NCBI GenBank assembly: GCA_965214495.1
Contig: OZ243958.1
Location: forward strand, 2,338,831 to 2,402,830
Reading direction: 5' to 3'
Length of the DNA stretch: 64,000 nt
Source of the DNA: Alphaproteobacteria bacterium
GTDB lineage: Bacteria; Pseudomonadota; Alphaproteobacteria; UBA7887
Made by a program: the position numbers and the translations under genes. Under the pieces are notes generated by a model that was given only the letters and a program-made list of their open reading frames with translations, was not told where the DNA came from and made no database searches. Below are positions 1-64,000 of the stretch, piece after piece. Position 1 is the first letter of the stretch, and the number at the start of each line of letters is the position of its first letter.

Positions 1-230
1 TCGGCGGTCTGTTACGCGCCTTCCGTTACGGTGCGCCCCCGCATGGCGGCATCGCGCCGGGCATCGACCGCATCGTCATGCTGCTGGCGCGCGAGCCGAA
101 CATCCGCGAGGTCATCCTGTTTCCGATGAACCAGCAGGCCGAAGACCTGCTGATGGGCGCGCCGGGGGAGGTTCCCGACGACCGGCTTCGCGAACTCCAC
201 ATCCGCCGCGCCCCGCCTCCCCGGAAGTAG
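1..230 (+). CDS. aspS: aspartate--tRNA ligase, C-terminal fragment (5' part lies outside window)
   Basis: Frame 3 translates to ...[46 protein letters not shown]..., the conserved class II AspRS C-terminal motif. Stop TAG at 228-230. Confidence 0.85.
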
Positions 231-239
231 CGACGGGAC

Positions 240-3200
240 TCACGAACAGCCGCTAGTACCGCCGCAGGTATCGCACTTCAGGCAGGCGCCGTTGCGGACC
301 AGCGTGAAATTGCCGCACTCCGTGCACGGATCGCCCTCATAGCCCTTGATGCGCGCCGCCGCGGCCCGGGTGGGAAGAACCGCAGCCGCCGGCGCAGCGG
401 TTTCATCGGCCGCCCCGCCGGCGGCGACCTGAAGCCGGCGGCGCACGAAGCCCGTGCTGACGTTCGGGGAAACCGCATCCGCGCCCGGATCTTCCTTGCC
501 CCGGCCCACCGCGTCAGGCAGCAGATCGTCGGGCCGGACATGGGCGAGATCGTCGCGGTCGAGATACGAAACCGCCAGTTCACGAAACACGTAATCGATG
601 ATCGACGTCGCCATGCGGATGCGGTCGTTGCCCGTGACCACGCCGGACGGCTCGAAACGCACGAAGGTGAACGCATCGACGAACTCGTCGAGCGGCACAC
701 CGTATTGCAGGCCGATGGAGATCGCGATGGCGAAATTGTTCATCAGGCTGCGGAACGCCGCGCCCTCCTTGTGCAGGTCGAGGAAGATCTCCCCCAGCTG
801 ACCGTCGTCATATTCGCCGGTGCGCAGATAGACCTTGTGGCCGCCGACCGTCGCCTTCTGCGTATAACCCTTGCGGCGATGCGGCAGGCGCGCGCGCTCC
901 TTCACGATCTCGCGGACGATCTCCCGCACCACCGGCCGGTGCGGCGTTTCCGTCTCTTCGTCTTCGGCCTCGGCCTCGCCGCCGCCGAAGAGCGCCGTGT
1001 TCAGCGGCTGGCTCAGCTTCGAGCCGTCGCGGTAGAGCGCGTTCGCCTTCAGGCCCAGCCGCCACGACAACAGATAGGCTTCGCGGCAATCCTCGACCGT
1101 CGCCGCGTTCGGCATGTTGATCGTCTTCGAGATGGCGCCCGACACGAAGGGTTGCGCGGCAGCCACCATGCGGATGTGCGCCCGCCAGTCGAGCGCGCGT
1201 GTGCCGCGCGGCCCGCACGGAGTCGCACAGTCGAATACCGGCAAATGCCGTTCTTGCAGGTGCGGCGCACCTTCCAGGCTCATCGCGCCGCAGCACCAGG
1301 CATTCGCGGCCTCGATTTCCGCCTCGCCGAAACCCAGCGCGGCGAGCGCGTCGAACCCGGGGTCGTCCAGACGCGCCGCGTCGATGCCGAGCGTTTCGAC
1401 GCAGAACGCTTCGCCGAGGGTCCAACGGTTGAAGGCATAGCGGATGTCGAAAGCGTCTCGGAGCGCCGCCTCGACCCGCGCGATTGCCGCGTCGTCGAAG
1501 CCTTTCTCCCTCAGGCGCGCGTGGTTGACGCCGGGCGCGCCGTCGAGCGTGCCTTTGCCCACGGCATGATCGACGATAGCGGCAATCTCCGCTTCGCCGT
1601 AGCCGAGCGCCGCCAGCGCCGACGGTACCGAGCGGTTGATGATCTTGAAGTAACCGCCGCCCGCGAGCTTCTTGAACTTGACCAGCGCGAAGTCGGGTTC
1701 GATCCCGGTGGTGTCGCAGTCCATCACCAGCCCGATGGTGCCGGTCGGCGCGATCGCCGTCGTCTGGGCGTTGCGGAAGCCATGCGTTTCGCCGAGCGCG
1801 AGTGCCTCGTCCCACGCCCGCGCCGCCGCCGCCACGAGGCCGGGGACCGGGCAGCGCTTCGAGTCGAGCGGCGCCGGAGCCGTGTGCAGCGCCTCGTAGC
1901 CTGCCGTCTCGCCGTGCGCCGCGCGCCGGTGGTTGCGGACCACCCGCAGCATCGAGCCGCGGTTGGCCGCCCAGGCCGGAAAACTGCCGCGCGATTCAGC
2001 CATCTCGGCCGAGGTCCGATAGGCGACCCCGGTCATCAGCGCAGTCAGCGCGCCGCACAGCGCTCGCCCGGCGTCGCTGTCATAGGGCAGGCCCGAAGCC
2101 ATCAGCAGGCCGCCGAGATTCGCGTAGCCGAGGCCGAGAGTGCGGAACGCCCACGATCGCTCGGCGATTTCGCGCGACGGGTATTGCGCCATCGCTACCG
2201 AGATTTCGAGCACGATCGTCCACAGCCGCGCTGCGTGGCAAAACCCGTCGATGTCGAACCCGCCGTCGGCCCCACGAAACGCGAGCAGGTTGAGCGAGGC
2301 AAGATTGCACGCCGTATCGTCGAGGAACATGTATTCCGAGCACGGGTTCGAGGCCCGGATGCGCCCCGATTCGGGGCAGGTGTGCCAGTCGTTGATAGTG
2401 GTGTCGAACTGGATGCCAGGGTCCGCGGACTGCCACGCCGCGACCGCCATCCGGTCCCACAACGCGCGCGCATCGACGGTTTCGGCGGCCGCGCCGTCGG
2501 TACGGCGCGTCAGTTGCCAGGGTTCGCCCGCAAGCGCCGCGCGCATGAAGTCGTCGGTCACGCGCACCGTGTTGTTGGCGTTCTGGCCGGAGACGGTGCG
2601 ATAGGCCTCCGAGTCCCAGTCGGTATCGTAAGTCGGGAACGCCATTTCGGCGTAGCCCTGGCGCGCGAACTGGAGTGCGCGCTGGATGCACGCTTCGGGA
2701 ACCTGCGCCCGGCGCGCGGTGCGAATCGCCTTGCGAAGCACCGGGTTGTCCGCCGGATCGCAGCGCGCCGCGCCGTCGGCCCGGCAGGCGCGCATGATCG
2801 CGTTGAGGGTGCGTTCGACGAGTTTCGAACCGGCGACCAGCGCCGCCACTTTCTGCTCTTCGAGCGCCTTCCAGTCGATGAACGCGCCGATGTCGGGGTG
2901 GTCGATGTCGACGACGACCATTTTCGCCGCCCGCCGCGTGGTCCCGCCGGACTTGATCGCGCCGGCGGCGCGGTCGCCGATCTTGAGGAAGCTCATCAGC
3001 CCCGACGACCGCCCCCCACCCGACAGCGGCTCGTTCTCGCCCCGAATGTTGGAGAAGTTGGAGCCGGTGCCGGAGCCGTATTTGAACAGCCGCGCCTCGC
3101 GCACCCACAGGTCCATGATGCCGCCGTCGCCCACCAGGTCGTCGGCGACGCTCTGGATGAAGCAGGCGTGCGGTTGCGGGCGCTCATAGGCCGAAGTCGA

Positions 3201-3749
3201 GCCAACGGTCTCGCCGGTGGCCTCATCGACGTAGTAGTGGCCCTGCGCCGGGCCGTCGATGCCGTAGGCCCAGTGCAGACCGGTGTTGAACCATTGCGGA
3301 CTGTTCGGCGCCGCTATCTGGCGGGCGAGCATGGAGCCGAGCTCGTCGCGGAACGCGCGCGCGTCGGCCTCGCCGTCGAAACAACCGCCCTTCCAGCCCC
3401 AATACGTCCAGGTCCCGGCGAGCCGGTCGAAAACCTCGCGGGCGCTGCGCTCGCCGTGTTCGGGCGAATCGGGCACGGCGCGGCGCCGCCACAGCCACTC
3501 CGGAACGCCGTCTTCGGGAACGGGTTCGGTAACTTCGGGCACGCCCGCTTTGCGGAAGTATTTCTGCGCCAGGATATCGACGGCGGTCTGCGACCAGTCG
3601 GCGGGCGCTTCAATGTCGTCGCGCCGATGGACGACCGATCCGTCGGGGTTGCGAATTTCGCTGGTCGCGCTCCGGAACGCGATGTCGGAGTAGGCCGAAG
3701 CGTTGCCACTGGTAAAAAAGCGCTCCACTCGCATGACCGAGACCACCAT
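240..3749 (-). CDS. nrdJ: class II adenosylcobalamin-dependent ribonucleoside-diphosphate reductase (long form)
   Basis: 1169-aa ORF with hallmark class II RNR segments ([23 protein letters not shown]-terminal Cys-rich [24 protein letters not shown] tail). A second in-frame ATG lies 5 codons downstream, so the start is ambiguous. Confidence 0.93.
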
Positions 3750-3777
3750 ATGTTGTGCTTAAGTGTTTCCGCAATAC

Positions 3778-3795
3778 CCCTCGGTCGCGACCGAG
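3778..3795 (-). terminator. candidate hairpin downstream of aminotransferase gene
   Basis: Perfect 18-nt palindrome CCTCGGTCGCGACCGAGG in the 93-bp gap between the convergent/tandem genes. No U-tract, which is common in high-GC genomes. Confidence 0.3.
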
Positions 3796-3842
3796 GCTGA
3801 AAGTTCGAAACCAGGACCAGGCTTGGCGGTTCGAAACCGGCG

Positions 3843-5042
3843 CTACGGGGCGCGGGGAGGCGGGACCGAGCGGCCGAGCCATTCGACCGCCGCCTGAACG
3901 CCGCCGCGCCCGTGCGGGACGCCCAAGGCGATCAAACCCATCTCCACCGCGCCCAACACGCCGAGAATCATCGGCGCGTTCACGTGACCCATATGCGCGA
4001 TTCGGAACGCCGAATTGCTGAGTTCCCCGATGCCGAACCCGAGCGTGACGTTGCACCGGTTGTCGCAATAGCGCCGCAGCGCCTCGGGCTCGTGGCCCGC
4101 GGCGAGGCGCACCGTGGTCACCGAATCGGCACGCTGTTCGGGCTCGGTCACATTGAACGTCAGCGCACCGCCCTCGGCCCAGGCGCCGACGGCGCGGCGC
4201 ACCGCTTCGGCGAGCAGCCGGTGGCGACGGAACACCGCCTCCAGCCCTTCCGCGAGGATCATATCGAGCGCCGCACGCAGGCCGAACAACAGATGCTCCG
4301 GCGGCGTGCCGCAATACTTCATGTAGTGCTCGTCGCCGCCGCGCGCCGTCCAGTCCCAGTAGCGTGTGCGCAGGCCGGCGGTCTTGTGCGCGGCGAGCGC
4401 TCGCGGGCCGGCGGCCGCGAAGCTCAGGCCGGGCGTCATCATCAGGCCCTTCTGCGAGCCGCCGACCGCCACGTCGACACCCCAGTCGTCCATCTCGAAC
4501 GGCATGGTGGCGAGCGAGGCGATGGCATCGACCATCAGCAGCGCCGGGTGCCCGGCCGCTTCGATGGCGCGGCGGATGGCGGGAACGTCGTTGACGACCC
4601 CCGATGCGGTATCGACCTGAACCATCAGCACCGCCTTGATCGCGCCTGCGGCGTCCGCACGCAGGCGGGCTTCGACGGCGCCCGGATCGACGGCGCGGCT
4701 CCACGAGCCGGGCAGCGTTTCGACCGCCACGCCGAGCGGCTTCGCCATCTCGCCCCAGCCGCCGGCGAAGCGGCCGCTTTCCAGCACCAGCACCCGGTCG
4801 CCCCGCGACAGGGTGTTGACCAGCGCCGCTTCCCACGCGCCGTGGCCGTTGGCAGCGTAGATGTAGCAGCGCCCGCTTGTGCGAAAGATCGCGGCGAGGT
4901 CGGCACGCAGGCTATCGGTCATCGCCACCAGCGGGCCGGCATAGATGTCGATCGCCGGCGCGTGCATCGCCCGTAGTACCGCCTCGGGCACCACGGTCGG
5001 GCCCGGGATGGCGAGAAAGTCGCGGCCGTTGCGAACGGTCAT
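3843..5042 (-). CDS. class V aminotransferase (serine--glyoxylate / alanine--glyoxylate aminotransferase family)
   Basis: 399-aa ORF with the class V PLP-fold layout (GGSQKGLMMTPGLS lysine region, N-terminal FLAIPGPTVVPEAVLRAM). Confidence 0.85.
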   Translation of the reverse strand: MTVRNGRDFLAIPGPTVVPEAVLRAMHAPAIDIYAGPLVAMTDSLRADLAAIFRTSGRCYIYAANGHGAWEAALVNTLSRGDRVLVLESGRFAGGWGEMAKPLGVAVETLPGSWSRAVDPGAVEARLRADAAGAIKAVLMVQVDTASGVVNDVPAIRRAIEAAGHPALLMVDAIASLATMPFEMDDWGVDVAVGGSQKGLMMTPGLSFAAAGPRALAAHKTAGLRTRYWDWTARGGDEHYMKYCGTPPEHLLFGLRAALDMILAEGLEAVFRRHRLLAEAVRRAVGAWAEGGALTFNVTEPEQRADSVTTVRLAAGHEPEALRRYCDNRCNVTLGFGIGELSNSAFRIAHMGHVNAPMILGVLGAVEMGLIALGVPHGRGGVQAAVEWLGRSVPPPRAP

Positions 5043-5628
5043 GGGCGGTTCACCCGCGCTCGGCGCCGCCGTCCCGGCGCCAGACTGAGGCTATCGCCTC
5101 CTTATCCGCCGCGCCACCGAACCCGCCGGCACGCGCGCTCCTGCTCGTTCATACCCTGCATCCATCGGTGCAGCGCGGCCACGCCGGCGCCCCGGCGACC
5201 GGTTGCGTCGAAGCGGAGCGCGCGGCCGTCCGGGCGGGGATTTCCACTCGGCCCGCCGTCCGGCCGGTAGCCGGCGAGGCATCTCGACCCGTGAAAGACG
5301 ACGAGGGCGGCGTCAGGATCTTCGCGGGCGCGGATTGTGTCCTTCTCGCCGCGGTGTTGGCCAGCGGCGGAGGAAGGGCCACCCCCACAGGCGGGGCGCG
5401 CACGACACAGGTCGGCGACTCGTCGACGTCTTGTGCGTCGTGATCCGCCCCCGAACATGCTTCCAGCAAAACTTCGATACCCCGCTTGCCAGGAACATCA
5501 GGCGGCCTTCCCGTCGGGACACGCAACCGGACGACGCGTCGGCGGCCCGGGCCGGACAGATCCTGCGCTGGAGACGCATCGGCGGAAAATCGTTTGCTCT
5601 GCTGGCGGTCTTCGCCCACAATGACCTC

Positions 5629-5901
5629 ATGATAGTCGCAAAATCCATCGTCGCAGCGGCCACCGGGCTGTTGACCTATGTCGGCGCGGGCTGCTTCTCG
5701 CCGACGATTCTGGAGGATGACGGCCAGGTGGTGATCCTGCGCTACGGGCCGTGGGCCACCGTGTCCGAAATCGGCGCCAAAGCCGAAAGCATCTGCGCCT
5801 CGTATGACCGGGAGGCCGAACTGGTCGTCGACGTGGAGTCGCTGGCGGAGCCGCACTTCCGCGAAGCGACGTTCGCGTGCGTCGACCTCGGGACTACGTG
5901 A
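5629..5901 (+). CDS. hypothetical small protein
   Basis: Internal ATG of a 232-aa high-GC ORF. The MIVAKSIVAAATG... part has lower local GC and plausible codon usage. No recognisable family. Confidence 0.25.
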   Translation: MIVAKSIVAAATGLLTYVGAGCFSPTILEDDGQVVILRYGPWATVSEIGAKAESICASYDREAELVVDVESLAEPHFREATFACVDLGTT

Positions 5902-6349
5902 CCGCTGACGCGAGGGCTGCGCCGAAGCGGCGGTCGGACCGTCCGGTGAGATAGTCGATCCTCGACACGCGGGCAGCGGCTCTGCCTGCGACAATTCCAT
6001 AACGAGCGTCCGAACACTCGCTCGTCCCGCCAAGATAAGCGCCCAACGGGTTCCAACCCGGTTCCACCCTGCGTCACGAACCGACGATGCCGCCGCCCTC
6101 CCACCTGATGGCGACCGTGGCGCCGCTCGGGATCGTCACTGGATCCTGACCCGCAATCTTCACCCGGCGGCGAACCCATCGATGAACGCGCGAAAACCCG
6201 TCATCGGAACAGGATCGAAACATTCTCCCCATCTATGGCCGACGCCAGAGTGGGTGTTCGTGTCCTGTCCCTACCCGCGCCTTCTTGATGCGTGTAGGGA
6301 CCACCGGGACGGTCGCATCCGCACTCATGCGAAGCCGTGACCGAGCGTT

Positions 6350-6596
6350 TCTCCCCATGTCGGGGGCACGCCTCAGTCCTTCGAGGGAAAGCTCCGGCCC
6401 CAGCAGCGCAAAGGCCCACTCGGCATAGAGCGGCTCTGCGACACCGCCATCGACCAGCAGGCCGATTAAGCGGCAGAAATGCCGCGATGCCGACCCCCTC
6501 CGCCAAGGCCGCCACCGTGAACGACACCAGCACCAGCGCGCTGCGCCCCGGATAGGCCGCAAGGAAGTATTTTGACAGTCCGATAGCCCGTCTCAT
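6350..6596 (-). pseudogene. N-terminal remnant of an MsbA/NdvA-like ABC exporter (frameshifted, truncated after ~80 aa)
   Basis: MRRAIGLSKYFLAAYPGRSALVLVSFTVAALAEGVGIAAFLPL then a frame switch to ...IGLLVDGGVAEPLYAEWAFALLGPELSLEGL. Together these are the canonical first TM segment of ABC exporter permease/ATPase fusions. No TMD or NBD follows. Confidence 0.45.
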
Positions 6597-6744
6597 ATTG
6601 CTGCCGGACCCGTGTTCACGAGAGGCTCAATTCGCAGATCGCAGGCATCCAATGCTCCGCCGGAACGGAAGAACGAATCCGGTTCCCCAACTCAAGCGCA
6701 TGGTTGCGATGACCGCCGGGAGAAGGAGGGTGGCGAGCGCTTGC

Positions 6745-7797
6745 TCACGACCCGCAACCGCCCTGGGCTTGCAGCCGTTCGCCGATGACGCCCATTACCC
6801 GCACCGTTTCAAGGCGGTCTTCGGCCGCGGCGACCGGAGGCAGGCCGCTGGCGCTGCGCTCGACGAACCCTGCGATGGGCCGGTCATGGGTCTTGCGGAA
6901 GCGGCCCGCGAGATAGCCGGCGCCGTTGGCGACGGCGCCCGAGGCGATCTGGGCAGCCTCGCCCAAAGCGGAAAGGCCGATCCCCGCGGGAGAACGGTTC
7001 GCCCGCTTGTAGTTCACCAGCACCTTGCTCTGCATGTCAATCTTCAGCACGCCGTCCGCGCCCCACAACTCCACCATGTAGGCGGAATGCCTGCTTGTAT
7101 AGGTCAGCACGACGCTGCAGGCTGCGCGCTCGCCCGCCAGTTCCAGGTGGTAGTCGTCGAAAGGCGACCAGGGGTATTGGGACAGGACCTTCCGGCCCCG
7201 GACCCGCACCTCCCGGATGGGGCCGACGAACGACCGGGCCAGATACACTACATGAGGGCCGGTCTCGCCTATCGACCCGCCGGGCAGCCGATGGGCGAAG
7301 TGGTCCGGGTCCGTCATCCACAGGGCGACGGGGGTGGAATAGAAGACCCGCATCCCCGTGAAGTCGCCGATGTCGCCGCGCGCGATCCGCCGGCGAGCCT
7401 CGACAACCGATGGGTGGCACAGGTCCGTATGGGCCACTTCCACCCGGCCCCGGGATGCCCGCTGGGCCTCGACGATCCTCTCGCACTCCTCCGCATTTAC
7501 GGCCAGAGGCTTCTCGATCAGGACCTGCGCATCCGCCTGCAAGGCCGCTACCGCCAGACCGGCGTGAGCGCCGGGCGGCGTGCAAATATCGACGAAGTCG
7601 GGACGCTCCCTCTCCAGCATCTGCCGCGCGTTGGCATAAGCCGCTGGAACTCCGAATTGCCGGCTCACCGCCTCGGCGCGGGAGCGGTCGATATCGCAGA
7701 CGGCGACGACCCTCACCTTGCGGCACAGCCGGCGCCAAGCCGGGAGGTGTTTATCGGTCGATATGAACCCGGCGCCTATGATGGCCGCTCTATACAT
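6745..7797 (-). CDS. Gfo/Idh/MocA family NAD(P)-dependent oxidoreductase (sugar dehydrogenase-like)
   Basis: N-terminal Rossmann MYRAAIIGAGFIS...HLPAW, then the EKP motif (VLIEKPLA) and C-terminal alpha/beta domain. Typical of sugar-nucleotide dehydrogenases in polysaccharide loci. Confidence 0.85.
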   Translation of the reverse strand: MYRAAIIGAGFISTDKHLPAWRRLCRKVRVVAVCDIDRSRAEAVSRQFGVPAAYANARQMLERERPDFVDICTPPGAHAGLAVAALQADAQVLIEKPLAVNAEECERIVEAQRASRGRVEVAHTDLCHPSVVEARRRIARGDIGDFTGMRVFYSTPVALWMTDPDHFAHRLPGGSIGETGPHVVYLARSFVGPIREVRVRGRKVLSQYPWSPFDDYHLELAGERAACSVVLTYTSRHSAYMVELWGADGVLKIDMQSKVLVNYKRANRSPAGIGLSALGEAAQIASGAVANGAGYLAGRFRKTHDRPIAGFVERSASGLPPVAAAEDRLETVRVMGVIGERLQAQGGCGS

Positions 7798-7872
7798 CCG
7801 CCGGCATCCCCGGCCCGCCCGGATAGAGCAGGCGGCTACGCAGACGCCACAGCTTGTTCCGCATGAGTGCGG

Positions 7873-8886
7873 TCACACGCCGTCCGCGCCCGCCGGGCCA
7901 TTCCGCCGGAACGGAAGAAGGAAGAAGCCGGTTCCCCAGCTCAGGTGCATGGTTGCGAGGACCGCCGGGAGGAGGAGCGCGGCGGGCTCGCGGCGGTGGA
8001 TGCCGACCGTCAGGGATCCGATCGTCAGGACGAAGAGCCAGGCAAGCGGCAGCGCCGCCGCCGCCTCCCAGGGGGCCCCGGCCGGAGCCAGGAGCGCCGA
8101 GACCGCCAGACCCGACACCAACAGCGGGGCGGCGAGATGCCGGAGCCGCAGCGACGCGGGGTGCTGCCGCAGCACCGACCTCTTCATCCGTCCGTAGTTG
8201 AAATATTGCCTGGCCAAGGCGCGCAGCGTGCCGCGGGGCTGGTATTCGACCGCGAGCTCGGGATCGAACCACACCGTCTCCCCGCGCCGCCGCAGCCGGT
8301 AGTTGATTTCGTAGTCCTCGTTGCCAGACAGGGCGACGTTGTAACTGCCCGCCGCCTCCAACGCTTCGCGTCGATAGACGCCAAGGTAGACGGTGTCGAC
8401 CGGCCCCGCGGGGCCGCCGAGCCGATAACGCGCGTCGCCTGCCCCGAGCGGCGTGGTCATCGCGACCGCCACCGCCCGCTCGAAGAACGTGGTCCCGACC
8501 GACCGTTGCCGGCCGCCCACATTCGCGGCCTCCGTTCCGTGAAGCGTCTCGACGGCGCGGCGCAGATATCCGGGCGGGAAAAACGAATGGGCGTCGCAAC
8601 GCGCGATCACACGCCCCTTTGCGATCCGCAGCGCTGCAACGATGCCGGGGATGTGCAACCTGTCGGGGTTGGGAATCAGCTTCACCGACGGGTAGAGCCG
8701 TCGAACGATCTCGGCGGTCGCGGGCGTGTCGGAGCCGTCGGCGACAACGATCTCCACCGGGCCCGCATAGTCCTGGGACAGCGCCGCATCGAGAGCCTTC
8801 GCGATGGTCGCTTCGGCGTTGCGGGCCGGTATGATAACCGACACTAGGGGGAGGCGAGTCGCGGCGGCTGCAACAGGCTGCTTCAT
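7873..8886 (-). CDS. family 2 glycosyltransferase with C-terminal membrane anchor
   Basis: LVSVIIPARNAEATIAKALDAALSQ...EIVVADGSDTPAT... (GT-A fold with a DGS-type motif) and hydrophobic helices at the C-terminus. Start set at the MKQ Met. The ORF track extends it to 8991. Confidence 0.85.
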   Translation of the reverse strand: MKQPVAAAATRLPLVSVIIPARNAEATIAKALDAALSQDYAGPVEIVVADGSDTPATAEIVRRLYPSVKLIPNPDRLHIPGIVAALRIAKGRVIARCDAHSFFPPGYLRRAVETLHGTEAANVGGRQRSVGTTFFERAVAVAMTTPLGAGDARYRLGGPAGPVDTVYLGVYRREALEAAGSYNVALSGNEDYEINYRLRRRGETVWFDPELAVEYQPRGTLRALARQYFNYGRMKRSVLRQHPASLRLRHLAAPLLVSGLAVSALLAPAGAPWEAAAALPLAWLFVLTIGSLTVGIHRREPAALLLPAVLATMHLSWGTGFFLLPFRRNGPAGADGV

Positions 8887-9595
8887 GCGATGATTTTGGA
8901 CATACCCTCTCGACTTGTCACGTCGTCTCGCTTCATACGGGGCGCGCTCCGAAAAGTCATTCGCCGGAGCACACTGCGCTGTTCGCGCCATGTTCTCGAT
9001 CGGCGGGTTCCTTCACCCCTTCCGGAGGGAGAACATTCACGGTCTCCACCGCGACCGTCAAACGAGACGGGCCGGCCGGCGTCTAGAGGCCCGGACGCCG
9101 CTTTGCGAAGACGGCGCCGACGGCGAACAGGAGTTCGCGCACTGGCGGTGGCGATACGCTCGCCGCCGCCCAATATCCTGCATACTAAGGCAAGACCGCC
9201 GATCCTTGGGGGTGGGCGTCGCGTGAAACTTATGCGGGCCGACCGCATGATCGTAACTGAGAGCGCCGGGTCGATACCAACACGGCGCCGACAACAACGG
9301 TAACCGCGAGGCCGCGCAGGATGACAGGGGCTCGGGCTCTCCCGCAGGCCGTCGGTGTTGGGCTTGAGGGCAACGCCGAGCGCTGCGACGGTCCTGCCCA
9401 AGGCGTTACGCCGCCGGCCTGCGCGACTTTTGTGATCGTCCCGGTCCCGGCCTTGCGCCCGCCGTTGCTGCGCAGCGCCGTCTTGACTATGCTGCATGGT
9501 GCGCCGGCTTCCTCGGCGATGCAGGCGAAGAACTTCGCCGTTTCCCTGAGAAAGCAGGAGCCGCTGAAGCCAGGCCCTGCATGCAGGAAATACCG

Positions 9596-9631
9596 CCCAA
9601 TGCGATTGTCGAACCCAATGCGATTGTCGAA
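9596..9631. repeat. perfect 18-bp tandem duplication (CCCAATGCGATTGTCGAA x2)
   Basis: Seen directly in the long GT2 / LRR-Wzy intergenic region. Confidence 0.7.
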
Positions 9632-9814
9632 CCCGATTCCCCTGGCGACTCCCGAGACATCGGCGTTCTCGTTGACAAAGGCAATCTCGGGTCGCAACGG
9701 CGGTATAGCCGTCAAGCGTATCGGCGGCCTCAAAGTTCATGGAACAGGTAGGGGCCGCATCAACCGTTCCCGGACTTCATCCTGCAGCACAACTGCCACG
9801 GCCGATAGAAGCAA

Positions 9815-12800
9815 GTGATCCTGTTCCGACATACGGCCTCGCTGGTGCGCCGCACCGAATCGCTTCAGGCCGCGCTGACCGCTGTCGCGTTCTGGACGCT
9901 GGCGGCGATAGCTCTGGCCGGCCTGCGGGATCTGCATCTTTGGGGGATGCCGCAGGTCGTGGGCGTCACCGCACGGGTGACCATGGCATGCGTAGCCGTT
10001 CTGGCGGGCCTGGCGGGAATCCGATGTCTGGCGGACCGGCCGAAGTCCGGCTTGCGCGCCTCGGTGCTGGGCGCAATAGGCGGAATGCCCGGCATGTTGT
10101 TGATCGGCGCGGTAGCCTCCTATCTGGCGATCGGCGTTGCCGTGATGGACGACGCGGACTGGACGCCGGACATGGCTGCGACAGTGCGGTATGCAGTCCT
10201 CTGTCTCGGTGTGCTCGTCGCCGCTGCGGTTGGCGGCCGCGCCATGCTGGAGCGGGTCGGGGCCGACCGGTTGTTGCGGGGCGTGCTTGTCGTCCTGATT
10301 GGGTGTTGCGCCCTCATTCTCGCTTCGCCGGTGCTGCGCGACCTCGGCGTCCTGGCGCCCTACAGAATCCCGTTCCGCCTGACCGGCGCTTTCACTAACC
10401 CCAACGACGCCGGCCTGGTCGCCTGCATGACGGCGGCTCTCGCCGCGGCGTTGCTGACCAATGGCGGGCCGCGCGGGCTCGGCTGGCTGGGCCTGGCCGC
10501 AGGCGTCGCCGCAGCCCTGGGGACGGCGTCCCGAACCGCTCTGGTCGTGCTCGGCGCGCTGGCGGTCCTGTTCCTGTTGCTCAACCTCCGCAGCAGACCG
10601 AGGGTTCTGGTTGCGACAGGCGTGGTATTGGCCGGGATCGCAGGATTTGTCGGCCTTGTGGGTTTCTCCGGCGGTCTTTCCGAATGGTCGAGGTTGCGGT
10701 CCGGCGCCACGCAAGAGGGAAGCCTGCTCTGCAATCCTTCGCCAACCGACAGGCGGGACTGCGCCGTCCTGCTGGCGGTGAGGGACACGCTGGCGGGGGA
10801 CATCGCCCTGAACTGGAGCCGCGCCCTGCCCGTCGAACGCTGGCAGGGCGTGACGACGGCCGGCCCGGAGGGGCGCGTTACCGAACTGCGTCTTGCGGGA
10901 CTGGGGTTGAACGGCCGCATTCCCCCGGAACTCGGCCGCCTGGACCGCCTGGAGTCGCTGTCCCTTCAGCGAAACCGGCTCACCGGGGGCATTCCGCCCG
11001 AACTGGGCGATCTGGCGAGCCTGCATCATCTGAATCTGGGCTTCAACGCCTTGACCGGAGCCGTCCCGCCGGAGCTGGCGAAGCCCAGGGACCTCTGGCG
11101 GCTACGGCTGAACCACAACCGCCTGACCGGGCCGCTCCCGGCCGCGCTCGGCGATCTCGGCCTGTCCGTCCTGCGCCTCCGGGGCAACGATTTCGACTCC
11201 ATTCCCCCCGGACTCGCCGCCGCCGACAGCGATTGGGCCGATGCGCAGCCTTGCCTGCCGCCGGCGCCGATGAACCGGGCATTGCTGGACGACTGCACAG
11301 CGCTGCTGGCGGCGAAGGAAGCGCTGGCCGGCGACGTCCCGCTCAACTGGCGCGCCGAGCTTCCCGTCGGCAAGTGGCAGGGCGTGACGGCGGGCGGTCC
11401 GGAGGGAGCCGTGACCGGGCTGGACCTCGGCAACAGGGGGCTGAACGGACGCATTCCCCCGGAACTCGGCAGGCTGAAGCGCCTCAGGACGCTGAACCTG
11501 GCCCGCAACCGGCTCACCGGCCCGATTCCGCCGGAGCTGGGACAGCTGACCGACCTGCGCGCATTGGCTCTGGACCGGAACGCCCTGACCGGCGCCGTCC
11601 CGGCGGAACTGGAACAACTCCCCGGACTCGCATCCCTGTGGTTGCGGGAGAACCGCTTCACCGGCCCCGTGCCGTCGGCGTTGTTCGACGTCCCCGAACA
11701 CGATCTCGGCCATTTCCTGTACTGCCTGCCGCCGCCGGCGCCCGGCCTGCCGCTATTCGACGACTGCGCGCTGCTGCTCGCGGTGAAAGAGACGCTGGCC
11801 GGCGACGCCCCGCTAAACTGGCGCGCGGCGCTTCCCGTAGGTTTGTGGCAAGGCGTGACCCTGGGCGGTCCGCAGGGGCGTGTGGCCGGGTTGGGCCTGC
11901 GCCGGAAGGGGCTGGACGGGCGCATTCCGCCGCAACTCGGCAAGCTGGAGGACCTCGAGTGGTTGGACCTGGCCGACAATCGGCTCACCGGCCCGGTTCC
12001 GCCGCAACTCGGCAAGCTGGAGGGCCTCAAGTGGTTGGATCTGGCCGACAATCGGCTCACCGGCCCGGTTCCGCCGGAGTGGGAGACTCTCATCCGGCTC
12101 GACGGCCTGCTGTTGGGAGGAAACAGTCTGGCCGGCCCCGTTCCGCCGCCGCTGCTCGATATCCCCGAACACGATCTCGGCCATTTGCTGTTCTGCTTTC
12201 CGCCGTTGCTGGCCGGCTCCGCCCTGCTTGAAGACTGCGAACGGCTGCTGGCGGCTAAAGGCGCACTGGCCGGCGATGCGCGGCTCAACTGGCGCCGTGC
12301 GCTGCCGATAGGCGAATGGCAGGGCGTGACTACAGGCGGCCCGCAAGGCCGGGTCGTCGCGCTGGAACTGCCACGAATGCGGCTGAACGGGCATATTCCC
12401 GCGGCGCTGGGAGGTCTCGCAGGTTTGCGAGCCCTGGAGCTTGACGCCAATGCGCTGACCGGCGCCATTCCGCCCGAGCTCGGGAAACTGGCCGATCTGG
12501 AAGCGCTCGGGCTTGCCGTCAACGCCCTGACCGGCCCGGTCCCTCCGGAACTGGGAAAGCTGCCCCACCTCAGGGAACTCCGGCTGGGCGGCAACCGCCT
12601 GACAGGCTCCCTGCCCCCGGGCCTGCGGGCGGCAGCAGTCGGGGGAGCGTCCTGCCCCGCCGCGCCTGCCGACAATCCCGCCCTGCGCGCCGACTGCGCG
12701 GTCCTGCTGGCGGCGAGGGACATCCTCGCCGGCGATGAGCGGCTCAACTGGAGCGAGCATGTCCCCATCGATTCCTGGCAGGGCGTTACGCTCGGCGGCT

Positions 12801-15800
12801 CGCCGAAGCGGGTGACGCGGCTCGAACTGTCCGGGTTGGATCTGAGCGGGCGCATCCCTTCGGAGTTGGGGCGGCTGAGCCGGCTCGTGATGTTGAACCT
12901 GAGCCGCAACCGGCTCACCGGCGGCATCCCGCCGGCATTGGGCGGACTGGACAAGCTCGAATCGCTTTTTCTCATGCGCAACTGGCTCACCGGCCCGGTG
13001 CCTCCCGAACTGGGGGCGTTGTCCGCTCTGGAGCGCCTGGTTCTCTCCTTCAACGCCTTGAGCGGCTCGATTCCGCCGGAACTGGGGAAGCTGCCGCATC
13101 TCAGGGAGTTGTGGCTGAAGCACAACCGCCTGACCGGCCCCGTGCCGCCGGAACTTGAAGGGCTGGACAATCTGGTCGTGCTGCGTCTCTCCGGCAACGA
13201 CCTGGACCGCCCCTACCCGCGGCGTCTTTTCAGGATCGCCGACCACGACCTCTTTCGCGACGGTCTGCGCCGCGGCCAGCCGCGAGGCGATGCGGGGGCG
13301 GCGGAGACGGCGGGCCGCCGGGAACCGGAGAGCGGCCCGCTTTGTCGTCCGGGTTCCGGAGGCGCCTCCGGCCTGGATGCCGACTGCGGCCTCCTGCTTG
13401 CGAACAGGGACATGCTGGCCGGCGGCGCGCCGCTCAACTGGAGCGAGCAGGTCCCCATCGACTTCTGGCGGGGCGTCACTGTCGGCGGCTCGCCGAAGCG
13501 CGTGACCGCCCTGGAATTGCCGCACGCGGGACTGGACGGGCGCCTGTTCGCGGCGCTCGGCGAATTGAACGGCCTCGTCGCCCTGGACCTGAGCGATAAC
13601 CGGCTCACCGGCCCCGCGCCGCCGGAACTGGAAAGGCTGGACAAGCTGGCCTTCCTGCGCCTCGCCGGCAACAATCTGGACCGGCCCTTCCCGCCGGCGC
13701 TCCGCAGGATTGCCGACCATGACCTGGACATGCCGGATTTCTGCCGGCCGCAGGCGATCGGTCCGGGCCTGCTCGCCGACTGCGCCCTCTTGTTGTCGGC
13801 AAGGGACACGCTCGCTGGCGATGCGCCGCTCAACTGGCGCCGCGATGCGCCGGTGGACGACTGGCAGGGGGTCGCCGTGGACCGTTCGCGCGGCCGGGTG
13901 GCGGCGCTGGACCTGACGCAGATGGGGTTGAACGGGCGCATTCCCGCGGAGCTGGGGCGGCTTGCCGGGCTCGTTTCGCTGCGCCTCAGCCGCAACCGGC
14001 TCGCCGGCGGCATCCCGCCCGAGCTCGGCAAGCTCGCCGGCCTGCGCGAGCTGGCCCTGGACGGCAACCTCCTGGCCGGCCCCGCGCCGCCGGAACTCGG
14101 CAAGCTGTCGAAGCTCATCGACCTGCGGCTGAACGGCAACCCCTTGACGGGCCCCACATCGGACCGCGGCCCGGACCTGCTCTGCCGGTCGTCGCTCGAA
14201 GGGCGCCTGCATGACGATTGCGCCCTGCTGCTGGAGATCCGGGACGAGCTGGCCGGCGATGTCGAACTGAACTGGAGCGAGGCGGTCCCGATCGACTATT
14301 GGCGGGGCGTTGCGATCGGCCTTGCCGCGGCCGCCGGCAAGGCCGGGGAAGGGACGCGCGTCATCGCCCTGGACCTGTCGCATATGGGGCTGAACGGGCG
14401 GATTCCGGCAAGGCTTGCGGCTCTGGACGCCCTTGCCGTCCTGCGTCTCGGCGATAACCGGCTTGCGGGGTCCATCCCGCCGGAACTGGGCGTCCTGGCC
14501 GGGCTGCGGACGCTGACCCTGGAGAACAACGCGCTGACAGGCAAGATCCCGCCGGAACTGGGCGCGTTGAAGGCGCTCGTTTCGCTGCGCCTCGGCGGTA
14601 ACGAACTCGCCGGCCGCACGCGGCAATTCGCCACCCTGGCCAACCTGCGCGTGCTCGCGCTGGAAAACAACCTGCTGACGGGCAATATCCATCCGCGGCT
14701 TGGCGGCCTTGAGCATCTGGAAGAACTGCTGCTGGAGAACAATCGCCTGCACGGAAAGATCCCCAGGGAACTCCACCGGTTGTCCCGCCTCGCGGTCCTC
14801 CGCCTGGGCGGCAACGCCCTTGCAGGCTGCATCGGGCGCGGCGCGGGTGCGGCGCGGGTGCGGCGCAACGACCTCGCTTCCGCCGACCTGCTCTGCGAAT
14901 CGCCGCCCTGGTCCAAGCCGGGCCTGTTCGACGATGGCGCGAGCCTGATGCGCCTGCGCGACATCCTTGCCGGCAATGCGGTGCTGGACTGGAGCTACGA
15001 GCGGCCCGTTGCGTCCTGGGAGGGCGTCACCATCGGAAACAGCGGCCGCGTCGCCGCACTGGACCTGCAGGACAGGAACCTGACCGGGCGGATCCCCGCG
15101 GAATTGGGCGAACTGCGCCATCTCCGGCGGCTGAGGCTCGACGGCAACCGTCTCACCGGCCCCATCCCCCCCGAACTGGGGAAACTGACACGGCTGGCCA
15201 TGCTGTCGCTGGAGGGCAACCGCCTGACAGGCGCCATCCCGCCGGAGGTCGCCAATCTGCCGAATCTCAGGCAATTATGGTTGGCCGACAACCGGCTCAC
15301 CGGTTCCATCCCGTTCGAATGGGCCCGTGTCCGGGGTGTCTCCCTGGCCGTCGCCGGCAACGACCTGGACAGCTGCATGGCGTGGGAACTGCGCAGCCTG
15401 CGCAGCAGCGATATCGATCACGGCACCGTCTGCACTTTCTTTATGAATCGCAGACCGTTCCTTTGGAGGCTCGGTTTTGAGAAGGCCATGGAGGCGCCCG
15501 TCTTCGGCCATGGCTTCTGGGCGCTGAAATATCTGGAAGGCGCTCCCCTCACCCATAGCGGCTTGCTGCCGGATCCTCACAATCTGTATATAAACTTGCT
15601 GGGAGAGGCCGGTATCGTCCCTCTGCTACTGTTTCTGTCCGCCATCGTCTTGCTTCTGCGCACACAATGGGTCACGCCGAAGTCGCTTGCCCGGGATGCG
15701 GCAGTGGCTTGGGTCATCGTCATCGTCCTGTATTGCATGACCTTCGCGCATCTGTTCGGCAACAAAGCATTCATGCTTATGGCCGGGTTGAGCGTCGCGA

Positions 15801-15847
15801 TAGGGGCGGTGCGGAATGCCGGAGACCGACGCCCTGAGAAAGCGTGA
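9815..15847 (+). CDS. giant O-antigen ligase/polymerase-family (Wzy_C/WaaL-like) membrane protein with a ~1550-aa periplasmic insertion of nine plant-type LRR modules
   Basis: The N-terminal ~300 aa are polytopic and carry the first Wzy_C half (...FTNPNDAGLVACMTAALAAALL...GTASRTALVVLGALAVLFLLL). The C-terminal ~160 aa carry the second half (RPFLWRLGFEKAMEAPVFGHGFWALKYLEGAPLTHSGLLPDPHNLYINLLGEAGIVPLLLFL, i.e. the R...FGxG...HNxYLxxLxExGixGlllfl signature) plus further TM helices. Between them lie nine modules of D-C-x-x-L-L-x-x-[KR]-[DE]-x-L-A-G-D-x-x-L-N-W...W-[QR]-G-V-T...GRV caps followed by 24-residue LxxLxxLxLxxNxLTGxIPPELGx repeats. TTG/ATG start uncertain. Confidence 0.8.
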   Translation: MILFRHTASLVRRTESLQAALTAVAFWTLAAIALAGLRDLHLWGMPQVVGVTARVTMACVAVLAGLAGIRCLADRPKSGLRASVLGAIGGMPGMLLIGAVASYLAIGVAVMDDADWTPDMAATVRYAVLCLGVLVAAAVGGRAMLERVGADRLLRGVLVVLIGCCALILASPVLRDLGVLAPYRIPFRLTGAFTNPNDAGLVACMTAALAAALLTNGGPRGLGWLGLAAGVAAALGTASRTALVVLGALAVLFLLLNLRSRPRVLVATGVVLAGIAGFVGLVGFSGGLSEWSRLRSGATQEGSLLCNPSPTDRRDCAVLLAVRDTLAGDIALNWSRALPVERWQGVTTAGPEGRVTELRLAGLGLNGRIPPELGRLDRLESLSLQRNRLTGGIPPELGDLASLHHLNLGFNALTGAVPPELAKPRDLWRLRLNHNRLTGPLPAALGDLGLSVLRLRGNDFDSIPPGLAAADSDWADAQPCLPPAPMNRALLDDCTALLAAKEALAGDVPLNWRAELPVGKWQGVTAGGPEGAVTGLDLGNRGLNGRIPPELGRLKRLRTLNLARNRLTGPIPPELGQLTDLRALALDRNALTGAVPAELEQLPGLASLWLRENRFTGPVPSALFDVPEHDLGHFLYCLPPPAPGLPLFDDCALLLAVKETLAGDAPLNWRAALPVGLWQGVTLGGPQGRVAGLGLRRKGLDGRIPPQLGKLEDLEWLDLADNRLTGPVPPQLGKLEGLKWLDLADNRLTGPVPPEWETLIRLDGLLLGGNSLAGPVPPPLLDIPEHDLGHLLFCFPPLLAGSALLEDCERLLAAKGALAGDARLNWRRALPIGEWQGVTTGGPQGRVVALELPRMRLNGHIPAALGGLAGLRALELDANALTGAIPPELGKLADLEALGLAVNALTGPVPPELGKLPHLRELRLGGNRLTGSLPPGLRAAAVGGASCPAAPADNPALRADCAVLLAARDILAGDERLNWSEHVPIDSWQGVTLGGSPKRVTRLELSGLDLSGRIPSELGRLSRLVMLNLSRNRLTGGIPPALGGLDKLESLFLMRNWLTGPVPPELGALSALERLVLSFNALSGSIPPELGKLPHLRELWLKHNRLTGPVPPELEGLDNLVVLRLSGNDLDRPYPRRLFRIADHDLFRDGLRRGQPRGDAGAAETAGRREPESGPLCRPGSGGASGLDADCGLLLANRDMLAGGAPLNWSEQVPIDFWRGVTVGGSPKRVTALELPHAGLDGRLFAALGELNGLVALDLSDNRLTGPAPPELERLDKLAFLRLAGNNLDRPFPPALRRIADHDLDMPDFCRPQAIGPGLLADCALLLSARDTLAGDAPLNWRRDAPVDDWQGVAVDRSRGRVAALDLTQMGLNGRIPAELGRLAGLVSLRLSRNRLAGGIPPELGKLAGLRELALDGNLLAGPAPPELGKLSKLIDLRLNGNPLTGPTSDRGPDLLCRSSLEGRLHDDCALLLEIRDELAGDVELNWSEAVPIDYWRGVAIGLAAAAGKAGEGTRVIALDLSHMGLNGRIPARLAALDALAVLRLGDNRLAGSIPPELGVLAGLRTLTLENNALTGKIPPELGALKALVSLRLGGNELAGRTRQFATLANLRVLALENNLLTGNIHPRLGGLEHLEELLLENNRLHGKIPRELHRLSRLAVLRLGGNALAGCIGRGAGAARVRRNDLASADLLCESPPWSKPGLFDDGASLMRLRDILAGNAVLDWSYERPVASWEGVTIGNSGRVAALDLQDRNLTGRIPAELGELRHLRRLRLDGNRLTGPIPPELGKLTRLAMLSLEGNRLTGAIPPEVANLPNLRQLWLADNRLTGSIPFEWARVRGVSLAVAGNDLDSCMAWELRSLRSSDIDHGTVCTFFMNRRPFLWRLGFEKAMEAPVFGHGFWALKYLEGAPLTHSGLLPDPHNLYINLLGEAGIVPLLLFLSAIVLLLRTQWVTPKSLARDAAVAWVIVIVLYCMTFAHLFGNKAFMLMAGLSVAIGAVRNAGDRRPEKA
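10757..15470 (+). repeat. intragenic array of nine tandem LRR modules (~400-700 bp each, diverged at DNA level, with near-identical 72-bp sub-repeats e.g. 11946-12089)
   Basis: Periodic protein motifs and repeated DNA strings, e.g. cggctcaccggcccggttccgccg recurring. Mirror ORFs on the opposite strand are by-products. Confidence 0.8.
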
Positions 15848-15850
15848 CCA

Positions 15851-17101
15851 TTGACCGGGAACAAGCTCCATGTTGGCTTCGCGCTGACCAACCTGAACGG
15901 CGGCGGCGCGGAGCGCGTCACACTCGACCTTGCGGCGGCACTCATCGCGCGCGGACACCGGGCAGACCTGGTCATCCCAAGCCTCGCGGGAGACTACCGG
16001 GCCGCGATTCCCCGCGGCGCGCGGCTGTATCGGGGGCGGTTTCCTCACACCGACAGGACGTTCCTGCGGGAGGTTCGCCGGGCGGGTGTCGAAGTGGAAG
16101 CGATGACCGTCAACCCATTCGGAGTCGCGCGGAGTTGGCTGGTCCTCGCCTGGAAACACCTTGGCATACGGGTGCAGCGCAAGCGTTCCCACTATGCTTC
16201 GGTCTATGTTTTGAACCGTTACCTCCGCGAAGCGTGTCCCGATGTGCTGGTATCGGGGTCGCGGGGCGCCAACGCCGCCGCGGTCTGCGCCACGGAGTTG
16301 ACGCGCCGGGCGGTTCCCGTGGTGGTCACGGTGCATAACAACATTGCCGCCGCTTATGAACCAGAATGGCTGGCCGCCGCCCGGAGTCTCTATCCGCTGG
16401 CCGACGCGGTGGTGGCGGTGTCCAAGGGCGCGGCGGAGTCTGTGCGACGGTCTGTGGGCGTGGACGCCGGGAGTATTCACACTATCTACAACCCCATCCC
16501 CGCTGACGGCATATGGCGCCTGGCGCAGGAGGAAGTCACACACCCCTGGTTTGCGGGCGGCGAGCCGCCGGTGATTCTGAGCGTCGGGCGTGAGGCGCCC
16601 CAGAAGGACTACCCCACCCTGGTGGAGGCGTTTGTGATAGCGAGACGCAAGGCGGCCGCACGGCTGGTTATCCTCGGCAAGCTCTCGGCACCCTACCGGG
16701 AAAAGCTCAAGTCCTTGGCGCGGGGCCATGGCGCGGAGGAAGACCTCGGTTTCATGGACTTCGACGAGAACCCGTTCCGCTACATGCGGCGGGCGGCGCT
16801 CCTTGCGCTCTCCTCGCGCTGGGAGGGCCTGCCGACGGTGATCCTGGAGGCGCTGGCCTGCGGCACGCCGGTGGTCAGCACCGACACGCCCTACGGCCCG
16901 CGCGAGATCCTTGGGCAGTGGGGCGAGTTGCCGCCGGTGGGCGACGCACCGGCGCTGGCGCGGGCGCTGGTCGCGACGCTGCGCGGCGAGCACCCACCGG
17001 AGGAAGCCTTGCGCGCGCGCGCCGCCGAGTTCTCCCCCGAGAAGGCCGCCGACGCCTACGAAGCACTATTCCGAAAGCTGGCGAGGGGGCGAGCACGGTG
17101 A
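15851..17101 (+). CDS. family 4 (GT-B, RfaB-like) glycosyltransferase, tandem paralogue 1
   Basis: TTG start 3 nt after the giant gene's stop. Carries the GT4 EX7E-type C-terminal domain (RWEGLPTVILEALACGTPVVSTD). ~416 aa. Confidence 0.9.
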   Translation: MTGNKLHVGFALTNLNGGGAERVTLDLAAALIARGHRADLVIPSLAGDYRAAIPRGARLYRGRFPHTDRTFLREVRRAGVEVEAMTVNPFGVARSWLVLAWKHLGIRVQRKRSHYASVYVLNRYLREACPDVLVSGSRGANAAAVCATELTRRAVPVVVTVHNNIAAAYEPEWLAAARSLYPLADAVVAVSKGAAESVRRSVGVDAGSIHTIYNPIPADGIWRLAQEEVTHPWFAGGEPPVILSVGREAPQKDYPTLVEAFVIARRKAAARLVILGKLSAPYREKLKSLARGHGAEEDLGFMDFDENPFRYMRRAALLALSSRWEGLPTVILEALACGTPVVSTDTPYGPREILGQWGELPPVGDAPALARALVATLRGEHPPEEALRARAAEFSPEKAADAYEALFRKLARGRAR

Positions 17102-18357
17102 GATCGGATAGACTCCAAGTCTGCATCACGGTAACCAGTCTGGCCGGCGGCGGAGTAGAGCGCAACATTCTCCGTCTGGCACGGTCACTCATCGAACGAG
17201 GACATCGGGTGGACTTGGTGATCCCCCGGTTCGCAGGAGACTACCTGGCGGCGATACCCGGTGAAATGCGTATCTGGCGGGCGCGGATGCCCGGCACCGA
17301 TAGGGCGTTCTTGCGAAAGGTCCGGCGGGCAGGAATCGAGGTGGAGGCGATGACCGTCAACCCCGTCGGCGCTGCGTGTGCCTGGCTGGCTCTCGCCCGG
17401 AAGCATCCCGGGATACCGGTCATACGCGGCAGCGGCATGCGCTCCATCTATCCCTACGCCCATGTTCTGGCTCGCTACCTTCGCGAGGAACGGCCCGACG
17501 TGCTGGTGTCGGCGCATATGGGCCCCAACGCCGTTGCGGTCTGCGCCGCCGAACTGACGGACCGGGCCGTTTCGACGGTGATCACTGTGCGCAATAACGT
17601 CGCCGCCGGCTATGCGCCGCATTGGTTGGCAGCGGCCCGGACGCTCTATCCGCTTGCCGACGCCGTGGTGTCGGTGTCCAGGGGTGTGGCGGAGTCTGTG
17701 CGGCGGTTCGTGGGCATGGATGCCGACCGTGTCCACACCATCTACCACCCCATCCCTGCAGACAGCATATGGCGCCTGGCGCAGGAGGAAGTCACGCACC
17801 CCTGGTTCGCGGGCGGCGAGCCGCCGGTGATTCTGAGTGTCGGGCGCGAGGCGTTGCAGAAAGATCGCCCCACGTTGGTGAAGGCGTTCGGTTTGGCGCG
17901 GCGCGAGGTGAATGCGCGGCTGGTGATCCTCGGCAAGCTGTCGGCCGCCTACCGGGAAAGGCTGCGGTCCCTGGCGCGGAGCCATGGCGCAGCCGAGGAC
18001 CTGGGCTTCGTGGACTTCGACGAGAACCCGTTCCGCTACATGCGGCGGGCGGCGCTCTTTGCGCTGTCCTCGCGCTGGGAGGGCCTGCCGACGGTGGTCA
18101 TCGAGGCGCTGGCCTGCGGCACGCCGGTGGTCAGCACCGATGCGCCCTACGGCCCGCGCGAGATCCTTGGGGGGTGGGGCGGGTTGCCGCCGGTGGGCGA
18201 CGCGCCGGCGCTGGCGCGGGCGCTGGTTGCGACGCTGCGCGGCGAGCACCCGCCGGAAGAAGCCTTGCGTGCGCGCGCCGCCGACTTTTCCGATGACAAG
18301 GCCACTGACGCCTACGAAGCGCTGTTCGAGAAGCTGGTGAGAGAGCGCGCGCGGTGA
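17098..18357 (+). CDS. family 4 glycosyltransferase, tandem paralogue 2
   Basis: GTG start overlaps the paralogue-1 stop (GTGA). The N-terminus VRSDRLQVCITVTSLAGGGVERNILRL parallels paralogues 1 and 3. Confidence 0.9.
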   Translation: MRSDRLQVCITVTSLAGGGVERNILRLARSLIERGHRVDLVIPRFAGDYLAAIPGEMRIWRARMPGTDRAFLRKVRRAGIEVEAMTVNPVGAACAWLALARKHPGIPVIRGSGMRSIYPYAHVLARYLREERPDVLVSAHMGPNAVAVCAAELTDRAVSTVITVRNNVAAGYAPHWLAAARTLYPLADAVVSVSRGVAESVRRFVGMDADRVHTIYHPIPADSIWRLAQEEVTHPWFAGGEPPVILSVGREALQKDRPTLVKAFGLARREVNARLVILGKLSAAYRERLRSLARSHGAAEDLGFVDFDENPFRYMRRAALFALSSRWEGLPTVVIEALACGTPVVSTDAPYGPREILGGWGGLPPVGDAPALARALVATLRGEHPPEEALRARAADFSDDKATDAYEALFEKLVRERAR

Positions 18358-19649
18358 GGCAGGACAAGCTTCAAGTCAGCTTCCTGCTGACCGGCATGAA
18401 CGGTGGCGGGGCGGAGCGCAGTATTCTCCGATTGGCCCGGTCGCTTATTGAGCGCGGGCACCGGGCAGATCTGGTGATCCCCAAATTCGCGGGAGACTAC
18501 CGGGCTGCGGTCCCCAGCGGAATGCGCGTCTGGCGGGCGCGGCTTCCCGGCACCGACAGGAATCTGCTGCGGGAGGTGCAGCGGGCGGGAACCGAGGTGA
18601 AGGCGATGACTGTCAACCCCATCGGTGTCGCCCGCACTTGGCTGGCTCTCGCCGGGAAAGGCTTCAACCTGCCCGTTCGAAGTCATCACCGCATCGCTGC
18701 GTATGCATACATGATCGCCACGTACGTTCGTGAGGCGCGTCCTGATGTGCTGGTGTCAGCGCTGCCGGGCGCCGACACCGCCGCTGTCTGCGCCGCGGCG
18801 TTGACGGACCGGGCCGTTCCTGTGGTGGTCACGGTGCGCATCAACATCGTCGCCGACTATACGCCGGAATGGCTGGCCGCTTGCCGAACCCTCTATCCGC
18901 GGGCCGATGCGGTGGTGACGATATCCCGAGGCGTGGGCGAGTCCGTGCGGCAATCGATGGGGGTGGATGCCGGGCGCGTTCGCACCATCTACAACGGCGT
19001 TCCTGTCGACAGCATACGACAGCTGGCGCAGGATGAAGTCACGCACCCGTGGTTCGCAGACGGCGAGCCGCCGGTGATCCTGAGCGTCGGGCGCGAGGCG
19101 TTGCAGAAAGATCACCCCACGTTGGTGAAGGCGTTCGGTTTGGCGCGGCGCGAGGTGAACGCGCGGCTGGTGATCCTCGGCAAGCTGTCGGCCGCCTACC
19201 GGGAAAGGCTCAAGTCCCTGGCGCGGAGCCATGGCGCGGAGGAGGACCTGGGCTTCGTGGACTTCGACGAGAACCCGTTCCGCTACATGCGGCGTGCGGC
19301 GCTCTTTGCGCTCTCCTCGCGCTGGGAGGGCCTGTCGATGGTGGTCATCGAGGCGCTGGCCTGCGGCACGCCGGTGGTCAGCACCGATGCGCCCTACGGC
19401 CCGCGCGAGATCCTGGGCGGGTGGGGCGACCTGCCGCCGGTGGGCGACGCGCCGGCGCTGGCGCGGGCGCTCGTCGCGACGCTGCGCGGCGAGCACCCGC
19501 CGGAGGAAGCCTTGCGCACGCGCGCCGCCGACTTTTCCGATGACAAGGCCGCCAACGCCTATGTCGCGCTGTTCCGGGAGCTGGTGCAGGAGCGCGCGGT
19601 GAAGCCGGATACACTTCCTGTCATTCCGGGAGAACCGGCGCAGCCATGA
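18354..19649 (+). CDS. family 4 glycosyltransferase, tandem paralogue 3
   Basis: GTG start overlaps the paralogue-2 stop. The C-terminal half is almost identical at DNA level to paralogue 2. Confidence 0.9.
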   Translation: MRQDKLQVSFLLTGMNGGGAERSILRLARSLIERGHRADLVIPKFAGDYRAAVPSGMRVWRARLPGTDRNLLREVQRAGTEVKAMTVNPIGVARTWLALAGKGFNLPVRSHHRIAAYAYMIATYVREARPDVLVSALPGADTAAVCAAALTDRAVPVVVTVRINIVADYTPEWLAACRTLYPRADAVVTISRGVGESVRQSMGVDAGRVRTIYNGVPVDSIRQLAQDEVTHPWFADGEPPVILSVGREALQKDHPTLVKAFGLARREVNARLVILGKLSAAYRERLKSLARSHGAEEDLGFVDFDENPFRYMRRAALFALSSRWEGLSMVVIEALACGTPVVSTDAPYGPREILGGWGDLPPVGDAPALARALVATLRGEHPPEEALRTRAADFSDDKAANAYVALFRELVQERAVKPDTLPVIPGEPAQP

Positions 19650-21019
19650 CGCCGCAAGAGCCGGACAGGCCGGCCGGCCCGCGCACGACCGGCGGACAGG
19701 ATGCGGCCATCGTGTTCGCAACCCAGGCCGGCAGGGTCGTGTTCGGCGTGGCGATCCAGAGCCTCCTGGCCTACACGCTGTTGCCGGAAGGGCGGGGCAG
19801 CTTCGCCGTATGCGTCGTGTTCGCTCACGTTCTCGCCGTGCTCTTCACACCGGGGGCGCGGGAAGGCGCGCAATATTTCGTCATGACAGGGCAGGCGTCG
19901 GTTTCGGAAGGGACCGCCTCCGCCCTGGCGGTCTGCCTCGCCGGCGGGGCTCTGGCGGTCGCCCTGGCGGCCCCGTTCGTCCACAGCGAAACAGCGTTCT
20001 TCCAGCAGGCGGAGCCGAGCGCCTTCTATCTGGCGTTGGCGCTGGTTCCCGTCATGGCGTTCTCGGGTGCGCTGGAGCGCCAACTCGCCGCGCTCCGGCG
20101 TTTCGGGCATCTCGCGGCGTTCACCCTGCTCCATGTCGCCGTGAACGTTCTTGCGCTCCTGGTTCTCGTGCCGGTTTGGGAACTCGGGGTGGACGGCGCG
20201 ATCCTGGCGGCCGCCGCCGCGCACGGTTTTTCGGTGGCGTTACCAATATGGTATCTGCGGCGCCGCCATGGACTGGTTCCGACGAACCCGTTCCGCGCCG
20301 TCTCGTCGCGAATCGTCGGCTACGGGCTGCGATTCCACGCCGCAGGCATAGGCATCGCGCTGGAAATGAGTGCGGGCATCCTCATTCTCGGGCTTTTCGC
20401 CAGCCCGGCGGAAATCGGCCTGTTCGCAACCGCGAGCATCCTCATGTTTCGACTGAAAATGATCTCGGACTCGGTCGGCAGCGCGCTGCTGCCCCGTATC
20501 GCCGGCAGCGGCCGCCCGGAACTGACGGCGCTCTGCCTGCGGCTCGTTCTGTGCGCCACCGCGGCCGCGTGTCTCGCCGTGCTGGCGGTAAGCGCGCCGC
20601 TGGTCCGGATCCTCTTCTCCGAAGCCTTCCTGCCGGCGGTCCCGCTGCTGTGGATTATCGCCCTCGGAGTGCTCGCCTGTGCCGGCGCCGGCATACTCGG
20701 AACCTACTTCAAGGCTATCGACCGCCCGGGCATCTGCTCTTGGGCTGTCTCCCTGGGAGTGGCGGCGAATCTCCTTGCGATTCCCCTGCTCTACCCGGCG
20801 GTCGGCGTCGCGGCCGCGGCTTGGGGGCTGACCCTGGGCATGGCCTGCCGGCTCGTCCTTCTCGCGGCGGCGTTCGCAAGACAGGCCCGAATGACCCGGT
20901 TCTCAATCTGGCTGCCGCAGGCCGGCGATGCGGTCTCCGCCTGGCAAGCGGTCCGGGCTGCGCTCGGCGCCCGAACGCTTCGCGAGGCGGTATTCGACAA
21001 TCGCCGGCCGGGGTGTTGA
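19646..21019 (+). CDS. Wzx-like polysaccharide flippase (MOP/PST family polysaccharide biosynthesis protein)
   Basis: ATG overlaps the GT4-3 stop (ATGA). 457 aa with ~12 predicted TM helices. N-terminal ...LLAYTLLPEGRGSFAV... matches the PST-family LLAR-L-PE-G signature. Confidence 0.85.
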   Translation: MTPQEPDRPAGPRTTGGQDAAIVFATQAGRVVFGVAIQSLLAYTLLPEGRGSFAVCVVFAHVLAVLFTPGAREGAQYFVMTGQASVSEGTASALAVCLAGGALAVALAAPFVHSETAFFQQAEPSAFYLALALVPVMAFSGALERQLAALRRFGHLAAFTLLHVAVNVLALLVLVPVWELGVDGAILAAAAAHGFSVALPIWYLRRRHGLVPTNPFRAVSSRIVGYGLRFHAAGIGIALEMSAGILILGLFASPAEIGLFATASILMFRLKMISDSVGSALLPRIAGSGRPELTALCLRLVLCATAAACLAVLAVSAPLVRILFSEAFLPAVPLLWIIALGVLACAGAGILGTYFKAIDRPGICSWAVSLGVAANLLAIPLLYPAVGVAAAAWGLTLGMACRLVLLAAAFARQARMTRFSIWLPQAGDAVSAWQAVRAALGARTLREAVFDNRRPGC

Positions 21020-21287
21020 GGCATGAACATCCTCCGGCCGATCCCCATGAGGATGCTGCCGCGCGGGCCGCGGGGCGACAGGAAGTTGCGCCGACGGTTG
21101 CCAGCGGCAGATGCCGCACGAGTCCAGCGCGGAATTGCGGAGTCCGTCAGGGTGTGCGGGTTCGCCATGGCCTCGTCGCTCAAATTAACCTTGCCCGTTC
21201 CGCGCCGCGCCCTTTGACGGCGGGACAGACAATCCGGGCGCGGCAGCCGGAATCGATGCTTCTACCATAGAACGGACAGTAAGAACC

Positions 21288-22412
21288 ATGACGGGCCCCT
21301 CCAATACTCGCGGAAAAATCAAAATTGCCTATGTGATATCGACACTTTGGAGATGCGGCCCATCCATTCAGCTAAAAAACATCTTGCGGCATATGGATTA
21401 CGACAGATTCGAGGTGTCCATAATAACTCTTTCTCCCGAAAGGAAAGATGACTCCCTCATAGGTGAGATTGAATGTCTTCCTCCAAGGATATACCCGCTT
21501 AATATGAGTAGAATTCTCGGATTATTCCGGATGAAAAAACGCTTCCAAGACATAATTGAGTTAATCCATCCGGATCTGATACATAGCTCCGGTTGGCGAA
21601 GCGACACTCTCGTATCGAAATTGAATCGGTCCGCCGTCTGGATTGCAACGTGCAGAAACATTCCCGATATCGACTATCCCTTGGAGTTCGGGAAATATCC
21701 AGGAGCATATATGGCAAGAAGCCATCTAAGGGCTCTGGGAAGATGCGGCAATGTTGTATGCTGCTCGAATTCCATGAAGGCTGAATATGAACAACGCTAT
21801 GGTATGAAAGACGCTTTGGTAGTCCCGAATGGAGTAGAGCTGCCCCAGGATATCGCCAGTGCGTGTGCAGAAAGAAATGGGAACTTCAGAGGCGTGACGG
21901 TAGGCCGGTTGGTTCCTCGGAAGAATGTTCGGTATTTATGTGAGGTTTTCAAGAGACTGGATAACAACAATACAAGGTTGACCGTTATCGGGGATGGACC
22001 GGAATACGGCGATCTTACACGTTATGAAGACAATAGAATATCGCTCGTCGGGCATCGGGGCGAAGACGATGTGTACAGATATCTGCACGGGTCCGACTTC
22101 TTTATGAGCGCGTCATTAGGAGAAGGATTGCCGAATGCCGTATTGGAAGCATTGTCGATGGGGCTTCCCTGTGTGCTTTCCGACATCGGCCCGCATCTCG
22201 AATTGAGGGATGCCATGCCGCCCGGAAGCGTAGAGATTTTCTCCCTGTCCGATCCTCCCGATGCGGTTGCATATAGATTGAAGGACTATTTGGCGACTAT
22301 TGCGAGCCTGCCAAGGGAACAGATCAGGCAGCGAACCGTGGAGAAATACTCGGCGAAAAGGATGTCACAGCGCTATCAGGCATTGTATTCAAGCATCCGA
22401 GCGGCCGCCTGA
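21288..22412 (+). CDS. family 4 glycosyltransferase, compositionally foreign (low GC)
   Basis: 374-aa GT4 (…GEGLPNAVLEALSMGLPCVLSD…). Strikingly AT-richer than its surroundings, with a different codon style. Preceded by a 268-bp gap. Confidence 0.85.
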   Translation: MTGPSNTRGKIKIAYVISTLWRCGPSIQLKNILRHMDYDRFEVSIITLSPERKDDSLIGEIECLPPRIYPLNMSRILGLFRMKKRFQDIIELIHPDLIHSSGWRSDTLVSKLNRSAVWIATCRNIPDIDYPLEFGKYPGAYMARSHLRALGRCGNVVCCSNSMKAEYEQRYGMKDALVVPNGVELPQDIASACAERNGNFRGVTVGRLVPRKNVRYLCEVFKRLDNNNTRLTVIGDGPEYGDLTRYEDNRISLVGHRGEDDVYRYLHGSDFFMSASLGEGLPNAVLEALSMGLPCVLSDIGPHLELRDAMPPGSVEIFSLSDPPDAVAYRLKDYLATIASLPREQIRQRTVEKYSAKRMSQRYQALYSSIRAAA

Positions 22413-22689
22413 GCATGATCGCTTCTTTCACCGTTAGTCCGAGGGGGCGGGAAAGGCTGCCGATGAGAAAGGTGAAGAGGGTTGCCGGGCGTTCGACCCT
22501 AACGAGGCTTACCGCGGAACCCGAACCGCCGGCGCTCCCGGGGTTTCGACGAGGAGCCGTTCGTCCTTTCACACCACGATACCGGAGGGTTTGGTATCAA
22601 GGGGGGTTTCGCCGCTGCCCGCGTGCAGAGGCGTGGAGAGGGCGACGGCTGCCGGGCTCTCCGGCGGAGAGGCCCCAGCGGGAATTTGG

Positions 22690-22990
22690 AGAATCGCTCG
22701 CCCGGACCGTTGAAGAGGCAATAGCGCACGCGCTGTTGCACGGGGGCGAGACGCAGGTGTGGGGCGACGCGGGCTATCGGGGGGGCGGCAAGCGCGAGGA
22801 GAACCGGGGGGCGGCGGAGAGGCGCAAGGCGTCGGTGCGGGCGAAGGGGGGAGCATCCGTTCCTGTATGTGAAAGCACCATTTCGGCTATGCGAAGCTGC
22901 GCTACCGGGGGCTGGCGAAGAACCGGCAGCGCATCGCCGTGCTGCTCGGGTTGGCCAACCTGCTCATCGCCGGGCGCTATGCTGCCGGCT
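22690..22990 (+). pseudogene. IS5-family transposase C-terminal remnant (frameshifted, internally deleted)
   Basis: ...ALLHGGETQVWGDAGYRGGGKREENRG... then in other frames ...EHPFLYVK.. and ..HHFGYAKLRYRGLAKNRQRIAVLLGLANLLIAGRYAAG*. These reproduce the IS5 DDE-tail consensus (LHGxExxVxGDxGYxG ... EHPF ... FGYxKxRYRGLAKN). Confidence 0.55.
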
Positions 22991-23233
22991 GAGGCAGGGC
23001 CCGTCTGTCCGCCACCGCCGCAAGGCGGGACGGGGCATTTGGCCCAGTCTTCGAGCGGTGCTCACCCCCTCTTTCGACACGAAAAGACATGGCTGCGCCT
23101 GTCGAACAGTTGTCGGCCTTTCCCGCACGAACCGAATACGCCCCGCGCAAGCCAAAACCTGGTATGTTCAGACCTTCCCTAACGACCGACGGCAGGTGGC
23201 GACGGCAATGACACGGCCCATGAAGAGCGCGGC

Positions 23234-25234
23234 ATGTGCGGCATAGCCGGTTTTCTTGGAACAGGACCTCTCTCGCCGGAGGCGGCGTCATCGACCGCCC
23301 GCGGGATGGCGGACCGGCTGGCGCATCGCGGTCCCGACGATGCCGGGGTCTGGCTGGATCCCGGGGCAGGGGCCGCTCTCGCGCATCGCCGTCTGGCGGT
23401 CGTCGATCTTTCGCCGGCCGGCCACCAGCCAATGCGGTCCGCTTCCGGGCAACGGGTGATCGTCTTCAATGGCGAGATCTACAACCATCGGGACCTCAGA
23501 CGCCAGCTCGACTCCGATCGTCAGGAGATCTCCTGGCGGGGGCATTCCGATACGGAAACGCTGCTGGCCGCCATCGAGTGCTGGGGACTGGAGGAGGCGT
23601 TGCGGGCATCCGCCGGCATGTTCGCCCTTGCCCTCTGGGATCGCCAAGACCGGACCCTCTGGCTGGCCCGCGACCGGGCCGGAGAAAAGCCGCTCTACTA
23701 CGGCTGGCAGAACGGCGTGTTCCTGTTCGGCTCCGAGTTGAAGGCGCTCGCGGCGCATCCCGCATTTGCGGGAGACATCGACCGAGGCGCACTCGCCCAG
23801 CTCCTGCGCCATGGCTATGTTTCGTCCCCCTGGTCCATATACGAAGGCATTCGCAAGCTGCCGCCGGGTACATGCCTCAGGATAGCCGTCGGCGCTGCAG
23901 GCCGGCAGGGGGGCGATCTGCCCGAGCCGCGGCCGTACTGGTCGTTGCAGGACGCGATAGCCGCGGGCCGGGCCGGACCGTTCCAGGGCGCTCCCGAAGA
24001 AGCGGTTGATGTCCTGAACGACCTGTTGCTGCGGTCGGTTAGCCGGCAGATGGTCGCGGACGTTCCGCTTGGCGCGTTCCTGTCCGGCGGGATCGATTCC
24101 TCGACCGTCGTGGCATTGATGCAGGCGCAATCCACGCGGCCGGTGCGGACGTTCACCATTGGATTCGATGAGGCCGAATACAACGAAGCGCCATACGCCA
24201 AGGCAGTGGCGAGCCACTTGGGAACCGAACATACGGAGCTGTACGTCTCGGCGCACCAGGCGCTGGACGTCGTTCCGCGCCTGCCGAACCTTTTCGACGA
24301 GCCCTTTGCCGATCCCTCGCAGATTCCGACCTTTCTTGTAGCCGGGATGGCGCGCCGGCATGTGACCGTGGCCCTGTCCGGGGACGGCGGCGACGAGCTG
24401 TTCGGCGGCTACCATCTGTATTCTCGGACGCTACGATACTGGCGCCGGTTGTCCAACGCGCCGTTGCCGCTGCGCCGCCTCCGCGAGGGCGCGCTCCGGG
24501 CCCTCGCTGCGGTCTCGGGCACTACACTGGGGGAGCGCCTGCTTCGCCGGCTGCCCCCAATCTACGGTTGGCGCTGGACACCCGACAGGCTCGGCAAGCT
24601 GGCGGCCATGGTCACCTGCCGGACGCAGGAAGAGTTCTATTGGCAAGGCCGCTCGTCCTGGCCGAATCCGCACGCGATCATGCACGGAACGTCCCTGTCG
24701 GGAGCCGTCATGAACGAACCGGCAAGCTGTGTGGGTGCGTTGGAATTCGCGGAGTGGATGATGGCGGCCGATACTCTGAACTATCTTCCCGACGACATTC
24801 TGGTCAAGGTTGACCGGGCGGCGATGGCCGTCAGCCTTGAGACGCGCGCGCCGTTTCTGGACCACGATGTCGTGGAATTTGTCTGGCGGCTGCCGTTGTC
24901 GTTGAGGATCCGCGGCGCCGAGAGCAAGTGGATTCTTCGGCAGGTACTCCGCAAGTACCTGCCGATGCGGCTCGTCGATCGTCCGAAGGCGGGATTCGGT
25001 GTGCCGCTCGCCTCGTGGTTGCGCGGCCCCCTCCGGGACTGGGCGGAGGCATTGCTCGACGAACGCCGGCTGCGGGAGGAAGGGTTTTTCGATCCCGGTC
25101 CGGTTCGCCGGACGTGGCTTGCATTCCTGAAAGCGCACGATGAGTACGCCGGTTTGGCGCAACGCCTCTGGAACATCCTGATGTTCCAGGCGTGGCTGGA
25201 ACGTTCTCCCCGGTGCGGGCCGCGAGAGCCCTGA
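23234..25234 (+). CDS. asnB: asparagine synthase (glutamine-hydrolysing)
   Basis: MCGIAGF N-terminal nucleophile, class II GATase domain, SGGIDSS PP-loop. 666 aa. Confidence 0.92.
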   Translation: MCGIAGFLGTGPLSPEAASSTARGMADRLAHRGPDDAGVWLDPGAGAALAHRRLAVVDLSPAGHQPMRSASGQRVIVFNGEIYNHRDLRRQLDSDRQEISWRGHSDTETLLAAIECWGLEEALRASAGMFALALWDRQDRTLWLARDRAGEKPLYYGWQNGVFLFGSELKALAAHPAFAGDIDRGALAQLLRHGYVSSPWSIYEGIRKLPPGTCLRIAVGAAGRQGGDLPEPRPYWSLQDAIAAGRAGPFQGAPEEAVDVLNDLLLRSVSRQMVADVPLGAFLSGGIDSSTVVALMQAQSTRPVRTFTIGFDEAEYNEAPYAKAVASHLGTEHTELYVSAHQALDVVPRLPNLFDEPFADPSQIPTFLVAGMARRHVTVALSGDGGDELFGGYHLYSRTLRYWRRLSNAPLPLRRLREGALRALAAVSGTTLGERLLRRLPPIYGWRWTPDRLGKLAAMVTCRTQEEFYWQGRSSWPNPHAIMHGTSLSGAVMNEPASCVGALEFAEWMMAADTLNYLPDDILVKVDRAAMAVSLETRAPFLDHDVVEFVWRLPLSLRIRGAESKWILRQVLRKYLPMRLVDRPKAGFGVPLASWLRGPLRDWAEALLDERRLREEGFFDPGPVRRTWLAFLKAHDEYAGLAQRLWNILMFQAWLERSPRCGPREP

Positions 25235-26079
25235 CCTCTCCACCGATTCGGGGGTGCCTTCAACCGCCCGCAGAAACGGGGCAAGTCCAGCCTGTCATTG
25301 GGGAACCCTAGCAATGCAATCGGGCAGGGTTTTGCGCAGTTCGCCCGTGGAGCGCGCACCGAACTCCACCATGACCTCGGGCCGCACCAACCCGGTCTCC
25401 TCGAACAGCGGCTCGAATGCTGCGGTGAACCCGGCACGCACAAGCCCGGCCTCGACAACCGGGCGTGCCCGATCCCGGACCCACTCTGTCAGGCGGAGAC
25501 AGCGACACACCGCCCTTGAAGATCAGATTCCCGGCGAACGGCGCATCGAACAACACCCCGGGGTCGTGACCACCCAGATGCCCTTCTCCAGGAGATACGC
25601 CTGGTGGCTGCTGTTCCGCTCCACTACCTCCAGAGCGTCCGCGCCTGCCGTCGAGTGCAGTCGGCGGTTGGGACCGGAGGTGAGATATACCGCGCGCACC
25701 GGATTCTGCGTGGTCAGCCCAAGGCAGTTGGCCTTGGCCGCGGCACCGCTACGCGGCATGATCGTTTCGTCCCACGTCTGCGACAGCGCGGCGAGAGCCT
25801 TGGTGACACAGAACAGCCGGACACAGCGGCGCCGCCTCCGGCAGGGCTTCTGCCTGCTCCATTCCGGCCTCGCAGAGGCTGATCTGGACGAAGCCCTGGC
25901 GCGCTACCGCACGCCACCGAACAGGGTAGCTGGTTCGACCGGCATCCGCATCTCAATGGGCGGCAGGGGCCGGTGCAGGGACAACATCTTCATCAATCGA
26001 CGCCGGCGCCCGCCCAAATACGAGGCGGCCGCCCTCTGCGGGATCGCCGGCGGATTCACCGCCCGGCGCGGCTTTGTTG

Positions 26080-26156
<77 letters not shown>

Positions 26157-26211
26157 GCAACAGGCATGGGCCAGGGCATTGGCGGGGCCCGGGCGCACCG
26201 GGCGATGGGTT

Positions 26212-26330
26212 GGCTTGGCAGCGACCTGCTCTCCCGCGCCTTAAGACGCAGTACCATCGGCGCTGCGGGCTTTCACTGCCGAGTTCGGGATGGGATCGGG
26301 TGTTTCACCCGCGCCATGACCGCCAAGCCA
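26212..26330 (-). rRNA. 5S ribosomal RNA
   Basis: Minus strand reads ...GGCGGTCATGGCGCGGGTGAAACACCCGATCCCATCCCGAACTCGGCAGTGAAAGCCCGCAGCGCCGATGGTACTGCGTCTTAAGGCGCGGGAGAGCAGGTCGCTGCCAAGC, a canonical 5S. Confidence 0.9.
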
Positions 26331-26424
26331 ACGCATCGTCCGGATGCGTCCTTGCTTTCCCGATTGCGCGCGTCTTCGCCGGCGGCGCCCGCCCTGTTCG
26401 AGGGCGCGGATCTGGAGCCGTTCG

Positions 26425-26943
<519 letters not shown>

Positions 26944-26944
26944 C

Positions 26945-27213
26945 GGATAGCGGAACTCCGGCCCGCCGGGCACCAGCGGGTCGCCCCACGGAATCAGCAC
27001 GCTGTAGCGATAGTCCGGCGAGATCGCCGGGTTCGGCCCGCCGCCGCGGGCGAGGGGGACAGGTTCGAAGCCGACCAGCGGCGAAGCGGCGCGCGCACCC
27101 CTGCTGCGCCCGGTTCCGAGAAACCCTACCGCCGCTGCCGCACCGCCGGCCAGAACGGTCCGCCGCGTGAGACGGGCTGCGAGAACTTTCACGAACGGTT
27201 CGCCGCCGCTCAT
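26945..27213 (-). pseudogene. N-terminal fragment of a PhoX/DUF839-type Tat-secreted phosphatase, truncated by the rRNA fragment
   Basis: [33 protein letters not shown] (twin-arginine signal) then [10 protein letters not shown]...[20 protein letters not shown], the PhoX N-terminal signature. The next codons are translated rRNA. Confidence 0.5.
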
Positions 27214-27226
27214 CGCGCCTCCTCCT

Positions 27227-28240
27227 CTACATATATTCTCCGATCAGCGACTCGGCGATCTGCACCGTGTTGAGTGCGGCTCCCTTGCGCAGATTGTCGG
27301 CGACCACCCACAGGTTGAGCGCCCAGGGGACCGTCGGATCCGCGCGCACGCGGCTGACGAAAACGTCGAACTCGCCGACGCAGTCCACCGGCGTCGCGTA
27401 GCGTTCCTCTTCGGGTTCGTCGATCAGTCGCACTCCGGGTGCGTTGGCGAGCGCGGCGCGGGCTTCCTCGACCTCGATCGGGGTTTCGAACTCCACGTTC
27501 ACCGCCTCGGCGTGGCCGACGAACACCGGCACGCGCACGCAGGTTGCGGAAACGACGATCTCCGGATCCAGGATTTTCTGCGTCTCCTGAACCATCTTGC
27601 GCTCTTCGCCGGTCGAGCCGTCGTCCAGAAACCGGTCGATCTGCGGAATGGCGTTGAAGGCGATGCGGCGCGAGAACGACTGCGGCCGGTGCTCTTCCTG
27701 GAAATAGACCTTGCGGGTCTGGTCGAACAGTTCGTCCATGGCCGCCTTGCCGGCGCCGGAAACCGACTGATAGGTCGCCACCACCACGCGCTTGATGCGG
27801 GCGATGTCGTGCAGGGGCTTCAGCGCCACCACCATCTGGATGGTCGAGCAGTTGGGGTTGGCGACGATGTTGTGGGCGCGAAAGCCGTCAAGCGCCTCCG
27901 GGTTGACCTCCGGCACCACGAGTGGCACGTCCGGTTCCATGCGGAAGCGCGAACTGTTGTCCACAACCACACAACCGGCGGCAGCGGCGACCGGCGCGTA
28001 GATATCGGAGACCTTCGAGCCGGGGGAAAACAGGCCGAGATCGACGCCCTCGAAATCGAAATCGTCGAGCGGACGAACCTTGAGCACGTCCCTGTCGCCG
28101 AACGAGACTTCGCGGCCGACCGACCGTTCGGACGCCAGCGCGAACACCTCGTCGGCGGGGAAATTGCGCTCCGCGAGGATGGCGAGGATCTCCCGCCCGA
28201 CATTGCCGGTGGCGCCCGCCACCGCGACTCGATATCCCAT
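27227..28240 (-). CDS. asd: aspartate-semialdehyde dehydrogenase
   Basis: [17 protein letters not shown]..., active-site NCSTI motif, 337 aa. Confidence 0.95.
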
Positions 28241-28290
28241 CGTTTTCCGCTGCGGCCTCCGTGCTATACTGGCCCGGCGGAGGGTCGCCC

Positions 28291-28644
28291 ATGGCCGAGA
28301 AACTCACCCGTTACGCCGAATTCTGGCCGTATTACCTCGCCGAGCACAGCCGCCCGGCCAACCGCGCGTTGCACTATTTCGGCAGCGGCCTCGGACTCGC
28401 CCTGCTCGCGTCTGCGGCCGCGCTTCAGGACTGGCGCTTCCTCCCGGCGGCGGTCGTGGCGGGTTACGCCTTCGCGTGGGTGGGCCATTTCTTCATCGAG
28501 CGCAACCGCCCCGCCACGTTCGACTATCCGCTGTGGTCGTTCTTCAGCGATTTCCGTATGTTGGGGTTCGCGGTCGCCGGGCGCTTGGGGCGCGAACTCG
28601 CGCGCCATGGGATCACGCCGTCAGAGCCTCCAGCGCGCCGATAA
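28291..28644 (+). CDS. DUF962/Mpo1-like membrane protein
   Basis: [31 protein letters not shown]...[18 protein letters not shown]. The HFxxExNxPAT core is typical of the family. Confidence 0.7.
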
Positions 28645-29725
28645 CCGCATCGCCCATTGCTTTCGTCGATACCGGCGTCATACCCTCCTGCACGATGTCG
28701 GCGGTGCGCAGACCGTCGGCGAGCACGCCGTCGATCGCCTTTTCGACCAGATCGGCCTCCCCGGCCAGATCGAACGAATAGCGCAGCATCATCGAGAACG
28801 ACGTCAGCATGGCGATCGGGTTGGCCTTGCCGTCGCCGGCGATATCGGGCGCCGAGCCGTGCACCGGTTCGTAGAGTGCCCGCCGACTCCCGGTCGCGTC
28901 GGCGGCGCCGAGACTGGCGGACGGCAGCATCCCCAGAGAGCCGGTGAGCATCGCGGCGCAGTCCGAGAGGATATCGGCGAACAGGTTGCCGCTGACCATG
29001 ACGTCGAACTGAGCCGGGTTGCGCACCAACTGCATGGCGGCGTTGTCGGCATACATGTGGCGCAGTTCGACGTCGGCATAGTCTCGGTCGCGCAGCGCCT
29101 GCATGTCCTCGCGCCACATCTGGCCGCTCTCCATGACGTTGGCCTTCTCGACCGAATGCACGAGGCCGCGCCGTTTGCGCGCGAGTTCGAAGGCGACGCG
29201 CCCGACGCGCTCGACCTCCGGAGTCGTATAGACCTCGGTATTGACGCCGCGGCGTGTGCCGTCGGCGCGGGTCTCGACGCCGCGCGGTTCGCCGAAATAG
29301 ATGCCGCCGGTGAGTTCGCGCACGATCATGATGTCGAGGCCGCGCACGACCTCGGGTTTCAGCGTCGAGGCCTCCACCAGCGGGTCGAACACCACGGCCG
29401 GGCGCAGGTTGGCGAACAGGTCCATGTCCTTGCGCAGACGCAACAGGCCGCGTTCGGGCTTCACCGAAAAGTCGAGATCATCCCATTTCGGGCCGCCGAC
29501 GGCGCCGAACAGAACCGCGTCCGCCGCCATCGCCAGATCCATCGTCGCATCGGTGATCGGCGCGCCATATTCATCGTAAGATCCGCCGCCGACCAACGCT
29601 TCCTCGGTCTCGAAGCCCACCGCCTCCCGCGCGCCGAACCAGTCGATGACCTTGCGCGTCTCGTTCATCACTTCGGGGCCGATGCCGTCGCCGGGCAGCA
29701 GCAGCAATTTCCGGTTGCGCGCCAT
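28613..29725 (-). CDS. leuB: 3-isopropylmalate dehydrogenase
   Basis: [14 protein letters not shown]..., NLFGDILSD-type motif (NLFADILSD). 370 aa. Confidence 0.95.
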
Positions 29726-29747
29726 GTGGTTTCCCCCTCCGCGTCGC

Positions 29748-30359
29748 TCAGCTGTACAACCAGGGCTGACCCGCGCGCTGGCCGGTCTCGAACGACCCGA
29801 TCGCCGCCGCTTTCTCCAGAGTCAGGCCGATATCGTCGAGACCTTCGAGAAGGCAATGGCTGCGGAACGGGTCGATCTCGAACCCGATCCGCGTGCCGTC
29901 GGGCGTGACGACCGTTCCGGCCTCCAGATCGACGGTGAAGCGCGCATTGCCGCCCCGCTCCGCCTGATCGAGCAGCGACTCGACCGTCTCCTCCGGCAGC
30001 GTGACCGGCAGGATGCCGTTCTTGAAGCAGTTGTTGTAGAAGATGTCGGCGAAGCTCGGCGCAATGACGCAGCGGACGCCGAAGTCGAGCAGCGCCCAGG
30101 GGGCGTGCTCGCGGCTCGACCCGCAGCCGAAATTCTCGCCCGCGATCAGGATCGTCGCATCGCGCCACGGCGGCCGGTTGAGCACGAAGTCCGGGTTCTC
30201 GGCGCCGTCCGGCGCGTAGCGCAAATCGTTGAACAGATTGGCGCCGAGACCGGTGCGCGCGATGGTCTTGAGAAACTGCTTGGGGATGATCCGGTCGGTA
30301 TCGACGTTGATCATGCGCAGGGGCGCGGCGACCCCTGTCAGGGTTCGGAACGGTTGCAT
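29748..30359 (-). CDS. leuD: 3-isopropylmalate dehydratase small subunit
   Basis: [31 protein letters not shown]... 203 aa. The longer ORF-track extension overlaps leuC out of frame. Confidence 0.9.
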
Positions 30360-30385
30360 GAGCCTCTCCGTCGTCGGCAGGCGGT

Positions 30386-31798
30386 TCAGACGAAGTCGCG
30401 GACGTCGGCCAGCCGGCCGGCGACGGCGGCGGCGGCGGCCATCGCCGGGCTCACCAGATGAGTGCGTCCGCCGCGCCCCTGGCGGCCCTCGAAATTGCGG
30501 TTCGAGGTCGAAGCGCAGCGCTCGCCCGGCTCCAGACGGTCGGCATTCATCGCCAGGCACATCGAGCAACCGGGTTCGCGCCACTCGAAGCCGGCCTCGA
30601 GGAACACGCGGTCGAGCCCTTCCGACTCCGCCTGTTCCTTGACCAGGCCCGAGCCCGGCACGACCATCGCGCCGACTCCGGCGGCCACCTTGCGGCCGCG
30701 CGCCACTGCGGCCGCGGCGCGCAGGTCTTCGATGCGGCCGTTCGTGCAACTGCCGATGAACACGCGGTCGACCGCGATCTCGGCGAGCGGCGTGTCGGGT
30801 CGCAGGTCCATATATTCGAGAGAGCGCTCCATGGCGGCGCGTGTGCGCCCGTCCTCCTCCCGCGCCGGGTCCGGCACCACCCCGGTGATGGGGGCGACGT
30901 CTTGCGGGCTTGTTCCCCACGTCACATGCGGCGCCAGGTCCGCTGCAGCCAACACGACTTCCTTGTCGAAGACGGCGCCGTCGTCGCTCGGCAGCGTGCG
31001 CCAGAGGGCTTCCGCCTGTTCCCACGCGCCGCCCTTCGGCGCCATCGGCCGGCCCCGGAGCCAGGCGAAGGTGGTTTCGTCGGGCGCGATCAGCCCGGCG
31101 CGCGCGCCGGCCTCGATCGACATGTTGCACACCGTCATACGGCCTTCCATCGACAGACTGCGGATCGCCGACCCCGCATATTCGATGACATGGCCGGTCC
31201 CGCCGGCGGTCCCGATGCGTCCGATAATGCCGAGGATCACGTCCTTGGCGGTCACTCCCGGCGGCAGCGCGCCATCGATGGTCACTCGCATGTTCCCCGG
31301 TCGGCGCTGGATCAGCGTCTGGGTGGCCAGAACGTGTTCGACCTCGCTGGTGCCGATCCCGAAGGCGAGCGCGCCGAAGGCGCCGTGCGTGGCCGTGTGG
31401 CTGTCACCGCACACGATGGTGGTCCCCGGCAGCGTGAAACCCTGCTCGGGTCCGATGATGTGCACGATGCCCTGCCTCATGTCGGTGATCGGCAGGTAGG
31501 GAACCCCGAACTCGGCGCAATTCTTCTCCAGCGTTTCGACCTGGATGCGCGAGACCTCGTCGGCGATGCCGGCTTCGCGGTCGGCCGCGACGGTGGGGAT
31601 GTTGTGATCGGCGACCGCGAGCGTAGCCTCGGTCCGGCGCACCTTGCGCCCGGCCTGGCGCAAGCCCTCGAAAGCCTGCGGGCTGGTAACTTCGTGCACC
31701 AGATGCCGGTCGATGTAGAGCAGCGACGTGCCGTCATCCTGCGAGTCGACCAGGTGACTACGCCAGATCTTGTCGAACAGCGTGCGCGGCGCGGCCAT
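30386..31798 (-). CDS. leuC: 3-isopropylmalate dehydratase large subunit
   Basis: [17 protein letters not shown]...aconitase-family Cys ligands (CGDSHT, GSCTNGR). 470 aa. Confidence 0.95.
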
Positions 31799-31801
31799 GG
31801 A

Positions 31802-32221
31802 TCAGGCTTCCGCGCTCGGCGCGTCGTCCGAGGCGGCCCGACGCGCGCCGCGACCGCGATCCTCGCGCTTTTCCGCGATGCGCGCGGCCTTGCCGGTGCG
31901 CCCGCGCAGATAATAGAGCTTGGCACGGCGCACGGCGCCGCGGCGCATCAGTTCGATGCGCTCGACCAACGGCGAATAGAGCGGAAACACACGTTCGACC
32001 CCTTCGCCGTAAGACAGTTTACGCACCGTGAAGTTCGAGTTGATGCCCTTGTTGGAGCGCGCGATGCAGACGCCTTCGAACGCTTGCAGGCGCGACCGGT
32101 TGCCCTCGACCACGCGCACGCTGACGCGCACCGTATCGCCCGGCGAGAAAGCGGGAATCTCCCGCGATTCCATCAGTTTGGCGATCTGTTCCCGTTCGAA
32201 CCGTTCGATTACGTTCATCAC
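31802..32221 (-). CDS. rplS: 50S ribosomal protein L19
   Basis: [15 protein letters not shown]...[31 protein letters not shown]... Start may be the second Met. Confidence 0.9.
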
Positions 32222-32236
32222 CGTCGTCCCGATCCT

Positions 32237-32959
32237 CTAGACACGGCCGGCCTGCGTTGTGTCCCGTTGCCGGGACCGCCACAGGTCGGGCCGCCGCACC
32301 CGAGTCGCCCGCCGGCGCTCGCTCCGGCGCCAGTCGCGAATGGCGGCGTGGTCGCCGGACAGCAACACCGCCGGCACGTCGCGGCCTTCCCAGCACCGCG
32401 GGCGCGTGTAATGCGGGTATTCCAGCAGCCCCGCCCCGAAACTCTCTTCTTCCAACCCGGCAGCCTTGCCCATGACGCCGGGCAGCAGCCTCACGCACGC
32501 GTCGATCACCGCCATTGCCGCGATCTCTCCGCCCGCAAGGACGAAATCGCCGACGCTCGCCTCCTCGAGATCGCGCGCCTCGACGACACGCTGATCGACC
32601 CCCTCGAAGCGCCCGCATAGCAGCACGACCTCGCGCAGGCCGGCCCAGCGTTCCACGGTCGCCTGATCGACAGAGCGCCCGCGCGGAGTCAGACACACTC
32701 GCGCTTGGCCCCCCGGCGCGGCAACGGAATCGATCGCCGCCGCCAGCACGTCGGCGCGCATTACCATTCCCGGACCACCGCCGAACGGCGCGTCGTCAAC
32801 AGTCCGGTGCTTATCGCGCGCGAAAGCGCGAATGTCCACCGTTTCGAGACGCCACCGACCCGCTTTCAGCGCTTTTCCGGCCAAGCCCTCGGAGAGCGGC
32901 CCGGGGAACATGCCCGGATAGAGGGTCAGCACGCGCGCGGTCCACGCCGGCGCGGTCAT
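32237..32959 (-). CDS. trmD: tRNA (guanine37-N1)-methyltransferase
   Basis: SPOUT-fold TrmD motifs ([24 protein letters not shown]). 240 aa. Conserved rpsP-rimM-trmD-rplS gene order. Confidence 0.9.
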
Positions 32960-33492
32960 GGTCCGGTGTCCGGGGGGCGGGTCTCCAGCCCCGGCAGGCC
33001 CGGCGGCGGGTCGATCACCAGGCGTCCTTCGGCGAGCGCCACTTCCGGCACCGTCTCGCGGGTGAACGGCAGTAGGAACGGGCCGTCACGACCGGCGATC
33101 TCGATCACGTCGCCGGCGCCGAAATCATGTACGGCGGCGACCGTTCCGATCGTTGATCCGCTCGCCAGAGCCGCAGCGAGTCCGATCAGGTCCGCATGAT
33201 AGTATTCGTCTGGACCGGCAGCCGGCAGATCGGCGCGATCGATGTAGAGCCGCGTTCCCTTCAGCGCTTCGGCCGCAGCGCGATCGGCGACACCTTCGAT
33301 TCGGACGATGGCGGTGCGCGGGCGCTCCTCGAGTATGGTGAGGCGAATCGGGCGGCCGAACTCGTCCTCGAGCGCCGGAAAACCGGCGACGGCGGCAGGC
33401 TCTGCGGTGAACGCCCTCAGCCGAACCGCGCCGCGCAAGCCCTTGGCGCCGGCGAACGCGGCAACGCAGACCCGATCGGCGGGCAGCGTCAC
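32956..33492 (-). CDS. rimM: ribosome maturation factor RimM
   Basis: 178 aa, position between rpsP and trmD, PRC-barrel C-terminus. Confidence 0.88.
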
Positions 33493-33830
33493 CCGCTTCC
33501 TTGCTGCGCCGCTTCCAGGCGCTCGTGGGCCTTCGCGCGGGGTTGGCCCTTGATCGGATTGCGGCGTTCCGGCGGCATCGGAGTGATTTCCGCTTCGCCG
33601 AGAAACTTCGCGACCCGGTCGCTCGGTTGCGCGCCGCGGTCAAGCCAGTATCTGATCCGCTCGGCCTTCAGTTCCACCCTGCCGGAAGCGTCTTTCGGCT
33701 GAAGGGGGTGGTAAACGCCGACACGTTCGATGAAGCGTCCATCCCGCGGACTACGCGAATCCGCGACCACGATACGGTAGTGTGGGCGTTTTCTGGCGCC
33801 GGCGCGGGCCAGGCGAATCCGTAACGTCAT
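33489..33830 (-). CDS. rpsP: 30S ribosomal protein S16
   Basis: [42 protein letters not shown]... Confidence 0.93.
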
Positions 33831-33855
33831 TCGATTCTTCTTTCCTGCGAAGTTC

Positions 33856-35229
33856 TCAGGGACGCACGCCGGGGATGGACAAGTTACCCGTCATGCCGGG
33901 CAGGCTGGCGCCGGCGAATCCGCGTTTGCCCATCTTCTTCATGCGTTTCGTCATTAGCTGCATGTCCTTGAACTGCTTCAGCAGCCGGTTGACGTCGGGC
34001 ACCCCGACGCCGGCGCCGGCGGCGATGCGTCGCTTGCGCGACCCGTTGAGCAGCTTCACATTGGCCCGCTCGCGCGCGGTCATCGACGAAATGATTGCTT
34101 CCTGACGGCGTATCTGACCGTCGTCGATCCGCGCCTCGGCGAGCTGACGCTTGATCTTGCCGACGCCCGGCAACAGACCCAACATTCCGTCCATGCCGCC
34201 CATCTTGCGCAACTGCCGCAGTTGCGCGGCGAGATCGTTCAGATCGACGCGGCCCGCGGCCAGCCTGCGCGCGAGTTTTTCGGCCTCTTCTTCCTCGAAG
34301 CTTTCCGTCGCCTTCTCGACCAGGGAGACGACGTCGCCCATGCCGAGGATACGCGAGGCGACGCGGTCGGGGTGAAAATCCTCAAGCGCGTCGAGAGTTT
34401 CTCCCGTGCCGACCAGTTTGATCGGGCAGCCCGTTACCGCCCTCATGCTGAGTGCCGCGCCGCCGCGGCCGTCACCGTCGATACGGGTGAGCACGATCCC
34501 GGTAACTCCGGCGCGCTCCTTGAAGGTGCTGGCGATGTTGACGGCGTCCTGCCCGGTCAGGGCATCGGCGACAAGCAGAACCTCGACCGGGTCGACGGCG
34601 GCACGGACGGCCGCGAGTTCGGCCATCAGCGCTTCGTCGATGTGCAACCGCCCGGCAGTGTCGAGCAGCACGACGTCGTAACCGCCCAGCCGCGCTGCCT
34701 CCATCGCCCGTCCGGCGATCGCCTCAGCCTGCTGCCCGGCGACGATCGGCAGCGCATCGACCCCGGCCTGAGCCGCGAGCTGAGCGAGCTGTTCCTGTGC
34801 CGCCGGGCGGCTTACGTCGAGCGAGGCGACCATCGCTTTCTTGCGGTCGCGAACCGAGAGACGCTTGGCAAGCTTCGCCGTCGTCGTCGTCTTGCCGGAG
34901 CCTTGCAGGCCCACCATCATCAACGCCGCTGGCGGGCGCGCCGCCAGCGAGACCGCCGACGGCTCGGCGCCGAGCATCTCGACGAGGCGGTCGCGCACGA
35001 CCTTGACGACCATCTGACCGGGCGTGACGCTCTTGAGAACCTGAGCGCCGACCGCGCTTTCGCGCACGTCGCCGATGAACGACTTCACGACCGGCAGCGC
35101 GACGTCGGCTTCGAGCAGCGCTATACGGATGTCGCGCAGCGCGCCGGTCACGTCGCCTTCGGACAACGCACCCCGTTTCGTCAGCCGGGCGAAGACCTCG
35201 CCGAGCCTGCCGGAAAGTGTATCGAACAT
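33856..35229 (-). CDS. ffh: signal recognition particle protein Ffh
   Basis: [16 protein letters not shown]..., [14 protein letters not shown] domain [10 protein letters not shown] (LQGSGKTTT), Met-rich M domain at the C-terminus. Confidence 0.93.
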
Positions 35230-35437
35230 CGCGATATGCACCCGAAACGCCGCGCGGCAACGGCTCATGCGAGCGCCCGCGACAAGGCGGCGGCCACTAT
35301 CGGCCGTGTGCGGCGGATGTCAAGGCGATGCCGTCGTTCGCTCCGGGTGAGACGCCGCCGGAAACGGTGGCCGTCCATTTGCGGCGCCGCGCGGGCGTGC
35401 TATTTCGGCGGCAGCGGGGCGGGTATGGGGATACGCC

Positions 35438-35827
35438 GTGTGGGGCCAGCATCTGATCGTCGACATGGCCGGTTGCGATTCCACCGCCGTCGGCGACCGC
35501 ACGACGATCGCCCGCTTTTGCCGCGATCTGGTCGCGGCTATCGGAATGACTGCGCACGGCGAGCCGCTCATCGAGCACTTTGCGGCGCACATGCCGGACG
35601 TCGCCGGTTACTCGCTCGTCCAGTTGATCGAAACGTCGAGCATTACCGGGCATTTCGTCGAGGCGCGCAACGAAGCCTATCTCGACGTTTTCTCGTGCCG
35701 GCCGTTTTCCGACGACGCGGCGCTCGCTGTTTGCCGGCGCTATTTCAGGCCGGCCGCGTGGTCAACCACGGTCCTGCAGCGCCAGGCCGGCCAGGCCTCC
35801 CTCGTCGAAAATCGCACGAAGACCTGA
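35438..35827 (+). CDS. S-adenosylmethionine decarboxylase-family proenzyme (pyruvoyl-dependent, small bacterial type)
   Basis: GQHLIVDMAGCD...LIETSSITGHFVEARNEAYLDVFSC matches the AdoMetDC ES(H/S)xxxHT.PE..y..DvFtC core. Confidence 0.7.
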   Translation: MWGQHLIVDMAGCDSTAVGDRTTIARFCRDLVAAIGMTAHGEPLIEHFAAHMPDVAGYSLVQLIETSSITGHFVEARNEAYLDVFSCRPFSDDAALAVCRRYFRPAAWSTTVLQRQAGQASLVENRTKT

Positions 35828-35852
35828 AACCGCGGCCGGGAGTCGAGGCCGT

Positions 35853-36725
35853 TCAATCGAAAGCGGCAACGCCGCGACGCAGACGCGCCGCGCGAAGGGT
35901 GTTGGCGAGCAGACACGCGATCGTCATCGGGCCGACCCCGCCGGGCACCGGCGTGATGGCGCCGGCGACGGCCACCGCTTCGTCGAAGGCAACGTCGCCG
36001 GCGATACGGCGCTTGCCACCGGGGGCCGCGATGCGGTTGATGCCCACGTCGATGACCGCTGCGCCCGGCTTGAGCCAATCCCCGCGCACCATCCCCGGCC
36101 GACCGGCCGCCGCCACGACGACATCGGCGCGGCGGCACAGGCCTGCGAGATCGCGAGTGCGCGAATGGGCGAGAGTGACGGTCGCATCGGCGGCGAGCAG
36201 GAGCAGCCCCATCGGCTTGCCGACGATCGTCGAGCGCCCGATGACCAGCGCCTCGGCCCCCGCCAGCGCGACGCCGGCAGAGGCGAGCAGACGCATCGCC
36301 CCCTGCGGCGTGCAGGGGACCATTCCCGGCAGGCCGGCAATCAGGCGTCCGGCGTTTACCGGGTGAAAGCCGTCGACATCCTTGGCCGGGTCGATCGCCA
36401 TGACGACTCGCGCCGGATCGATCTGTGCAGGCAGCGGTAGCTGAACCAGGATGCCGTCCACCTCGGGGTCGTCGTTGAGTCGCTCGATCAGGCCAAGCAA
36501 CACCGCTTCCCTGGTCTCGCCCACCAGTCGATGTTCGATCCCCCTCATGCCCGCTTCAGCCAGTGCCGCGGTCTTGCTGCGGACGTAGATCCGGCTTGCC
36601 GGATCGTCACCGACCAGCACCACGGCAAGCCGGGGGGGAGCGTCCAACGTGGCCGCCTCGCGCGCGACGTCGCGACGCAGCGCGGCCGCGATCAGCCTGC
36701 CGTCGATGACGCGCGCCTGACTCAT
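35853..36725 (-). CDS. folD: bifunctional methylenetetrahydrofolate dehydrogenase/cyclohydrolase
   Basis: [12 protein letters not shown]..., ...YVRSKTAA..., [24 protein letters not shown]. Start at the MSQ Met. Confidence 0.9.
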
Positions 36726-36808
36726 GGGCCTTGCGCATAGCCGACGATCGCGCTTTGTCAACTGCGCCCCTCTGCGCTAGGTAAAGACGTGCGGTTCCGC
36801 CGGCATGG

Positions 36809-36882
36809 TGGGGCGTAGCCAAGCGGTAAGGCAACGGGTTTTGATCCCGTGATCCCTGGTTCGAATCCAGGCGCCCCAGCCA
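36809..36882 (+). tRNA. tRNA-Gln (UUG)
   Basis: TGGGGCGTAGCCAAGCGGTAAGGCAACGGGTTTTGATCCCGTGATCCCTGGTTCGAATCCAGGCGCCCCAGCCA. Cloverleaf with anticodon TTG, similar to E. coli tRNA-Gln. Confidence 0.9.
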
Positions 36883-36962
36883 CGCTTAATTCCTCTGCCG
36901 GGATCGTCTATCATCGATCTTGGCCGACCCGCACTCGTCTCGGGCCGGCGAACGGAAGCGCG

Positions 36963-37343
36963 ATGGCGACACCCGATTCCGAAAACAGATGGCGGCCGGC
37001 ACTGAACGGCGAGGATGACGACGATCGCGACGCCGGCGGAGGCGGGCGGCCGGACGTTGGCGTCATCACTCGCGTCAAACCGAAGACGAAAAAGCCGTCG
37101 ATGTATAAGGTGCTGATGCTCAACGACGACTACACACCGATGGAATTCGTCGTTTACATCCTGGAACGTTTCTTCAAGAAATCGCACGAAGAGGCAACCC
37201 GGATCATGCTGCACGTTCATCAGCGTGGTGTCGGCATCTGCGGGGTCTATTCCTACGAGGTGGCGGAGAGCAAGGTGACACAGGTGATGGATTGCGCGCG
37301 GCGGAACCAGCATCCGCTGCAATGCACCCTCGAAAAGGACTGA
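36963..37343 (+). CDS. clpS: ATP-dependent Clp protease adaptor ClpS
   Basis: ...[64 protein letters not shown]... Confidence 0.9.
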
Positions 37344-37372
37344 CGGCGAGACGCGGCAGGAGGCGCCAGCCC

Positions 37373-39703
37373 ATGCTATCGAAAACACTTGAGGAATCGC
37401 TCCACCGTGCCCTCGCCCATGCTGACGCGCGACAGCAGGAGTTCACCACGCTGGAGCATCTGCTGCTGTCGCTGACCGAAGATCAGGATTCGGTCGCCGT
37501 GCTGCGAGCGTGCGGCGTGGATATCGACGCATTGCGCAGTGCGCTGACCGAATTTCTCGATAGCGACGAGGCCGGACCGGCAGCCGACGGGGACAACGCC
37601 GGCGCCAGGCCGACCGCGAGTTTCCAGCGGGTCGTCCAGCGTGCGGTGCATCACGTCCAGATGTCGGGGCGGGAAGAAGTCACGGGCGCCAACGTATTGG
37701 TGGCGATATTCTCCGAGCGCGAATCGCACGCCGTCTATTTTCTGCAACAGCAGGATATGTCGCGTCTCGATGCGGTGAGCTACATCAGCCACGGCATCGC
37801 CAAGGCAGCCGGCCGGTCGGAACAGCGCCCGCCGGCCGGCGCCGACGGCGAGGAAGACGGCGACAAGGCGGCGAAGCAGGGCAGCGCGGCGCTCGACGCC
37901 TATTGCGTCGATCTCAACCAGAAGTCGCGCGACGGGCGCGTCGATCCGCTCATCGGACGCAGCGAAGAAGTGGAACGCACCGTGCAGGTGCTGTGCCGGC
38001 GAACCAAGAACAATCCGCTGTTCGTCGGCGAGCCCGGAGTCGGCAAAACGGCGATCGCCGAGGGCCTCGCCAAACGCATCGTCGATGGCGAAGTGCCGGA
38101 GGTGTTGAGCGACGCCACCATCTTCGCGCTCGACATGGGGGCGTTGCTCGCCGGAACCCGCTATCGCGGCGATTTCGAGGAACGGGTCAAGGCGGTGCTC
38201 GCCGAACTCGAGCGTCACGACGGCGCTATCCTGTTCGTCGATGAAATCCACACGGTGATCGGCGCCGGCGCGACCTCGGGCGGCGCCATGGATGCGTCGA
38301 ACCTGCTCAAACCGGCGCTGCAAAGCGGCGCCCTGCGTTGCATGGGTTCCACGACCTACAAGGAATATCGCAACTATTTCGAGAAGGATCGGGCGCTGGT
38401 GCGTCGGTTCCAGAAGATCGATATCGACGAACCGTCGGTCGAGGATGCGGTCAAGATCCTCGAGGGGCTCAAGCCCTATTACGAGGAATATCACGGTATC
38501 GAATATACCGGCGACGCGCTGCGTTCGGCCGTCACCCTCTCCCACCGCTACATCGGCGATCGCAAGCTGCCCGACAAGGCGATCGACGTCATAGACGAAG
38601 TGGGTGCGGCGCAGGCGCTGTTGCCCGAGGCCGAGCGGCGGAAAACGATCGACGAAGACGAGATCGAGCGCGTGATCGCGAAGATCGCACGTATCCCGCC
38701 CAAGAGCGTCAGCCGTAACGACAAGGAAATGCTGGCGTCATTGACGACCAATCTGAAGACTGTCGTCTTCGGTCAGGATTCCGCGATCGGGGCGTTGGCG
38801 GACGCGATCAAGCTGTCGCGCGCCGGCTTGCGCGAACCCGAGAAACCGATCGGCAACTATCTGTTCTCGGGGCCGACCGGAGTCGGCAAGACCGAGGTGG
38901 CGCGCCAGCTCGCGTTGATCATGGGGATCGAGCTGATCCGGTTCGACATGTCGGAATATATGGAGCGCCACACCGTCTCGCGGTTGATCGGCGCGCCGCC
39001 GGGCTATGTCGGCTTCGATCAGGGCGGCTTGCTCACCGACGCTGTCGACCAGCACCCGCACGCGGTGCTGCTGCTCGACGAGATCGAGAAAGCGCACCCG
39101 GACCTGTTCAACATCCTGTTGCAGGTAATGGATCACGGCAAACTCACCGATCACAACGGCAAGATGGTGAATTTCCGCAACGTGATCCTGATCATGACCA
39201 CCAATGCGGGCGCGGTCGAGCTGGCCAAACCGGCGATCGGATTCGGCCGCGAGGCGCGGGTCGGCGACGATCGGGAAGCGATCGACCGCATGTTCTCGCC
39301 CGAGTTCCGCAACCGTCTCGACGCGGTTATCGGCTTCTCCAACCTGTCGCCCGAGGTCGTGCACCGCGTGGTCGACAAATTCGTCGTGCAGCTCGAAGGC
39401 CAGTTGGCAGACCGCGCGGTCACCATCGAACTGACCGACGCCGCGCGCCGGTGGCTGGCCGAGAAGGGGTACGACAAGCTCTATGGCGCCCGGCCGCTGG
39501 CGCGGGTAATCCAGGAGCATGTCAAGAAGCCGCTCGCTGACGCCTTGCTGTTCGGCGAATTGTCGAACGGCGGCCACGTCAAGGTGCGTGTCAAGGACGG
39601 TAAGGCCGCTTTCGACATCATTCCCGCGCCGCCCGCCCCTTGCGCGCCGGAGGACCCGGACGGGAGCGAGAGCGGCCGCAAGGTGCCCGAACCCGTTACC
39701 TGA
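37373..39703 (+). CDS. clpA: ATP-dependent Clp protease ATP-binding subunit ClpA
   Basis: N-domain [17 protein letters not shown], two AAA+ modules ([30 protein letters not shown]). Located immediately after clpS. Confidence 0.95.
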
Positions 39704-40865
39704 CGTCGGCTCCGGCGTTGTCTCCGGCGAGCGAGTCGTAGAGCGCCAGCGTCGCCCGGCACATGGCGTCGGCGGTAAAACGCGAGAGCACGTGACGGCG
39801 ACCCGCCGCACCCATCGCGGCCCATCGCTCCGGCGCATCCAACGCACGGTCCAGAGCGGCCGCCAGGGCGCCCGGGTCGTTCGGCGGAACCAGCCAGCCG
39901 GTCTCGCCGTGCCGGACCGTTTCCCGCGAACCGCCGTGGTCGCTGGCGATGATCGGGCGCGCCATCGCCTGCGCCTCCGCCGCGACCCGGCCGAACGCTT
40001 CCGGTTCGGTGGACGCGGAGACGACGAGATCGGCCAGGGCGCAGGCCGCCGGCATGTCGGCGCAGGGTCCGACGAGGCGCACCCGCTCCGCCAGACCGTA
40101 GCGCGCGATCGACGTTTCGAGCTCGGCGCGGTAGCGGCCTCGCCCCTGATCGTCGCCGACCAGCACGCAGCGCATCTCGCGGTGGCGCAACCGGGCGAGC
40201 GCGGCGATGAGAACCGCCTGCCCCTTCCAGCGTGTCAGCCGTCCCGGCAGCAGGATTAAGGGGCCGTCGCCGTCGAGACGCCAGGAATTCCGCAGCGCCG
40301 CCGTTCGCGCCGGCGCCACCGCTCCAAGATCGAATCGCACGGTATCGACGCCGCGCGGGATGATCCGGATCCGCTCCGGGGGCACGCCATAAACGGCGTG
40401 CAGATGCCGGGCGATATGCTCGGAAATCGCGATCACCCGGTCGCCGCGGGCCATGACCGCGTTCCAGGCGCGCTTGAGAGGGCCGCGATGACCGTAGGTA
40501 CCGTGAAACGTGGTGACGAAACGACGTTCGCTGCGCCGCGCCGCCGCCTCGGCGCTCCATGCCGGGGCGCGGGAGCGTGCGTGAACGATATCGACGCGCT
40601 GCGACCGGATGACCCCGGCAAGCGCGCGCGCGTTGCGCCATAGGCGCGCCGGGTTCTTGCTGTCGAGCGGCAACGCGATGTGACGCGCACCGGCGGCCTG
40701 GAGTTCGGCCAGCCTCGGCCCGCCGGAGGACGCGACCAACGCCGTCGCTCCGGCGGCGGCGAGCGCCGCGGCGATCTCGATCGCCCCTTGCGCGACGCCG
40801 CCGGCGCCGAGATGCGGCAGCACCTGGAGCACGACCGGCCCTGTCCTGGTTCCGCGTTGATTCAT
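39696..40865 (-). CDS. family 4 glycosyltransferase (RfaG-like), separate from the main cluster
   Basis: VLQVLPHLGAGGVAQGAIEIA... and the C-terminal EPEAFGRVAAEAQAMARPIIASDHGGSRETV GT4 motif. Start set at the MNQ Met. Confidence 0.85.
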   Translation of the reverse strand: MNQRGTRTGPVVLQVLPHLGAGGVAQGAIEIAAALAAAGATALVASSGGPRLAELQAAGARHIALPLDSKNPARLWRNARALAGVIRSQRVDIVHARSRAPAWSAEAAARRSERRFVTTFHGTYGHRGPLKRAWNAVMARGDRVIAISEHIARHLHAVYGVPPERIRIIPRGVDTVRFDLGAVAPARTAALRNSWRLDGDGPLILLPGRLTRWKGQAVLIAALARLRHREMRCVLVGDDQGRGRYRAELETSIARYGLAERVRLVGPCADMPAACALADLVVSASTEPEAFGRVAAEAQAMARPIIASDHGGSRETVRHGETGWLVPPNDPGALAAALDRALDAPERWAAMGAAGRRHVLSRFTADAMCRATLALYDSLAGDNAGADVR

Positions 40866-40926
40866 CGCCCCCGTTGACCATATAACGGATCGAGTTCTCC
40901 GTGATGCGAACCGGGAGGTCGTAACG

Positions 40927-41646
40927 ATGGCATTCGAACGCAGGCCCGCGATGGCGCGCGTGGATACCCGAGCCAGGGCCGACATCGACGAGGGCCTGCG
41001 CGCCTTCATGCTCAAGGTTTACAACTACATGTGCCTCGGTCTCGGCGTGACCGGCGCGGTAGCCCTGTTCACGGCGAGTTCCGGGACGATGTTGGCGGCT
41101 ATCTACGGCACGCCGCTGCAATGGCTGGTCATGCTGTCGCCGCTGGCCTTCATCCTGATCCTGAGCTTCGGCATCAACAGGCTCAGCCCCGGCGCGTGCC
41201 AGGCGCTGTTCTGGGCGTTCGCGGCAGTCATGGGGCTGTCCATGGCGTCGATCTTCCTGGTCTTCACGGGAAGCAGCATCGCGCGGGTGTTCTTCGTCAC
41301 CGCCGCCGCGTTCGGCGGCCTCAGCCTTTACGGCTACACGACCAGAAAGAATCTGAGCGGCATGGGGTCGTTCCTGATCATGGGCCTGATCGGCATCCTC
41401 CTCGCCATGCTGGTCAATATCTTCCTCGAATCGTCGGCGCTGCAGTTCGCGATCTCGGTGATCGGAGTCTTGGTCTTCGCCGGCCTGACCGCTTACGATA
41501 CGCAGCGCATCAAGCTGAGCTACTACGCTGCCGACGGCACCGCGGTGGCCGAGAAGAAGGCGATTTACGGCGCTCTCAGCCTGTATCTCCACTTCATCAA
41601 CATGTTCTACTTCCTGCTGATGCTGTTCGGCGGCAACCGCGAATAG
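40927..41646 (+). CDS. Bax inhibitor-1/YccA family inner-membrane protein
   Basis: FMLKVYNYMCLGLGVTG..., seven hydrophobic segments, C-terminal ...LYLHFINMFYFLLMLFGGNRE typical of BI-1/YccA. Confidence 0.85.
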   Translation: MAFERRPAMARVDTRARADIDEGLRAFMLKVYNYMCLGLGVTGAVALFTASSGTMLAAIYGTPLQWLVMLSPLAFILILSFGINRLSPGACQALFWAFAAVMGLSMASIFLVFTGSSIARVFFVTAAAFGGLSLYGYTTRKNLSGMGSFLIMGLIGILLAMLVNIFLESSALQFAISVIGVLVFAGLTAYDTQRIKLSYYAADGTAVAEKKAIYGALSLYLHFINMFYFLLMLFGGNRE

Positions 41647-41664
41647 GCGAGGCGTCCGAGTGCG

Positions 41665-41700
41665 GGATCCCGGCGCGCGCGACGCCGCGCGCCGGGATCC
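41665..41700 (+). terminator. candidate intrinsic terminator hairpin after BI-1 gene
   Basis: Perfect 15-bp inverted repeat GGATCCCGGCGCGCG / CGCGCGCCGGGATCC with a 6-nt loop, 19 nt after the stop. Followed by TCGACCTTT. Confidence 0.45.
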
Positions 41701-41787
41701 TCGACCTTTCGGAGGCTGCGGGTATCATGCCGTCCGAAGTCGTGTGACACGACCGGATCGGGCCCGGCCTCGGGAGAGAAATCGACC

Positions 41788-42249
41788 GTGACGATCATGG
41801 TTCTCGATACGCTCAAGGCCGCCAAGGTGCTCACCGCGGCCGGCGCGGCTCAACCTCTGGCCGAAGCCATCGTATCGACGGTGAACGACGCCATCTCCGA
41901 CAACGTCGCCACCAAGGGCGATATCGAAAAACTCCAGGGCAGTATCGAGAATCTCGAAGGCGATATCGAAGACCTCCGAGGCGAGGTCAAAGATATCAGG
42001 AGCGATATCAAAGATCTTCGCGATAACGGTGCCACCAAAGCCGATATCGATAGCCTGCGCGAAACCAGCGCCACCAAGGCCGATATCGACAACCTTCGCG
42101 AAACCAGCGCCACCAAAGCCGATATCTCCAACCTCGAAGCGCGCATGTATCGCGCGCTGTGGATGCAGGCGGGCGGCATCGTCGCGGCGATCACCGCGCT
42201 GGCAGGCATCGCCGTGGCATTCGCCAATCTGATCGCCGGAACGGTTTGA
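41788..42249 (+). CDS. DUF1640-family coiled-coil protein with C-terminal transmembrane anchor
   Basis: MTIMVLDTLKAAKVLTAAGAAQPLAEAIVS..., ATKADI(D/S)xLRETS repeated three times (39-bp DNA repeats), hydrophobic tail GGIVAAITALAGIAVAFANLIAG. Confidence 0.7.
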   Translation: MTIMVLDTLKAAKVLTAAGAAQPLAEAIVSTVNDAISDNVATKGDIEKLQGSIENLEGDIEDLRGEVKDIRSDIKDLRDNGATKADIDSLRETSATKADIDNLRETSATKADISNLEARMYRALWMQAGGIVAAITALAGIAVAFANLIAGTV

Positions 42250-42383
42250 TCCCAGGCGCGTCCGACGCCTGAACGCTACCGGCGCACTGGCGCTCGCCGG
42301 AAGCGAAACGCCGCGCGGGCTTGCCGGCCCTCGCCACCGCCGCCACAATGACAGCGTCGCAGCGATCGTCGCCGGGAGGCGTC

Positions 42384-44282
42384 ATGGCCGTTCGCTACCA
42401 TGAAGAATATGCCCGCGCGTTGACCGATCCACGGGCGTTCTGGGCCGAACAGGCGGAGCGCATCGACTGGGTGGAGCGCTGGGACCGGATACTGGACGAC
42501 CGCAATCCGCCATTCTACCGGTGGTTCGCCGGCGCAAAGGTCAACACCTGCCACAACGCGCTCGACCGCCACGTCGACTCCGGTCGCGCGGAACAAACCG
42601 CGTTGATCTATGACAGCCCCGTCACCGGAACCGTGCGCCGCTATACCTATCGCGAACTCCGCGACGCGGTGGCGCTGTTCGCCGGTGCGCTGGCGGCGCT
42701 CGGTGTCGTCCGCGGCGACCGCGTGCTGATCTACATGCCTATGGTGCCGCAGGCGGTGATCGCCATGCTTGCCTGTGCGCGCCTTGGAGCGATTCATTCG
42801 GTAGTGTTCGGCGGGTTCGCGGCGCGCGAGCTGGCCGTCCGCATCGACGACGCCGAACCGCGCGTGATCGTCGCCGGCAGTTGCGGCATCGAACCCGGCC
42901 GGATCGTCGCCTACAAGCCGTTGCTGGACGAAGCGATCGAGCTCGCCGCACACAAGCCCGAACGCTGCATCGTCCTTCAGCGCGAGCAGGCCGAGGCGAC
43001 GCTGGTTCCCGGGCGCGACCTGAGCTGGGAGGAGGCCGAGGCCGGCGCCGCACCGCATCCCTGCATCCCCGTCGCCGCCACCGACCCGCTCTATATCCTC
43101 TACACGTCGGGCACCACCGGCGTGCCGAAGGGCGTGGTGCGCGACAATGGCGGATACCTCGTCGCGCTGGCCTATTCGATGCGCGCGATCTACGACGCCG
43201 AACCCGGCGACGTGTTCTGGTCGGCGAGCGACGTGGGATGGGTGGTCGGCCACTCCTACATCGTCTATGCGCCGCTGATCCACGGCTGCGCGACAGTGCT
43301 CTACGAGGGCAAGCCGGTCGGAACGCCCGATGCAGGGGCGTTCTGGCGGGTGATTGCGCAGCACGGCGTCAAAACGCTGTTCACCGCACCGACGGCGTTC
43401 CGCGCCATCCGCCGCGAAGACCCGGTCGCCGAATTGCTTGCGGGCCACGACCTCGGACGCTTCGAGTCGCTGTTCCTCGCCGGCGAACGGCTCGATCCCG
43501 ACACCCTCGCCTGGGCGCAACGCGTTTTGAACGTCCCGGTCATCGACCACTGGTGGCAGACCGAAACCGGCTGGCCGATCTGCGCCGATTGCGCCGGGCT
43601 GGAGCTGATGCCCGTCAAGCCTGGCTCGGCGACCGTGCCGGTGCCGGGTTTTCGCGTGCGCGCGCTCGACGAATCCGGCGGCGAGGTCGAGCGCGGGAAG
43701 ATCGGTGCGCTAACCATCGAACTGCCGATGCCGCCGGGCTGCCTGTCCACCCTGTGGCGGAACGACGACGGATATATCGACTCCTATCTCGGCGAGTTCC
43801 CCGGCCACTACCAGTCGGGCGACGCCGGCTATATCGACGAAGACGGCTATGTTTTCGTCATGTCGCGCACCGATGACATCATCAATGTCGCGGGCCACCG
43901 CCTTTCGACCGGCGGCATGGAAGAGGTGCTCGCACAGCACCCCGATGTTGCCGAATGCGCGGTGATCGGCGCCGCCGATCCGCTCAAGGGCGAACTGCCT
44001 GTGGGGATGATCGTTTTGCAATCCGGCGTTGACCGGCCACACGCCGAGATCGCGGGAGAGGTCGTACAATTGGTGCGCCGGCACATTGGCCCGGTTGCCG
44101 CGTTCCGCACCGCGGTGGTCGTCAAACGGCTGCCGAAGACGCGCTCGGGCAAGATCCTGCGCGGCACACTGAAGAAGATCGCGGACGGCAGTGACTGGAC
44201 CATGCCGGCCACGGTCGATGACCCGGCGATCTTCGGCGAAATCGCCGACGACCTGCGAAACGCCGGCTATCCGCGCGCGTGA
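42384..44282 (+). CDS. propionate--CoA ligase / acetyl-CoA synthetase-family AMP-forming ligase
   Basis: MAVRYHEEYARALTDPRAFWAEQAERIDWV... (PrpE-type N-terminus), YTSGTTGVPKG AMP-binding motif, C-terminal ...SGKILRG. Confidence 0.85.
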   Translation: MAVRYHEEYARALTDPRAFWAEQAERIDWVERWDRILDDRNPPFYRWFAGAKVNTCHNALDRHVDSGRAEQTALIYDSPVTGTVRRYTYRELRDAVALFAGALAALGVVRGDRVLIYMPMVPQAVIAMLACARLGAIHSVVFGGFAARELAVRIDDAEPRVIVAGSCGIEPGRIVAYKPLLDEAIELAAHKPERCIVLQREQAEATLVPGRDLSWEEAEAGAAPHPCIPVAATDPLYILYTSGTTGVPKGVVRDNGGYLVALAYSMRAIYDAEPGDVFWSASDVGWVVGHSYIVYAPLIHGCATVLYEGKPVGTPDAGAFWRVIAQHGVKTLFTAPTAFRAIRREDPVAELLAGHDLGRFESLFLAGERLDPDTLAWAQRVLNVPVIDHWWQTETGWPICADCAGLELMPVKPGSATVPVPGFRVRALDESGGEVERGKIGALTIELPMPPGCLSTLWRNDDGYIDSYLGEFPGHYQSGDAGYIDEDGYVFVMSRTDDIINVAGHRLSTGGMEEVLAQHPDVAECAVIGAADPLKGELPVGMIVLQSGVDRPHAEIAGEVVQLVRRHIGPVAAFRTAVVVKRLPKTRSGKILRGTLKKIADGSDWTMPATVDDPAIFGEIADDLRNAGYPRA

Positions 44283-44701
44283 GCGCTGCGACCGGCCCGC
44301 GCAACCTGCGCGTTTACGGCGTTCTGATGCGCGCCGGCCGCGCCCTGATGGCCGCCGAGCGCGTGATGGCCCGTGACGTCCTCAAATTCCCCGGCGGCGC
44401 GGTCGAGGCCGGCGAGACTCCGGAAACCGCGCTGGTCCGCGAGTTCGACGAGGAAACCGGACTGGCGATTACCGTCACGGCGTTGTTGCACGCGCCGGGC
44501 ACGCTGTTCAGCCCGTGGACGTTGCAGCCCTACACGCCGCTGTTCTACGCTGTCGGCGCGACCGGCGCGCCGCGGGCACCTGCGCATGAGGCCTTGATTC
44601 TGTCTTTCATGACCCCCGCGGAAGCGCTCGCCGCCAGCCGCATGGCCGACCCCGACCGACTCGCGCTGGCTCGGGCCGCGGCACTGGGAGAACGCTCATG
44701 A
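44279..44701 (+). CDS. NUDIX hydrolase
   Basis: GTG overlaps the ligase stop. NUDIX box GGAVEAGETPETALVREFDEETGL. Confidence 0.8.
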   Translation: MSAATGPRNLRVYGVLMRAGRALMAAERVMARDVLKFPGGAVEAGETPETALVREFDEETGLAITVTALLHAPGTLFSPWTLQPYTPLFYAVGATGAPRAPAHEALILSFMTPAEALAASRMADPDRLALARAAALGERS

Positions 44702-44722
44702 CCTTGGACGTGCTGATCCGCG
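44686..44722. repeat. left copy of imperfect direct repeat (NUDIX stop/amidohydrolase start: GGGAGAACGCTCATGACCTTGGACGTGCTGATCCGCG)
   Basis: 35/37 identical to 48833-48869. Encodes a stub MTLDVLIRG... of the amidohydrolase N-terminus. Confidence 0.7.
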
Positions 44723-45009
44723 GCGCCCGCGGTGTTCGTCTCATCCAACGTCAGGGACTACGCCGTCGATGACAAGACAACCGTCACGGACGATATCCGA
44801 CCGGAGTTTGAGGCCGTCGGCCCCTCGAGTACACCCCCAACATGGGTGCGGCCAGATCTCTCCTGGGACTGTAGAGCCGTTTCCCGGCTGACACTCGGCG
44901 TAAAAGCTTCGGATCCGGATTGCGCGGCATCGCTCGCGCTGGGAATGTCGCGGCTGCCGGTTTACGGAAGAACGTCGCGAAGCAGGTGTCCAAGGTAAGG
45001 AATTGAACG

Positions 45010-45171
45010 ATGGCCAAAGGCGGTAACAAAGGTGGTGGTGGCAAGAGCGGGAGTAGAAAAGGCGGCGGCGGCAAGGGCGGCGCCCGCGGAGGCGGTGGAA
45101 ATCCGAATTTCCCGTCCCGAACGGGCCGGCCGTCGGGCAGCGGCAGAGGGAACAATCCGCCGAAGAAGTAG
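45010..45171 (+). CDS. small glycine-rich basic protein (53 aa; KGG-repeat-like, intrinsically disordered)
   Basis: Not in the ORF track (<60 aa). Strong SD TAAGGAA 7 nt upstream of ATG. MAKGGNKGGGGKSGSRKGGGGKGGARGGGGNPNFPSRTGRPSGSGRGNNPPKK*. Confidence 0.45.
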   Translation: MAKGGNKGGGGKSGSRKGGGGKGGARGGGGNPNFPSRTGRPSGSGRGNNPPKK

Positions 45172-45679
45172 AAGGCGAAAATCCTGCGGCCTATCCGGTG
45201 ACGTCGACGAGTTCCACGCGAGCCTGTCTGTGCGCCAGCGGCGGGCGGGCTTCCGACAGGTCGGTGATCGGATAGGTCCGTGAAAAAAACGGGTGGATGC
45301 GCGCGGTGTCGGGCATGGGGAGGAATGCGTGCTTCTCGTCGACGCTGTCCTCGCGGCACAGACCGAGACGGGGCAACGCGCCACGGCTGTCGCGGGACGG
45401 CGCTTGCATCGCTTGGTCCAACCCGGTCGCGCCCGTAGCCGCGTCGACCGCGCCGTCGTCGGGCGGCACGGGAAGCGTGAACACGCGCGCCGGGCCGTCC
45501 CGTCTCGGCGGGACCTGCGCGTTCTCCCGGAGCCCAAGATGACCCGGTGCTACCACTCGTATTTGGGCGCCGGTTCAGGAGAAGACACGTGTTCGTTGAA
45601 CGTTATGGCCGGCTCCACGATATCGCCCAGACGGTGATCCAGGAACTGACCCCCAACGGGGTCGAAGTGGACACCTCAA

Positions 45680-46940
45680 AAAGCGTGGTGTTCTGGATGT
45701 TGACGTGATTCATTCGAGATAGCAGGCTGGGAGGATGGTTTTGATGCGACAGTTTGGGCTTTACTGGAGCATTTGGGGAGGCTGTCGTCGACCGACGACC
45801 CGCTCGAGGCGCTGGCGAAGGTGGTGGACTTTGAAGTTTTTCGCGCGCCGCTGGAGGCAGCGTTGGGCTATTCGGACGGCTCCAGGGGCGGTCGCCCGCC
45901 TTACGATCCGGTGGTGATGTTCAAAATCCTGATCCTGGCAGCCCGGCACATGGTGAGCGACGAACAGATGGAGTTCCTGATCCGCGACCGCCTGAGCTGG
46001 CTTCGCTTCCTGGGTTTCGACCTGGGAGCACGGACCCCGGATCGCAATACCATCTGGACTTTCCGCGAGCGCCTGGTTCGGGCCGGGGCGACGGATGCCT
46101 TGTTCGCCACCTTCGATCGCGAGCTTCGCCGTGCGGGCTATCTGGCGATGGGCGGCCAGATCGTCGATGCGACGCTGGTGTCGGCGCCGAGGCAGCGCCA
46201 CACGGAGCCGGAGAAGGAAGTGATCGGGTCGGGCAAGAGCAGCGACGAGATTTGGGTGGACCAACCGGCGAAGGCGGCGCAGAAGGACACGCAAGCGCGC
46301 TGGACGGTGAAGACCGGGCGGCGCCGGAACCCGCCCGGATCGCGGCAACGCCAGCCCGATATCGCGATCCCGGTGTTCGGCTACAAGAACCACATCGTCA
46401 TCGACCGCAGATACGGCTTCATCCGCAGCTTCGCGGTGACCGATGCCGCCTGCCATGACGGTCAGATGCTGCGTCATTTGATTACCAGCGACAATCTGGC
46501 CGCCGGTGTGTGGGCTGACAGTGCTTATCGCTCCCGGGCCAACGAGGCCTGGCTGGCGGACAGGGGGCGGGTCTCCCACATCCACCGCAAGAAGCCCAGG
46601 GGCCGACCCATGCCCGGAACAACCGCTCGGGCCAACGCTCGCAAGTCGGCTGTCCGCGCGCAGGTGGAGCATGTCTTCGCCCACCGGAAGGAGCGCATGG
46701 GCCTGTTCATCCGCACCATCGGCATCGAGCGGGCCAGGACCCGGATTGGATTGGCCAACCTCGTCTGCAACATTCAGCGTCTGCTGTTCCACGAGCGCAA
46801 AGCCGTCATGGCATGAGTCTGCGCGGATAGCCGCAAAGCACCCCCCTCTCACACGACTATTGCGATCCAGTCAGCCCATCAACACCCTGAAATACGCCCA
46901 AACACCCAACAAGACCCCGAAAACCGCCTAAATCCACTCC
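45680..46940 (+). mobile_element. IS5-family insertion sequence (approximate ends)
   Basis: Transposase ORF plus candidate imperfect terminal inverted repeats (GTTCTGGATGTTGACG near 45683-45700 versus the reverse complement of CCGCCTAAATCCAC near 46924-46937). Confidence 0.45.
45773..46816 (+). CDS. IS5-family DDE transposase
   Basis: ...GRPPYDPVVMFKILILAARHMVSDEQMEFLIRDRLSWLRFLGFDL...FGYKNHIVIDRRYGFIRSFAVTDAACHDGQML...VWADSAYRS... TTG start. The expected MRQ-type N-terminus (ATG at 45744) is out of frame, so the N-terminus may be frameshifted. Confidence 0.8.
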   Translation: MGRLSSTDDPLEALAKVVDFEVFRAPLEAALGYSDGSRGGRPPYDPVVMFKILILAARHMVSDEQMEFLIRDRLSWLRFLGFDLGARTPDRNTIWTFRERLVRAGATDALFATFDRELRRAGYLAMGGQIVDATLVSAPRQRHTEPEKEVIGSGKSSDEIWVDQPAKAAQKDTQARWTVKTGRRRNPPGSRQRQPDIAIPVFGYKNHIVIDRRYGFIRSFAVTDAACHDGQMLRHLITSDNLAAGVWADSAYRSRANEAWLADRGRVSHIHRKKPRGRPMPGTTARANARKSAVRAQVEHVFAHRKERMGLFIRTIGIERARTRIGLANLVCNIQRLLFHERKAVMA

Positions 46941-47750
46941 TCACCGCATGTTATTGGAGGTGTCCGAGTGACTGGCGATGATTTCGCGAAATAATTCGTT
47001 GGCGGCATCCAGCAGAGCGAAAGTGTCGTCACCGCCGGGCTCGGCGATGTTCTTCTCGGAGGCAGCGAATTCAGTTTCCATGAACCGATCAAGCATGCCG
47101 ATACGAGGTCCGTCACCGATGTCGCTCCGCCTAGCCTTGCGTGCCACCAGTTCATCGATGACCTGACCGAGTTCGTGACTCAGTTCAAGCCCGGAGCGCA
47201 GGCCCGGGAGGTCCATTGGCGGTACATCTGCGCGCGTACGCAGCCAGAAAAGGGCGAGCGCAGGGCGCAGGGCGTAGAAGTACCTCTTCAGGCGCACCGT
47301 TTCACGCCCCTTGATTGCTTCCTCGTATTGTGAACGGCCAAGATGAAGGTAGTGATACCGGGCCGGACGATGGAATCGGGTACATGCCGAGAGATCGCGA
47401 AGCCTCGCTATACAAGCCGGGCTCTCCCGATAGCGAATCGGCGAAGTCAGCCATTCGGTGAGCACCGGATTGGCCTTGAGCAGTAGTTGTAACGCCTTCC
47501 TGATATCCCATCCGTTGACGTCGAGGGCATCTTCAATGGGGTATTCGATCACATCGCGGCGTACGTCGATAGAGAGATACCAATCACGCGGCCGCGCATA
47601 GAGGAAGCGCACATCGTAATCGCTGTCGGGAGACGGAAACCCCCACGCGCGGCTGCCGGACTCCACAGCAAGAAGGATACGTACGGACTCGCTGTGCTCA
47701 ATCTCGGAAAGTTTGTCGTCGATGCGACGGCGGATACGCGGATCGATCAC
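46941..47750 (-). CDS. COG3541/PF10127-type predicted nucleotidyltransferase
   Basis: ...ILLAVESGSRAWGFPSPDSDYDVRFLYARP... (GS-x-AYG-x-SDxD motif of the family). 269 aa, lower GC than the flanks. Confidence 0.7.
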   Translation of the reverse strand: MIDPRIRRRIDDKLSEIEHSESVRILLAVESGSRAWGFPSPDSDYDVRFLYARPRDWYLSIDVRRDVIEYPIEDALDVNGWDIRKALQLLLKANPVLTEWLTSPIRYRESPACIARLRDLSACTRFHRPARYHYLHLGRSQYEEAIKGRETVRLKRYFYALRPALALFWLRTRADVPPMDLPGLRSGLELSHELGQVIDELVARKARRSDIGDGPRIGMLDRFMETEFAASEKNIAEPGGDDTFALLDAANELFREIIASHSDTSNNMR

Positions 47751-47775
47751 GGGACAGCCTCGGTGAATACGTCGC

Positions 47776-48480
47776 TCATACCAAACACAATTCCAACAAA
47801 CAAATATAGTGATGTTTCGGGATCAGCGCGAGGGAGCGACGGCATAACCGCGCTGTGTCATGGTCGTGATGACGCTGGGCCGGCCGGTCAGCCATTGCCA
47901 TTCCATCCAGCATGCCTCCTTCAGGGCCGCAACATCCTTGAACACCCGACTCGCGAAGCGGTTCGATTTTAGAAACAGAACGATCTGCTCCATCGAGTTG
48001 CGTTCCGGGCTGTAGGGCACCAGGTGCGCGTTTACGGACGCCGTGTTCGCTCTGTCCGCCACATGCGCGACGCCAACGCCCCGCGCACGCGGCGATGAAC
48101 AGACAGACATAACCGTAGCGATGATCGCGCGCGATCTGGAGGCGCTGCTTGCGATGCGCCCACACTCGCGTCGTCATTCCCTTCTGCCCGATGCGCGCCT
48201 CGTCCTGAAACCAGACCTCGACCGGTCCCGCCGGCGCCGCCGGACTAAGCGCCGACCCCAGCAACTCCTCAAACGCCCGCTGTCTTGGGGTTGATCGGTC
48301 GCCACGAGACAAAGCGAAACTCCGCCCTTCGGAGCATTATGCGGACGCCGTTCTCCTTATGGATCACCCCGAAGGCCTCCTCGACCTTCCGCACGCGCCA
48401 GGGCGTCACCCCGTGCCGCTCACGGCTCGGACCCGCCTCGGTCCACGCGCCGATCCCGCCGATTCGCGCCGCTGCCAACC
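47776..48480 (-). pseudogene. IS630-family transposase, frameshifted/truncated
   Basis: Pieces in three frames: ...IMLRRAEFRFVSWRPINPK... (N-terminal region), VEVWFQDEARIGQKGMTTRVWAHRKQRL (DDE region), ...YSPERNSMEQIVLFLKSNRFASRVF... (C-terminal DDE-E region). Confidence 0.6.
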
Positions 48481-48542
48481 GACCCGCGCTAACGTAGCGC
48501 GGGCGGCGGCAACTCCAGGTCCACGCCGTTGGCCAGTCCAAA

Positions 48543-48710
48543 CTACGAGCAGGCGATGCTCGCGAGGTTTCGGGAATCCGGCCTGCGCCCGACGGCATCG
48601 CGCAGAATCGCCCCCGCCTCTTCTTCCATGGGACGACCGTGGTCTGCCGCCTGGACGTGGAGCCTCCTCTTCGTGTCGTCGTCGAGGTTGCGGATCGTGA
48701 TGCCCGCCAT
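48543..48710 (-). pseudogene. FitA/VapB-like ribbon-helix-helix antitoxin, C-terminally frameshifted; no cognate PIN toxin present
   Basis: MAGITIRNLDDDTKRRLHVQAADHGRPMEEEAGAILRDAV... then a premature stop. The expected ...GVDLELPP... tail continues out of frame, and the downstream sequence is IS630 debris. Confidence 0.5.
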
Positions 48711-48832
48711 GACGATGTCCTCCGTTCGTCCATCAGCCCAATTTAGGCATCGGCTGTGATGCTATCCAGACACCGTTCGGCGCGGGCGTTGCGGGCCTGC
48801 GCGGCTCTGCTCTACGCTGTCGCCGCAGCCTC

Positions 48833-48869
48833 GGGAGAACGCTCATGACTCTGGACGTGCTGATCCGCG
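48833..48869. repeat. right copy of imperfect direct repeat bounding the 4.1-kb insertion
   Basis: GGGAGAACGCTCATGACTCTGGACGTGCTGATCCGCG, preceded by a compressed copy of the NUDIX 3' end (…LYAVAAASGERS*). Confidence 0.7.
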
Positions 48870-50575
48870 ACGCGACCGTGGTCGATGGCTCCGGCGCGCC
48901 GCGCTACCGCGCCGATGTCGGGGTCGCCGGCGGGCGCATCGCCGAAATCGGCCGCATCCGCGCCCCGGCGGCGCAGACGATCGACGCGGAAGGGCTGATC
49001 CTCGCGCCGGGCTTCATCGACGGACACACCCACATGGACGCTCAGGTCGCGTGGGATCCACTCGGTAGCTGCTCGTGCTGGCACGGCGTCACCAGTGTGA
49101 TCATGGGCAATTGCGGCTTCGCCCTGGCCCCCTGCCGCCCGGACGAGCGCGAGTGGATCGCCCGCTGCCTGGAAGCGGTCGAGGATATTCCCGTCGCCGC
49201 CATGATGGCGGGCATCGACTGGACCTGGGAGAGCTTCCCGGACTATCTCGCGACCGTCGAGCGCCTGCCGAAGGGGATCAACTACGGCGCTTATCTCGGG
49301 CATTCCGCGCTGCGCATGTATGTGATGGGCGAACGAGCGCTCGAGGAAACCGCGACCGACGACGATCTCGCCGCCATGCGCTCCGCTGTCGGCGAGGCGC
49401 TGCGCGCCGGCGCGATGGGGCTTTCGACATCGCGCGCGACCACCCACGTCACACCCGACGGAACCCCGGTGCCGAGCCGCATCGCCGACTGGCGCGAGAT
49501 CGACGCGCTGGTGGGCGCGATGGCGGAACTGAACGCCGGAATCTTCCAGATCGGCCCCGACATTTCCGGCGGCGAGGCGCAGCGCGCGTTTCTCGACCGT
49601 CTGCGCACGGTCGCGCTCGACAGCGGACGCCCCGTCATGTTCGGCACGATCTCCACACGCCAGGGCGCCGACCCGCTGCCATGGGAATATCAACTGGACT
49701 ACATCGACGAAACGGTCGCCGCCGGCGGGCGCATGTTCGGCCAGACCACGACGCGGCCGATCAACGCGGTGTTCTCGCTCAAGTCCTATCTGCCCTTCGA
49801 CGGCCTGCCGGAGTGGCGGGAACTGCGCGCGGAACCGCTCGAGCGCCAGAAACACCGCCTGCGCGACCCCGAAACCCGCGCGCGCCTGGTCGCCGCGGAA
49901 CGCGCGATGAAACCGCTCGGCGGCGACGAATTCCAGGGCGGCGGCGCCGCGACCACCGACCCGCGCAAACCGGATTACGGGAATCTCTACGCGTTGTGCG
50001 GCACGGACTGGAACGATCCGACCGTCGCCGAGCTTGCCGAACGACGCGGCGTGGACCCGGTCGGCGTAATGATCGACCTGATGCTCGACGACGAGAACCA
50101 GATTTTCGTCCAGCCGCTGGTCAACGAAACGCCGGCCGCCGTGCACGGAATGCTGCGGCACCCGCGCACTCTCGCCACCTTCTCCGATTCCGGCGCCCAT
50201 GTCTGCCAGGAGATGGGCGCATCGCTGCAAACGCACATGCTGAGCTACTGGGTGCGCGACAAGCAGGCGTTCACGCTGGAAGAAGCGGTGCGCATGTTGA
50301 CCTTCGACAACGCGCTGGCCTGGGAATTGCCCGACCGCGGGCTGGTGCGCCGCGGCTACGCCGCCGATCTGGTTCTGTTCGAGGAGGCGCGAATAAAACC
50401 GCGCCTGCCGACCGTGGAAAACGACCTGCCCGGCGGTGCACGCCGGCTGGTGCAGAAGGCCGACGGCATCGCCGCGACGCTGGTCAACGGCGTCGTGACC
50501 CAGACCTGGGGCGAAGCGACCGGCGAAACGCCGGGTGACCTGCTGAAGGGTCCGTGGCTCCGGGATATCGCCTGA
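48845..50575 (+). CDS. D-aminoacylase-family amidohydrolase (N-acyl-D-amino-acid deacylase-like)
   Basis: MTLDVLIRDATVVDGSGAP...ILAPGFIDGHTHMD... metal-dependent amidohydrolase fold. 576 aa. Confidence 0.9.
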   Translation: MTLDVLIRDATVVDGSGAPRYRADVGVAGGRIAEIGRIRAPAAQTIDAEGLILAPGFIDGHTHMDAQVAWDPLGSCSCWHGVTSVIMGNCGFALAPCRPDEREWIARCLEAVEDIPVAAMMAGIDWTWESFPDYLATVERLPKGINYGAYLGHSALRMYVMGERALEETATDDDLAAMRSAVGEALRAGAMGLSTSRATTHVTPDGTPVPSRIADWREIDALVGAMAELNAGIFQIGPDISGGEAQRAFLDRLRTVALDSGRPVMFGTISTRQGADPLPWEYQLDYIDETVAAGGRMFGQTTTRPINAVFSLKSYLPFDGLPEWRELRAEPLERQKHRLRDPETRARLVAAERAMKPLGGDEFQGGGAATTDPRKPDYGNLYALCGTDWNDPTVAELAERRGVDPVGVMIDLMLDDENQIFVQPLVNETPAAVHGMLRHPRTLATFSDSGAHVCQEMGASLQTHMLSYWVRDKQAFTLEEAVRMLTFDNALAWELPDRGLVRRGYAADLVLFEEARIKPRLPTVENDLPGGARRLVQKADGIAATLVNGVVTQTWGEATGETPGDLLKGPWLRDIA

Positions 50576-50609
50576 ACGCGGAGGGGGGCCAGCGCGACGC
50601 GTCTTCCTG

Positions 50610-51326
50610 TCATCCCCGGCCGATATAAGGCTGCGTGATCGGCAGAATGACGGTGCTCAGCATGTTGACGCCGGAGTCCATGCTCGCCATCGTCACCGCC
50701 GCCTTGCCGATGTCGGCCAAGGGTATCGTGCCCTCGCGCGCCGCGATCTCCTCGCGTCCGCGCCAAATGTCGGTGGCGACGTTGCCGGGATGGATGATTC
50801 CGGCGGCGATCCCGTACTCGCGCCCGTCGAGCGCCAGCGACCGCGTGAGCCCTTCGAGCCCGAATTTGCTCGCGGTATAGGGTGCCCCATGAGGGCGCGA
50901 CATCTGCGCCGAAATGCTGCCGATGTTGATAATCCGCCCCGAACGCTGCGGGATCATGTGGCGGAACGCGGCGCGCGCGCACAGGAACGCGCCGGTCAGG
51001 TTGACGTCGATGACCTTGCGCCATGTCGCCGGGTCGAGTTCGTGGGTCGGCCCCGGCGCCGACATGCCGGCGTTGTTGACCAGCACATCGATCCGTCCAT
51101 GCCGCGCCGCAACATCGTCGAACAGGCCGTCGACCCGGACGTCGTCGGTTACGTCGCATTCCGCCGCTTCGACCGCGCCGTCGATCTCCGCCGACGCGGC
51201 CTCGAGCGGCGCGCGCCGACGCCCGACGACGACCACCCGCGCCCCGGCGCCGGCGATCGCCGCGGCGATCGCCTTTCCGATGCCGCTGCCGCCCCCGGTT
51301 ACGATGGCGATTTTTCCGTCGAGCAT
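50610..51326 (-). CDS. SDR-family oxidoreductase
   Basis: IAIVTGGGSGIGKA (TGxxxGIG), NNAG, Y-x3-K catalytic pair (YTASK). Confidence 0.9.
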   Translation of the reverse strand: MLDGKIAIVTGGGSGIGKAIAAAIAGAGARVVVVGRRRAPLEAASAEIDGAVEAAECDVTDDVRVDGLFDDVAARHGRIDVLVNNAGMSAPGPTHELDPATWRKVIDVNLTGAFLCARAAFRHMIPQRSGRIINIGSISAQMSRPHGAPYTASKFGLEGLTRSLALDGREYGIAAGIIHPGNVATDIWRGREEIAAREGTIPLADIGKAAVTMASMDSGVNMLSTVILPITQPYIGRG

Positions 51327-51415
51327 TGTGTCCTCCCCCGTTTGCGTGATCGTCGGGTCTTGCCTGCGCGATTCGCGACCCTCGCGCGCCGAGCCGTGAC
51401 CGATACTCGCGCGCC

Positions 51416-51874
51416 ATGACGGCCGACGACTCCTTCACCATCGCGCGCCCGCCGGACGGCTTCAAGCTCTACGAAGCCCGCGACGGACGGTTCAGCGAAC
51501 GCTTGGGGCCGTATTTCGTCAAGGGCCGCGGGACCGGCCTTGCGATGGGCTTTCGCGTCCTCGACCACCATACAAATCGCAACGGCGTCGCGCATGGCGG
51601 CGCCCTCATGGCGTTCGCCGACACGCTGTGCGGCAATGTCGCGGCGCGCGCGGCGGATTACGCCTCGGCCACGGTGTCGCTGAACGGCAGTTTTCTCAGG
51701 CCGGTTCCGGCCGGCGCCTGGGTGGACGGCGCGGCACACGTGCTGAGGGTCGGGCGCCGCAGCGTGTTTCTGCGCGCCGAACTCGCTGCAAACGGCGTAT
51801 TGTCGTTTACTGCCGAAGGCATCTGGCAACGCATGGACCCGCGCCCTCGCGGCGACGCAAAGGAGGAAAAATGA
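51416..51874 (+). CDS. PaaI/YbgC-type hotdog-fold thioesterase
   Basis: ...NRNGVAHGGALMAFADTLCG... matches the PaaI HGG-x-x-x-x-ADT motif. Confidence 0.8.
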   Translation: MTADDSFTIARPPDGFKLYEARDGRFSERLGPYFVKGRGTGLAMGFRVLDHHTNRNGVAHGGALMAFADTLCGNVAARAADYASATVSLNGSFLRPVPAGAWVDGAAHVLRVGRRSVFLRAELAANGVLSFTAEGIWQRMDPRPRGDAKEEK

Positions 51875-52509
51875 TCCACGAACTGCGCATGTACACCTGC
51901 AAGCCGGGAACCGTCGGCAAGGTGCTCGAAGCGAGCGGCACGGTCGCCCGCCGGATTCGCCAAGGCGACAAATACGGCGTTCTGGAGGGCCATTTCTCCA
52001 CCGAGATCGGCGCGCTCAACCGGTTCGTCCATTTGTGGCGCTACGACAGCATGGCCGAAATGACCCGCCTGCGCGGCGAACTCGGCGGTCTCGAAGCATG
52101 GCGAACCGAATATGTTCCATTGATTCGCCCGCATCTGCTCGACCAGACCGTGCGCATCCTCAACCCGATGCGCGAGATGACGATGCCGGAGGGCGAGAGC
52201 AACATCTACGAACTGCGCGTCTATCGTCTGCCGCCGGGCGGCGCCGCGCCGTGGGCGCAGGCGATGCTCCAGGCGCTCCCGGCACGCGAGAAATACTCGA
52301 AGAACGTCGGCCTGTGGGTGTCGATGCTGCCGGACCCCAACGAGGTCGTGCATCTTTGGGCCTATCCGGATTTCGGGGCGCGCATGGAGGCGCGTCGCGC
52401 CTCTCAGGCGGATCCCGACTGGCAGGCGTTTCTGAGCGCGAACGTCCCGGCCCTCCAGGGAATGAGTTCGACGCTCATGCTCCCGTCGGTCTGGTCGCCA
52501 CGGAAATAG
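51871..52509 (+). CDS. NIPSNAP-family protein (tandem NIPSNAP domains)
   Basis: MIHELRMYTCKPG... and a second NIYELRVYRLPPG... repeat. ATG overlaps the previous stop (ATGA). Confidence 0.8.
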   Translation: MIHELRMYTCKPGTVGKVLEASGTVARRIRQGDKYGVLEGHFSTEIGALNRFVHLWRYDSMAEMTRLRGELGGLEAWRTEYVPLIRPHLLDQTVRILNPMREMTMPEGESNIYELRVYRLPPGGAAPWAQAMLQALPAREKYSKNVGLWVSMLPDPNEVVHLWAYPDFGARMEARRASQADPDWQAFLSANVPALQGMSSTLMLPSVWSPRK

Positions 52510-52514
52510 CGGCG

Positions 52515-53244
52515 TCAGGGTGCCTCGGCTCCGAGGGCGCGGGCAAGGTCCGGGAACGTATCGACGATGATGTCGTGGTCGTCGTCCGGCGTCGGATCGG
52601 GCGGGCCTTGCGCGCCCCATTCCTCGGGTCGGCGAACGAACGCCGTTCTGAATCCGGCTCGCTTCGCCGCGCGCAGGTCGAAATTGTGGCAGGCCACCAT
52701 GCAACACGCCGACGGCGGAAGCTGCAACCAGCGCGCTGCGGTCTCGTAGGCGGCCGGCAGAACCTTGTATTTGCCGATCATCTCGCAAGACAGCACCGTG
52801 TCCCACGCGAGGCCGTTGCGCCTCGCGGTGTCTGTGACGATGCGAACGCTGAGCAGCGTGAAGGACGCGCAAAGATAGCGCGCGCGCAGGCGCGGCAGAG
52901 TCGGCGGGAAATCGGGCCAGCAGGCGAGGCCGTGGACGGCGTCCCACCAGATCGCACGCCGTTCCGCGGCCGTGGCGGCGCCGAGACCGTTGACAGCGAG
53001 TATCTCGTCGAGTGCGAGTCGGTGTGCATCGTCGAACGTGTAGGCAGGCGGCCCGGTCTCGCCCTGGTTGAGAACGTAACCGAGCGACTTGCGGCGCAGA
53101 TCGTTGGCCGTCGCGGCCCAGTCGCGCGCGACTCCGTGCTTCTTGCCGAGTGCCGCCAGCGCGGCCGAGAAGCCGGAATGCCAGTCGAGAATCGTGCCGC
53201 CGGTATCGAACGTCAGGGCCTCGATACCGTCAAATTCACGCACC
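52515..53244 (-). CDS. HAD-superfamily hydrolase (haloacid dehalogenase-like)
   Basis: GTG start with SD GGAGAGGAAG. ...IEALTFDTGGTILDW... motif I-like region. Overlaps the upstream enoyl-CoA hydratase gene by 8 nt. Confidence 0.75.
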
Positions 53245-54081
53245 GCTTCCTCTCCCGGACGCTGCGGCGAAACGGGGACGGCGTTTTTCGACGAACGCGC
53301 GCACGGCCTCGCGGTGATCGTCGGTGCGCGCGGCGCGCACCAGCACATCGGCCTCGCGGTCGAGCGCGGCGAGGAAGTCCAGTTGCAGCGCACGATCGAG
53401 ATTGTCCTTGATCCCCGCCAGCGCATCGCGGGGGCCGGCGGCGAGCTCCCGTGCGAAGGCCATCGTTTCCGCCATCAACGCGTCGTCGTCGAAGACGCGG
53501 TTGACGAGGCCGATGCGTTCGCAGGTTTCAACATCGATCCGGGCAGCGGTGAACATGAGTTCGCGTGCACGGCCTGTTCCGACGAGGCGGGTGAGCAGCC
53601 AATTGATTCCGTAGTCGCCCGTCAGGCCGATGCGGGCGTAACCGGTCGAGACGAAGGCCGAGCGGGCGGCGAAACGCATGTCGCAGGCGAGCGCGAGCGC
53701 CAGCCCGGCACCCGCAGCCGGCCCCGGCAGCGCGGCGAGCGTCGGCTTGCGCAAACCGATCAGCGCCCCGGTGAGCGTGCGCTGACGATGGCGCAGGTCG
53801 GCCGCCGCATCGTCGAGGCCGCGCGGCTTCGAACCGGCCCGGTCGTCCATCGCCTTCACGTCGCCGCCGGCGCAAAAAGCCCCGCCCGCGCCGGTAATCA
53901 ACACTGCGCCCACATCCTCCGACTCGCCGAATGCCGCGATCATGCGCCGCAGCGCCGGAGTCAACGCGGACGAGAGCGCGTTGCGCGCCTCGGGCCGGTT
54001 CAGCGTGATGACGCCGACGCCATCTTCGATGCACGCCAGCAATTGGTCACTGCCGGTATCGATTTGTGATGGCTCGTTCAT
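53236..54081 (-). CDS. enoyl-CoA hydratase/isomerase family protein
   Basis: ...GVITLNRPEARNAL..., ...ITGAGGAFCAGGDVK..., crotonase fold. 281 aa. Confidence 0.88.
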   Translation of the reverse strand: MNEPSQIDTGSDQLLACIEDGVGVITLNRPEARNALSSALTPALRRMIAAFGESEDVGAVLITGAGGAFCAGGDVKAMDDRAGSKPRGLDDAAADLRHRQRTLTGALIGLRKPTLAALPGPAAGAGLALALACDMRFAARSAFVSTGYARIGLTGDYGINWLLTRLVGTGRARELMFTAARIDVETCERIGLVNRVFDDDALMAETMAFARELAAGPRDALAGIKDNLDRALQLDFLAALDREADVLVRAARTDDHREAVRAFVEKRRPRFAAASGRGSGA

Positions 54082-54344
54082 GTCGCCTCCGCCGAAACGT
54101 TCGGCGCGAGCAATACCTGACCGGACAAGCTGCGTTTCGACAACCGCTGGTCCGCAACGACGCGCCCGACACCTGGCGACGATCGATCACCGAGAGCGTC
54201 GCCGACCCGTGTCACCCTATACGCCGGGCCCCTCGCGGCGCAAGCGCTTGTCCCCGGCGCGGGCGGGCGGCATATGCCGTTGCAGGCCGCCGAGCATACG
54301 CACGGCGGCTTGTCCCCGGCGCGGGCGGGCGGCATAGTGGCCGG

Positions 54345-54902
54345 ATGAGGAGGATCAACCCGGTGTGGCCAGGGTCAGGCGCGCGGCGCTGGTCCAGGGC
54401 GGACGACATTGTGCCGGTGCGTCCCTGCGCCTGGCCGGGATGCATCGCCTCGGGGGATTACCGCGCCCCGAAGTCTCGAACGACTCTGCGCGAGTTCCAG
54501 TGGTTTTGTCTCGATCATGTGCGCCTGTACAACGCCGACTGGAACTATTTCGATGGCCTCGACGCCGAACAGATCGAGGAGATTCGCCGGCGCGACGCAA
54601 CATGGCACCGGCCGACATGGCCGCTCGCAGGACGTGCGCGCACGGCGTGGGCTTCCGCGGACTCGTTCGAGGCAACCGGGGAGGACGCACCGTCGGCCAA
54701 GCCCGTCTCGCCCGAACGTGAGCGAGCGCTGGCTTCGCTCGGCCTCGACGGTGAGGCCTCGCACAATGACGTGAAAGCGCGCTATAAGACGCTCGCAAAG
54801 CGTCACCATCCTGATACGAACGGCGGGTGCAAGCGCGCCGAGGAACGGCTGAAGGCGATCAACGAAGCCTACGCCTATCTGCAAAACAGCGACGGGGCGT
54901 GA
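54345..54902 (+). CDS. J-domain (DnaJ-like) protein
   Basis: C-terminal J domain ...VKARYKTLAKRHHPDTNGG...AEERLKAINEAYAYL with the HPD tripeptide. N-terminal Cys-rich region. Confidence 0.7.
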   Translation: MRRINPVWPGSGARRWSRADDIVPVRPCAWPGCIASGDYRAPKSRTTLREFQWFCLDHVRLYNADWNYFDGLDAEQIEEIRRRDATWHRPTWPLAGRARTAWASADSFEATGEDAPSAKPVSPERERALASLGLDGEASHNDVKARYKTLAKRHHPDTNGGCKRAEERLKAINEAYAYLQNSDGA

Positions 54903-54947
54903 CGGCGCGCCGTTCCCCCGATCTTCACACACGCGGACACGGACCCG

Positions 54948-55949
54948 ATGGCCCCACAGATCGCCGCCGACGCGGCTTCCAGAGCCGATCGTCTGCCCGA
55001 TATCGAGATCTCCGTGCGCCAGGCGTTCGGGATTGACAGCGACATGCTCGCGCCCGGTTTCTCGGAGGCGGACGAACATGTTCCCGACATCGACGACGCC
55101 TACCGCTTCGACCGCGAGACCACTCTGGCGATCCTTGCCGGCTTCGCCCACAACCGGCGATTGATGATCCAAGGCTATCACGGTACCGGGAAATCGACCC
55201 ACATCGAACAGGTGGCGGCGCGCCTCAACTGGCCGACTGTGCGCGTCAATCTCGACAGCCACATCAGCCGCATCGATCTGGTCGGCAAGGACGCGATCGT
55301 GTTGCGCGACGGCCAGCAAATTACCGAGTTCCGCGAGGGCCTGTTGCCGTGGGCGCTGCAAAACCCGACGGCGCTGGTCTTCGACGAATACGACGCCGGG
55401 CGCCCGGACGTCATGTTCGTCATCCAGCGCGTGCTCGAAGTGGACGGCAAGCTCACCCTTCTGGACCGTAACCGGGTCATCCGCCCGCACCCGGCATTCC
55501 GTTTGTTCGCGACCACCAACACGGTCGGCCTCGGCGACACCACCGGCCTCTATCACGGGACGCAACAGATCAACCAGGGTCAGATGGACCGCTGGAATAT
55601 CGTCGCGACGCTGAACTATCTGCCGGTCGAGGCGGAGATCGACATCGTGCTTGCCAAGGTGCCGCAGTTTGCCGACGAGGAGGGGCGCAGGCGCGTCGCG
55701 GCAATGGTGGAGCTCGCCAACATGACCCGCTCCGGCTTCATCAACGGAGATATCTCGACCGTCATGTCGCCGCGCACCGTCATTACCTGGGCCGAGAACT
55801 CCCGGATTTTCGACGATCAGTCCTTCGGCTTCCGCGTGACTTTCCTCAACAAGTGCGACGAAGCCGAGCGGCAGCTGGTCGCCGAATATTACCAGCGCTG
55901 CATGGGCGAGGAATTGCGCGAATCAGCCGCCCTGGTCGCGGTCAATTAG
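54948..55949 (+). CDS. cobS: aerobic cobaltochelatase subunit CobS (AAA+ ATPase)
   Basis: ...[24 protein letters not shown]... Walker A, MoxR-like AAA+ fold, ~330 aa. Immediately upstream of cobT. Confidence 0.92.
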
Positions 55950-55959
55950 GAAAGGCGAC

Positions 55960-57816
55960 GTGAACCGCTACGACGAAGCGCCGTCGGAGGCGTTCAAGCT
56001 CGCCGTCGCCGGCGCCACACGCGCCCTGGCGCGCGATCGCGAGCTGGAGGTGACCTTCGCCGCCAACGGGCCGCGGCTGGAGCAGGACCGCATTCTATTG
56101 ACCCCGCCGTCGCGGGAGATGCAGGTGGAGGAAATCCATCAGATCCGCGGCGAAGCGGATGCGTTGGCGCTGCGCCGGCGTTTCCACGACGACAGCGTGC
56201 ACCGCGCTCGGCGCCCGCCCGGTCAGGCCGCGCAATCGATCTACGACAGCCTGGAACAGGCCCGTTGCGAAGCGCTCGGCGCCCTGCGCATGGCGGGGGT
56301 CAAGCGGAATCTGGAGGCCGCCGTCGAGGCCCGGTGCCGCGAACAGCATTTTCAGGACGTCCAGCACCGGTCCGACGCGCCGATCGTCGATGTCGTCAAT
56401 CTTCTGGCGCGCGAGCGCCTGACCGGCGCGCCGCCACCCGAGGCCGCGCGCTACATGTGCGACCTGTGGCGCCCATGGCTCGCCGAACGTGCCGACGACG
56501 ATTTCAAGACTCTCGCACGAGTCGTCGAGGATCAGGAAGCGTTCGCCGAAACCCTGCGCCGGCTGATCGCGCACCTCGAGTTCGCCGACGAGCACGAGAA
56601 CGATCCGGCCAGCCTCGACTCGGAAGCCGAGTCGGAGGACGACGCCGAGGAACGACTCGATTCCGAATCCGAGGGCGAGTCGACGGAGGAGGAGTCCGAC
56701 GCCGAGGCCAGCCCCGGCGGTGAGCGCGACGATTCGGAGGCGGAAGATACGACCGAGGGCGAGGTCGAGGGTGCCGAGGAAACCACCGCGAGCGGTGGCG
56801 ACGAGACCGCCGCCGAGAGCGAGCCATGGCGGCCGCCTTGGGACCGCAGCAACGACTCCAGAACCGCCTACCGCGCCTTTACCACCGAGTTCGACGAAGT
56901 GGTGGATGCCGCAGACCTGTCGGAGCCCGAAGAGCTCACCCGCCTGCGCGGCCATCTGGACCAGCAATTGGCGGCGCTGCAGGGGATCATCACCCGCCTT
57001 GCCAACCGACTGCAACGACGCCTGCTCGCCCGGCAAAGGCGGTCGTGGGAGTTCGATCTCGAAGAAGGCATCCTGGATTCCGCGCGCCTCGCCCGCATCA
57101 TCACCAATCCGAGCTATCCCCTGTCCTACAAGCGGGAGAAGGAAACCACGTTTCGCGACACGGTAGTGACCCTGTTGCTCGACAATTCGGGATCGATGCG
57201 CGGGCGGCCGATTTCAGTCGCGGCGATGAGCGCCGACATTCTGGCACGGACGCTGGAACGCTGCGCGGTCAAGGTCGAGATCCTCGGTTTCACTACCCGC
57301 GCGTGGAAGGGCGGGCGAGCACGCGAAAGCTGGCTCGCTTCCGGCAAATCGGCCGATCCCGGGCGCCTGAACGATCTGCGCCACATCATTTACAAGGCGG
57401 CCGATACGCCGTGGCGGCGGGCGCGCAAAAACCTCGGTCTGATGCTGCGCGAGGGCCTGCTGAAGGAGAACATCGACGGCGAGGCACTGATCTGGGCACA
57501 CGGCCGATTGCTCGAACGCTCCGAACAACGTCGCATTCTGATGGTGATCTCCGACGGCGCACCGGTCGATGACTCGACCTTGTCGGTGAATACGGGGAAC
57601 TATCTCGACCGCCATCTGCGCGAAGTGATCGCCTGGATCGAGGCGATGTCGCCGGTCGAACTCGTGGCGATCGGTATCGGCCACGATGTCACGCGCTACT
57701 ATCGTCGCGCGGTCACCATCGTCGATGCCGAGCAGCTCGGCGGCATGATGACCGAGAAACTCGCGGAATTGTTCGAGGAAGGCCCCGCCAACAAGAACTA
57801 CCGGCTCGCCGGCTGA
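55960..57816 (+). CDS. cobT: aerobic cobaltochelatase subunit CobT
   Basis: Characteristic acidic stretch ([31 protein letters not shown]...) and a C-terminal vWA/MIDAS domain (LLLDNSGSM). Confidence 0.9.
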
Positions 57817-57843
57817 GTCGGACCGGCTCGCCGGAAGGCGGAT

Positions 57844-58449
57844 TCACTCCTTGCTCCCCCGCGGTTCCTCGCCACCCAGAGCGTCGAGCTGCGCCTGCAT
57901 GCGTGATAGTTGGGCGCGCAGTTCGTCCAGCTCAGACGGCACAGCTCGAGTTGGCTCGGGATCCGGATGGCCGTTGCCGGCCTTGCCCTGAGCGAACGGC
58001 CCGAAGGTCGACAGCGTGCGCTGGAAGATCGCCATGTTCCGTTCGCCGAGCTCCCGCATGGTCTGAATCGGGAAGAACTCACCGAAGGCGTTCTCGAGGT
58101 TGCGCCGCATCTGCTTCTGGTTGTCGGCGAAACTGTCCATCGCCGCTTCGAGATAGGATGGCACGAGGGTGCGCAGACCGTCGTCGTAGTAGCCGATCAA
58201 CTGACGCAAGAAACCGATCGGCAACAGGTTCTCACCCTTCGTCTCCTGCTCGAAGATGATCTGCGTGAGCACGGCGCGCGTGATGTCTTCGCCGGATTTG
58301 GCGTCGTGGACGACGAAATCGCGCCCTTCCTTGACCATGGCGCAGAGGTCTTCGAGTGTTACGTAGCTCGACGTGTCGGTGTTGTAGAGGCGCCGATTGG
58401 CGTATTTCTTGATGATCACCGTAGCCGAGTCGTTCCTGTTCCTGGCCAT
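57844..58449 (-). CDS. phaR: polyhydroxyalkanoate synthesis repressor PhaR
   Basis: ...IKKYANRRLYNTDTSSYVTLEDLCAMVKEGRDFVVHDAKSGEDITRAVLTQIIFEQE... 201 aa. Confidence 0.9.
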   Translation of the reverse strand: MARNRNDSATVIIKKYANRRLYNTDTSSYVTLEDLCAMVKEGRDFVVHDAKSGEDITRAVLTQIIFEQETKGENLLPIGFLRQLIGYYDDGLRTLVPSYLEAAMDSFADNQKQMRRNLENAFGEFFPIQTMRELGERNMAIFQRTLSTFGPFAQGKAGNGHPDPEPTRAVPSELDELRAQLSRMQAQLDALGGEEPRGSKE

Positions 58450-58553
58450 GCCGCACCCAGGCTCCGTTCATGCCCCGCCGAGCGATGGCACTATAGCGCG
58501 ACCGTCGCCGCGCGGAAACATGCGCGCGCTGGCATACCGCCGCACCGGCACCT

Positions 58554-59910
58554 ATGTTCCCGATCATGGTGGGAAAAGTGGACCCGGCGACGCTGGCCCG
58601 CGCCTGTCTCGATCTGTGGGAGCGGCAGGTCGAGACAGTGTCGGTCTCCGACCGGGCCGTATTCTTCGCGACGGTCCTCGCCGGCGATGACGCGTCCACA
58701 GCAGCCTTGCGCGGAGCGACGGATGCCGCCGTTCTATCCCGGTCTGGCGGCGAGCCTGTGGCTCGGCGCTCTGGCCAATCTACCGGCAGCGCGGGCGGGC
58801 CGGGCCCGGTGGGCGCCGCCGCTCGCGACGGAGGGGGCTGAACTCGCCGCGCGCCTCGCCGCCGTCGAACCCCAAGCGCTCGTTCGCGCTCTCGGCGCCG
58901 AGGCGCGGACGCGCTTCGACGAATTCCTCACCGGGATCGAATCCTATCGGATCCATCCGCATCGCCGGGCGGCGACCGAGTGGCCGGTGCGCTGGCAGCG
59001 CGGCACAACTGCGCTGCGCGAACACTATCCGTCGGTGCGAGGACGGCCCGTCCTGATCGTGCCGTCGCTGATCAACCGCTCCTCGATCCTCGATCTCGCG
59101 CCGGAGCGCAGCCTGACCCGCCTCCTTGCCGCCCGCGGATTGCGCCCTCTGGTCGTCGACTGGGGAGAACCGGGCGCCGCGGAATGCGCGTTTTCGCTCA
59201 CCGACTACGTTGTATGCCGTCTGGAGCCGGCGCTCGCCGCCGCACGCCACATGGCCGGCGGTCCGGTCTCGGTGGTTGGCTATTGCATGGGCGGTCTGCT
59301 GGCGCTCGCACTGGCACAACGGCGCAGGGAGTCGGTGTCCGGGCTGGCGCTGCTCGCGACGCCGTGGGACTTCCACGCGGCGGATGCCGGCTGGACGGCG
59401 CTGCTGCCGGTGTTGGAAACCTGTCTCTCGGCGCGGATCGAGCGTGAGGGCGTCCTGCCGGCGGGTGCGCTTCAGGCGCTGTTCGCGATCGCGCAGCCCG
59501 AGCGGATCGCCGCCAAATTCCGCGTCTTTGCAACACTCGCCCCGGACGACCCGGCAGCGGTCGCCTTCGTCGAAGTGGAGGACTGGATCAATGACGGCAT
59601 ACCATTGGCCGGCGCGGTCGCGCGTGAATGCCTGTTCGACTGGTATGGTCGCAATGCGACCGCGGGCGGGCGCTGGTCGATCGGCGGCGCCGCCGTGGAC
59701 CCGGCAGCGGTTTCGTTGCCCGCGCTCGTTTTCGTGCCGGCGCGCGACCGCATAGTGCCGCCCGAATCCGCCGCGGCGCTGGCGGCCGCGTTGCCTTGTG
59801 CGCGCCGGTTGCAACCGCGCTCGGGGCATATCGGCATGGTAGTCGGCCGGCAGGCGCAGGGGGAATGCTTTCGTCCGCTGGCCGACTGGCTTCTCGCGGT
59901 CGCGAAATGA
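58554..59910 (+). CDS. phaC: PHA synthase PhaC-family protein (class III-like), possibly frameshifted near 58.7-58.8 kb
   Basis: The frame from 58723 gives ...RPVLIVPSLINRSSILDLAPERSL...PLVVDWGEPG... and the lipase box GYCMGG. The frame from the ATG at 58554 gives MFPIMVGKVDPATLARACLDLWERQ..., which resembles the PhaC N-terminal DPATW..W.RQ region but stops at 58841. The two frames do not join without a shift. Confidence 0.6.
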
Positions 59911-59977
59911 CGATCGGGCGCTGCGCGGCGGGGCGTTATGAAGCGCACTTCAGGATCATGTCGCAAAGGAAGAGGTC

Positions 59978-60703
59978 ATGACCGAACGGGTCGCCATCGT
60001 TACCGGCGGCACACGAGGAATCGGCGCCGCGGTCTCGCGGGCGCTGGATTCCGAGGGCTACCGGGTTGCCGCCGTCTATGCCGGAAACGACGAGCGCGCA
60101 GGCGCATTCAATGCGGAAACCGGCGTCCCGACCTACAGGTGGGATGTATCGGACTTCGCAGCGTGCGAAGCCGGCGTCGGCCGAATTGCCGCCGACCTCG
60201 GGCCGATCGAGGTGCTGGTCAACAATGCGGGCATCACACGCGACGGCACCATGCACCGCATGACCCGCGATATGTGGCAAGCGGTGATCGACACCAATAT
60301 CGGCTCGTGCTTCAACATGGCGCGCTGTGTCATCGATGGCATGAGAGAGCGCGGCTTCGGGCGTATCGTGAATATCGGCTCGATCAACGGCCAGGCCGGA
60401 CAATACGGTCAGGTGAACTACGCAGCGGCCAAGTCGGGCATCCACGGCTTCACCAAGGCACTGGCGCAGGAGGGCGCAGCGAAGGGCATCACGGTGAACG
60501 CCATCGCGCCGGGCTATATCGACACCGACATGGTCGCCGCGGTGCCCGAGCGGGTGCTGAAACGCATCGTCGAGCGCATCCCCGTCGGGCGACTCGGCAG
60601 GGCGGAAGAGATTGCGCGCGCGGTGGTGTTCCTCGTCGCCGACGACGCAGGCTTCATCACCGGTTCGACCCTGTCCATCAACGGCGGTCAGCACATGTAT
60701 TGA
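59978..60703 (+). CDS. phbB: acetoacetyl-CoA reductase
   Basis: MTERVAIVTGGTRGIGAA..., NNAGITRD, Y-x3-K (YAAAK). 241 aa. Follows phaC. Confidence 0.92.
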   Translation: MTERVAIVTGGTRGIGAAVSRALDSEGYRVAAVYAGNDERAGAFNAETGVPTYRWDVSDFAACEAGVGRIAADLGPIEVLVNNAGITRDGTMHRMTRDMWQAVIDTNIGSCFNMARCVIDGMRERGFGRIVNIGSINGQAGQYGQVNYAAAKSGIHGFTKALAQEGAAKGITVNAIAPGYIDTDMVAAVPERVLKRIVERIPVGRLGRAEEIARAVVFLVADDAGFITGSTLSINGGQHMY

Positions 60704-60735
60704 GCGCTCATCGCGAGCCGAATCGGGAGTCCCGT

Positions 60736-61722
60736 ATGCGTGCCGTGGTGTGCCGGACCCTCGGGCCGCCCGACACGCTGGCTGTCGAGGATATCCCCGC
60801 GCCGAGGCCGCGCCCCGGCGAGGCGTCGATCCGCGTCTCTCACGCCGGCGTGAATTTCCCCGACAAGCTGATGGTCGCGGGCCTGTATCAGCACAAGCCG
60901 CCACTGCCTTTCGTGCCGGGTATGGAAGTGTCGGGCGAAATCGTCGAAATGGCTTCTCTTCCGGGCGCGCCTCTGGCCCACGACCTGCGGCCCGGCATGA
61001 AGGTCGTCGCCGGTGTGCGCGGCGGCGGCTACGCGGAGAGCGTGACCGCGCCGCTGGCGCAGGTCAGACCGGTTCCCGGCGGGTTGAGCGACGTCGAGGC
61101 GGCAGCCTGGCCGGTCGCAGCGCAGACCGCCTGGGTTGCGCTGGTCGAGCGCGGCCGGCTCGGGGCGGGCGAGCGCGTACTCGTCCTCGGCGCGGGCGGC
61201 GGTGTCGGTCTCGCGGCGGTGCAACTCGCCTCGGCGAGCGGCGCGACGGTCATCGCGGCCGCGAGCACGGCGGAGAAGCGCGCCGCCGCGGCGACGGCGG
61301 GAGCCCATCGCACGATCGCGCCCGACGGCGACCTCAAGGCCGCGGTTCTGCCGCTGACCGGCGGTCGCGGCGTCGATCTGGTTTACGATCCGGTCGGCGG
61401 AGACCTGTTCGGCCGGGCGATCCGGACCCTGGTGTGGGGCGGGCGCTATCTCGTCGTCGGCTTCGCTTCGGGGCGCATTCCGTCGCTGGCGATCAACCTG
61501 GCCCTCATCAAGGGGCTGTCGGTGATCGGCGTGCGCGCCGGCGAGCAGATCCGGCAGGATCCGCCAAGCGGTCCGCGCATCCACCGCGCCATCGAGTCTC
61601 TCGCCGCACGCGGCAGGCTGACCCCGCGCATCCACGCCGTCCTTCCGCTCGACCGCGCGGCGGACGCGCTCGACAGACTCGGCCGCCGCGAGGTCATCGG
61701 CAAGATCGTTCTTTCCACGTAG
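60736..61722 (+). CDS. NADPH:quinone oxidoreductase (zinc-independent MDR family)
   Basis: MRAVVCRTLGPPDTLAVEDIPAPRP..., GAGGGVGLAAVQLA cofactor site. 328 aa. Confidence 0.85.
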   Translation: MRAVVCRTLGPPDTLAVEDIPAPRPRPGEASIRVSHAGVNFPDKLMVAGLYQHKPPLPFVPGMEVSGEIVEMASLPGAPLAHDLRPGMKVVAGVRGGGYAESVTAPLAQVRPVPGGLSDVEAAAWPVAAQTAWVALVERGRLGAGERVLVLGAGGGVGLAAVQLASASGATVIAAASTAEKRAAAATAGAHRTIAPDGDLKAAVLPLTGGRGVDLVYDPVGGDLFGRAIRTLVWGGRYLVVGFASGRIPSLAINLALIKGLSVIGVRAGEQIRQDPPSGPRIHRAIESLAARGRLTPRIHAVLPLDRAADALDRLGRREVIGKIVLST

Positions 61723-61733
61723 CGCGGCGCCCC

Positions 61734-62114
61734 TCAATCTTTGGTTTCGAGCGCCTCCAGAAACGGCATGTCGAGCGGTAGAACGGCGCCGAGCCATAAC
61801 GCGAAACGCCCGTGATCCGCGACGTCGTCCCCGGTTCGCGGATGCACCAGAACCGTCAGACCGTTCCGGTTCAGCATCAGCCACGGGACGAAAGCCGGAA
61901 ACAGCGGCGTGTCGAACGCCACCTGGTACATGGGTTGTGGATGCGGGCCGACAGGGGAGTCGCGCCAGCGTCCGAGCCTGACGGCGAATCGGGCCTCGAT
62001 CGCCGTGCGCAACGCCGCCGCGCGCTCCCGGCTTTCGCCGTCGGGATAATAAACGTGGGCATGATAGCCCTCGATGCGGCCGGCATCGACCGTCGCTCCT
62101 CCGTCGCTGCTCAT
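61734..62114 (-). CDS. DOPA 4,5-dioxygenase-family protein (YgiD-like)
   Basis: ...EGYHAHVYY... signature. 126 aa. Confidence 0.75.
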   Translation of the reverse strand: MSSDGGATVDAGRIEGYHAHVYYPDGESRERAAALRTAIEARFAVRLGRWRDSPVGPHPQPMYQVAFDTPLFPAFVPWLMLNRNGLTVLVHPRTGDDVADHGRFALWLGAVLPLDMPFLEALETKD

Positions 62115-62220
62115 GGTGCGAACTCCCTTTGGGGGGCGAGCCAGCCGGACGCCAGCGCGGCCGAGGCGATTGAACCGGCCGCTTGCACCCTCTCGCGCCG
62201 ACGCATATCTATTCCGTCAT

Positions 62221-62296
62221 GCCGCCTTAGCTCAGCCGGTAGAGCATCGCATTCGTAATGCGAGGGTCGCAAGTTCGAATCTTGCAGGCGGCACCA
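62221..62296 (+). tRNA. tRNA-Thr (CGU)
   Basis: GCCGCCTTAGCTCAGCCGGTAGAGCATCGCATTCGTAATGCGAGGGTCGCAAGTTCGAATCTTGCAGGCGGCACCA. Anticodon CGT. Confidence 0.9.
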
Positions 62297-62323
62297 GCCC
62301 TCTCGCACCAACAAATACAGCCG

Positions 62324-62797
62324 TCAATCGTCGCGGTATGTTTTCTCCAGCCGCTCATGACGCTCCTGCGCTTCGATCGACAGGGTGGCGATCGGCCTCG
62401 CTTCCAACCGTTTGAGACCGATGGGTTCGCCCGTCTCTTCGCAATAGCCGTAACTGCCGTCGTCGATCCGGCCCAGGGCGGCGTCGATCTTGGTCAGCAG
62501 TTTGCGCGCGCGGTCGCGAGTCCGTAACGCGATCAGACGTTCGCTTTCGGCCGAAGCGCGGTCGGCGAGATCGGGCTCCGGCTCGCTGCCGTTCTGCAAA
62601 AGCGCGATGGCTTCGCGCGATTCGGCGAGAACATCGGCCCGCCAGCGAAGCAATTTGCGGCGAAAATACGTGCGCTGGCGCGGCCCCATGAAGGTTTCGT
62701 CCGAACATGGGCGATAACCGTCGGGCAGCGCCGGCTCCGTGGCCGGCGTGCTCACCTGCCCGTCCGGAGGGCCGGCGGCCGTGCTCGGTGCGGACAT
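62324..62797 (-). CDS. dksA: RNA polymerase-binding transcription factor DksA
   Basis: ...YRPCSDETFMGPRQRTYFRRKLLRWRADVL...LRTRDRARKLLTKIDAALGRIDDGSYGYCEETGEPIGLKRLEARPIATLSIEAQERHE... Start at the MSAPS Met. The ORF-track extension is a high-GC artefact. Confidence 0.85.
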   Translation of the reverse strand: MSAPSTAAGPPDGQVSTPATEPALPDGYRPCSDETFMGPRQRTYFRRKLLRWRADVLAESREAIALLQNGSEPEPDLADRASAESERLIALRTRDRARKLLTKIDAALGRIDDGSYGYCEETGEPIGLKRLEARPIATLSIEAQERHERLEKTYRDD

Positions 62798-63065
62798 GCA
62801 GCCCCTGTCGTGGTCGAAACGTCGGCGCGCAGTATATGAATCGGCCCGTTGCACCGCAACGAAGACCTGCGCACGGGCAGCGCTCCGCACCATACGTCGC
62901 GGAACGGGGCGCTGCCGGCTGAGGGAACTCCCCGGTCTTCGAATGGCGGCATCCTGATATAAGGCGGGGCAGGATCGGATTCGCACGACCTCGCCAGAGT
63001 CCGTTCCGCGAACGCCATTCCCGGATGACAGGATGCGTCGGCGCATGACTGCCGCACTTCCCGCC

Positions 63066-64000
63066 TTCGTCTGACATGCATCTGCTCGCCGCCGCGCCGG
63101 GAGCCGTTGTCGACGGTTCGGAAGCCGTGGATCTCGGCCAAACGCCGGGCGACATCGTGGTGTTGAGCGCCGCAGATACGGAACTCGCGGCGCTTTCGGC
63201 AGCGCATGAGGGCCATCCGACGCTGCGGCTCGCCAACCTGTTGCGGCTCGGCCACCATATGTCGGTCGATCTCTACGTCGAGACCGTGATCGCGCAGGCG
63301 CGGCTGGTCGTCGTCCGCCTGCTCGGCGGCGCCGCCTACTGGCCTTACGGTATCGAGCGCGTCGCCCGGTGCTGCCGCGATAACGGGGTCGCGCTTGCCG
63401 TTCTGCCGGGCGACGATCAGCCGGACCCGGAACTGGCCGCGCTGTGCACCCTCCCGGTCGCGGCCTGGCAACGCCTGTGGCGGTATTGCGTGCACGGCGG
63501 CGCGGCAAATTTCCGTAACTTCCTGCGCTACGCCGCGCATCTGCTCGGCGAACCGGCGATGTGGGTCGAACCGGCGCCGCTGCTGCGCGCCGGCCTCTAT
63601 CGTCGAGCCGCCGCCGGTCCGGATCGGCCGGTCGCGGCGCTGGTGTTCTATCGGGCGCTTTTCCAGGCCGGTCATCTTGCGCCCGTCGAAGCGCTGATCT
63701 CGGCGCTCTCCCGGCGCGGCCTCGACGTATTGGCCGCCTGGGTGTCGAGCCTTCGGGACCCGGTCGCGGCCGGCACGCTGACGGCGCTGTTCGCCGACAC
63801 ACCACCGGACGTGGTCCTGAACGCGACCGGGTTCGCCGTCTCCCGGCCCGGCGAGCCGCGCGCCGCCTCGCCCTTCGACGGCCTCGACGCGCCGGTGTTG
63901 CAGGTCGTGTTCGCCGGCGGCGCGGAAGCGGCATGGCGAGCGGGAACCAACGGCCTGTCGGCGCGAGACATCGCCATGAACGTGGCTCTGCCCGAAGTGG
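63066..64000 (+). CDS. cobN: cobaltochelatase subunit CobN, N-terminal part (3' end outside window)
   Basis: MHLLAAAPGAVVDGSEAVDLGQTPGDIVVLSAADTELAALSAAH... is the canonical CobN N-terminus. cobS and cobT lie upstream in the same window. Confidence 0.85.

What the first reader, a model, noticed from the sequence alone, without database searches (positions are those of the whole stretch)
9815..15847. Wzy/WaaL-family polysaccharide polymerase/ligase split by a ~1550-aa periplasmic array of nine plant-type LRR modules
Both conserved halves of the O-antigen ligase/polymerase (Wzy_C) domain are present in one 2010-aa ORF. The first half is NPNDAGL...TASRTALVV in the N-terminal polytopic region. 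The second half is RPFLWRLGFEKAMEAPVFGHGF...PHNLYINLLGEAGIVPLLLFL at the C-terminus. In WaaL/Wzy proteins these motifs flank the catalytic periplasmic loop. Here that loop is replaced by ~1550 residues made of nine modules. Each module has a Cys-containing cap (DCxxLLxxKxxLAGDxxLNW....WQGVT) reminiscent of the plant LRRNT_2 cap (xxALLxxKxxLxDPxxxLxxWxxxxxCxWxGVxC). The cap is followed by 4-8 repeats of the 24-residue plant-specific LRR consensus LxxLxxLxLxxNxLTGxIPPELGx, and then a Cys/Pro-rich linker. Such PS-LRRs are rare in bacteria. An LRR solenoid of this size (several tens of nm if extended) spliced into the active-site loop of a Wzy-type enzyme is not an architecture I recognise. It could be a built-in periplasmic scaffold or ruler, a receptor for a partner or host factor, or an envelope-anchored adhesin sharing a membrane module. 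The topological prediction places the whole array in the periplasm, where the paired Cys could form disulfides.
Basis: partly seen in the sequence, partly recalled or inferred. Interest (0 to 1): 0.9.

Follow-up and report, generated by a model that had tools for sequence, protein, structure and literature searches.

The report
Glycan ligase carrying nine LRR modules
A membrane enzyme of the O-antigen ligase/polymerase family carries nine plant-receptor-like leucine-rich-repeat modules inside its outward-facing catalytic loop; this undescribed design, with its sugar-building gene cassette, recurs almost unchanged in uncultured bacteria labelled as many different phyla, probably sponge symbionts.

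Summary

It is not an assembly artefact. Fourteen species-representative genomes carry nine-module orthologues of 1958-2059 aa. Modules match position by position, the array is as conserved as the enzyme core, and eight cysteine pairs are invariant. The putative catalytic His and Arg residues are kept.

The gene sits in a GT4-GT4-GT4-flippase-like cassette shared at 73-89% identity among genomes labelled as several phyla. The taxa and record names suggest sponge symbionts, but I could not verify that.

Most likely it is an active periplasmic glycan-transfer enzyme with a built-in, disulfide-stabilised protein-binding scaffold. Whether it acts as polymerase, ligase or protein O-glycosyltransferase is unresolved. 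I found no paper describing the architecture. Verdict: a new variant of a known kind, of high interest.

The parts
9815..15847 (+). Whole gene: 2010-aa Wzy_C-family membrane enzyme with an inserted LRR array
   Evidence: ORF listing and translation. Pfam LRR families plus Wzy_C. Fourteen orthologues of 1958-2059 aa at 56-72% identity.
9815..10714 (+). N-terminal membrane core, aa 1-300. It has nine hydrophobic helices, the invariant R188 and N197 (NPND motif), and the first half of Wzy_C (aa 226-295, nt 10490-10699).
   Evidence: Hydropathy. Positive-inside count. Pfam Wzy_C profile positions 2-70. Invariant columns.
10715..11239 (+). LRR module 1 (aa 301-475): Cys306/Cys316 pair, cap helix, 5 LRRs
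   Evidence: Cap HMM. LRR HMM. Best hit is module 1 in all ten orthologues compared, at 57-72% identity. It is also module 1 of the two-module paralogues.
11240..11710 (+). LRR module 2 (aa 476-632): Cys480/Cys494, cap, 4 LRRs
   Evidence: The PDB sequence search with this module returns plant LRR receptor kinases, led by GSO1 at E 1e-117.
11711..12181 (+). LRR module 3 (aa 633-789): Cys637/Cys651, cap, 4 LRRs. Two of the LRRs are a 96%-identical 72-nt tandem duplication (11925-12076).
   Evidence: Modules 2 and 3 are each other's closest paralogues, and their orthology is interchangeable between genomes.
12182..12640 (+). LRR module 4 (aa 790-942): Cys794/Cys808, cap, 4 LRRs
12641..13330 (+). 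LRR module 5 (aa 943-1172): Cys947/Cys961, cap, 6 LRRs, long charged tail
13331..13729 (+). LRR module 6 (aa 1173-1305): Cys1177/Cys1191, cap, 3 LRRs
13730..14170 (+). LRR module 7 (aa 1306-1452): Cys1310/Cys1323, cap, 4 LRRs. This is the most conserved module, 68-81% identical to orthologues.
14171..14881 (+). LRR module 8 (aa 1453-1689): Cys1457/Cys1469, cap, 7 LRRs
14882..15409 (+). LRR module 9 (aa 1690-1865): cap with a single Cys1694 (the second position is Gly or Ala in all orthologues), 4 LRRs plus a degenerate one. It corresponds to the last module of one group of two-module paralogues.
15410..15847 (+). C-terminal core, aa 1866-2010. It holds the periplasmic catalytic segment and the last TM helices (two by hydropathy in the window protein; three helices at the equivalent place in the homologue model). 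The catalytic segment has R1880-x3-W1884, G1898-x-G1900, H1922-N-x-Y1925 and E1931. It also holds the second half of Wzy_C (aa 1878-1941, nt 15446-15637).
   Evidence: Pfam profile positions 82-149. Residues invariant in 14 orthologues, H1922 in 13 of 14. Hydropathy. Secondary structure of the homologue model.
15851..19649 (+). Three GT4 glycosyltransferase genes (15851-17101, 16918-18357, 18354-19649) directly downstream
   Evidence: Pfam. They are syntenic with the LRR enzyme in about 28 loci at 73-89% aa identity and in L068.
19646..21019 (+). 457-aa polytopic membrane protein, a candidate Wzx-type flippase
   Evidence: About 10-12 hydrophobic segments. There is no Pfam hit here, but the orthologue in L068 carries a weak Polysacc_synt hit. 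It is conserved in 29 loci at 72-80% identity.
21288..25234 (+). Further cassette genes: a fourth GT4 (21288-22412) and an AsnB-type amidotransferase (23234-25234) that resembles the XrtA/PEP-CTERM-system amidotransferase but scores below its cut-off
   Evidence: The AsnB gene is shared with 5 loci.
6745..8991 (-). Divergent upstream genes: a GT2 glycosyltransferase (7873-8991) and a GFO/IDH/MocA sugar oxidoreductase (6745-7797)
   Evidence: Pfam. GT2 is shared with 18 loci and GFO with 6 loci.

Best explanation
The gene encodes an intact, probably active inner-membrane glycan-transfer enzyme. It belongs to the WaaL/Wzy/PglL superfamily (Pfam Wzy_C, GT-C fold).

Proposed pathway:
- The neighbouring GT2 and GT4 enzymes build an oligosaccharide on a lipid carrier, presumably undecaprenyl-diphosphate.
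- The adjacent polytopic MOP-like protein flips it to the periplasmic face.
- This enzyme then transfers or polymerises it there.

Between TM9 and the catalytic loop the protein carries nine separate short LRR solenoids with 41 repeats in all. Each is equivalent to a whole plant SERK/BIR-type co-receptor ectodomain, and most are closed by a conserved disulfide. The array stays in the periplasm, tethered to the membrane at both ends and right beside the active site.

It most likely acts as a fixed-length protein-binding scaffold. It would dock the acceptor or partner envelope proteins. It may also confine the growing glycan, a job done in classical Wzy systems by a separate Wzz-type co-polymerase that is absent from this cassette.

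The whole cassette is a horizontally shared island among uncultured bacteria labelled as several phyla, probably sponge symbionts.

Shown here:
- the split domain;
- the WaaL-like fold of the core and the plant-ectodomain-like fold of the modules, on a two-module homologue;
- nine positionally orthologous modules;
- invariant cysteines and putative catalytic residues;
- the conserved cassette.

Inferred:
- periplasmic location;
- disulfide formation;
- enzymatic activity;
- the lipid carrier;
- the scaffold or ruler role;
- the sponge habitat.
For: Split but complete catalytic domain:
- The excised core gives one Wzy_C match, 2-149/149, E 3.4e-19.
- It aligns over its full length with uninterrupted relatives.

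Fold, from an AF2 model of the two-module homologue P0001 (pLDDT 73.8):

Activity is plausible:
- R188, N197, R1880, W1884, G1898, G1900, N1923 and E1931 are invariant, and H1922 is kept in 13 of 14.
- A catalytic His, pyrophosphate-binding Arg residues and a conserved Glu are described for WaaL, PglS and PglL (PMC12800693).

Extracytoplasmic array:
- No hydrophobic segment lies between aa 285 and 1929, so the array and H1922 share one loop.
- Nine TM helices precede it, with K/R-rich odd loops.
- Sixteen cysteines forming eight pairs are invariant in 14 of 14 orthologues.

Selected, fixed geometry:
- Orthologues measure 1958-2059 aa.
- Module i best-hits module i.
- The array is 65% conserved against 61-63% for the core. 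Concave surface positions are not hypervariable: 0.50 against 0.54 for convex positions.

Pathway context:
- GT2, four GT4s, a polytopic flippase-like protein and an amidotransferase lie nearby.
- The cassette is syntenic in about 28 loci at 73-89% identity, while housekeeping flanks do not match.
- No Wzz or Wza family turned up among the window ORFs scanned against Pfam. None is listed in L068 or L069 either.
- In this sample, LRR-bearing members occur only in genomes not labelled Chloroflexi. The 11 Dehalococcoidia-class loci and the one Caldilineaceae locus have none.
Against: - Nothing here separates polymerase, lipid-A-core ligase and protein O-glycosyltransferase activity. No curated NCBIfam model reaches its cut-off, and no solved relative is detectable by sequence.
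- The structural evidence comes from a two-module homologue. The model of the window's own excised core was poor (pLDDT 48), and I could not read coordinates to measure geometry.
- Known LRR ligands are mostly proteins or peptides, not glycans. The 'ruler' half of the idea is only an analogy.
- If extended, nine ectodomain-sized modules would span several tens of nm. That is more than the usual width of a periplasm, so the array must lie folded or along the membrane (my estimate from known SERK dimensions).
- Wzz, Wza and an initiating phosphoglycosyl transferase could be encoded elsewhere in the genome.
- In some genomes the gene is broken by insertions, so it is dispensable at least sometimes.
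Confidence: 0.55

Rival explanations
1. It is a PglL/TfpM/PglS-type protein O-oligosaccharyltransferase. The LRR array would be its built-in substrate-recruiting domain, or itself the acceptor, giving a membrane-anchored glycosylated LRR 'proteoglycan'.
For: - LRRs are protein-binding modules, and the closest structures are protein- or peptide-binding plant co-receptors.
- O-OTases share the Wzy_C core and use extra periplasmic domains to form the acceptor cleft (PMC12800693).
- Weak NCBIfam hits go to TfpM and to the 'putative O-glycosylation ligase' TIGR03097.
- Many genomes carry two to four paralogues in tandem. This fits one polymerase plus one transferase.
- The Cys-bounded linkers are rich in Pro, Ala and Ser.
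Against: - TfpM scores 21.9 bits against a cut-off of 600, and TIGR03097 scores 34.4 against 188.
- Several Cys loops have almost no Ser or Thr. The 1310-1323 loop averages 0.2 and the 947-961 loop 0.6. A general self-glycosylation site in the linkers is therefore not supported.
- No candidate acceptor protein is encoded in the cassette.
Confidence: 0.2
2. It is a host-facing receptor or adhesin. The Wzy-like core would only anchor a eukaryote-like LRR array that contacts host (sponge) factors, as proposed for other eukaryotic-like proteins of symbionts.
For: - LRR-type eukaryotic-like proteins are enriched and expressed in sponge symbionts, and are thought to help evade phagocytosis (PMC5845141).
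- The family is found almost only in MAGs whose taxa and record names point to sponges.
Against: - The array is tethered to the inner membrane at both ends. The LRR-bearing genomes are labelled as Gram-negative lineages, so an outer membrane should lie between the array and the host.
- The putative catalytic residues of the core are invariant. A mere anchor would not need them.
- Concave LRR surfaces show no excess variability, unlike arms-race receptors.
Confidence: 0.08
3. The core is a pseudo-enzyme, or the insert is neutral baggage. The LRR array would be a tolerated insertion at a permissive loop with no role in glycan assembly.
For: - The same loop position accepts other inserts: a roughly 150-aa non-LRR insert in P0019 and P0022, and many 560-690-aa relatives.
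- Some copies are disrupted.
Against: - The array is as conserved as the core.
- Total length stays within about +/-2.5% across 14 species.
- Module-by-module orthology holds.
- Sixteen cysteines are invariant.
Confidence: 0.05
4. It is an assembly or annotation artefact: two genes (an LRR protein and a membrane protein) fused by misassembly of repeats or by a sequencing error.
For: - Repetitive genes are prone to collapse or expansion.
- The exact protein is not in the public protein index.
Against: - The modules share only 60-80% DNA identity.
- The reading frame is continuous.
- Fourteen independent genomes, most labelled as complete chromosomes, carry the same nine-module, roughly 2000-aa gene with the same flanking core halves.
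Confidence: 0.01

Closest known systems
WaaL O-antigen ligase (Cupriavidus metallidurans, PDB 7TPJ/7TPG; CAZy GT121)
   Same: - It has a Pfam Wzy_C domain.
- An extracytoplasmic loop after TM9 carries conserved Arg and His residues.
   Different: - Identity is only 14%, and the match is undetectable by sequence search against the PDB.
- It lies in an EPS/O-antigen-type GT/flippase cassette, not a core-LPS locus.
- It carries a 1565-aa LRR insert.
- The only bimodular O-ligase noted in the CAZy survey is WadA. That has an appended GT25 domain, not an inserted binding array (PMC10920833).
Wzy O-antigen/EPS polymerases with their Wzz co-polymerases
   Same: - The gene context is that of a Wzx/Wzy-dependent cassette (GTs plus a flippase-like protein) in which this is the only Wzy_C-type protein.
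- A periplasmic structure of fixed size next to the enzyme recalls the chain-length regulator.
   Different: - No Wzz/PCP gene was seen in the window or the related loci examined.
- Here the periplasmic structure is part of the same polypeptide and is made of LRRs.
- Polymerase activity is untested.
PglL/PglS/TfpM O-linking oligosaccharyltransferases
   Same: - The Wzy_C core is shared.
- Accessory periplasmic domains shape acceptor recognition (PMC12800693).
- There is a weak TfpM hit.
   Different: - The score is far below the curated cut-off.
- The accessory domain there is C-terminal and small (about 110 aa). Here it is internal, 1565 aa long and LRR-based.
Plant LRR co-receptor ectodomains (SERK1/BAK1, BIR2/3, SOBIR1) and LRR-RLKs (GSO1, FLS2, ERL)
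   Same: - The repeats follow the 24-residue plant-specific consensus.
- A cap helix plus W-x-G-V strand precedes the repeats. Plant N-caps align with it.
- Whole-module superposition gives rmsd about 2 A at 26-34% identity.
   Different: - The protein is bacterial.
- Nine such ectodomains are strung in one chain inside an enzyme loop.
- The plant CxWxGVxC cysteines are missing and a different upstream Cys pair is used.
- Pfam LRRNT_2 is not significant.
Bacterial plant-type LRR proteins (Xanthomonas XopAC/AvrAC, XopAE, XopL; Leptospira LIC proteins)
   Same: The repeat class is similar: NCBIfam and PDB hits come through the LRR region.
   Different: - All scores are below the curated cut-offs (219 against 450, 196 against 600, 86 against 500).
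- Those proteins are secreted effectors or surface proteins without a membrane enzyme core.
Eukaryotic-like repeat proteins (ELPs) of sponge symbionts
   Same: - The LRR domain is of eukaryotic type.
- The genomes' taxa match the sponge consortium.
- ELPs and LPS/O-antigen changes are the two proposed routes to avoid phagocytosis (PMC5845141).
   Different: - ELPs are thought of as secreted or surface proteins. Here the LRRs are built into the glycan-assembly enzyme itself.
- The sponge origin of this window is not verified.

Membership tests
Wzy_C superfamily (PF04932; WaaL/Wzy/PglL-type GT-C enzymes) | Pfam Wzy_C match above the gathering score | tested here: met
   46.7 bits on the whole protein in two stretches. 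69.5 bits and one stretch 2-149/149 after in-silico excision. The cut-off is 31.7.
Wzy_C superfamily (PF04932; WaaL/Wzy/PglL-type GT-C enzymes) | Polytopic membrane protein (about 12 TM helices) with a large extracytoplasmic loop after TM9 that carries the conserved residues | tested here: met
   Nine hydrophobic helices precede the insert, and two by hydropathy (three helices in the homologue model) follow the catalytic segment. The positive-inside pattern fits N-in. No dedicated topology predictor was available.
Wzy_C superfamily (PF04932; WaaL/Wzy/PglL-type GT-C enzymes) | Three-dimensional similarity to a solved member | tested here: met
   [not shown]
Wzy_C superfamily (PF04932; WaaL/Wzy/PglL-type GT-C enzymes) | Conserved catalytic His and pyrophosphate-binding Arg residues | tested here: inconclusive
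   H1922 (13 of 14), R188 and R1880 are conserved. They lie in the Pfam-aligned motif. Their structural equivalence to the WaaL or PglS catalytic residues was not checked on coordinates.
WaaL sensu stricto (lipid A-core:O-antigen ligase) | Transfers glycan to lipid A-core; usually encoded with core-LPS genes | not testable with these tools
   The context is a GT/flippase cassette, not a waa locus. No curated ligase model is matched.
Wzy polymerase of a Wzx/Wzy-dependent pathway | Encoded with repeat-unit glycosyltransferases and a Wzx flippase | tested here: met
   One GT2, four GT4s and a 457-aa polytopic protein are present. The orthologue of that protein has a weak Polysacc_synt hit.
Wzy polymerase of a Wzx/Wzy-dependent pathway | Works with a Wzz/PCP chain-length regulator and, for EPS, a Wza-type exporter | tested here: not met
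   No such family appeared among the window ORFs scanned or in L068 and L069. These genes could lie elsewhere in the genome.
O-linking oligosaccharyltransferase TfpM/PglL/PglS | Match to a curated model (NF058641 TfpM, cut-off 600 bits) | tested here: not met
   21.9 bits on the excised core.
TIGR03097 PEP_O_lig_1 (exosortase A-associated putative O-glycosylation ligase) | Score of at least 188.1 bits, and an exosortase/PEP-CTERM context | tested here: not met
   34.4 bits. The AsnB-like and GT4 neighbours resemble XrtA-system genes but score below their cut-offs (539 against 817; 67.6 against 409). No exosortase gene was seen.
Plant-specific (PS) class of leucine-rich repeats | 24-residue unit LxxLxxLxLxxNxL(S/T)GxIPxxLGx | tested here: met
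   The consensus LxxLxxLrLxxNrLTGpIPPELGx comes from 33 regex-defined repeats. A repeat HMM finds 41 repeats. The best 40 PDB sequence hits are all plant LRR receptors.
Plant-specific (PS) class of leucine-rich repeats | LRRNT_2 N-terminal cap with the CxWxGVxC cysteine pair | tested here: inconclusive
   Pfam LRRNT_2 gives E 0.047, 14.4 bits against 20.7, on one of four caps. Plant N-caps align to the W..WxGV region, and whole plant ectodomains superpose. The plant cysteines are absent, replaced by an upstream pair.
Xanthomonas type III LRR effectors XopAC, XopAE, XopL | Curated NCBIfam score (450, 600, 500 bits) | tested here: not met
   219, 196 and 86 bits, all from the repeats only.
Eukaryotic-like proteins of sponge symbionts | Eukaryote-type repeat domain encoded by a sponge-associated bacterium | tested here: inconclusive
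   The LRR type is shown. Habitat is only inferred. The related MAGs carry the taxa of sponge consortia, including Entotheonella and Tectimicrobiota. Three relatives sit on records named PANK22-1_SAMN..._METAG. No metadata were accessible.

The most novel reading that the evidence does not exclude
The cassette is a horizontally traded 'symbiont coat' system of sponge microbiomes. In this reading the nine-module LRR array is a single-chain functional replacement for the oligomeric Wzz co-polymerase: a periplasmic cage or ruler of fixed size that sets the length or placement of a shared surface glycan. Alternatively it is a sensor that couples a periplasmic protein signal to glycan assembly. Paralogues with 2, 3, 4 or 9-11 modules in the same locus would then specify different products. 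The system would physically unite the two proposed ways in which sponge symbionts escape phagocytosis, eukaryotic-like repeats and O-antigen remodelling.
Probability: 0.15. Interest if true: 0.9.

Novelty: new variant of a known kind. Interest (0 to 1): 0.75.

Why it matters
Enzymes of the WaaL/Wzy/PglL superfamily decide what sugar coat a bacterium shows to the world. How they choose acceptors and set chain length is still poorly understood.

Here a large, exactly conserved protein-binding array is spliced next to the active site. It consists of nine plant co-receptor-like LRR ectodomains. This is a natural experiment in how accessory periplasmic domains steer this enzyme class. It is also one of the most elaborate uses of plant-type LRRs in bacteria.

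The gene and its cassette are shared at 60-89% identity among genomes labelled as many phyla that appear to live together in sponges. That makes the cassette a concrete, clonable candidate for a community-wide surface-glycan trait in animal-microbe symbiosis. Eukaryotic-like repeats and O-antigen changes have so far been discussed as separate mechanisms in that field.

The modules are small, disulfide-stabilised and well predicted. They are therefore good targets for expression, partner fishing and glyco-engineering.

Tried and rejected
- **Direct sequence search of the excised core and of its family profile against PDB sequences.** No relative was found. The link to WaaL came only from fold comparison.
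- **AF2 model of the window's own excised core from a 9-sequence alignment.** The pLDDT was 48, too poor to use.
- **afdb50 fold search.** The library was not available.
- **Profile of the nine caps against the 5.8-billion-protein index.** It returned only four short fragments, because few candidates shared words with the query. This said nothing about where else the cap occurs.
- **Exact look-ups of the window protein and of GT4a.** Neither is on record, so the source sample could not be identified.
- **Attempts to verify a sponge origin.** I searched by accession prefixes, sample names and run ids. The only finding was that a neighbouring accession series belongs to a sponge genome note. I found no direct link. 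Cluster look-ups gave no protein names.
- **LRRNT_2 membership by Pfam.** Sub-threshold.
- **Self-glycosylation sites in the Cys-bounded linkers.** Ser and Thr are too irregular.
- **Diversifying selection on the concave LRR surface.** No excess variability appeared by a simple identity measure. I did not run a codon-based test.
- **Misassembly.** Rejected on the divergence of the DNA repeats and on 14 independent orthologues.
- **A second LRR or Wzy gene in the window.** None.

Full report
**1. The observation**

The window has one long open reading frame at 9815-15847 on the + strand. It has a GTG start and encodes 2010 aa. Third-position GC is 0.83, like its neighbours. Relatives begin with MILFRH..., which agrees with the GTG start.

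Pfam finds several LRR families (E 1e-81 to 1e-39). It also finds the O-antigen-ligase domain Wzy_C in two stretches, above the gathering score.
- The N-terminal 300 aa alone match Wzy_C profile positions 2-70.
- The C-terminal 145 aa alone match positions 82-149.
- Joined in silico, the two pieces give a single uninterrupted match, 2-149 of 149, at 69.5 bits and E 3.4e-19.
- This excised core also aligns end to end with relatives of 448-484 aa that have no insert.

So the split domain is real. The insert sits between TM9 and the conserved R-x3-W ... GxG ... HNxY segment. The catalytic loop is not replaced; it follows the insert intact.

**2. The insert**

An HMM built from the nine caps finds nine hits in this ORF and nowhere else in the window. 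A repeat HMM finds 41 LRRs of 24 residues, distributed 5, 4, 4, 4, 6, 3, 4, 7, 4 over the nine modules. The repeat consensus is LxxLxxLrLxxNrLTGpIPPELGx, which is the plant-specific class.

A sequence search of the PDB with a single module returns only plant LRR receptor ectodomains in the first 40 places. The leaders are GSO1 (E 1e-117), FLS2, ERL2, PEPR1 and BRI1. The alignments of GSO1, FLS2, ERL2, TDR, TMK1 and HPCA1 start in the plant N-terminal cap and run onto the W..WxGV region of the module.

Pfam's LRRNT_2 model itself is only sub-threshold on one of four caps tested. The plant CxWxGVxC cysteines are missing. Each of modules 1-8 is instead preceded by a Cys-x9-13-Cys pair.

At the DNA level the modules are only 60-80% identical. 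The exception is one 72-nt duplication of an LRR in module 3. The array is therefore old and is not an assembly artefact.

**3. Structure**

The window protein exceeds the size limit for prediction. I therefore modelled the natural two-module homologue P0001 (779 aa; its membrane core is 66% identical to the window's) with 23 relatives. Mean pLDDT was 73.8, with the core and LRRs mostly at 80-90 and the linkers below 50.

Sequence searches against the PDB with the core or its family profile found nothing. A model of the window's own excised core from nine sequences was too poor to use (pLDDT 48).

**4. Topology**

Hydropathy shows nine helices before the insert, none between aa 285 and 1929, and two clear ones after it. 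The homologue model shows three helices at the equivalent place.

Loops on the predicted cytoplasmic side are rich in Lys and Arg. The predicted outer loop between TM3 and TM4 has four acidic and no basic residues.

The array and the conserved His (H1922) therefore lie in the same membrane-free loop. In this enzyme family that loop works on flipped lipid-linked glycans on the outer face of the membrane (PMC12800693; PMC10920833).

Sixteen cysteines forming the eight pairs are invariant in all 14 nine-module orthologues. This fits structural disulfides in an oxidising compartment. The periplasmic placement remains an inference, because no topology predictor or experiment was available.

**5. 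A family, not a one-off**

A search with the excised core found 58 proteins. Many of them combine LRR and Wzy_C domains at 575-780 aa.

A scan of one genome per species found 67 loci. In these loci the nine-module form recurs in at least 14 species.
- The 14 aligned nine-module orthologues measure 1958-2059 aa. Relatives with 8, 10 or 11 modules also exist.
- The orthologues are 56-72% identical to the window protein over about 1900-1985 aligned residues.
- Window modules 1 and 4-9 best-hit the module of the same rank in nine or all ten of the other genomes compared. Modules 2 and 3, a young pair, are interchangeable.
- The array is as conserved (65%) as the core (61-63%). The solvent-exposed concave positions of the repeats are not more variable than the convex ones, 0.50 against 0.54.
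- R188, N197, R1880, W1884, G1898, G1900, N1923 and E1931 are invariant. H1922 is kept in 13 of 14.

A shorter paralogue with two modules (about 780-880 aa) often lies directly beside the long one. Its first module corresponds to window module 1. Its second corresponds to module 9 or to module 3. Some loci hold three or four paralogues with 2, 4 and 9 modules.

An exhaustive HMMER search of 1.84 billion cluster representatives found only 133 clusters at E <= 1e-30. Most are 400-480 aa without an insert, and a few are giants of 1438-2058 aa. Other relatives (P0019, P0022) carry a non-LRR insert of about 150 aa at the same position. The loop is evidently a permissive site for insertions.

**6. 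Genomic context**

The gene is followed by three GT4 glycosyltransferases, a 457-aa polytopic membrane protein, a fourth GT4 and an AsnB-type amidotransferase. A divergent GT2 and a sugar oxidoreductase lie upstream. The orthologue of the 457-aa protein has a weak Polysacc_synt (flippase) hit.

This order is kept in about 28 loci at 73-89% protein identity. The window's housekeeping flanks (ribonucleotide reductase, asd, leuB, leuC) have no match in those loci.

No Wzz- or Wza-type gene appeared among the window ORFs scanned or in the loci with gene tables. The rest of the window is ordinary chromosomal sequence. It contains CobS/CobT and PhaR, which suggest an alphaproteobacterium (my inference). 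The closest cassette is in a MAG labelled Alphaproteobacteria (L002).

**7. Where the family lives**

All 67 loci come from metagenome-assembled genomes. Most are labelled as complete chromosomes. The labels span:
- Alpha- and Gammaproteobacteria
- Vicinamibacterales, Terriglobia and Bryobacterales
- Nitrospirales and Gemmatimonadota
- Candidatus Entotheonella and Tectimicrobiota
- Binatia and Latescibacteria
- Caldilineaceae and Dehalococcoidia
- Spirochaetia, Thermodesulfobacteriota, Planctomycetota and Pedosphaera

That list is the typical consortium of high-microbial-abundance sponges. A Wellcome genome note for the sponge Corticium candelabrum describes such bins, and its chromosomes have accessions in a neighbouring series. 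Three relatives lie on records named PANK22-1_SAMN..._METAG. From memory I take that label to be a 2022 sponge metagenome study. I could not confirm the habitat from any metadata, so the sponge link is a well-motivated inference, not a result.

Core identities of 55-75% between genomes labelled as different phyla, together with the shared cassette, point to horizontal spread.

The 11 Dehalococcoidia-class loci and the one Caldilineaceae locus have no LRR caps. This would fit a role that needs a periplasm, but it may simply reflect descent.

**8. What it most likely does**

The core looks like a working enzyme. It has a complete domain, a WaaL-like fold in the homologue, and invariant His, Arg and Glu residues. 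It is also the only Wzy_C-type protein in a Wzx/Wzy-style cassette.

I therefore take it to transfer or polymerise the lipid-linked oligosaccharide made by the neighbouring enzymes, on the outer face of the inner membrane.

The array has four telling properties.
- It is made of protein-binding modules.
- It is fixed in number, order and length across species.
- It is stabilised by conserved cysteine pairs.
- It is tethered at both ends next to the active site.

The reading that fits best is a built-in periplasmic scaffold. It would dock an acceptor or partner envelope proteins. It may also confine the growing chain, as the separate Wzz co-polymerase does in classical systems.

I cannot tell polymerase from ligase from protein O-glycosyltransferase. 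All curated models are far below their cut-offs.

The O-glycosyltransferase reading is the main rival. It gives protein-binding LRRs an obvious job, and such enzymes use extra periplasmic domains for acceptor recognition. However, the linkers lack a consistent Ser/Thr site, and no acceptor is encoded nearby.

A host-facing adhesin or receptor is unlikely for a loop anchored in the inner membrane at both ends, and the concave surfaces show no excess variability. Neutral baggage is unlikely given the conservation. Misassembly is excluded.

**9. Comparison with what is known, and novelty**

Eight full-text searches found no paper that describes a Wzy_C or O-antigen-ligase enzyme carrying LRRs. 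Four paired LRR terms with O-antigen, Wzy_C, ligase or polymerase terms, one paired them with sponge-symbiosis terms, and three used accession, sample or study names.

The CAZy survey of these enzymes notes only one bimodular ligase, WadA, which has an appended GT25 domain.

In sponge symbiosis, eukaryotic-like repeat proteins and LPS/O-antigen changes are listed as two separate ways of avoiding phagocytosis (PMC5845141). This protein joins the two themes in one polypeptide.

I rate it a new variant of a known kind: a known enzyme core and a known repeat class in an undescribed and strongly conserved combination. Interest is 0.75. Function is unproven and the organisms are uncultured. The cassette is nevertheless small enough to test by heterologous expression.

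Noticed in passing
window 26083-27128 (- strand): Only the 3' end of a 23S rRNA is present (model positions 2045-2912 of 2925, at 26422-27128). It is followed by a 5S rRNA (26213-26327) and tRNA-Met (26083-26156). The asd gene starts right upstream of the fragment. The 23S is therefore truncated or fragmented here.
   Followed up: no
window 45773-46816 (+), 22415-23182 (+), and GC dips at 20-22 kb and 46-48 kb: There is an IS5-type DDE transposase. An ORF between the fourth GT4 and the amidotransferase has a faint IS5 transposase hit. GC falls to 0.60-0.61 in both regions against 0.64-0.70 elsewhere. These are hints that the cassette's edges have been visited by mobile elements.
   Followed up: no
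window 11925-12076: A 72-nt tandem duplication at 96% identity makes two adjacent LRRs of module 3. It is the only young repeat in the array. Modules 2 and 3 are also the only ones whose orthology is not one-to-one between genomes.
   Followed up: partly
L001 (9977-20930), L003 (10001-18939), L069 (10001-14058): In some genomes the long gene is broken. L001 has 1+3+5 caps in three ORFs separated by gaps of about 2.7 kb. L003 has 7+2 caps separated by 2.8 kb. L069 is the closest relative of the window's N-terminal core (88%). It is split into 412 and 933 aa, with three transposase genes next to it and fragmented GT4 genes.
   Followed up: partly
L004, L010, L014, L008, L017/L068: Tandem sets of paralogues with different array lengths lie in one locus. 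L004, for example, has 2, 4 and at least 8 modules. L008 and L068 have 9 plus 2.
   Followed up: partly
P0019, P0022 (also L023, L025, L027): Paralogues of 577-598 aa carry a non-LRR insert of about 150 aa with no Pfam match, at the same loop position as the LRR array. P0022 is on the same contig as the LRR-bearing P0011.
   Followed up: no
Dehalococcoidia-class loci L038, L043, L046-L049, L055, L056, L060, L063, L064 and Caldilineaceae locus L031: Family members in genomes labelled Dehalococcoidia-class or Caldilineaceae have no LRR caps, although several are long (545-906 aa) and must carry other inserts.
   Followed up: no
window 15851-18357: The first two GT4 ORFs overlap by 184 nt as listed (15851-17101 and 16918-18357). 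The real start of the second is probably further downstream.
   Followed up: no
window 54948-58449: CobS/CobT (aerobic cobaltochelatase) and a PhaR-type PHB regulator suggest an alphaproteobacterial host genome. This agrees with the closest cassette, L002, lying in a MAG labelled Alphaproteobacteria.
   Followed up: no

Follow-up and report, generated by a model that had tools for sequence, protein, structure and literature searches.

Two adjacent LRR units in the giant gene of the window (the whole 64-kb stretch of DNA that was analysed) are probably the footprint of a fairly recent one-unit duplication. The pair would have been stable since then, with occasional gene conversion between its copies, as one instance of a turnover of LRR units and modules that runs through the whole gene family. 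An earlier note had pointed to this pair as near-identical adjacent 24-codon units and as a hotspot for changes in repeat number. In this study, we found that the near-identity is real: the units share 67 of 72 bases, and both peptides quoted in the note lie in frame with the open reading frame 9815-15847. The pair itself is an ordinary footprint of LRR repeat evolution, of small importance, and its copy number is stable in four alleles.

An LRR array in the loop of a predicted Wzy_C protein

The product of the host gene has Pfam matches to LRR_1, LRR_8, LRR_4, LRR_14, and Wzy_C, and its reading frame is intact across 2010 codons. Protein P0121 in the database is identical to it. The product is hydrophobic over about 300 residues at its start and over about 170 at its end, and the array lies between these stretches. 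In the native protein, the Wzy_C (PF04932) match reached 46.7 bits and was split into two stretches (Pfam gathering cut-off, 31.7). When the array was excised in silico, a single continuous Wzy_C match was obtained, which covered profile positions 2-149 of 149 with 71 bits against the same cut-off. Because joining the two halves restores a whole-profile match, the LRR array is an insertion into the Wzy_C loop. The insert comprises about 1,550 aa. An alignment of the gene family showed that the motif R..W..P.FGHG..HN.Y..LGEAG consists of invariant and near-invariant residues, and the conserved FGHG...HNLY...GEAG segment suggests an intact enzyme core. Three helices are predicted after the C-terminal Wzy_C segment, up to the stop codon. 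The excised transmembrane core had no sequence match in the PDB, even at E<=10.

The array was parsed into nine modules (Table 1). Each module is made up of a single-Cys N-cap (DC..LL..KD.LAGD..LNW..W.GV), 3-7 plant-type LRRs of 24 aa, and a C-cap ending in Cys. A Cys is conserved at each module boundary, a feature that fits an oxidising compartment. A phmmer search of PDB sequences with one module matched the ectodomains of the plant LRR receptor kinases GSO1, FLS2, BRI1, and SERK/BAK1. In the AlphaFold model of P0086, a family member of 1157 aa with four modules, the modules were folded as capped solenoids (pLDDT 85-96). The same model placed about 9-10 helices ahead of the insert, with low confidence: pLDDT was 30-70 in the membrane core, and the geometry between modules was poor (pTM 0.41). 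At the level of sequence, the domain architecture is that of a Wzy_C core with nine capped LRR modules.

Table 1. Features of the giant gene and of the tandem LRR pair (positions in the window)
Feature	Position	Strand	Basis or remarks
Giant gene, 2010 aa, GTG start	9815..15847	+	Predicted Wzy_C-family membrane protein with nine-module LRR array in loop
N-terminal transmembrane half, aa 1-306, first part of predicted Wzy_C core	9815..10732	+	Wzy_C match after in-silico joining
Array of nine LRR modules	10733..15400	+	Module parsing; repeat families in the DNA, spaced by 72 nt and by 396-717 nt
Starts of modules 1-9	10733, 11267, 11738, 12209, 12668, 13358, 13754, 14192, 14909	+	
Older module-level tandem repeat, modules 2 to 4	11302..12345	+	Period 471 nt, 2.2 copies, 74%
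Module 3, 157 aa, contains units A and B	11738..12208	+	Module parsing
Tandem repeat at DNA level	11925..12076	+	Period 72, 2.1 copies, 96%; holds the 36-nt and 27-nt exact repeats
LRR unit A LGKLEDLEWLDLADNRLTGPVPPQ	11936..12007	+	In frame, module 3
LRR unit B LGKLEGLKWLDLADNRLTGPVPPE	12008..12079	+	In frame, module 3; 67/72 bases as in unit A
Extra 72-nt LRR unit in L035, module 5	13121..13122	+	Allele alignment
Conserved C-terminal Wzy_C segment, aa 1878-1941 (...FGHG...HNLY..LLGEAGIVP)	15446..15637	+	Pfam profile positions 82-149 of 149

The tandem pair at the DNA level

Tandem Repeats Finder detected the 72-nt repeat of the pair with 0 indels (Table 1). At an offset of 72 nt, 77 of 80 bases are the same between 11925-12004 and 11997-12076, which gives an 80-nt near-identical stretch. 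The longest exact repeats of the pair are 36 nt (11969/12041) and 27 nt (11925/11997), and units A and B already differ at 3-5 sites. Several details given in the earlier note had to be corrected. The pair had been placed at 11946-12089, shifted by about 10 nt and not in frame with the true units at 11936-12007 and 12008-12079. The "exact 42-nt run" ascribed to both units occurs a single time in the window, at 11981, and is the junction of the 36-nt and 27-nt repeats. The statement that other modules share long identical strings was too strong, as the remaining exact matches within the gene are 25, 22, and 21 nt; the DNA identity between modules of the window gene is 60-80%.

A probable gain of one LRR in module 3

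Module 3 of the orthologues is 157, 130-133, or 108 aa long. When module 3 of the window gene was aligned with the 130-133-aa form of the orthologues, a single gap of 24 aa was found, exactly at unit B. Because this lone gap coincides with unit B, a true gain of one LRR in the window lineage is suggested. The flanks of the pair (..LEWL DL.DN.LTGP.PP ... L.GL LL.GN.L.GPVPP) agree with module 3 in its three-LRR form, as found in P0021, P0022, P0032, and P0038. These flanks and the clean gap at unit B argue against the alternative that no copy was gained and that gene conversion made two pre-existing, diverged LRRs alike within a four-LRR module whose length stayed at 157 aa. We consider this alternative rather unlikely, although it agrees with several observations. 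The 157 aa of module 3 are also the length of module 2 and of modules 2 and 3 in many orthologues, homogenisation at the module level is strong across the gene family, and two sites have changed in concert between units A and B. In addition, module 3 with one unit removed scored slightly higher against the 157-aa module 2 of the orthologues than against their 133-aa module 3.

In the preferred explanation, a one-unit tandem duplication of 72 nt, corresponding to one solenoid turn, would have occurred inside module 3 and given rise to units A and B. The most likely cause would be replication slippage or misaligned recombination between LRR-coding units that lie side by side and share a consensus stretch. 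After the alleles split, both copies would have been retained, and occasional gene conversion would slow the divergence of A and B. The duplication would be one small instance of a process seen across the gene family, in which LRR units and whole modules of about 470 nt are born, lost, and homogenised, always in LRR register and without a break of the frame. In the Wzy_C-family product, nine small, capped LRR domains of plant type enlarge the large loop, which is putatively periplasmic; these domains would probably form a binding scaffold.

Copy number in related alleles

The window gene was compared with the alleles L001, L034, and L035, which come from three contigs of one metagenome (ENA) assembly. 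In the protein database, P0001, P0122, and P0123 are three relatives of P0121 in its 90% cluster. The DNA identity of the allele genes to the window gene was 92-96% in a mosaic pattern, with some stretches at 100% and the 3' end down to 72-89%. At the site of the pair, exactly two units were present in all four alleles. The length differences among the alleles were confined to a 72-nt insertion in L035, one 6-nt indel, and one 3-nt indel. The insertion in L035 creates a second tandem LRR pair in that allele, with 95% identity. Length variants do coexist in one metagenome assembly, as had been anticipated in the earlier note.

Six sites of the units follow orthology among the alleles, and the duplication therefore predates the split of the four alleles. 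Two other sites, 31 and 61, behave differently: G is found in both copies in the window gene and L034, and A is found in both copies in L001 and L035. The residue changes at these sites are Asp to Asn and Val to Ile. This is concerted evolution of the pair in a small sample of four alleles and two sites, and it gives a thin indication of the pattern expected from gene conversion between units A and B. The dN/dS ratio among the alleles was 0.4-0.6, alike in the membrane and LRR parts, and no signal of LRR-specific diversifying selection was detected in it. The gene appears to be under relaxed constraint. A search of JGI metagenome contigs for 1-, 2-, or 3-copy variants, with a degenerate 34-nt pattern of the unit as query, gave no match.

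An active hotspot, at which slipped-strand mispairing or recombination often alters the number of units and causes length heterogeneity within populations, would be a quite unlikely explanation for this site. The four alleles (92-96% identity) carry distinct SNPs and all have exactly two copies, and the 24-aa/72-nt indels that were seen fall in modules 5-6 rather than in module 3. The direct repeats, which extend over 80 nt at 96% and include a perfectly homologous run of 36 nt, would lend themselves to such a process, but they amount to only 2.1 copies that have already diverged at 3-5 sites. Classical contingency repeats are a stronger substrate than 2.1 copies with 36 nt of perfect homology. 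The slipped-strand hotspot proposed for the pair would accordingly have a weak substrate, with perfect homology of at most 36 nt. The pair also differs from a contingency locus in its equal copy number in four alleles and in having few, rather than many, head-to-tail near-perfect copies. The remaining argument for a hotspot comes from the gene family, in which unit indels occur among close relatives and variants coexist in one assembly. The expected in-frame turnover of LRR units and modules was observed elsewhere in the gene and in close relatives, as single units and multi-module blocks, and none was seen at the site of the pair in the four alleles.

It had also been cautioned that short-read assemblies of this gene would be unreliable. 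The warning does not apply to the window gene because its exact repeats (at most 36 nt) are far below read length, whereas it holds for relatives with exact repeats of 415-565 nt. For relatives with perfect 471-nt arrays, long reads are needed for assembly. An assembly artefact, in which the repeat was wrongly expanded or collapsed, was rejected as highly improbable: repetitive genes are generally prone to such errors, but four independently assembled sequences agree on the two-unit structure, each with its own substitutions, the exact repeats are just 36 nt, and the frame is open over 2010 codons.

Identity by descent of units A and B

Thirty LRR units of 72 nt were parsed from the window gene and compared in 435 pairs, for which the mean DNA identity was 56% (SD 9%). 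Units A and B ranked first among all pairs with 67/72 (93%), and the runner-up reached 59/72. At positions where both units encode the same amino acid, the codon was identical in 19 of 20 cases, compared with a background of 48% (binomial P=1e-5). Because the pair is top-ranked among the 435 and its codon identity exceeds the background at this P value, the similarity of units A and B is identity by descent, from recent duplication or conversion. Protein-level constraint on two LRRs in place of recent common descent was rejected by the codon test and is extremely improbable, since the synonymous positions are identical too, even though the LRR consensus is strong and adjacent units in the gene family usually share 14-18 of 24 residues.

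Unit and module turnover across the family

Indels were surveyed in 10 clusters at >=90% identity containing 50 full-length proteins. Exact 24-aa indels were present in 3 of the 10 clusters, all in the region of modules 5-6. No whole-module indel was seen in these 10 clusters and 50 proteins, and their other length differences were start-codon choices or linker indels. A larger event was found at the locus of the closest relative, where a 1343-aa paralog, P0036, precedes the gene. The first 300 residues of P0036 are 100% identical to those of its neighbour, and 669 aa are missing in frame. At the junction, LRR2 (module 1) runs into LRR3 (module 5), and the LRR register is kept. P0036 is a very recent paralog. 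In real alleles of one community, changes in gene length amount to one whole LRR or to several modules.

A comparison of module number between orthologues had been proposed as a check, and the counts do vary, from 4 to 16 in the best 120 homologues, with module lengths that differ by steps of 24 aa. Related loci also contain two-module paralogs and insert-free (0-module) relatives. An adjacent LRR pair with at least 20 of 24 identical residues was found in 12 of the 120 family proteins, at varying positions. In several orthologues, modules 2-4 of a single protein are nearly the same as one another, either as a whole or in their caps. The relatives L003 and L023 have 471-nt arrays of 2.4 copies with 97% identity, compared with 74% in the window, and relatives with such arrays contain exact repeats of 415-565 nt. 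Concerted change is much stronger at the module level in orthologues than at the pair in module 3. The gene family is a tractable case of domain-array evolution.

Gene neighbourhood and predicted function

The window gene is located in a polysaccharide gene cluster. A GT2 gene and a GFO/IDH/MocA oxidoreductase gene lie upstream on the opposite strand. Downstream are three GT4 genes, a 457-aa ORF without an assigned family, another GT4 gene, and an AsnB-like amidotransferase gene. No second Wzy_C gene was seen in the 64-kb window, and because of this the window protein is most likely the predicted Wzy/WaaL-type enzyme of its own cluster. The nearest curated models, PEP_O_lig_1 and TfpM, gave only 22-24 bits.

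In the characterised Wzy_C members WaaL, Wzy, and PglL, the large periplasmic loop bears catalytic residues. By analogy, the loop with the LRR array would probably be periplasmic in the window protein as well. A binding role or a scaffold can be predicted for the array, with the chances about evenly balanced. The host gene may be of greater importance than the pair: such a ligase- or polymerase-like enzyme, which can carry as many as 16 LRR domains of plant type, is a candidate for host or phage interaction at the level of the envelope.

Comparison with known systems

The LRRs of the window protein were compared with those of the plant receptor kinases and co-receptors GSO1, FLS2, BRI1, and SERK/BAK1. 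Both have a 24-residue repeat with the consensus LxxLxxLxLxxNxLtGxIPxxLGx. The layout of the N-cap is also alike (LL..K..L....L..W......W.GV), and the alignment with GSO1 (6s6q) spans the cap and the LRRs. Each module of the window gene, with 4-7 LRRs and caps, has about the size of a SERK ectodomain. In contrast to the plant receptors, the window gene is bacterial and encodes nine modules in a row within a membrane enzyme, without a kinase domain. The 24-residue period and the consensus are those of the plant-specific LRR class, while the LRRNT_2 cap with its Cys pair is missing: Pfam LRRNT_2 gave no match in the window protein even at E<=10, and the plant cap Cys pair (C..W.GV.C) is absent.

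The Xanthomonas type III effectors XopAC/AvrAC, XopAE, and XopL contain LRRs of the same class and are also bacterial. NCBIfam models of these effectors matched the window protein partially, with 219, 196, and 86 bits, all far below the family cut-offs of 450-600. Unlike these effectors, the window protein has no Fic or E3 ligase domain and is predicted to be embedded in the membrane rather than secreted as an effector.

With WaaL O-antigen ligases, Wzy polymerases, and PglL/TfpM O-oligosaccharyltransferases, the window protein shares a Wzy_C match above the cut-off and glycosyltransferase neighbours. It differs from them by the loop insert of about 1,550 aa. The helix pattern in the low-confidence model, with about nine helices ahead of the loop and three after it, is one that we take to resemble WaaL.

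Repeat number is altered by recombination in the alpha C protein of group B Streptococcus, in the LRRs of plant R genes, and in Listeria internalins. Repeat proteins of the alpha C type resemble the window gene family in their long in-frame units, in a unit number that rises and falls among strains, and in concerted evolution between units. However, the pair in the window has only two near-identical copies and no change of copy number at the site. Alpha C-type proteins are exposed on the surface, whereas the array of the window protein is probably periplasmic.

Distribution of the gene family

A broader reading of the gene family is possible but doubtful as a whole. It would be a narrow, apparently undescribed Wzy_C clade with a chain of LRRs in the loop, whose cassette moves across phyla within a host-associated community, possibly of a sponge, whose LRRs and modules diversify fast, and which may act as an envelope device towards host or phage. 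Diversification in this reading comprises duplication, deletion, and conversion of LRR units and modules together with mosaicism of alleles.

The N-terminal 300 aa were searched exhaustively against 1.84 billion representative proteins, which yielded only 128 clusters. Since these are so few and mostly insert-free proteins of about 450 aa, the LRR-bearing clade appears to be narrow. A search of a plasmid database with the N-terminal part gave no match, and exact peptides of the window protein retrieved no relatives in a contig scan. In the literature library that was searched, no paper was found that connects LRRs with Wzy_C or O-antigen ligase. The host gene family looks undescribed.

The distribution was scanned in one genome per species with an alignment of the N-terminal domain as query. 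The scan returned 32 loci, in which this domain was matched at 48-75% identity. The labels of the MAGs were Alpha- and Gammaproteobacteria, Bryobacterales, Vicinamibacterales, Nitrospirales, Gemmatimonadota, Longimicrobiales, Candidatus Entotheonella, Binatia, and Tepidiformaceae. This mix of taxa is one that we assume to be typical of sponge microbiomes, and a sponge is possibly the habitat. Records and literature linking the MAG accessions of the relatives to a host were sought, and none were found.

Between loci with different phylum labels, the gene and the glycosyltransferase genes next to it were 80-91% identical in nucleotides, and the similarity did not extend beyond these genes. This likeness across phyla may reflect either recent transfer of the cassette or unreliable labels. 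The block of MAG accessions is also used by Sanger Tree of Life submissions. Paralogs of the window gene family often occur several in tandem.

Candidate Repeat Hotspot Upstream of the Giant Gene

The earlier note placed a hotspot for repeat-number variation in two near-identical 72-nt LRR units of the giant gene (11946-12089). In this study, we found a better candidate in a G tract upstream of this gene. The 74-nt gap between the giant gene start (9815) and the start of a divergent ORF (9740, minus strand) contains a homopolymer that is GGGG in the window (9751-9754) but G12 and G14 in two related alleles, upstream of the L035 gene and of the L001 paralog. A homopolymer of variable length is a classical slipped-strand substrate, and the polymorphism falls in a putative promoter or 5' region. 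The length difference may possibly be a HiFi homopolymer error.

The divergent ORF (8883-9740, minus strand), itself Pfam-negative, contains a perfect 18-nt tandem duplication, two copies of CCCAATGCGATTGTCGAA, at 9596-9634. Two relatives with an exact match have one copy of this unit, and alignment of a third relative showed one slightly diverged copy. In relatives, the homologous stretch carries the annotation of a UDP-glucose dehydrogenase fragment.

Module Arrays, Probable Allelic Recombination, and Tandem Paralogs

The 471-nt module arrays of relatives pose a much greater risk of recombination and of assembly error than anything in the window. These arrays, with 2.4 copies that are 97% identical, were found in the family loci L003 (11432-12580), L005, and L023 (11601-12727), where exact repeats are 415-565 nt long.

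The 3' end of the giant gene (15337-15847), which encodes the C-terminal Wzy_C half, showed 97% identity to the closest allele, L001, but only 73-77% to the related allele L034, and its dS was about 0.5 for L034 against 0.06 for L001. This mosaic identity among the alleles points to allelic recombination that would have exchanged the putative catalytic Wzy_C half.

In L001, the paralog P0036 (5652-9683) adjoins the closest orthologue of the giant gene and is 100% identical to this neighbor across the N-terminal 300 aa. P0036 stems from a very recent tandem duplication of the giant gene, and 669 aa have been deleted from it in frame; the junction joins module 1 LRR2 to module 5 LRR3 and keeps the LRR register. 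The window has no counterpart of P0036. Three tandem family paralogs are held by a single locus, L004 (10001-20889). One of them is 831 aa long and has two modules, a second is 1178 aa long, and the third extends past the locus end, its first 1523 aa matching the database protein P0124 (2038 aa) at 100%. Insert-free relatives of 505-649 aa are also present in the related loci L026, L027, L029, L032, and L033.

Variation and Possible Spread of the Cassette

Downstream of the giant gene, tandem GT4 glycosyltransferase paralogs share about 78-84% DNA identity, and their number varies from three in the window (15851-19649) to five in L001 (16043-22344). Among L002-L033, the family gene and its flanking glycosyltransferase genes showed 80-91% nucleotide identity across MAGs whose labels place them in different phyla, such as Nitrospirales versus Gammaproteobacteria or Vicinamibacterales versus Pseudomonadales. 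No similarity was found outside the cassette between these differently labelled loci. Either the cassette was transferred recently across phyla or the taxon labels are wrong. In two related contigs, a DDE transposase gene adjoins the cassette (see table).

Coordinates of accessory features in the window and related loci
Feature	Location	Coordinates	Strand	Details
DDE transposase gene	L034	4625-5266		adjoins cassette
DDE transposase gene	L001	25491-26006		adjoins cassette
tRNA-Met(CAT)	window	26080-26156	-	after 5S rRNA
5S rRNA	window	26213-26327	-	after 23S fragment
Partial 23S rRNA gene	window	26422-27128	-	Rfam model positions 2045-2912, 3' part only
Small ORF	window	41788-42249	+	153 aa

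Other Features of the Window

The stretch at 26080-27128 (minus strand) resembles the tail of an rRNA operon that has been truncated or stands alone as an orphan, with the end of the asd gene about 100 nt upstream of the 23S rRNA fragment. The order here, 5S followed by tRNA-fMet, is that of the alphaproteobacterial layout.

Within the small ORF, tandem repeats with units of 21 nt and 39 nt lie at 41915-41984 and 42031-42134 and encode coiled-coil repeats of the ATKADIDxLRETS type. The ORF product showed a weak CCDC90-like match and has a hydrophobic helix at the C-terminal end.

Follow-up and report, generated by a model that had tools for sequence, protein, structure and literature searches.

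The segment at positions 9815-21019 of the window, by which we mean the whole 64-kb stretch of DNA analyzed, is on balance best explained as a whole as a copy of a glycan-assembly cassette that moves horizontally and probably includes the genes up to about 26 kb. Its first gene encodes a giant membrane enzyme of the WaaL/Wzy superfamily (Wzy_C), and a nine-module LRR array is inserted in a loop of this enzyme that is predicted to be periplasmic. We read this architecture as an apparently novel variant of a known enzyme family carried on a mobile cassette; no insertion of nine LRR domains next to an enzyme active site was found described in the searched literature.

The five open reading frames of the segment, all on the + strand and all proposed in an earlier sequence-only reading, are real and show a high third-position GC of 0.79-0.83. 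The giant gene (9815..15847, 2010 aa) starts with GTG, in agreement with the N-termini of its homologues (MILFRH...), and is followed by three GT4 glycosyltransferase genes, GT4a (15851..17101, 416 aa), GT4b (17098..18357, 419 aa) and GT4c (18354..19649, 431 aa), and by the gene of a putative MOP/Wzx-type protein (19646..21019, 457 aa). The junctions are also as that reading gave them: GT4a begins with a TTG 3 nt past the stop of the giant gene (TGA-cca-TTG at 15845-15853), GT4b and GT4c each overlap the preceding gene by a GTGA (17098-17101 and 18354-18357), and GT4c and the fifth gene share an ATGA (19646-19649). The tight coupling is real, but the stoichiometric co-expression deduced from it does not follow, because such overlaps are ordinary operon packing and provide no evidence of stoichiometry. 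The arrangement supports a tightly coupled operon whose products, among them a candidate flippase and a Wzy_C-family periplasmic enzyme, make up a lipid-linked glycan pathway. The operon of five genes stands as described, but it is part of a larger cluster, which neighbors extend on both sides. As had been noted, Wzz/PCP and a priming transferase are absent: when all ORFs of appreciable size in the 64 kb were scanned with Pfam, no Wzz/PCP, Poly_export (OPX), Bac_transf or WecA-type gene came up, and no LPS-core genes, the usual setting of a WaaL ligase that transfers glycan to lipid A-core, were seen within the window. None of PCP/Wzz, OPX or a priming transferase is recurrent among 134 flanking ORFs of 26 related loci.

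The combination of LRR families with Wzy_C in the giant protein was borne out by Pfam hits to both. The full-length protein matches PF04932 (Wzy_C) with 46.7 bits and the match is split into two stretches, while the core with the LRRs excised scores 66.1 bits (cut-off 31.7) and matches end to end, over profile positions 2-149 of 149. The protein shows a WaaL-like 12-TM fold. Its N-terminal membrane part (aa 1-305; 9815..10729, + strand) has about nine TM helices with Arg/Lys-rich cytoplasmic loops and contains R188 and the S239-R240 'ASRT' turn, and the C-terminal catalytic loop with TM10-12 (15380..15847, + strand) contains R1880 (15452-15454), FGHG, the H1922-N1923 of 'PHNLY' (15578-15583) and 'GEAGIVP'. 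Family alignments show no or next to no variation at R188, S239, R1880, H1922-N1923 and the GEAGI motif, and the same is true of the Arg/Arg/His set formed by R/K240, R1880 and H1922. In Escherichia coli WaaL, R215, R288 and H338 belong to a residue class of WaaL and PglL (PMC3643930), and by their position in the domain, not by direct alignment, the Arg/Arg/His residues of the giant protein would correspond to this class. Taken on its sequence, the giant protein is a complete Wzy_C/WaaL-fold enzyme. Its identity as a Wzy polymerase, claimed earlier, is not established, since the same family includes ligases and protein O-glycosyltransferases. None of the curated subfamily models (WaaL, Wzy, PglL, TfpM, exosortase-associated ligase) reaches its cut-off, so that the models do not separate a polymerase from a ligase; the named models match with about 22 bits against cut-offs of 188-600 (TfpM, 22 against 600). 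[quoted passage not shown] The WaaL O-antigen ligase of Cupriavidus metallidurans (PDB 7TPG/7TPJ) shares about 17-18% sequence identity with the giant protein and gives no sequence-level match in a profile search; this WaaL has no inserted domain, whereas the giant protein carries 1550 LRR residues in the loop ahead of the catalytic segment.

The LRR array (aa 306-1855; 10730..15379, + strand) is inserted after TM9, directly ahead of the catalytic loop, and by the positive-inside rule and the homology to WaaL it would lie in the periplasm. It consists of modules 1-3 (10730-11251, 11252-11722, 11723-12193), 4-6 (12194-12652, 12653-13342, 13343-13741) and 7-9 (13742-14182, 14183-14893, 14894-15379), all on the + strand. 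Every module combines a Cys-x11-13-D-Cys helical cap with 'LNW...W.GV' and three to six plant-type 24-residue LRRs, and with two Cys per module the modules are disulfide-capable. Pfam hits are to LRR_1, LRR_8, LRR_4 and LRR_14, and 25 strict matches to the repeat LxxLxxLxLxxNxLTGxIPxxLGxL show the expected conservation profile, that of a plant-type (PS) LRR with an LRRNT_2-like cap. The top PDB sequence matches of the array are plant LRR-RLK ectodomains, N-cap included (the GSO1 and FLS2 caps align). The ectodomains of the plant LRR receptors (GSO1, FLS2, PEPR1, ERL1) and PGIP share the 24-residue repeat and the LRRNT_2-like cap 'LNW..W.GV', but the plant receptors form one long solenoid, while in the giant protein nine short domains, with 3-6 repeats apiece, are strung one after another; unlike them, the array is bacterial, predicted periplasmic, placed inside an enzyme loop and without a kinase.

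The nine modules are 47-63% identical to one another. Across 15 other genomes, module i pairs best with module i (60-82% against about 50-55% off-diagonal), and the modules are positional orthologues across phyla. Furthermore, the column entropy of the array (0.85, against 0.97 and 0.84 for the two membrane parts) shows that it is conserved as well as the enzyme core. Because of this positional orthology and core-like conservation, we infer that the array contributes to the work of the enzyme. Its concave face shows neither unusual conservation nor hypervariability, and net charge is near zero, so that the sequence favors neither a protein nor a glycan ligand. An AF2 model of a two-module family member is confident for the LRR domains but not for the linkers; the pTM of the LRR-bearing model is 0.55, and the model does not fix where the LRRs sit with respect to the active site.

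The assignment of three GT4 genes was sound, with a Glyco_transf_4 N-domain and a Glycos_transf_1 C-domain above cut-off in all three. The paralogues are 72-75% identical overall, with 62-65% in the N-terminal and 83-92% in the C-terminal halves, and the nearly identical donor-binding C-halves together with the differing acceptor-binding N-halves suggest that the same sugar is added at three successive positions. The fifth protein, with about 12 hydrophobic segments, had been called a Wzx flippase; it has no direct Pfam or NCBIfam match (no Polysacc_synt, Polysacc_synt_3 or MurJ hit even at E<=1), but PF01943, PF13440 and PF03023 are present in homologues that are 75-77% identical to it, and by this transitive homology it is a likely MOP/Wzx-type flippase. 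In the proposed pathway, a carrier-lipid primer would be supplied by a transferase encoded elsewhere and extended in the cytoplasm by the three GT4 enzymes, and the MOP/Wzx-type protein, judged by its homologues, would flip the product to the periplasmic face. The 2010-residue protein, as its fold and residues indicate, would perform the last, periplasmic transfer, which could be either polymerization of repeat units or en bloc ligation to a lipid or protein acceptor; both are compatible with the data. The LRR array would most likely act as a flexible binding arm that holds the acceptor or a partner molecule at the active site, and it does not look like a Wzz-like ruler.

The gene order of the cassette is repeated in many related loci (L001, L004, L007-L011, L016-L022, L025 and L041). 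Intact giant ORFs of 1795-2371 aa are found in relatives, with about 2000 aa in at least 20 loci, and complete MAG chromosomes labeled as more than 10 phyla, 2.5-6 Mb in size, carry the cassette at 70-80% protein identity with an intact, nine-module gene of about 2000 aa. The GC of the cassette is constant at 0.66-0.69 against 0.55-0.71 in the flanks, which differ among loci and show an enrichment of Uma2, integrase and transposase families; tandem integrases in L004, and an integrase and an IS91 transposase in L006, lie directly upstream of the giant gene. The arrays of the relatives fall into discrete length classes of 2, 3, 4 and 8-11 modules. Genomes carry multiple LRR-Wzy_C paralogues with differing arrays, and in L010, L012 and L015 two or three such genes are interleaved with single GT4 genes. 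Orphan giant copies without GT4 or flippase genes exist in L023, L027 and L028, so the coupling to this particular glycan is not universal. The subfamily as a whole is rare: a search of 1.84 billion representative proteins gave 314 relatives. The 57 loci all derive from MAGs submitted in a single style, whose mix of taxa is typical of high-microbial-abundance sponges, and the cassette-bearing MAGs, judged in this way and not from sample metadata, are probably sponge symbionts.

Two readings of the final transfer give the LRR array a more specific task. The giant protein may be a ligase or protein O-oligosaccharyltransferase that transfers en bloc, with LRRs that recruit protein acceptors or with Pro/Ala/Ser-rich linkers that are glycosylated in cis, a possibility that we consider unlikely but serious. 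The sole solved structural relative is a ligase, but the structure matches to the giant protein include no Wzy_C-type polymerase, so that the WaaL match may be biased toward this reading. The best named models, weak ones, are those of an exosortase-associated O-glycosylation ligase and of the O-OTase TfpM, both far under their cut-offs. The best named models of the GT4 enzymes are PglJ/PglH, a flippase homologue weakly matches an 'O-glycosylation flippase' model, LRRs typically bind proteins, and multiple paralogues with different arrays as well as GT-less orphans fit donor-promiscuous OTases or ligases. Like PglL/PilO/TfpM, the giant protein has a Wzy_C core with conserved R/R/H residues and is physically joined to a protein module, possibly a substrate or adaptor; unlike in these enzymes, PglL_A/PglL_B-type motifs were not detected and no pilin or known target is adjacent, and the inter-module linkers contain few Ser/Thr. 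The sequence-only reading had proposed a Wzy polymerase whose LRR array substitutes for a PCP, and a polymerase with an array that replaces or docks to a PCP and controls chain length or forms a link to export is in our view improbable. It is true that the cassette unites the minimal set in a single operon (Wzx, repeat-unit GTs and one membrane protein with Wzy_C), which is the context of PF04932 Wzy polymerases, and a polymerase specific for its own repeat unit would suit a portable cassette. The lack of a PCP in the window and among the recurrent flanking genes also agrees with this reading; discrete array classes are what a ruler might show, and Wzz/Wzc likewise combine a large periplasmic extension tied to a Wzy_C-type enzyme with discrete size classes. 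However, the substitution was proposed by pure inference, and the array lacks a Wzz domain (no PF02706 hit in the giant protein), the flanking two-TM topology and a coiled coil of Wzz/Wzc; the inserted region is a string of solenoid LRR beads with flexible linkers. Several paralogues per locus or genome and orphan copies distinguish the giant family from Wzx/Wzy systems, and such multi-copy loci and GT-less orphans are odd for repeat-unit-specific polymerases. An LRR insertion is not described as a Wzy feature in the searched literature. The wzz or priming genes are often missing from such glycan clusters, which requires no substitute.

Other readings shift the weight from the enzyme to the array. 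The LRR array could be the actual cargo, a eukaryote-like protein that interacts with the sponge as host, with the Wzy_C core mainly a membrane anchor and the glycan genes incidental; we regard this as very improbable, even though the LRRs are closest to plant and eukaryotic receptor ectodomains, small stand-alone proteins of the same module type abound (one on a Geodia barretti holobiont contig), orphan copies lack GT genes, and LRR proteins have been reported as sponge-symbiont signatures (PMC4453008). Against it, the catalytic-loop residues and the entire core are conserved across phyla, the insertion is within an enzyme loop and not terminal, the GT4 and flippase gene order is conserved in most loci, and a diderm cell would keep the array periplasmic and hidden from the host. 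The eukaryotic-like proteins of sponge symbionts (ANK, TPR, LRR) resemble the giant protein in the eukaryotic-type LRR, the many phyla of an apparently single sponge-type community and the mobile-element neighbors, but those described are stand-alone or secreted, whereas the giant LRR is fused inside a glycan-processing membrane enzyme. It is quite improbable that the cassette is a community-wide, phylum-crossing 'symbiont badge', a mobile unit complete in itself whose WaaL/PglL-like enzyme would glycosylate its own LRR array or use it to present the glycan. If so, any bacterium that acquires it would show the same glycan-LRR signature, to be read by the animal host or to evade phagocytosis, and altered surface glycans and eukaryotic-like repeat proteins, both classic signatures of sponge symbionts, would be joined in one molecule. 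The gene is very long and repetitive, and its relatives are fragmented in L003, L006 and L024, as might be expected of an artefact or a pseudogene decaying after repeat expansion; with a third-position GC of 0.83, intact ORFs in so many loci and diverged, positionally orthologous modules, this reading is effectively refuted and almost certainly wrong.

The WaaL/Wzy/PglL-superfamily enzymes determine which glycan reaches the bacterial surface, and the giant enzyme offers a natural route to study acceptor and partner recognition in this superfamily, which is so far poorly understood. Nine conserved domains of a protein-binding type are kept intact in a loop beside the active site while the cassette crosses more than 10 phyla of an apparent host-associated community. 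This would place the long-noted enrichment of eukaryote-like LRRs in sponge symbionts into a concrete biochemical context.

On the left side, homology to relatives begins at 9802, where a UDP-sugar dehydrogenase gene on the opposite strand loses its N-terminal domain. The degenerate fragment described at 9230-9733 is indeed decayed, and it can now be identified as part of a pseudogene from the UDP-glucose/GDP-mannose dehydrogenase family (9012..9740, - strand), which is frameshifted and truncated at its 5' end, with the central domain in frame 9230-9733 and a trace of the C-domain in frame 8883-9740. The divergent operon on the - strand contains a GT2 glycosyltransferase (7873..8991), relatives of which lie beside related Wzy_C loci, and a sugar oxidoreductase of the GFO/IDH/MocA family with weak similarity to UDP-GlcNAc 3-dehydrogenase (6745..7797), relatives of which lie beside the cassette in L013, L033, L048 and L054. 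A 28-aa remnant of the C-terminus of a second GT2 is also on the - strand (6654..6734). The supposed ABC-exporter N-terminus at 6350-6596 has no family match and no similarity to any sequence compared, and an older, overwritten ABC-dependent locus is without support; the region bears the marks of a mobile cassette instead. On the right side, a distantly related fourth GT4, GT4d (21288..22412, + strand), lies in a lower-GC stretch, has both GT4 domains above cut-off and is kept beside the cassette in L002 and L031. It is followed on the + strand by a 255-aa ORF with no family match (22415..23182), conserved in the 92%-identical contig L002, and by an AsnB-type glutamine amidotransferase (23234..25234), which scores best, though below cut-off, with the XrtA/PEP-CTERM amidotransferase model TIGR03108 and passes TIGR01536; a relative comes after the flippase in L001 and L017. 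A tRNA-Met (26080..26156, - strand), which overlaps the end of an ORF without family assignment (25254-26123), may be the right edge of the island.

In the window, whose GC content is about 67%, an ORF listing combined with third-position GC singled out five co-directional genes. The first is the giant gene (9815-15847, plus strand), which encodes a 2010-aa LRR-Wzy_C protein. It is followed on the same strand by three genes whose products match the GT4 family, GT4a (15851-17101), GT4b (17098-18357) and GT4c (18354-19649), and by a gene assigned through homologues only to the MOP/Wzx-type flippases (19646-21019). The junctions described in the sequence-only reading (TGA-cca-TTG, GTGA, GTGA and ATGA) are all exactly present, and the operon of the related locus L001 is packed alike, its successive junctions being a gap of 3 nt, two overlaps of 4 nt each and a gap of 13 nt. 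No terminator-like site inside the operon stands out in a promoter/terminator scan, which is uninformative at this GC content. Such packing is compatible with translational coupling. The stoichiometric co-expression that had been read from the overlaps does not follow, as these are ordinary operon packing and no proof of stoichiometry.

The giant protein has very strong matches to LRR families, and Wzy_C (PF04932) is matched in two pieces (Pfam). About nine hydrophobic helices lie in the first ~300 residues and three more in the last ~160, with nine LRR modules between them. Each module opens with Cys-x11-13-Asp-Cys, continues with 'LLA..D.LAGD..LNW....P...W.GVT' and ends in 3-6 plant-type 24-residue LRRs. 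After excision of residues 306-1850, the remaining core of 465 residues matches Wzy_C continuously (positions 2-149 of 149; 66 bits against a cut-off of 31.7), and therefore the LRR array has been inserted into a single intact domain. The AF2 model of this core has a pLDDT of 82.5, a pTM of 0.83 and 12 long helices, with low confidence at the artificial junction only. In a natural member with two modules, the modelled LRR solenoids, both with helical caps, are confident, the linkers that join them are of low confidence, and at a pTM of 0.55 the placement of the domains is not fixed. Profile searches of PDB sequences gave no match for the Wzy core and were swamped by plant receptors when the LRRs were kept. 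None of the NCBIfam models came near its cut-off for the giant protein, so that ligase, polymerase and OTase were not separable by this means.

Read from the sequence, Arg and Lys are enriched in loops 70-81, 142-155 and 258-262, in the loop after TM10 and at both termini, while loop 110-118 is acidic. The predicted topology is N-in/C-in, which would put the LRR insertion, behind TM9, in the periplasm as in WaaL. Such a placement agrees with the paired cysteines of the modules. In the family alignments, R188, S239 (followed by R/K240), R1880, W1884, G1898/G1900, H1922-N1923 and a GEAGI motif show no or almost no variation. R215, R288 and H338 are required in Escherichia coli WaaL and conserved in PglL (PMC3643930), and conserved residues of the giant protein appear to correspond to them in position. 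Since these loop residues are conserved, the giant enzyme is probably active.

The LRR-excised core was used as the search query to keep the LRRs from swamping the results. It retrieved 86 proteins, mostly LRR and Wzy_C fusions of 775-813 aa, together with LRR-free relatives of 448-484 aa at 35-38% identity; in the alignment, the LRRs fill a single loop, of which the LRR-free relatives have a short version. A pattern scan with one genome per GTDB species found 57 loci, each on a MAG contig or chromosome 0.3-6.1 Mb long. These MAGs carry the labels Alpha- and Gammaproteobacteria, Bryobacterales/Terriglobia, Vicinamibacterales, Nitrospirales, Gemmatimonadota/Longimicrobiales, Candidatus Entotheonella, Binatia, Latescibacteria, Dehalococcoidia and Caldilineaceae. 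By ORF tracing, at least 12 loci have an intact nine-module giant gene of 2004-2036 aa. Further classes have 8 modules (1795-1805 aa), 10 (2183-2231 aa), 11 (2371 aa), 4 (1176 aa), 3 (986 aa) and, in the short class, 2 (779-831 aa). The gene in the window is thus a typical nine-module member and not a unique expansion. Look-ups of the exact sequence returned no entry for either the giant protein or the putative flippase. The LRR-Wzy_C subfamily is rare: an exhaustive HMMER search of 1.84 billion representative proteins returned 314 core relatives only (74 at E<=1e-30), including proteins of 1997 and 2058 aa. No description of the fusion was found in the full-text literature on O-antigen ligase/polymerase, Wzy_C, LRR and sponge symbionts, and no source name for it is carried by the seven cluster representatives looked up, five of which are LRR-Wzy_C fusions. 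The giant gene is a new architecture within a known enzyme superfamily, and its cassette is unusual in being distributed across phyla.

Some relatives of 560-630 aa (P0168, P0171, L001 18174-19877 and 20156-end, and those at L030, L032 and L038) have a non-LRR insertion in the same loop, one of them with a weak PMT_2 match. Apparently this loop, which follows TM9, can accommodate insertions.

Within the giant protein of the window, the modules are 47-63% identical in pairwise comparison. Across 15 other giant genes, module i nearly always matches module i best (60-82%, vs ~50-55% off the diagonal), with some turnover at positions 2-3. This inter-module identity and positional orthology rule out a recent origin of the array by repeat slippage. 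In the alignment of 16 orthologues, column entropy averages 0.85 across the array, compared with 0.97 and 0.84 in the N-terminal membrane part and the C-terminal part, respectively. The LRR scaffold positions are nearly invariant, and the variable positions show no marked difference between the concave and convex faces. Positional orthology and conservation therefore argue that the array is under purifying selection as nine distinct domains. The hypervariable concave face that would be a sign of diversifying selection was not seen in the 16 orthologues, nor was a basic, polyanion-binding surface, the net charge per module being -6 to +2 with two cysteines kept in each. The array thus appears old and constrained, with no sign of an arms-race or polyanion-binding surface.

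The product of the fifth gene has no family match even at E<=1. It has ~12 hydrophobic segments. Polysacc_synt, Polysacc_synt_3 or MurJ domains are present in those of its 216 homologues that are 75-77% identical to it; on this transitive basis, we accept it as a putative MOP/Wzx-type flippase. The three GT4 proteins are 72-75% identical overall, with 62-65% in the N-terminal and 83-92% in the C-terminal halves. When the halves were compared between the window and L004, L011, L001 and L041, the N-terminal halves followed orthology across genomes (e.g., 90% between GT4b of the window and of L004). The C-terminal halves were uniformly alike, GT4b and GT4c of the window being closer to each other (92%) than either is to its own orthologues (86-87%). 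In GT-B enzymes, the nucleotide sugar is bound mainly by the C-terminal domain. The simplest reading of the trio would be one donor sugar used in three acceptor contexts, with some gene conversion, which seems to be confined to the donor-binding half of GT4b and GT4c.

By tblastn across the loci, the order LRR-Wzy_C, GT4a, GT4b, GT4c and flippase, often with AsnB next, was found in Alpha- and Gammaproteobacteria, Acidobacteriota, Nitrospirales, Gemmatimonadota and Entotheonella, with 70-82% identity of the GT4 and flippase proteins. The GC content of the cassette is 0.66-0.69 at all loci and that of the flanks 0.55-0.71. The giant gene is immediately preceded by two tandem tyrosine-recombinase genes in L004, and by genes for an integrase and an IS91 transposase in L006. 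The flanks of 26 loci, with 134 ORFs, contain 175 Pfam families, the commonest being Uma2, Phage_integrase, ABC_tran and transposases; priming transferase, Wzz and OPX were not among the recurrent ones. Uma2, a putative restriction endonuclease, tops the flanking families with 6 of the 134 ORFs, ahead of integrases. No relatives were found in IMG/VR that would indicate phage carriage. This is the pattern expected if a self-contained unit spread horizontally and used the priming and export functions of its hosts. In L010, L012 and L015, LRR-Wzy_C and GT4 genes are interleaved, each GT4 paralogue standing behind its own LRR-Wzy_C gene (giant-GT4a-short-GT4b-short-GT4c), and L005 has three LRR-Wzy_C genes in tandem. 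The repeated unit of LRR-Wzy_C and GT4 may be the ancestral building block.

The locus is a mobile operon for a Wzy_C enzyme of the WaaL fold with conserved loop residues and nine orthologous LRR domains, together with three GT4 paralogues. In the proposed mechanism, the carrier lipid would be primed by functions encoded elsewhere, the GT4 enzymes would extend the glycan, the flippase would turn the product over and the giant enzyme would carry out a periplasmic transfer, with the LRR domains probably in a binding role. The absence of priming transferase and Wzz/PCP genes reported by the sequence-only reading holds for the whole 64-kb window, in which Pfam detected no Wzz/PCP, Poly_export, Bac_transf or WecA-type gene. 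For the further proposal, that the LRR array substitutes for a PCP, this absence is the sole support, and PCP genes are commonly absent from such clusters; the proposal is improbable.

The transfer could be polymerisation or en bloc ligation by a ligase or OTase, and we give the two roughly equal odds. Polymerisation is favoured by a gene set that is the canonical minimum and by the specificity of a polymerase for its own repeat unit alone, which would make it portable. The solved structural relative, WaaL, whose fold the giant enzyme shares, is a ligase, and the best named models, though weak, are of ligase or OTase type. Ligation would also suit the occurrence of several paralogues with differing arrays per locus or genome (several LRR-Wzy_C copies are possible in one genome) and the typical binding of proteins by LRRs. 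Some copies are orphans without GTs: in L023, L027 and L028, intact nine-module genes of ~2005-2032 aa stand alone, with no GT4 or flippase gene within 10 kb on either side, which again points towards a ligase or OTase.

Upstream of the operon, on the opposite strand, lie genes for a GFO/IDH/MocA sugar oxidoreductase (6745-7797) and a GT2 glycosyltransferase (7873-8991), and a UDP-glucose/GDP-mannose dehydrogenase pseudogene (9012-9740, minus strand) that is in pieces in two frames. The pseudogene lacks its N-terminal domain, which would occupy the present start of the giant gene. Nucleotide homology to the closest relative, L004, is collinear from 9802 to 20730 at 78-85% identity. We place the left edge of the cassette near 9800 and infer that its arrival truncated the dehydrogenase gene, because the remnant stops where the homology to L004 starts. 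The ORF at 6201-6596, earlier taken for a decayed ABC-exporter N-terminus, has a hydrophobic start only, with no Pfam match and chance-level tblastn matches; in 5000-6800, no coding homology to any fetched locus was found except a 28-aa GT2 tail (6654-6734). Downstream of the flippase gene follow the distant GT4d in a lower-GC stretch, a 255-aa ORF without a family and an AsnB-type amidotransferase, whose best model, XrtA/PEP-CTERM amidotransferase, is below the cut-off. In L002, an 8-kb contig 92% identical to the window, the stretch from the 255-aa ORF to AsnB is broken by an IS with DDE_Tnp_1/DUF4096 ORFs (4060-5602) and there is one additional GT4 copy, so close relatives show ongoing rearrangement of the island's downstream part. 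A tRNA-Met (26080-26156, minus strand) overlaps the 3' end of a 289-aa ORF without a family assignment (25254-26123, plus strand) just ahead of the housekeeping genes asd/leuB/leuC. It is a possible right-hand integration boundary of the glycan island, with no integrase on the window side. Apart from an IS5-type transposase and a lone additional GT4, Pfam scans of the other sizeable ORFs of the 64 kb showed housekeeping genes; there is one Wzy_C gene only. The gene content, with CobST, PhaR and a BhcA-like aminotransferase, suggests an alphaproteobacterium. The lone GT4 is EpsE/stp2-like (39696-41018, minus strand) and is flanked by clpB and a Bax1-I family gene, at a distance of 19 kb from the cassette. 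A low-GC patch (0.61) with the IS5-like DDE transposase (45704-46816, plus strand) and RlaP, of the RNA-repair polymerase-beta family (46941-47822, minus strand), is likely a second foreign insertion unrelated to the glycan locus.

The taxon mix of the loci is that of high-microbial-abundance sponge microbiomes, the naming style of the MAGs matches the Sanger sponge genome notes (PMC12648040), and LRR proteins are a reported signature of sponge symbionts (PMC4453008). A search with module 7 returned 258 stand-alone proteins of this capped LRR type, mostly small (140-258 aa) and including P0207-P0326; one of them has a Geodia barretti record, its contig carrying genes of bacterial type. Together, the taxon mix, the naming, the Geodia barretti protein and the LRR signature give good support to reading the carriers as a sponge symbiont community. 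A contig of the Geodia barretti assembly (L060, 4330-6900) encodes several single-module LRR proteins and an fn3-LRR protein.

Follow-up and report, generated by a model that had tools for sequence, protein, structure and literature searches.

Three GT4 glycosyltransferase genes lie head to tail on the plus strand between positions 15851 and 19649 of the window, by which we mean the whole 64,000-nt stretch of DNA that was analyzed. The genes, referred to as g1, g2, and g3, encode proteins of 416, 419, and 431 aa, respectively, and were identified by ORF translation and Pfam. As had been claimed in the original prediction, they are joined by 4-nt overlaps, which read GTGA at both g1/g2 and g2/g3; g3 also overlaps the gene downstream by ATGA. 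The g1 gene (15851..17101, +) begins with TTG, 3 nt past the stop codon of the upstream gene, and this placement agrees with the ATG and TTG starts of the orthologues in the related loci L004 and L001. The g2 gene (17098..18357, +) begins with the GTG of its overlap with the g1 stop, and g3 (18354..19649, +) likewise begins with GTG in its GTGA overlap. A 479-aa ORF starting at 16918 was discarded because it only prolongs the g2 frame in the 5' direction into g1; homology places the g2 start at 17098. The g3 protein carries a C-terminal extension of about 16 residues that is absent from its orthologues (412–413 aa), and residues 418–431 had pLDDT values below 50 in the AF2 model.

The triplet belongs to a five-gene block, in which the GT4 genes are preceded by a gene for a Wzy_C membrane protein with LRRs and followed by one for a multi-TM protein. 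The upstream gene (9815..15847, +), assigned using Pfam, hydropathy, and synteny, encodes a 2010-aa membrane protein whose Wzy_C (O-antigen ligase/polymerase-like) core is split by approximately 1600 aa of LRR modules. Pfam reported LRR families as well as Wzy_C (PF04932; 46.7 bits against a cut-off of 31.7), and the hydropathy profile contained about 10 hydrophobic segments at residues 19–282 and two at 1928–1981. The gene keeps its place beside the triplet in all six related loci that we compared (L001–L006). The downstream gene (19646..21019, +), delimited by the ATGA overlap and hydropathy, encodes a 457-aa protein with about 12–13 hydrophobic segments in the hydropathy scan and no Pfam match in the window. 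Its orthologue in L038 matched Polysacc_synt weakly, and on this one match the protein is possibly a Wzx-type flippase. GT2, GT4, sugar oxidoreductase, and AsnB-type amidotransferase genes are found near the block. With cytoplasmic glycosyltransferases placed between a Wzy_C-family protein and a multi-TM candidate flippase, the arrangement resembles the Wzx/Wzy clusters for O-antigen or exopolysaccharide. It differs from them in the LRR modules borne by the Wzy_C protein, and neither an initiating phosphoglycosyltransferase nor a chain-length regulator was detected by Pfam among the part of the window ORFs that was scanned; the initiating enzyme could be encoded in another part of the genome.

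All three GT4 proteins matched PF13439 (Glyco_transf_4) at 74–80 bits and PF00534 (Glycos_transf_1) at 88–94 bits, above the cut-offs, and carry an EX7E motif (EGLPTVILE at residue 325 in g1, EGLPTVVIE at 328 in g2, and EGLSMVVIE at 325 in g3). The AF2 model of g3 adopted a GT-B fold (pLDDT 87.7, pTM 0.87) whose terminal helix spans residues 396–416, and Foldseek matched it with probability 1.00 to BshA, WaaB, MshA, PglH, PglA, and PimA at TM-scores of 0.6–0.8. The triplet is predicted from these matches to consist of retaining GT-B (GT4) glycosyltransferases. The best NCBIfam match was PglJ at 97–110 bits, under the cut-off of 500, and PglH scored 31–41 bits, under the cut-off of 600 (NF050063/NF050056, of the PglJ/PglH/PglA equivalog families); scores so far below the curated cut-offs ruled out assignment to these equivalogs. 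TIGR03088 (stp2) ranked second for all three genes at 80–92 bits against a cut-off of 409, and the neighboring AsnB-like gene scored 539 bits with TIGR03108, the XrtA-system amidotransferase, for which the cut-off is 817. The likeness to this system consists of these two matches; however, all scores are below cut-off, and no exosortase was found among the window ORFs scanned with Pfam. The stp2 (PEP-CTERM/XrtA) glycosyltransferase assignment was rejected on both grounds. PF20706, the GT4 family of conflict systems, was matched at 42–44 bits against a cut-off of 26, covering profile positions ~137–312 of 385 only and ranking below the stronger generic GT4 hits. In a PADLOC search for anti-phage defence, none of the five proteins encoded by the block gave a match, and we did not assign the genes to the PF20706 family.

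We compared the three genes codon by codon, and identity was non-uniform along their length. In the N part (codons 1–210), codon-aligned nucleotide identity was 54–83% across all pairs, and about 30% of the N-half positions differ between copies. Meanwhile, g2 and g3 were 92–98% identical over codons 241–390, and g1 was 92–96% identical to both over codons 301–390; divergence returned in all copies over the final ~28 codons. All pairs had significant maximum-chi-square breakpoints (the observed value was reached in 0 of 2000 permutations), and the g2/g3 split separated 196/669 differences on the left from 40/576 on the right. The mosaic by domain that had been proposed was thus borne out.

The homogenized sequence resolved into several tracts. 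The g2 tract (codons 241–390; 17818..18267, +) and the corresponding g3 tract (19065..19514, +) were defined by their mutual identity and a dS of 0.13. The initial 180 nt of the g2 tract are common to g3 only, and aligned nt 721–900 show g2=g3 with g1 as the odd copy. The part of g1 homogenized with both other copies (codons 301–390) lies at 16742..17011 (+), at 92–94% nucleotide identity to g2 and g3 and with a dS of 0.13–0.16 vs 0.64–0.73 in the N half. A short separate tract joins g1 (16472..16561, +) and g2 (17728–17817, +) over codons ~211–240, where these copies were 89% identical vs 74–80% in pairs with g3 and site pattern '3' (g1=g2) prevailed over aligned nt 631–720. Homogenization maps to Glycos_transf_1, the donor-binding domain of GT-B enzymes, in keeping with the suggestion that the preserved half is the donor-binding one. 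The description of the g2 and g3 C halves as nearly identical over more than 200 bp was correct in that 93–96% identity extends over ~450 bp, although the longest perfect run was 75 bp. Of two strings cited for it, the 29-mer matches g2 and g3 perfectly, whereas the 41-mer has 2, 1, and 3 mismatches to g1, g2, and g3, respectively. Similarly, copy 1 is clearly diverged in its N half but not over codons 301–390 or in the g1=g2 tract.

Synonymous divergence changed at the same places. Between the window copies, dS was 0.64–0.84 over codons 1–230, 0.13–0.16 over codons 301–390 in all three pairs, and 0.13 over codons 241–300 in g2/g3 only. Fisher tests on synonymous differences gave p values from 5e-12 to 1e-5, the lowest for g2/g3 N vs C. 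Omega was similar across regions (0.14–0.45), and no positive selection was seen (omega 0.2–0.5). GC3 was 0.89–0.94 in the converted domain and 0.75–0.77 in the N half, a pattern compatible with GC-biased conversion; in single-copy homologues, GC3 shifted by merely +0.01 to +0.08.

Phylogenies with orthologues from the six related loci gave incongruent results for the two halves. The N-half trees sorted the genes into three groups according to position (bootstrap 100 among the closest relatives), whereas the C-half trees grouped sequences by genome with bootstrap values of up to 100: window g2 and g3 (W_g2+W_g3, 100), L002 gA+gC (99), L004 g1+g2 (100), and L006 g2+g3 (78). In the N half, window g2 had a dS of 0.18 to its L001 orthologue and 0.84 to window g3; in the C domain the order was reversed, at 0.32 and 0.14, respectively. 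Elsewhere, orthologues were 88–92% identical at the nucleotide level for g2 and g3 and 78% for g1, and the order was unchanged. L002, L004, and L006 contained distinct tracts of their own, with perfect runs of 420 bp in L002 and 473 bp in L004. Conversion was not strictly confined to the C domain, because L006 g2/g3 were 87–93% identical over nt 1–300 and the L004 g1/g2 tract begins at nt 509.

Purifying selection alone, that is, a donor domain under stronger constraint with no exchange of sequence, could also produce a conserved C domain, and omega was low throughout. Against single-copy homologues from other phyla, nucleotide identity was 75–80% in the C domain vs 56–62% in the N half. In a larger sample of 17 contigs having both g2-type and g3-type genes, amino-acid identity between paralogues across contigs was 86.6% in the C domain vs 70.5% in the N half. 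Within the same contig, C-domain identity was 90.0% (p = 0.0011 against the value across contigs), and N-half identity was 72.4% (p = 0.16). The same-contig excess of the C domain in this sample is modest, at 3.5 points. Because part of the mosaic is ordinary constraint, evident as well against single-copy homologues and across contigs, conversion explains only the excess and not the whole mosaic. However, selection on protein cannot reduce synonymous divergence five-fold (p = 5e-12), place paralogues nearer to each other than to orthologues, as in the W_g2+W_g3 pair and the dS reversal, or generate the long perfect runs of other loci. Owing to the dS and tree results, we judged selection refuted as the sole cause and consider it very unlikely.

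If the genes had been duplicated in tandem recently, or by an error of assembly, with rapid divergence of the N halves afterwards, this would account for the head-to-tail layout, the identical overlap structure, and the high C-terminal identity. The original prediction had suggested recent duplication or gene conversion and had named an assembly duplication among the findings that would overturn its claim. However, the N-half dS reported above is accompanied by an omega of 0.3–0.45, and there was therefore no burst of amino-acid change. Moreover, each copy has its own orthologue in other genomes, and the g1–g2–g3 order with its 4-nt overlaps is retained in L001, L003, L004, and L006; L002 and L005 contain rearranged versions of the triplet. 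The same triplet occurs in independent long-read chromosomes, and the copies are far too different in their N halves for a collapsed or expanded repeat. The triplet is thus old, and this explanation is so improbable that we give it almost no weight.

Import of similar C segments from horizontally acquired copies of the block, rather than from the window genes themselves, was also weighed. The block is mobile and a single chromosome can carry two copies, L001 and L003 both being on OZ243972, and the N half of g1 is an outlier among the three copies in its identity to orthologues, which suggests allelic replacement there. However, within the tracts each window copy is most similar to another window copy, with no sampled external sequence closer, and L002, L004, and L006 show the same pattern. 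Import is, in our estimation, highly improbable.

The results support interlocus gene conversion, one of the two mechanisms named in the original prediction: paralogues are closer than orthologues inside the tracts and the reverse outside, dS drops at supported breakpoints, and independent events occurred in relatives. The C-terminal (Glycos_transf_1) domains have undergone recurrent non-reciprocal recombination between the copies. In this genome, g3-like sequence was copied into g2 over codons ~241–300, all three copies were homogenized over codons ~301–390, and g1 and g2 were joined over codons ~211–240. The g2 sequence was probably copied from the g3 tract: in the C-half tree, window g2 and g3 together form the sister group of the L001 and L003 g3 orthologues (bootstrap 78). 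The events date to about the time when the lineage split from its nearest relative, with 4–7% divergence accrued since.

An N-domain segment of about 45 residues (~100–145), which defines the three orthologous types, has been spared by conversion. It lies at 16148..16285 (+) in g1, from nucleotide identity bins; at 17395..17541 (+) in g2, from identity to L001 and paralogues, including a 3-residue GSG insertion; and at 18651..18788 (+) in g3, from group-specific positions and the AF2 model. In most within-genome pairs, this segment was the bin of lowest identity (59–75%, no pair above 75%), and it escaped conversion in every genome examined. Nucleotide identity to the L001 orthologues was 92–96% for g2 and g3 and 81% for g1; the g2 segment was 96% identical to its L001 orthologue vs 59–68% to its paralogues. 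We defined discriminating positions as those at least 85% conserved yet different between g2-type and g3-type proteins (31 and 86 sequences, respectively), and all six fell at residues 106–141. The proposal that acceptor specificity is diversifying found no support as an ongoing process: by N half, the genes fall into stable sets of orthologues subject to purifying selection (omega 0.27–0.44), with the differences concentrated in this one segment, which is conserved relative to L001. The segment is a basic loop plus long helix of the N domain; in the g3 model, the discriminating positions lie in a loop (102–110) and two helices (111–128 and 138–150). The 'ruler helix' of PglH (K68, R72, K75) binds the acceptor pyrophosphate (PMC5792488). 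In a profile alignment, family residues 120–406 matched PglH 78–353; therefore, residues ~100–119 fall at the ruler helix, a placement that rests on the alignment offset. Residues ~100–145 probably set acceptor choice in this uncharacterized GT4 family.

The Campylobacter jejuni enzymes PglA, PglJ, and PglH use one donor, UDP-GalNAc, and extend one Und-PP-linked glycan in sequence on different acceptors (PMC5792488). The window resembles this system in having several GT4 paralogues in one locus, in the presence of PglH (6eji) and PglA (8dqd) among the sequence and fold matches, and in the position of the identity segment, near that of the acceptor-pyrophosphate helix of PglH. Unlike the Pgl system with its PglB, the window block has a Wzy_C protein, and identity to the Pgl enzymes is just 15–20%. 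The Pgl enzymes are old, dissimilar paralogues, and we know of no report of their homogenization. By analogy with this trio, successive addition of the same sugar from one donor to different acceptors is a reasonable inference. The three enzymes would act in sequence at the cytoplasmic face of the membrane on an undecaprenyl-pyrophosphate-linked oligosaccharide, using the same or very similar nucleotide sugars on differing acceptors; the downstream multi-TM protein would flip the product, and the upstream LRR-Wzy_C protein would polymerize or ligate it.

The shared block stops at 20960–20968 in five loci. Alignment over window positions ~9800–20968 showed 85% identity to L001, 79% to L006, and 75.5% to L004, with no alignment outside the block in L004 and L006, and dS to the copies in these two loci was merely 0.4–1.0. 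The block was 75–85% identical in MAG chromosomes labelled, by record titles only, as Alphaproteobacteria, Gemmatimonadota, Longimicrobiales, and Pseudomonadales; such identity across differently labelled chromosomes indicates horizontal spread. In L039, two tyrosine integrases adjoin the block, which elsewhere has been struck by insertion sequences. The Alphaproteobacteria and Longimicrobiales chromosomes derive from one assembly (ERZ25070786). We conclude that the whole block has been transferred horizontally among unrelated bacteria that live in the same communities. Taken together, we consider it highly likely that an old, stable GT4 triplet has its C domains under recurrent interlocus gene conversion with the N segment exempt and that the block was moved horizontally; the enzymes would act sequentially with the same donor. 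As a more tentative and rather doubtful extension, the block may be a circulating 'surface glycan plus LRR' module common to unrelated phyla in one host-associated community, which would thereby come to share a surface structure; the mix of taxa recalls marine-sponge microbiomes. In such a module, conversion would hold all three transferases to a single donor, and selection would guard a short segment that reads the acceptor, as the counterpart of the ruler helix of PglH, and fixes the order in which sugars are added.

The process itself is known. Interlocus gene conversion with mosaic divergence in tandem paralogues has been described for HMA4 of Arabidopsis halleri (PMC3749932; bioRxiv 10.1101/2025.10.29.685298), and long-lasting concerted evolution for mammalian gene pairs (PMC2720389). 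As in these cases, conversion affects part of the gene, and regions in which paralogues resemble each other more than their orthologues adjoin regions that go on diverging. Unlike in these eukaryotic cases, the tracts here track the protein-domain boundary of a bacterial GT-B enzyme and recur independently in several genomes that share a horizontally spread block. The triplet is an instructive natural example, a clean case in which conversion acts on one domain of a two-domain enzyme and a short paralogue-distinguishing segment is protected. Whole-length trees of such tandem glycosyltransferases will mislead on orthology. The context of the block, with its cross-phylum labels, shared metagenome assemblies, integrases, and insertion sequences, may outweigh the mosaic in interest.

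The three head-to-tail genes (g1, g2 and g3) lie on the forward strand at 15851–17101 (416 aa, TTG start), 17098–18357 (419 aa, GTG start) and 18354–19649 (431 aa, GTG start), respectively. Neighboring genes overlap by 4 nt, i.e., GTGA for g1/g2 and g2/g3 and ATGA between g3 and the next gene at 19646. A 479-aa ORF from 16918 is the g2 frame extended back into g1; the start of g2 was set at 17098 because of its homology to orthologues. In Pfam, all three proteins matched Glyco_transf_4 (N-terminal) and Glycos_transf_1 (C-terminal) far over threshold, and all three retained the EX7E motif. The AlphaFold2 model of g3 (pLDDT 87.7, pTM 0.87) showed a GT-B fold, its terminal helix spanning 396–416, and its top structural matches were the GT4 enzymes BshA, WaaB, MshA, PglH, PglA and PimA, at 15–20% identity. 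Therefore, the GT4 label is sound. No curated equivalog fitted the three proteins; the best was PglJ, at 97–110 bits against a cut-off of 500. The g3 protein carries a C-terminal extension of ~16 residues (…VKPDTLPVIPGEPAQP; 19600–19649), which was modeled with pLDDT below 50 and is absent from the 412–413-aa orthologues. This tail runs into the ATGA overlap with the next gene, where L001, a related locus on another chromosome, has a 13-nt gap.

The original prediction held that the donor-binding halves of copies 2 and 3 are nearly identical, and that their N-terminal halves and copy 1 are clearly diverged. In codon-aligned comparisons, nucleotide identity was 54–83% in codons 1–210 for all pairs versus 92–98% in codons 241–390 for g2/g3; that is, the mosaic is real and identity by domain is far from uniform. 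However, g1 is not simply diverged, because it shares in the homogenization: its identity to g2 or g3 was 78–87% in codons 241–300 and 88–94% in codons 301–390. Over the final ~28 codons, identity fell again in the three genes. The three-way site pattern gave three tracts, in which g1 equals g2 (aligned nt 631–720), g2 equals g3 (721–900) and all three are alike (901–1170). Maximum-chi-square breakpoints were significant in every pair, the observed value being reached by 0 of 2000 permutations, and the longest perfect run between g2 and g3 was 75 bp. Of the sequences quoted in the prediction, a 29-mer was exact in g2 and g3, but a 41-mer was a blend with 1–3 mismatches to each copy.

We assessed synonymous divergence (dS) by the Nei–Gojobori method. 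For the three pairs, dS was 0.64–0.84 in codons 1–230 and 0.13–0.16 in codons 301–390; in codons 241–300, it was 0.13 for g2/g3 and 0.50–0.65 for pairs involving g1. The drop in synonymous differences was highly significant (Fisher p = 5e-12, g2/g3), and dN/dS was 0.14–0.45 in every region of these pairs. GC3 was 0.89–0.94 in the converted domain versus 0.75–0.77 in the N half, a rise exceeding that of single-copy homologues in a small sample; this larger rise is compatible with what GC-biased conversion predicts.

A scan with one genome per species found 33 related loci. The order g1-g2-g3 was also present in L001, L003, L004 and L006, with the same 4-nt overlaps in three of the four (the g1/g2 overlap of L004 is a single base), and L002 and L005 carried rearranged versions of the triplet. 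In the N half, genes clustered by position in identity matrices and neighbor-joining trees (bootstrap 100 inside the closest group); g2 and g3 of the window were each 92% identical to their L001 counterparts, whereas paralogues shared 71–72%. In the C half, the neighbor-joining tree clustered genes by genome, grouping g2 and g3 of the window (bootstrap 100), gA and gC of L002 (99), g1 and g2 of L004 (100) and g2 and g3 of L006 (78). Correspondingly, dS between the window and L001 copies of g2 was 0.18 in the N half and 0.32 in the C half, and this order was reversed between g2 and g3 of the window (0.84 and 0.14). Younger, independent tracts were found elsewhere, with 420 identical bp in L002 and 473 identical bp in L004. 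Across 17 contigs with both g2-type and g3-type genes, C-domain identity was 90.0% within contigs versus 86.6% across contigs (p = 0.0011); N-half identity was 72.4% versus 70.5% (p = 0.16).

The dS drop, the conflict between the N- and C-half trees and the reversal between orthologues and paralogues bear out gene conversion, which the prediction had offered beside recent duplication. Recent duplication is contradicted by the N-half dS of 0.64–0.84 and by the positional orthologues in other genomes. Assembly duplication was excluded because the copies differ at ~30% of N-half positions and the same triplet occurs in independent long-read chromosomes. Stronger constraint on the donor-binding half could also produce such a contrast, and the C domain was likewise better conserved against distant single-copy homologues; thus, constraint contributes, and conversion accounts for the excess rather than the entire contrast. 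Gene conversion in an old triplet is very probably the explanation of the mosaic. As an ongoing process, the proposed diversification of acceptor specificity found no support; pairwise omega was 0.2–0.6 throughout, with no sign of positive selection on the N halves at pairwise resolution. Compared with its L001, L002 and L003 orthologues, the N half of g1 (15851–16540) reached just 78% identity, against 88–92% for g2 and g3 and their respective orthologues; a more distant allele may have taken the place of the left part of the block.

Conversion also extends beyond the C domain: a tract in L006 covers nt 1–300, and one in L004 begins at nt 509. The bin at nt 301–450 showed 59–75% identity in all 21 within-genome pairs; between the window and L001 orthologues, it showed 92–96% for g2 and g3 and 81% for g1. 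Comparing 31 g2-type and 86 g3-type proteins, we found six positions at least 85% conserved per group yet different between groups, all at residues 106–141. In the model, they fall in a basic loop (102–110), which bears a GSG insertion in g2, and in helices 111–128 and 138–150. A profile alignment placed residues 120–406 of the family opposite PglH 78–353. Judging by this alignment offset rather than a superposition, residues ~100–119 would match the site of the PglH "ruler helix" (K68, R72, K75), which contacts the acceptor-lipid pyrophosphate and the membrane (PMC5792488). This suggests that the differences among the three paralogues lie at the place where enzymes of this kind recognize the lipid-linked acceptor. 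Conversion may have been kept out of the ~100–145 segment by selection against convertants, or the segment may have too little identity for heteroduplex formation.

Gene calls in this high-GC genome were vetted with a GC3 filter. The polysaccharide cluster is flanked by housekeeping genes, i.e., a class II ribonucleotide reductase (240–3749) on one side and asd, leuB and leuC (27227–31798) on the other. On the reverse strand, it contains a GFO/IDH/MocA oxidoreductase (6745–7797), a GT2 (7873–8991) and a degraded remnant of a UDP-glucose/GDP-mannose dehydrogenase (8886–9740). The remnant retains the central domain in one frame (9233–9733) and a very weak C-domain match (E = 0.1) in another, with no N-terminal NAD-binding domain. 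A 2010-aa LRR-Wzy_C protein (9815–15847, forward strand) precedes the triplet, and a 457-aa multi-TM protein (19646–21019) follows it; these five genes constitute the block. Next come another GT4, unrelated to the triplet (21288–22412), and a 255-aa ORF without a family match (22415–23182), both in a stretch of lower G+C (21000–23200; 0.60 versus 0.67 for the window), and an AsnB-type amidotransferase (23234–25234) is the last gene. The dehydrogenase remnant adjoins the left edge of the block, as if the arrival of the block had truncated the dehydrogenase gene. Some 850 bp past the end of the AsnB-type gene lies a tRNA-Met gene (26080–26156, reverse strand), at which an island could have integrated; the window ORFs scanned included no integrase.

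Nucleotides ~9800–20968 aligned as a single block with L001 (85%), L006 (79%) and L004 (75.5%), and L004 and L006 showed no alignment outside it. The chromosomes bearing the block have records labeled Alphaproteobacteria, Gemmatimonadota (L006), Longimicrobiales (L004) and, with the block rearranged, Pseudomonadales (L005). Since dS among block copies was just 0.4–1.0, far under the between-phyla expectation, the five-gene block has spread horizontally. Chromosome OZ243972 bears the block twice (L001 and L003), and one assembly, ERZ25070786, is common to Alphaproteobacteria and Longimicrobiales chromosomes. Homologues numbered more than 2000. In ENA long contigs, we found more than 120 protein clusters at 71–88% identity; on plasmids of cultured organisms, the best relative had 35% identity and was annotated merely "glycosyltransferase". 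The taxon mix and the names of bins, COS4_ and RHO1_ among them, may hint at a sponge origin.

The right end of the block coincides with the end of its last gene, and neither a repeat nor an att-like site was identified at the block ends. Composition gave no sign of a foreign origin, as the G+C of the block was close to that of its flanks in all loci. In L039, the closest relative, two tandem tyrosine-recombinase genes (Arm-DNA-bind_3 plus Phage_integrase domains; 1–1297) lie directly upstream of the block. In L034–L036 (7199–9025), a DDE_3 transposase abuts a C-terminal GT4 fragment of 143–154 aa, which is followed by a full-length copy. In L002, the middle GT4 copy is split near codon 250 by ~1.65 kb of inserted DNA (8339–10004), probably an insertion sequence, which contains a ~500-aa ORF and has perfect terminal inverted repeats of 14 nt (GTAACTGCCCAGGT). 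The g3 orthologue of L003, in the second block copy on OZ243972, is interrupted by an insertion of ~175 bp (10076–10250) whose terminal inverted repeats are AAGGCTTATCCC ... GGGATAAGCCTT. TCTCCGA is duplicated at this insertion, which looks like a miniature transposable element. A transposase in the window (45773–46816, forward strand) has DUF772 and DDE_Tnp_1, the same domain pair as a gene beside the block in L039 (15198–16337).

The triplet shows interlocus gene conversion of an ordinary kind, with mosaic divergence, a process well described in tandem paralogues (PMC3749932, PMC2720389, bioRxiv 10.1101/2025.10.29.685298). Precedent for conversion between bacterial glycosyltransferase genes was not found in the retrieved papers on Neisseria lgt and H. 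pylori fut, and a literature search returned no paper on the five-gene block or its GT4 family. The closest working analogy for the trio is PglA/PglJ/PglH, GT4 paralogues of a single locus that use one donor and act sequentially on one lipid-linked glycan (PMC5792488); however, g1, g2 and g3 fail the score test for these equivalogs. We consider a sequential, same-donor model of g1, g2 and g3 about evenly balanced.

In every related locus, the LRR-Wzy_C gene is conserved beside the triplet; it is tandemly duplicated in L037 and L038. Its product matched Wzy_C (O-antigen ligase/polymerase-like) in Pfam, and a hydropathy scan gave ~ten hydrophobic segments in 19–282 and two in 1928–1981, separated by ~1600 aa of LRR in about nine repeated modules. 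Each module has a cap like "LLxxKxxLAGDxxLNW...WQGVT" followed by "LxGxIPxELGxL" repeats, which resemble the LRRs of plant receptor kinases. A defence-system reading, suggested by a PF20706 match, was not supported, as PADLOC found nothing in the five block proteins. The multi-TM protein is a putative flippase, tentatively so named from one weak match in an orthologue, and no initiating transferase was found among the ORFs scanned. From the gene layout, we infer that the block forms a compact unit of the Wzx/Wzy type. In this unit, an Und-PP-linked sugar would be lengthened by the three GT4 enzymes in the cytoplasm and the resulting glycan flipped by the multi-TM protein; its polymerisation or ligation would fall to the Wzy_C protein. 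The mosaic itself is of moderate interest, and the horizontally shared block with its LRR-Wzy_C gene is of somewhat more.
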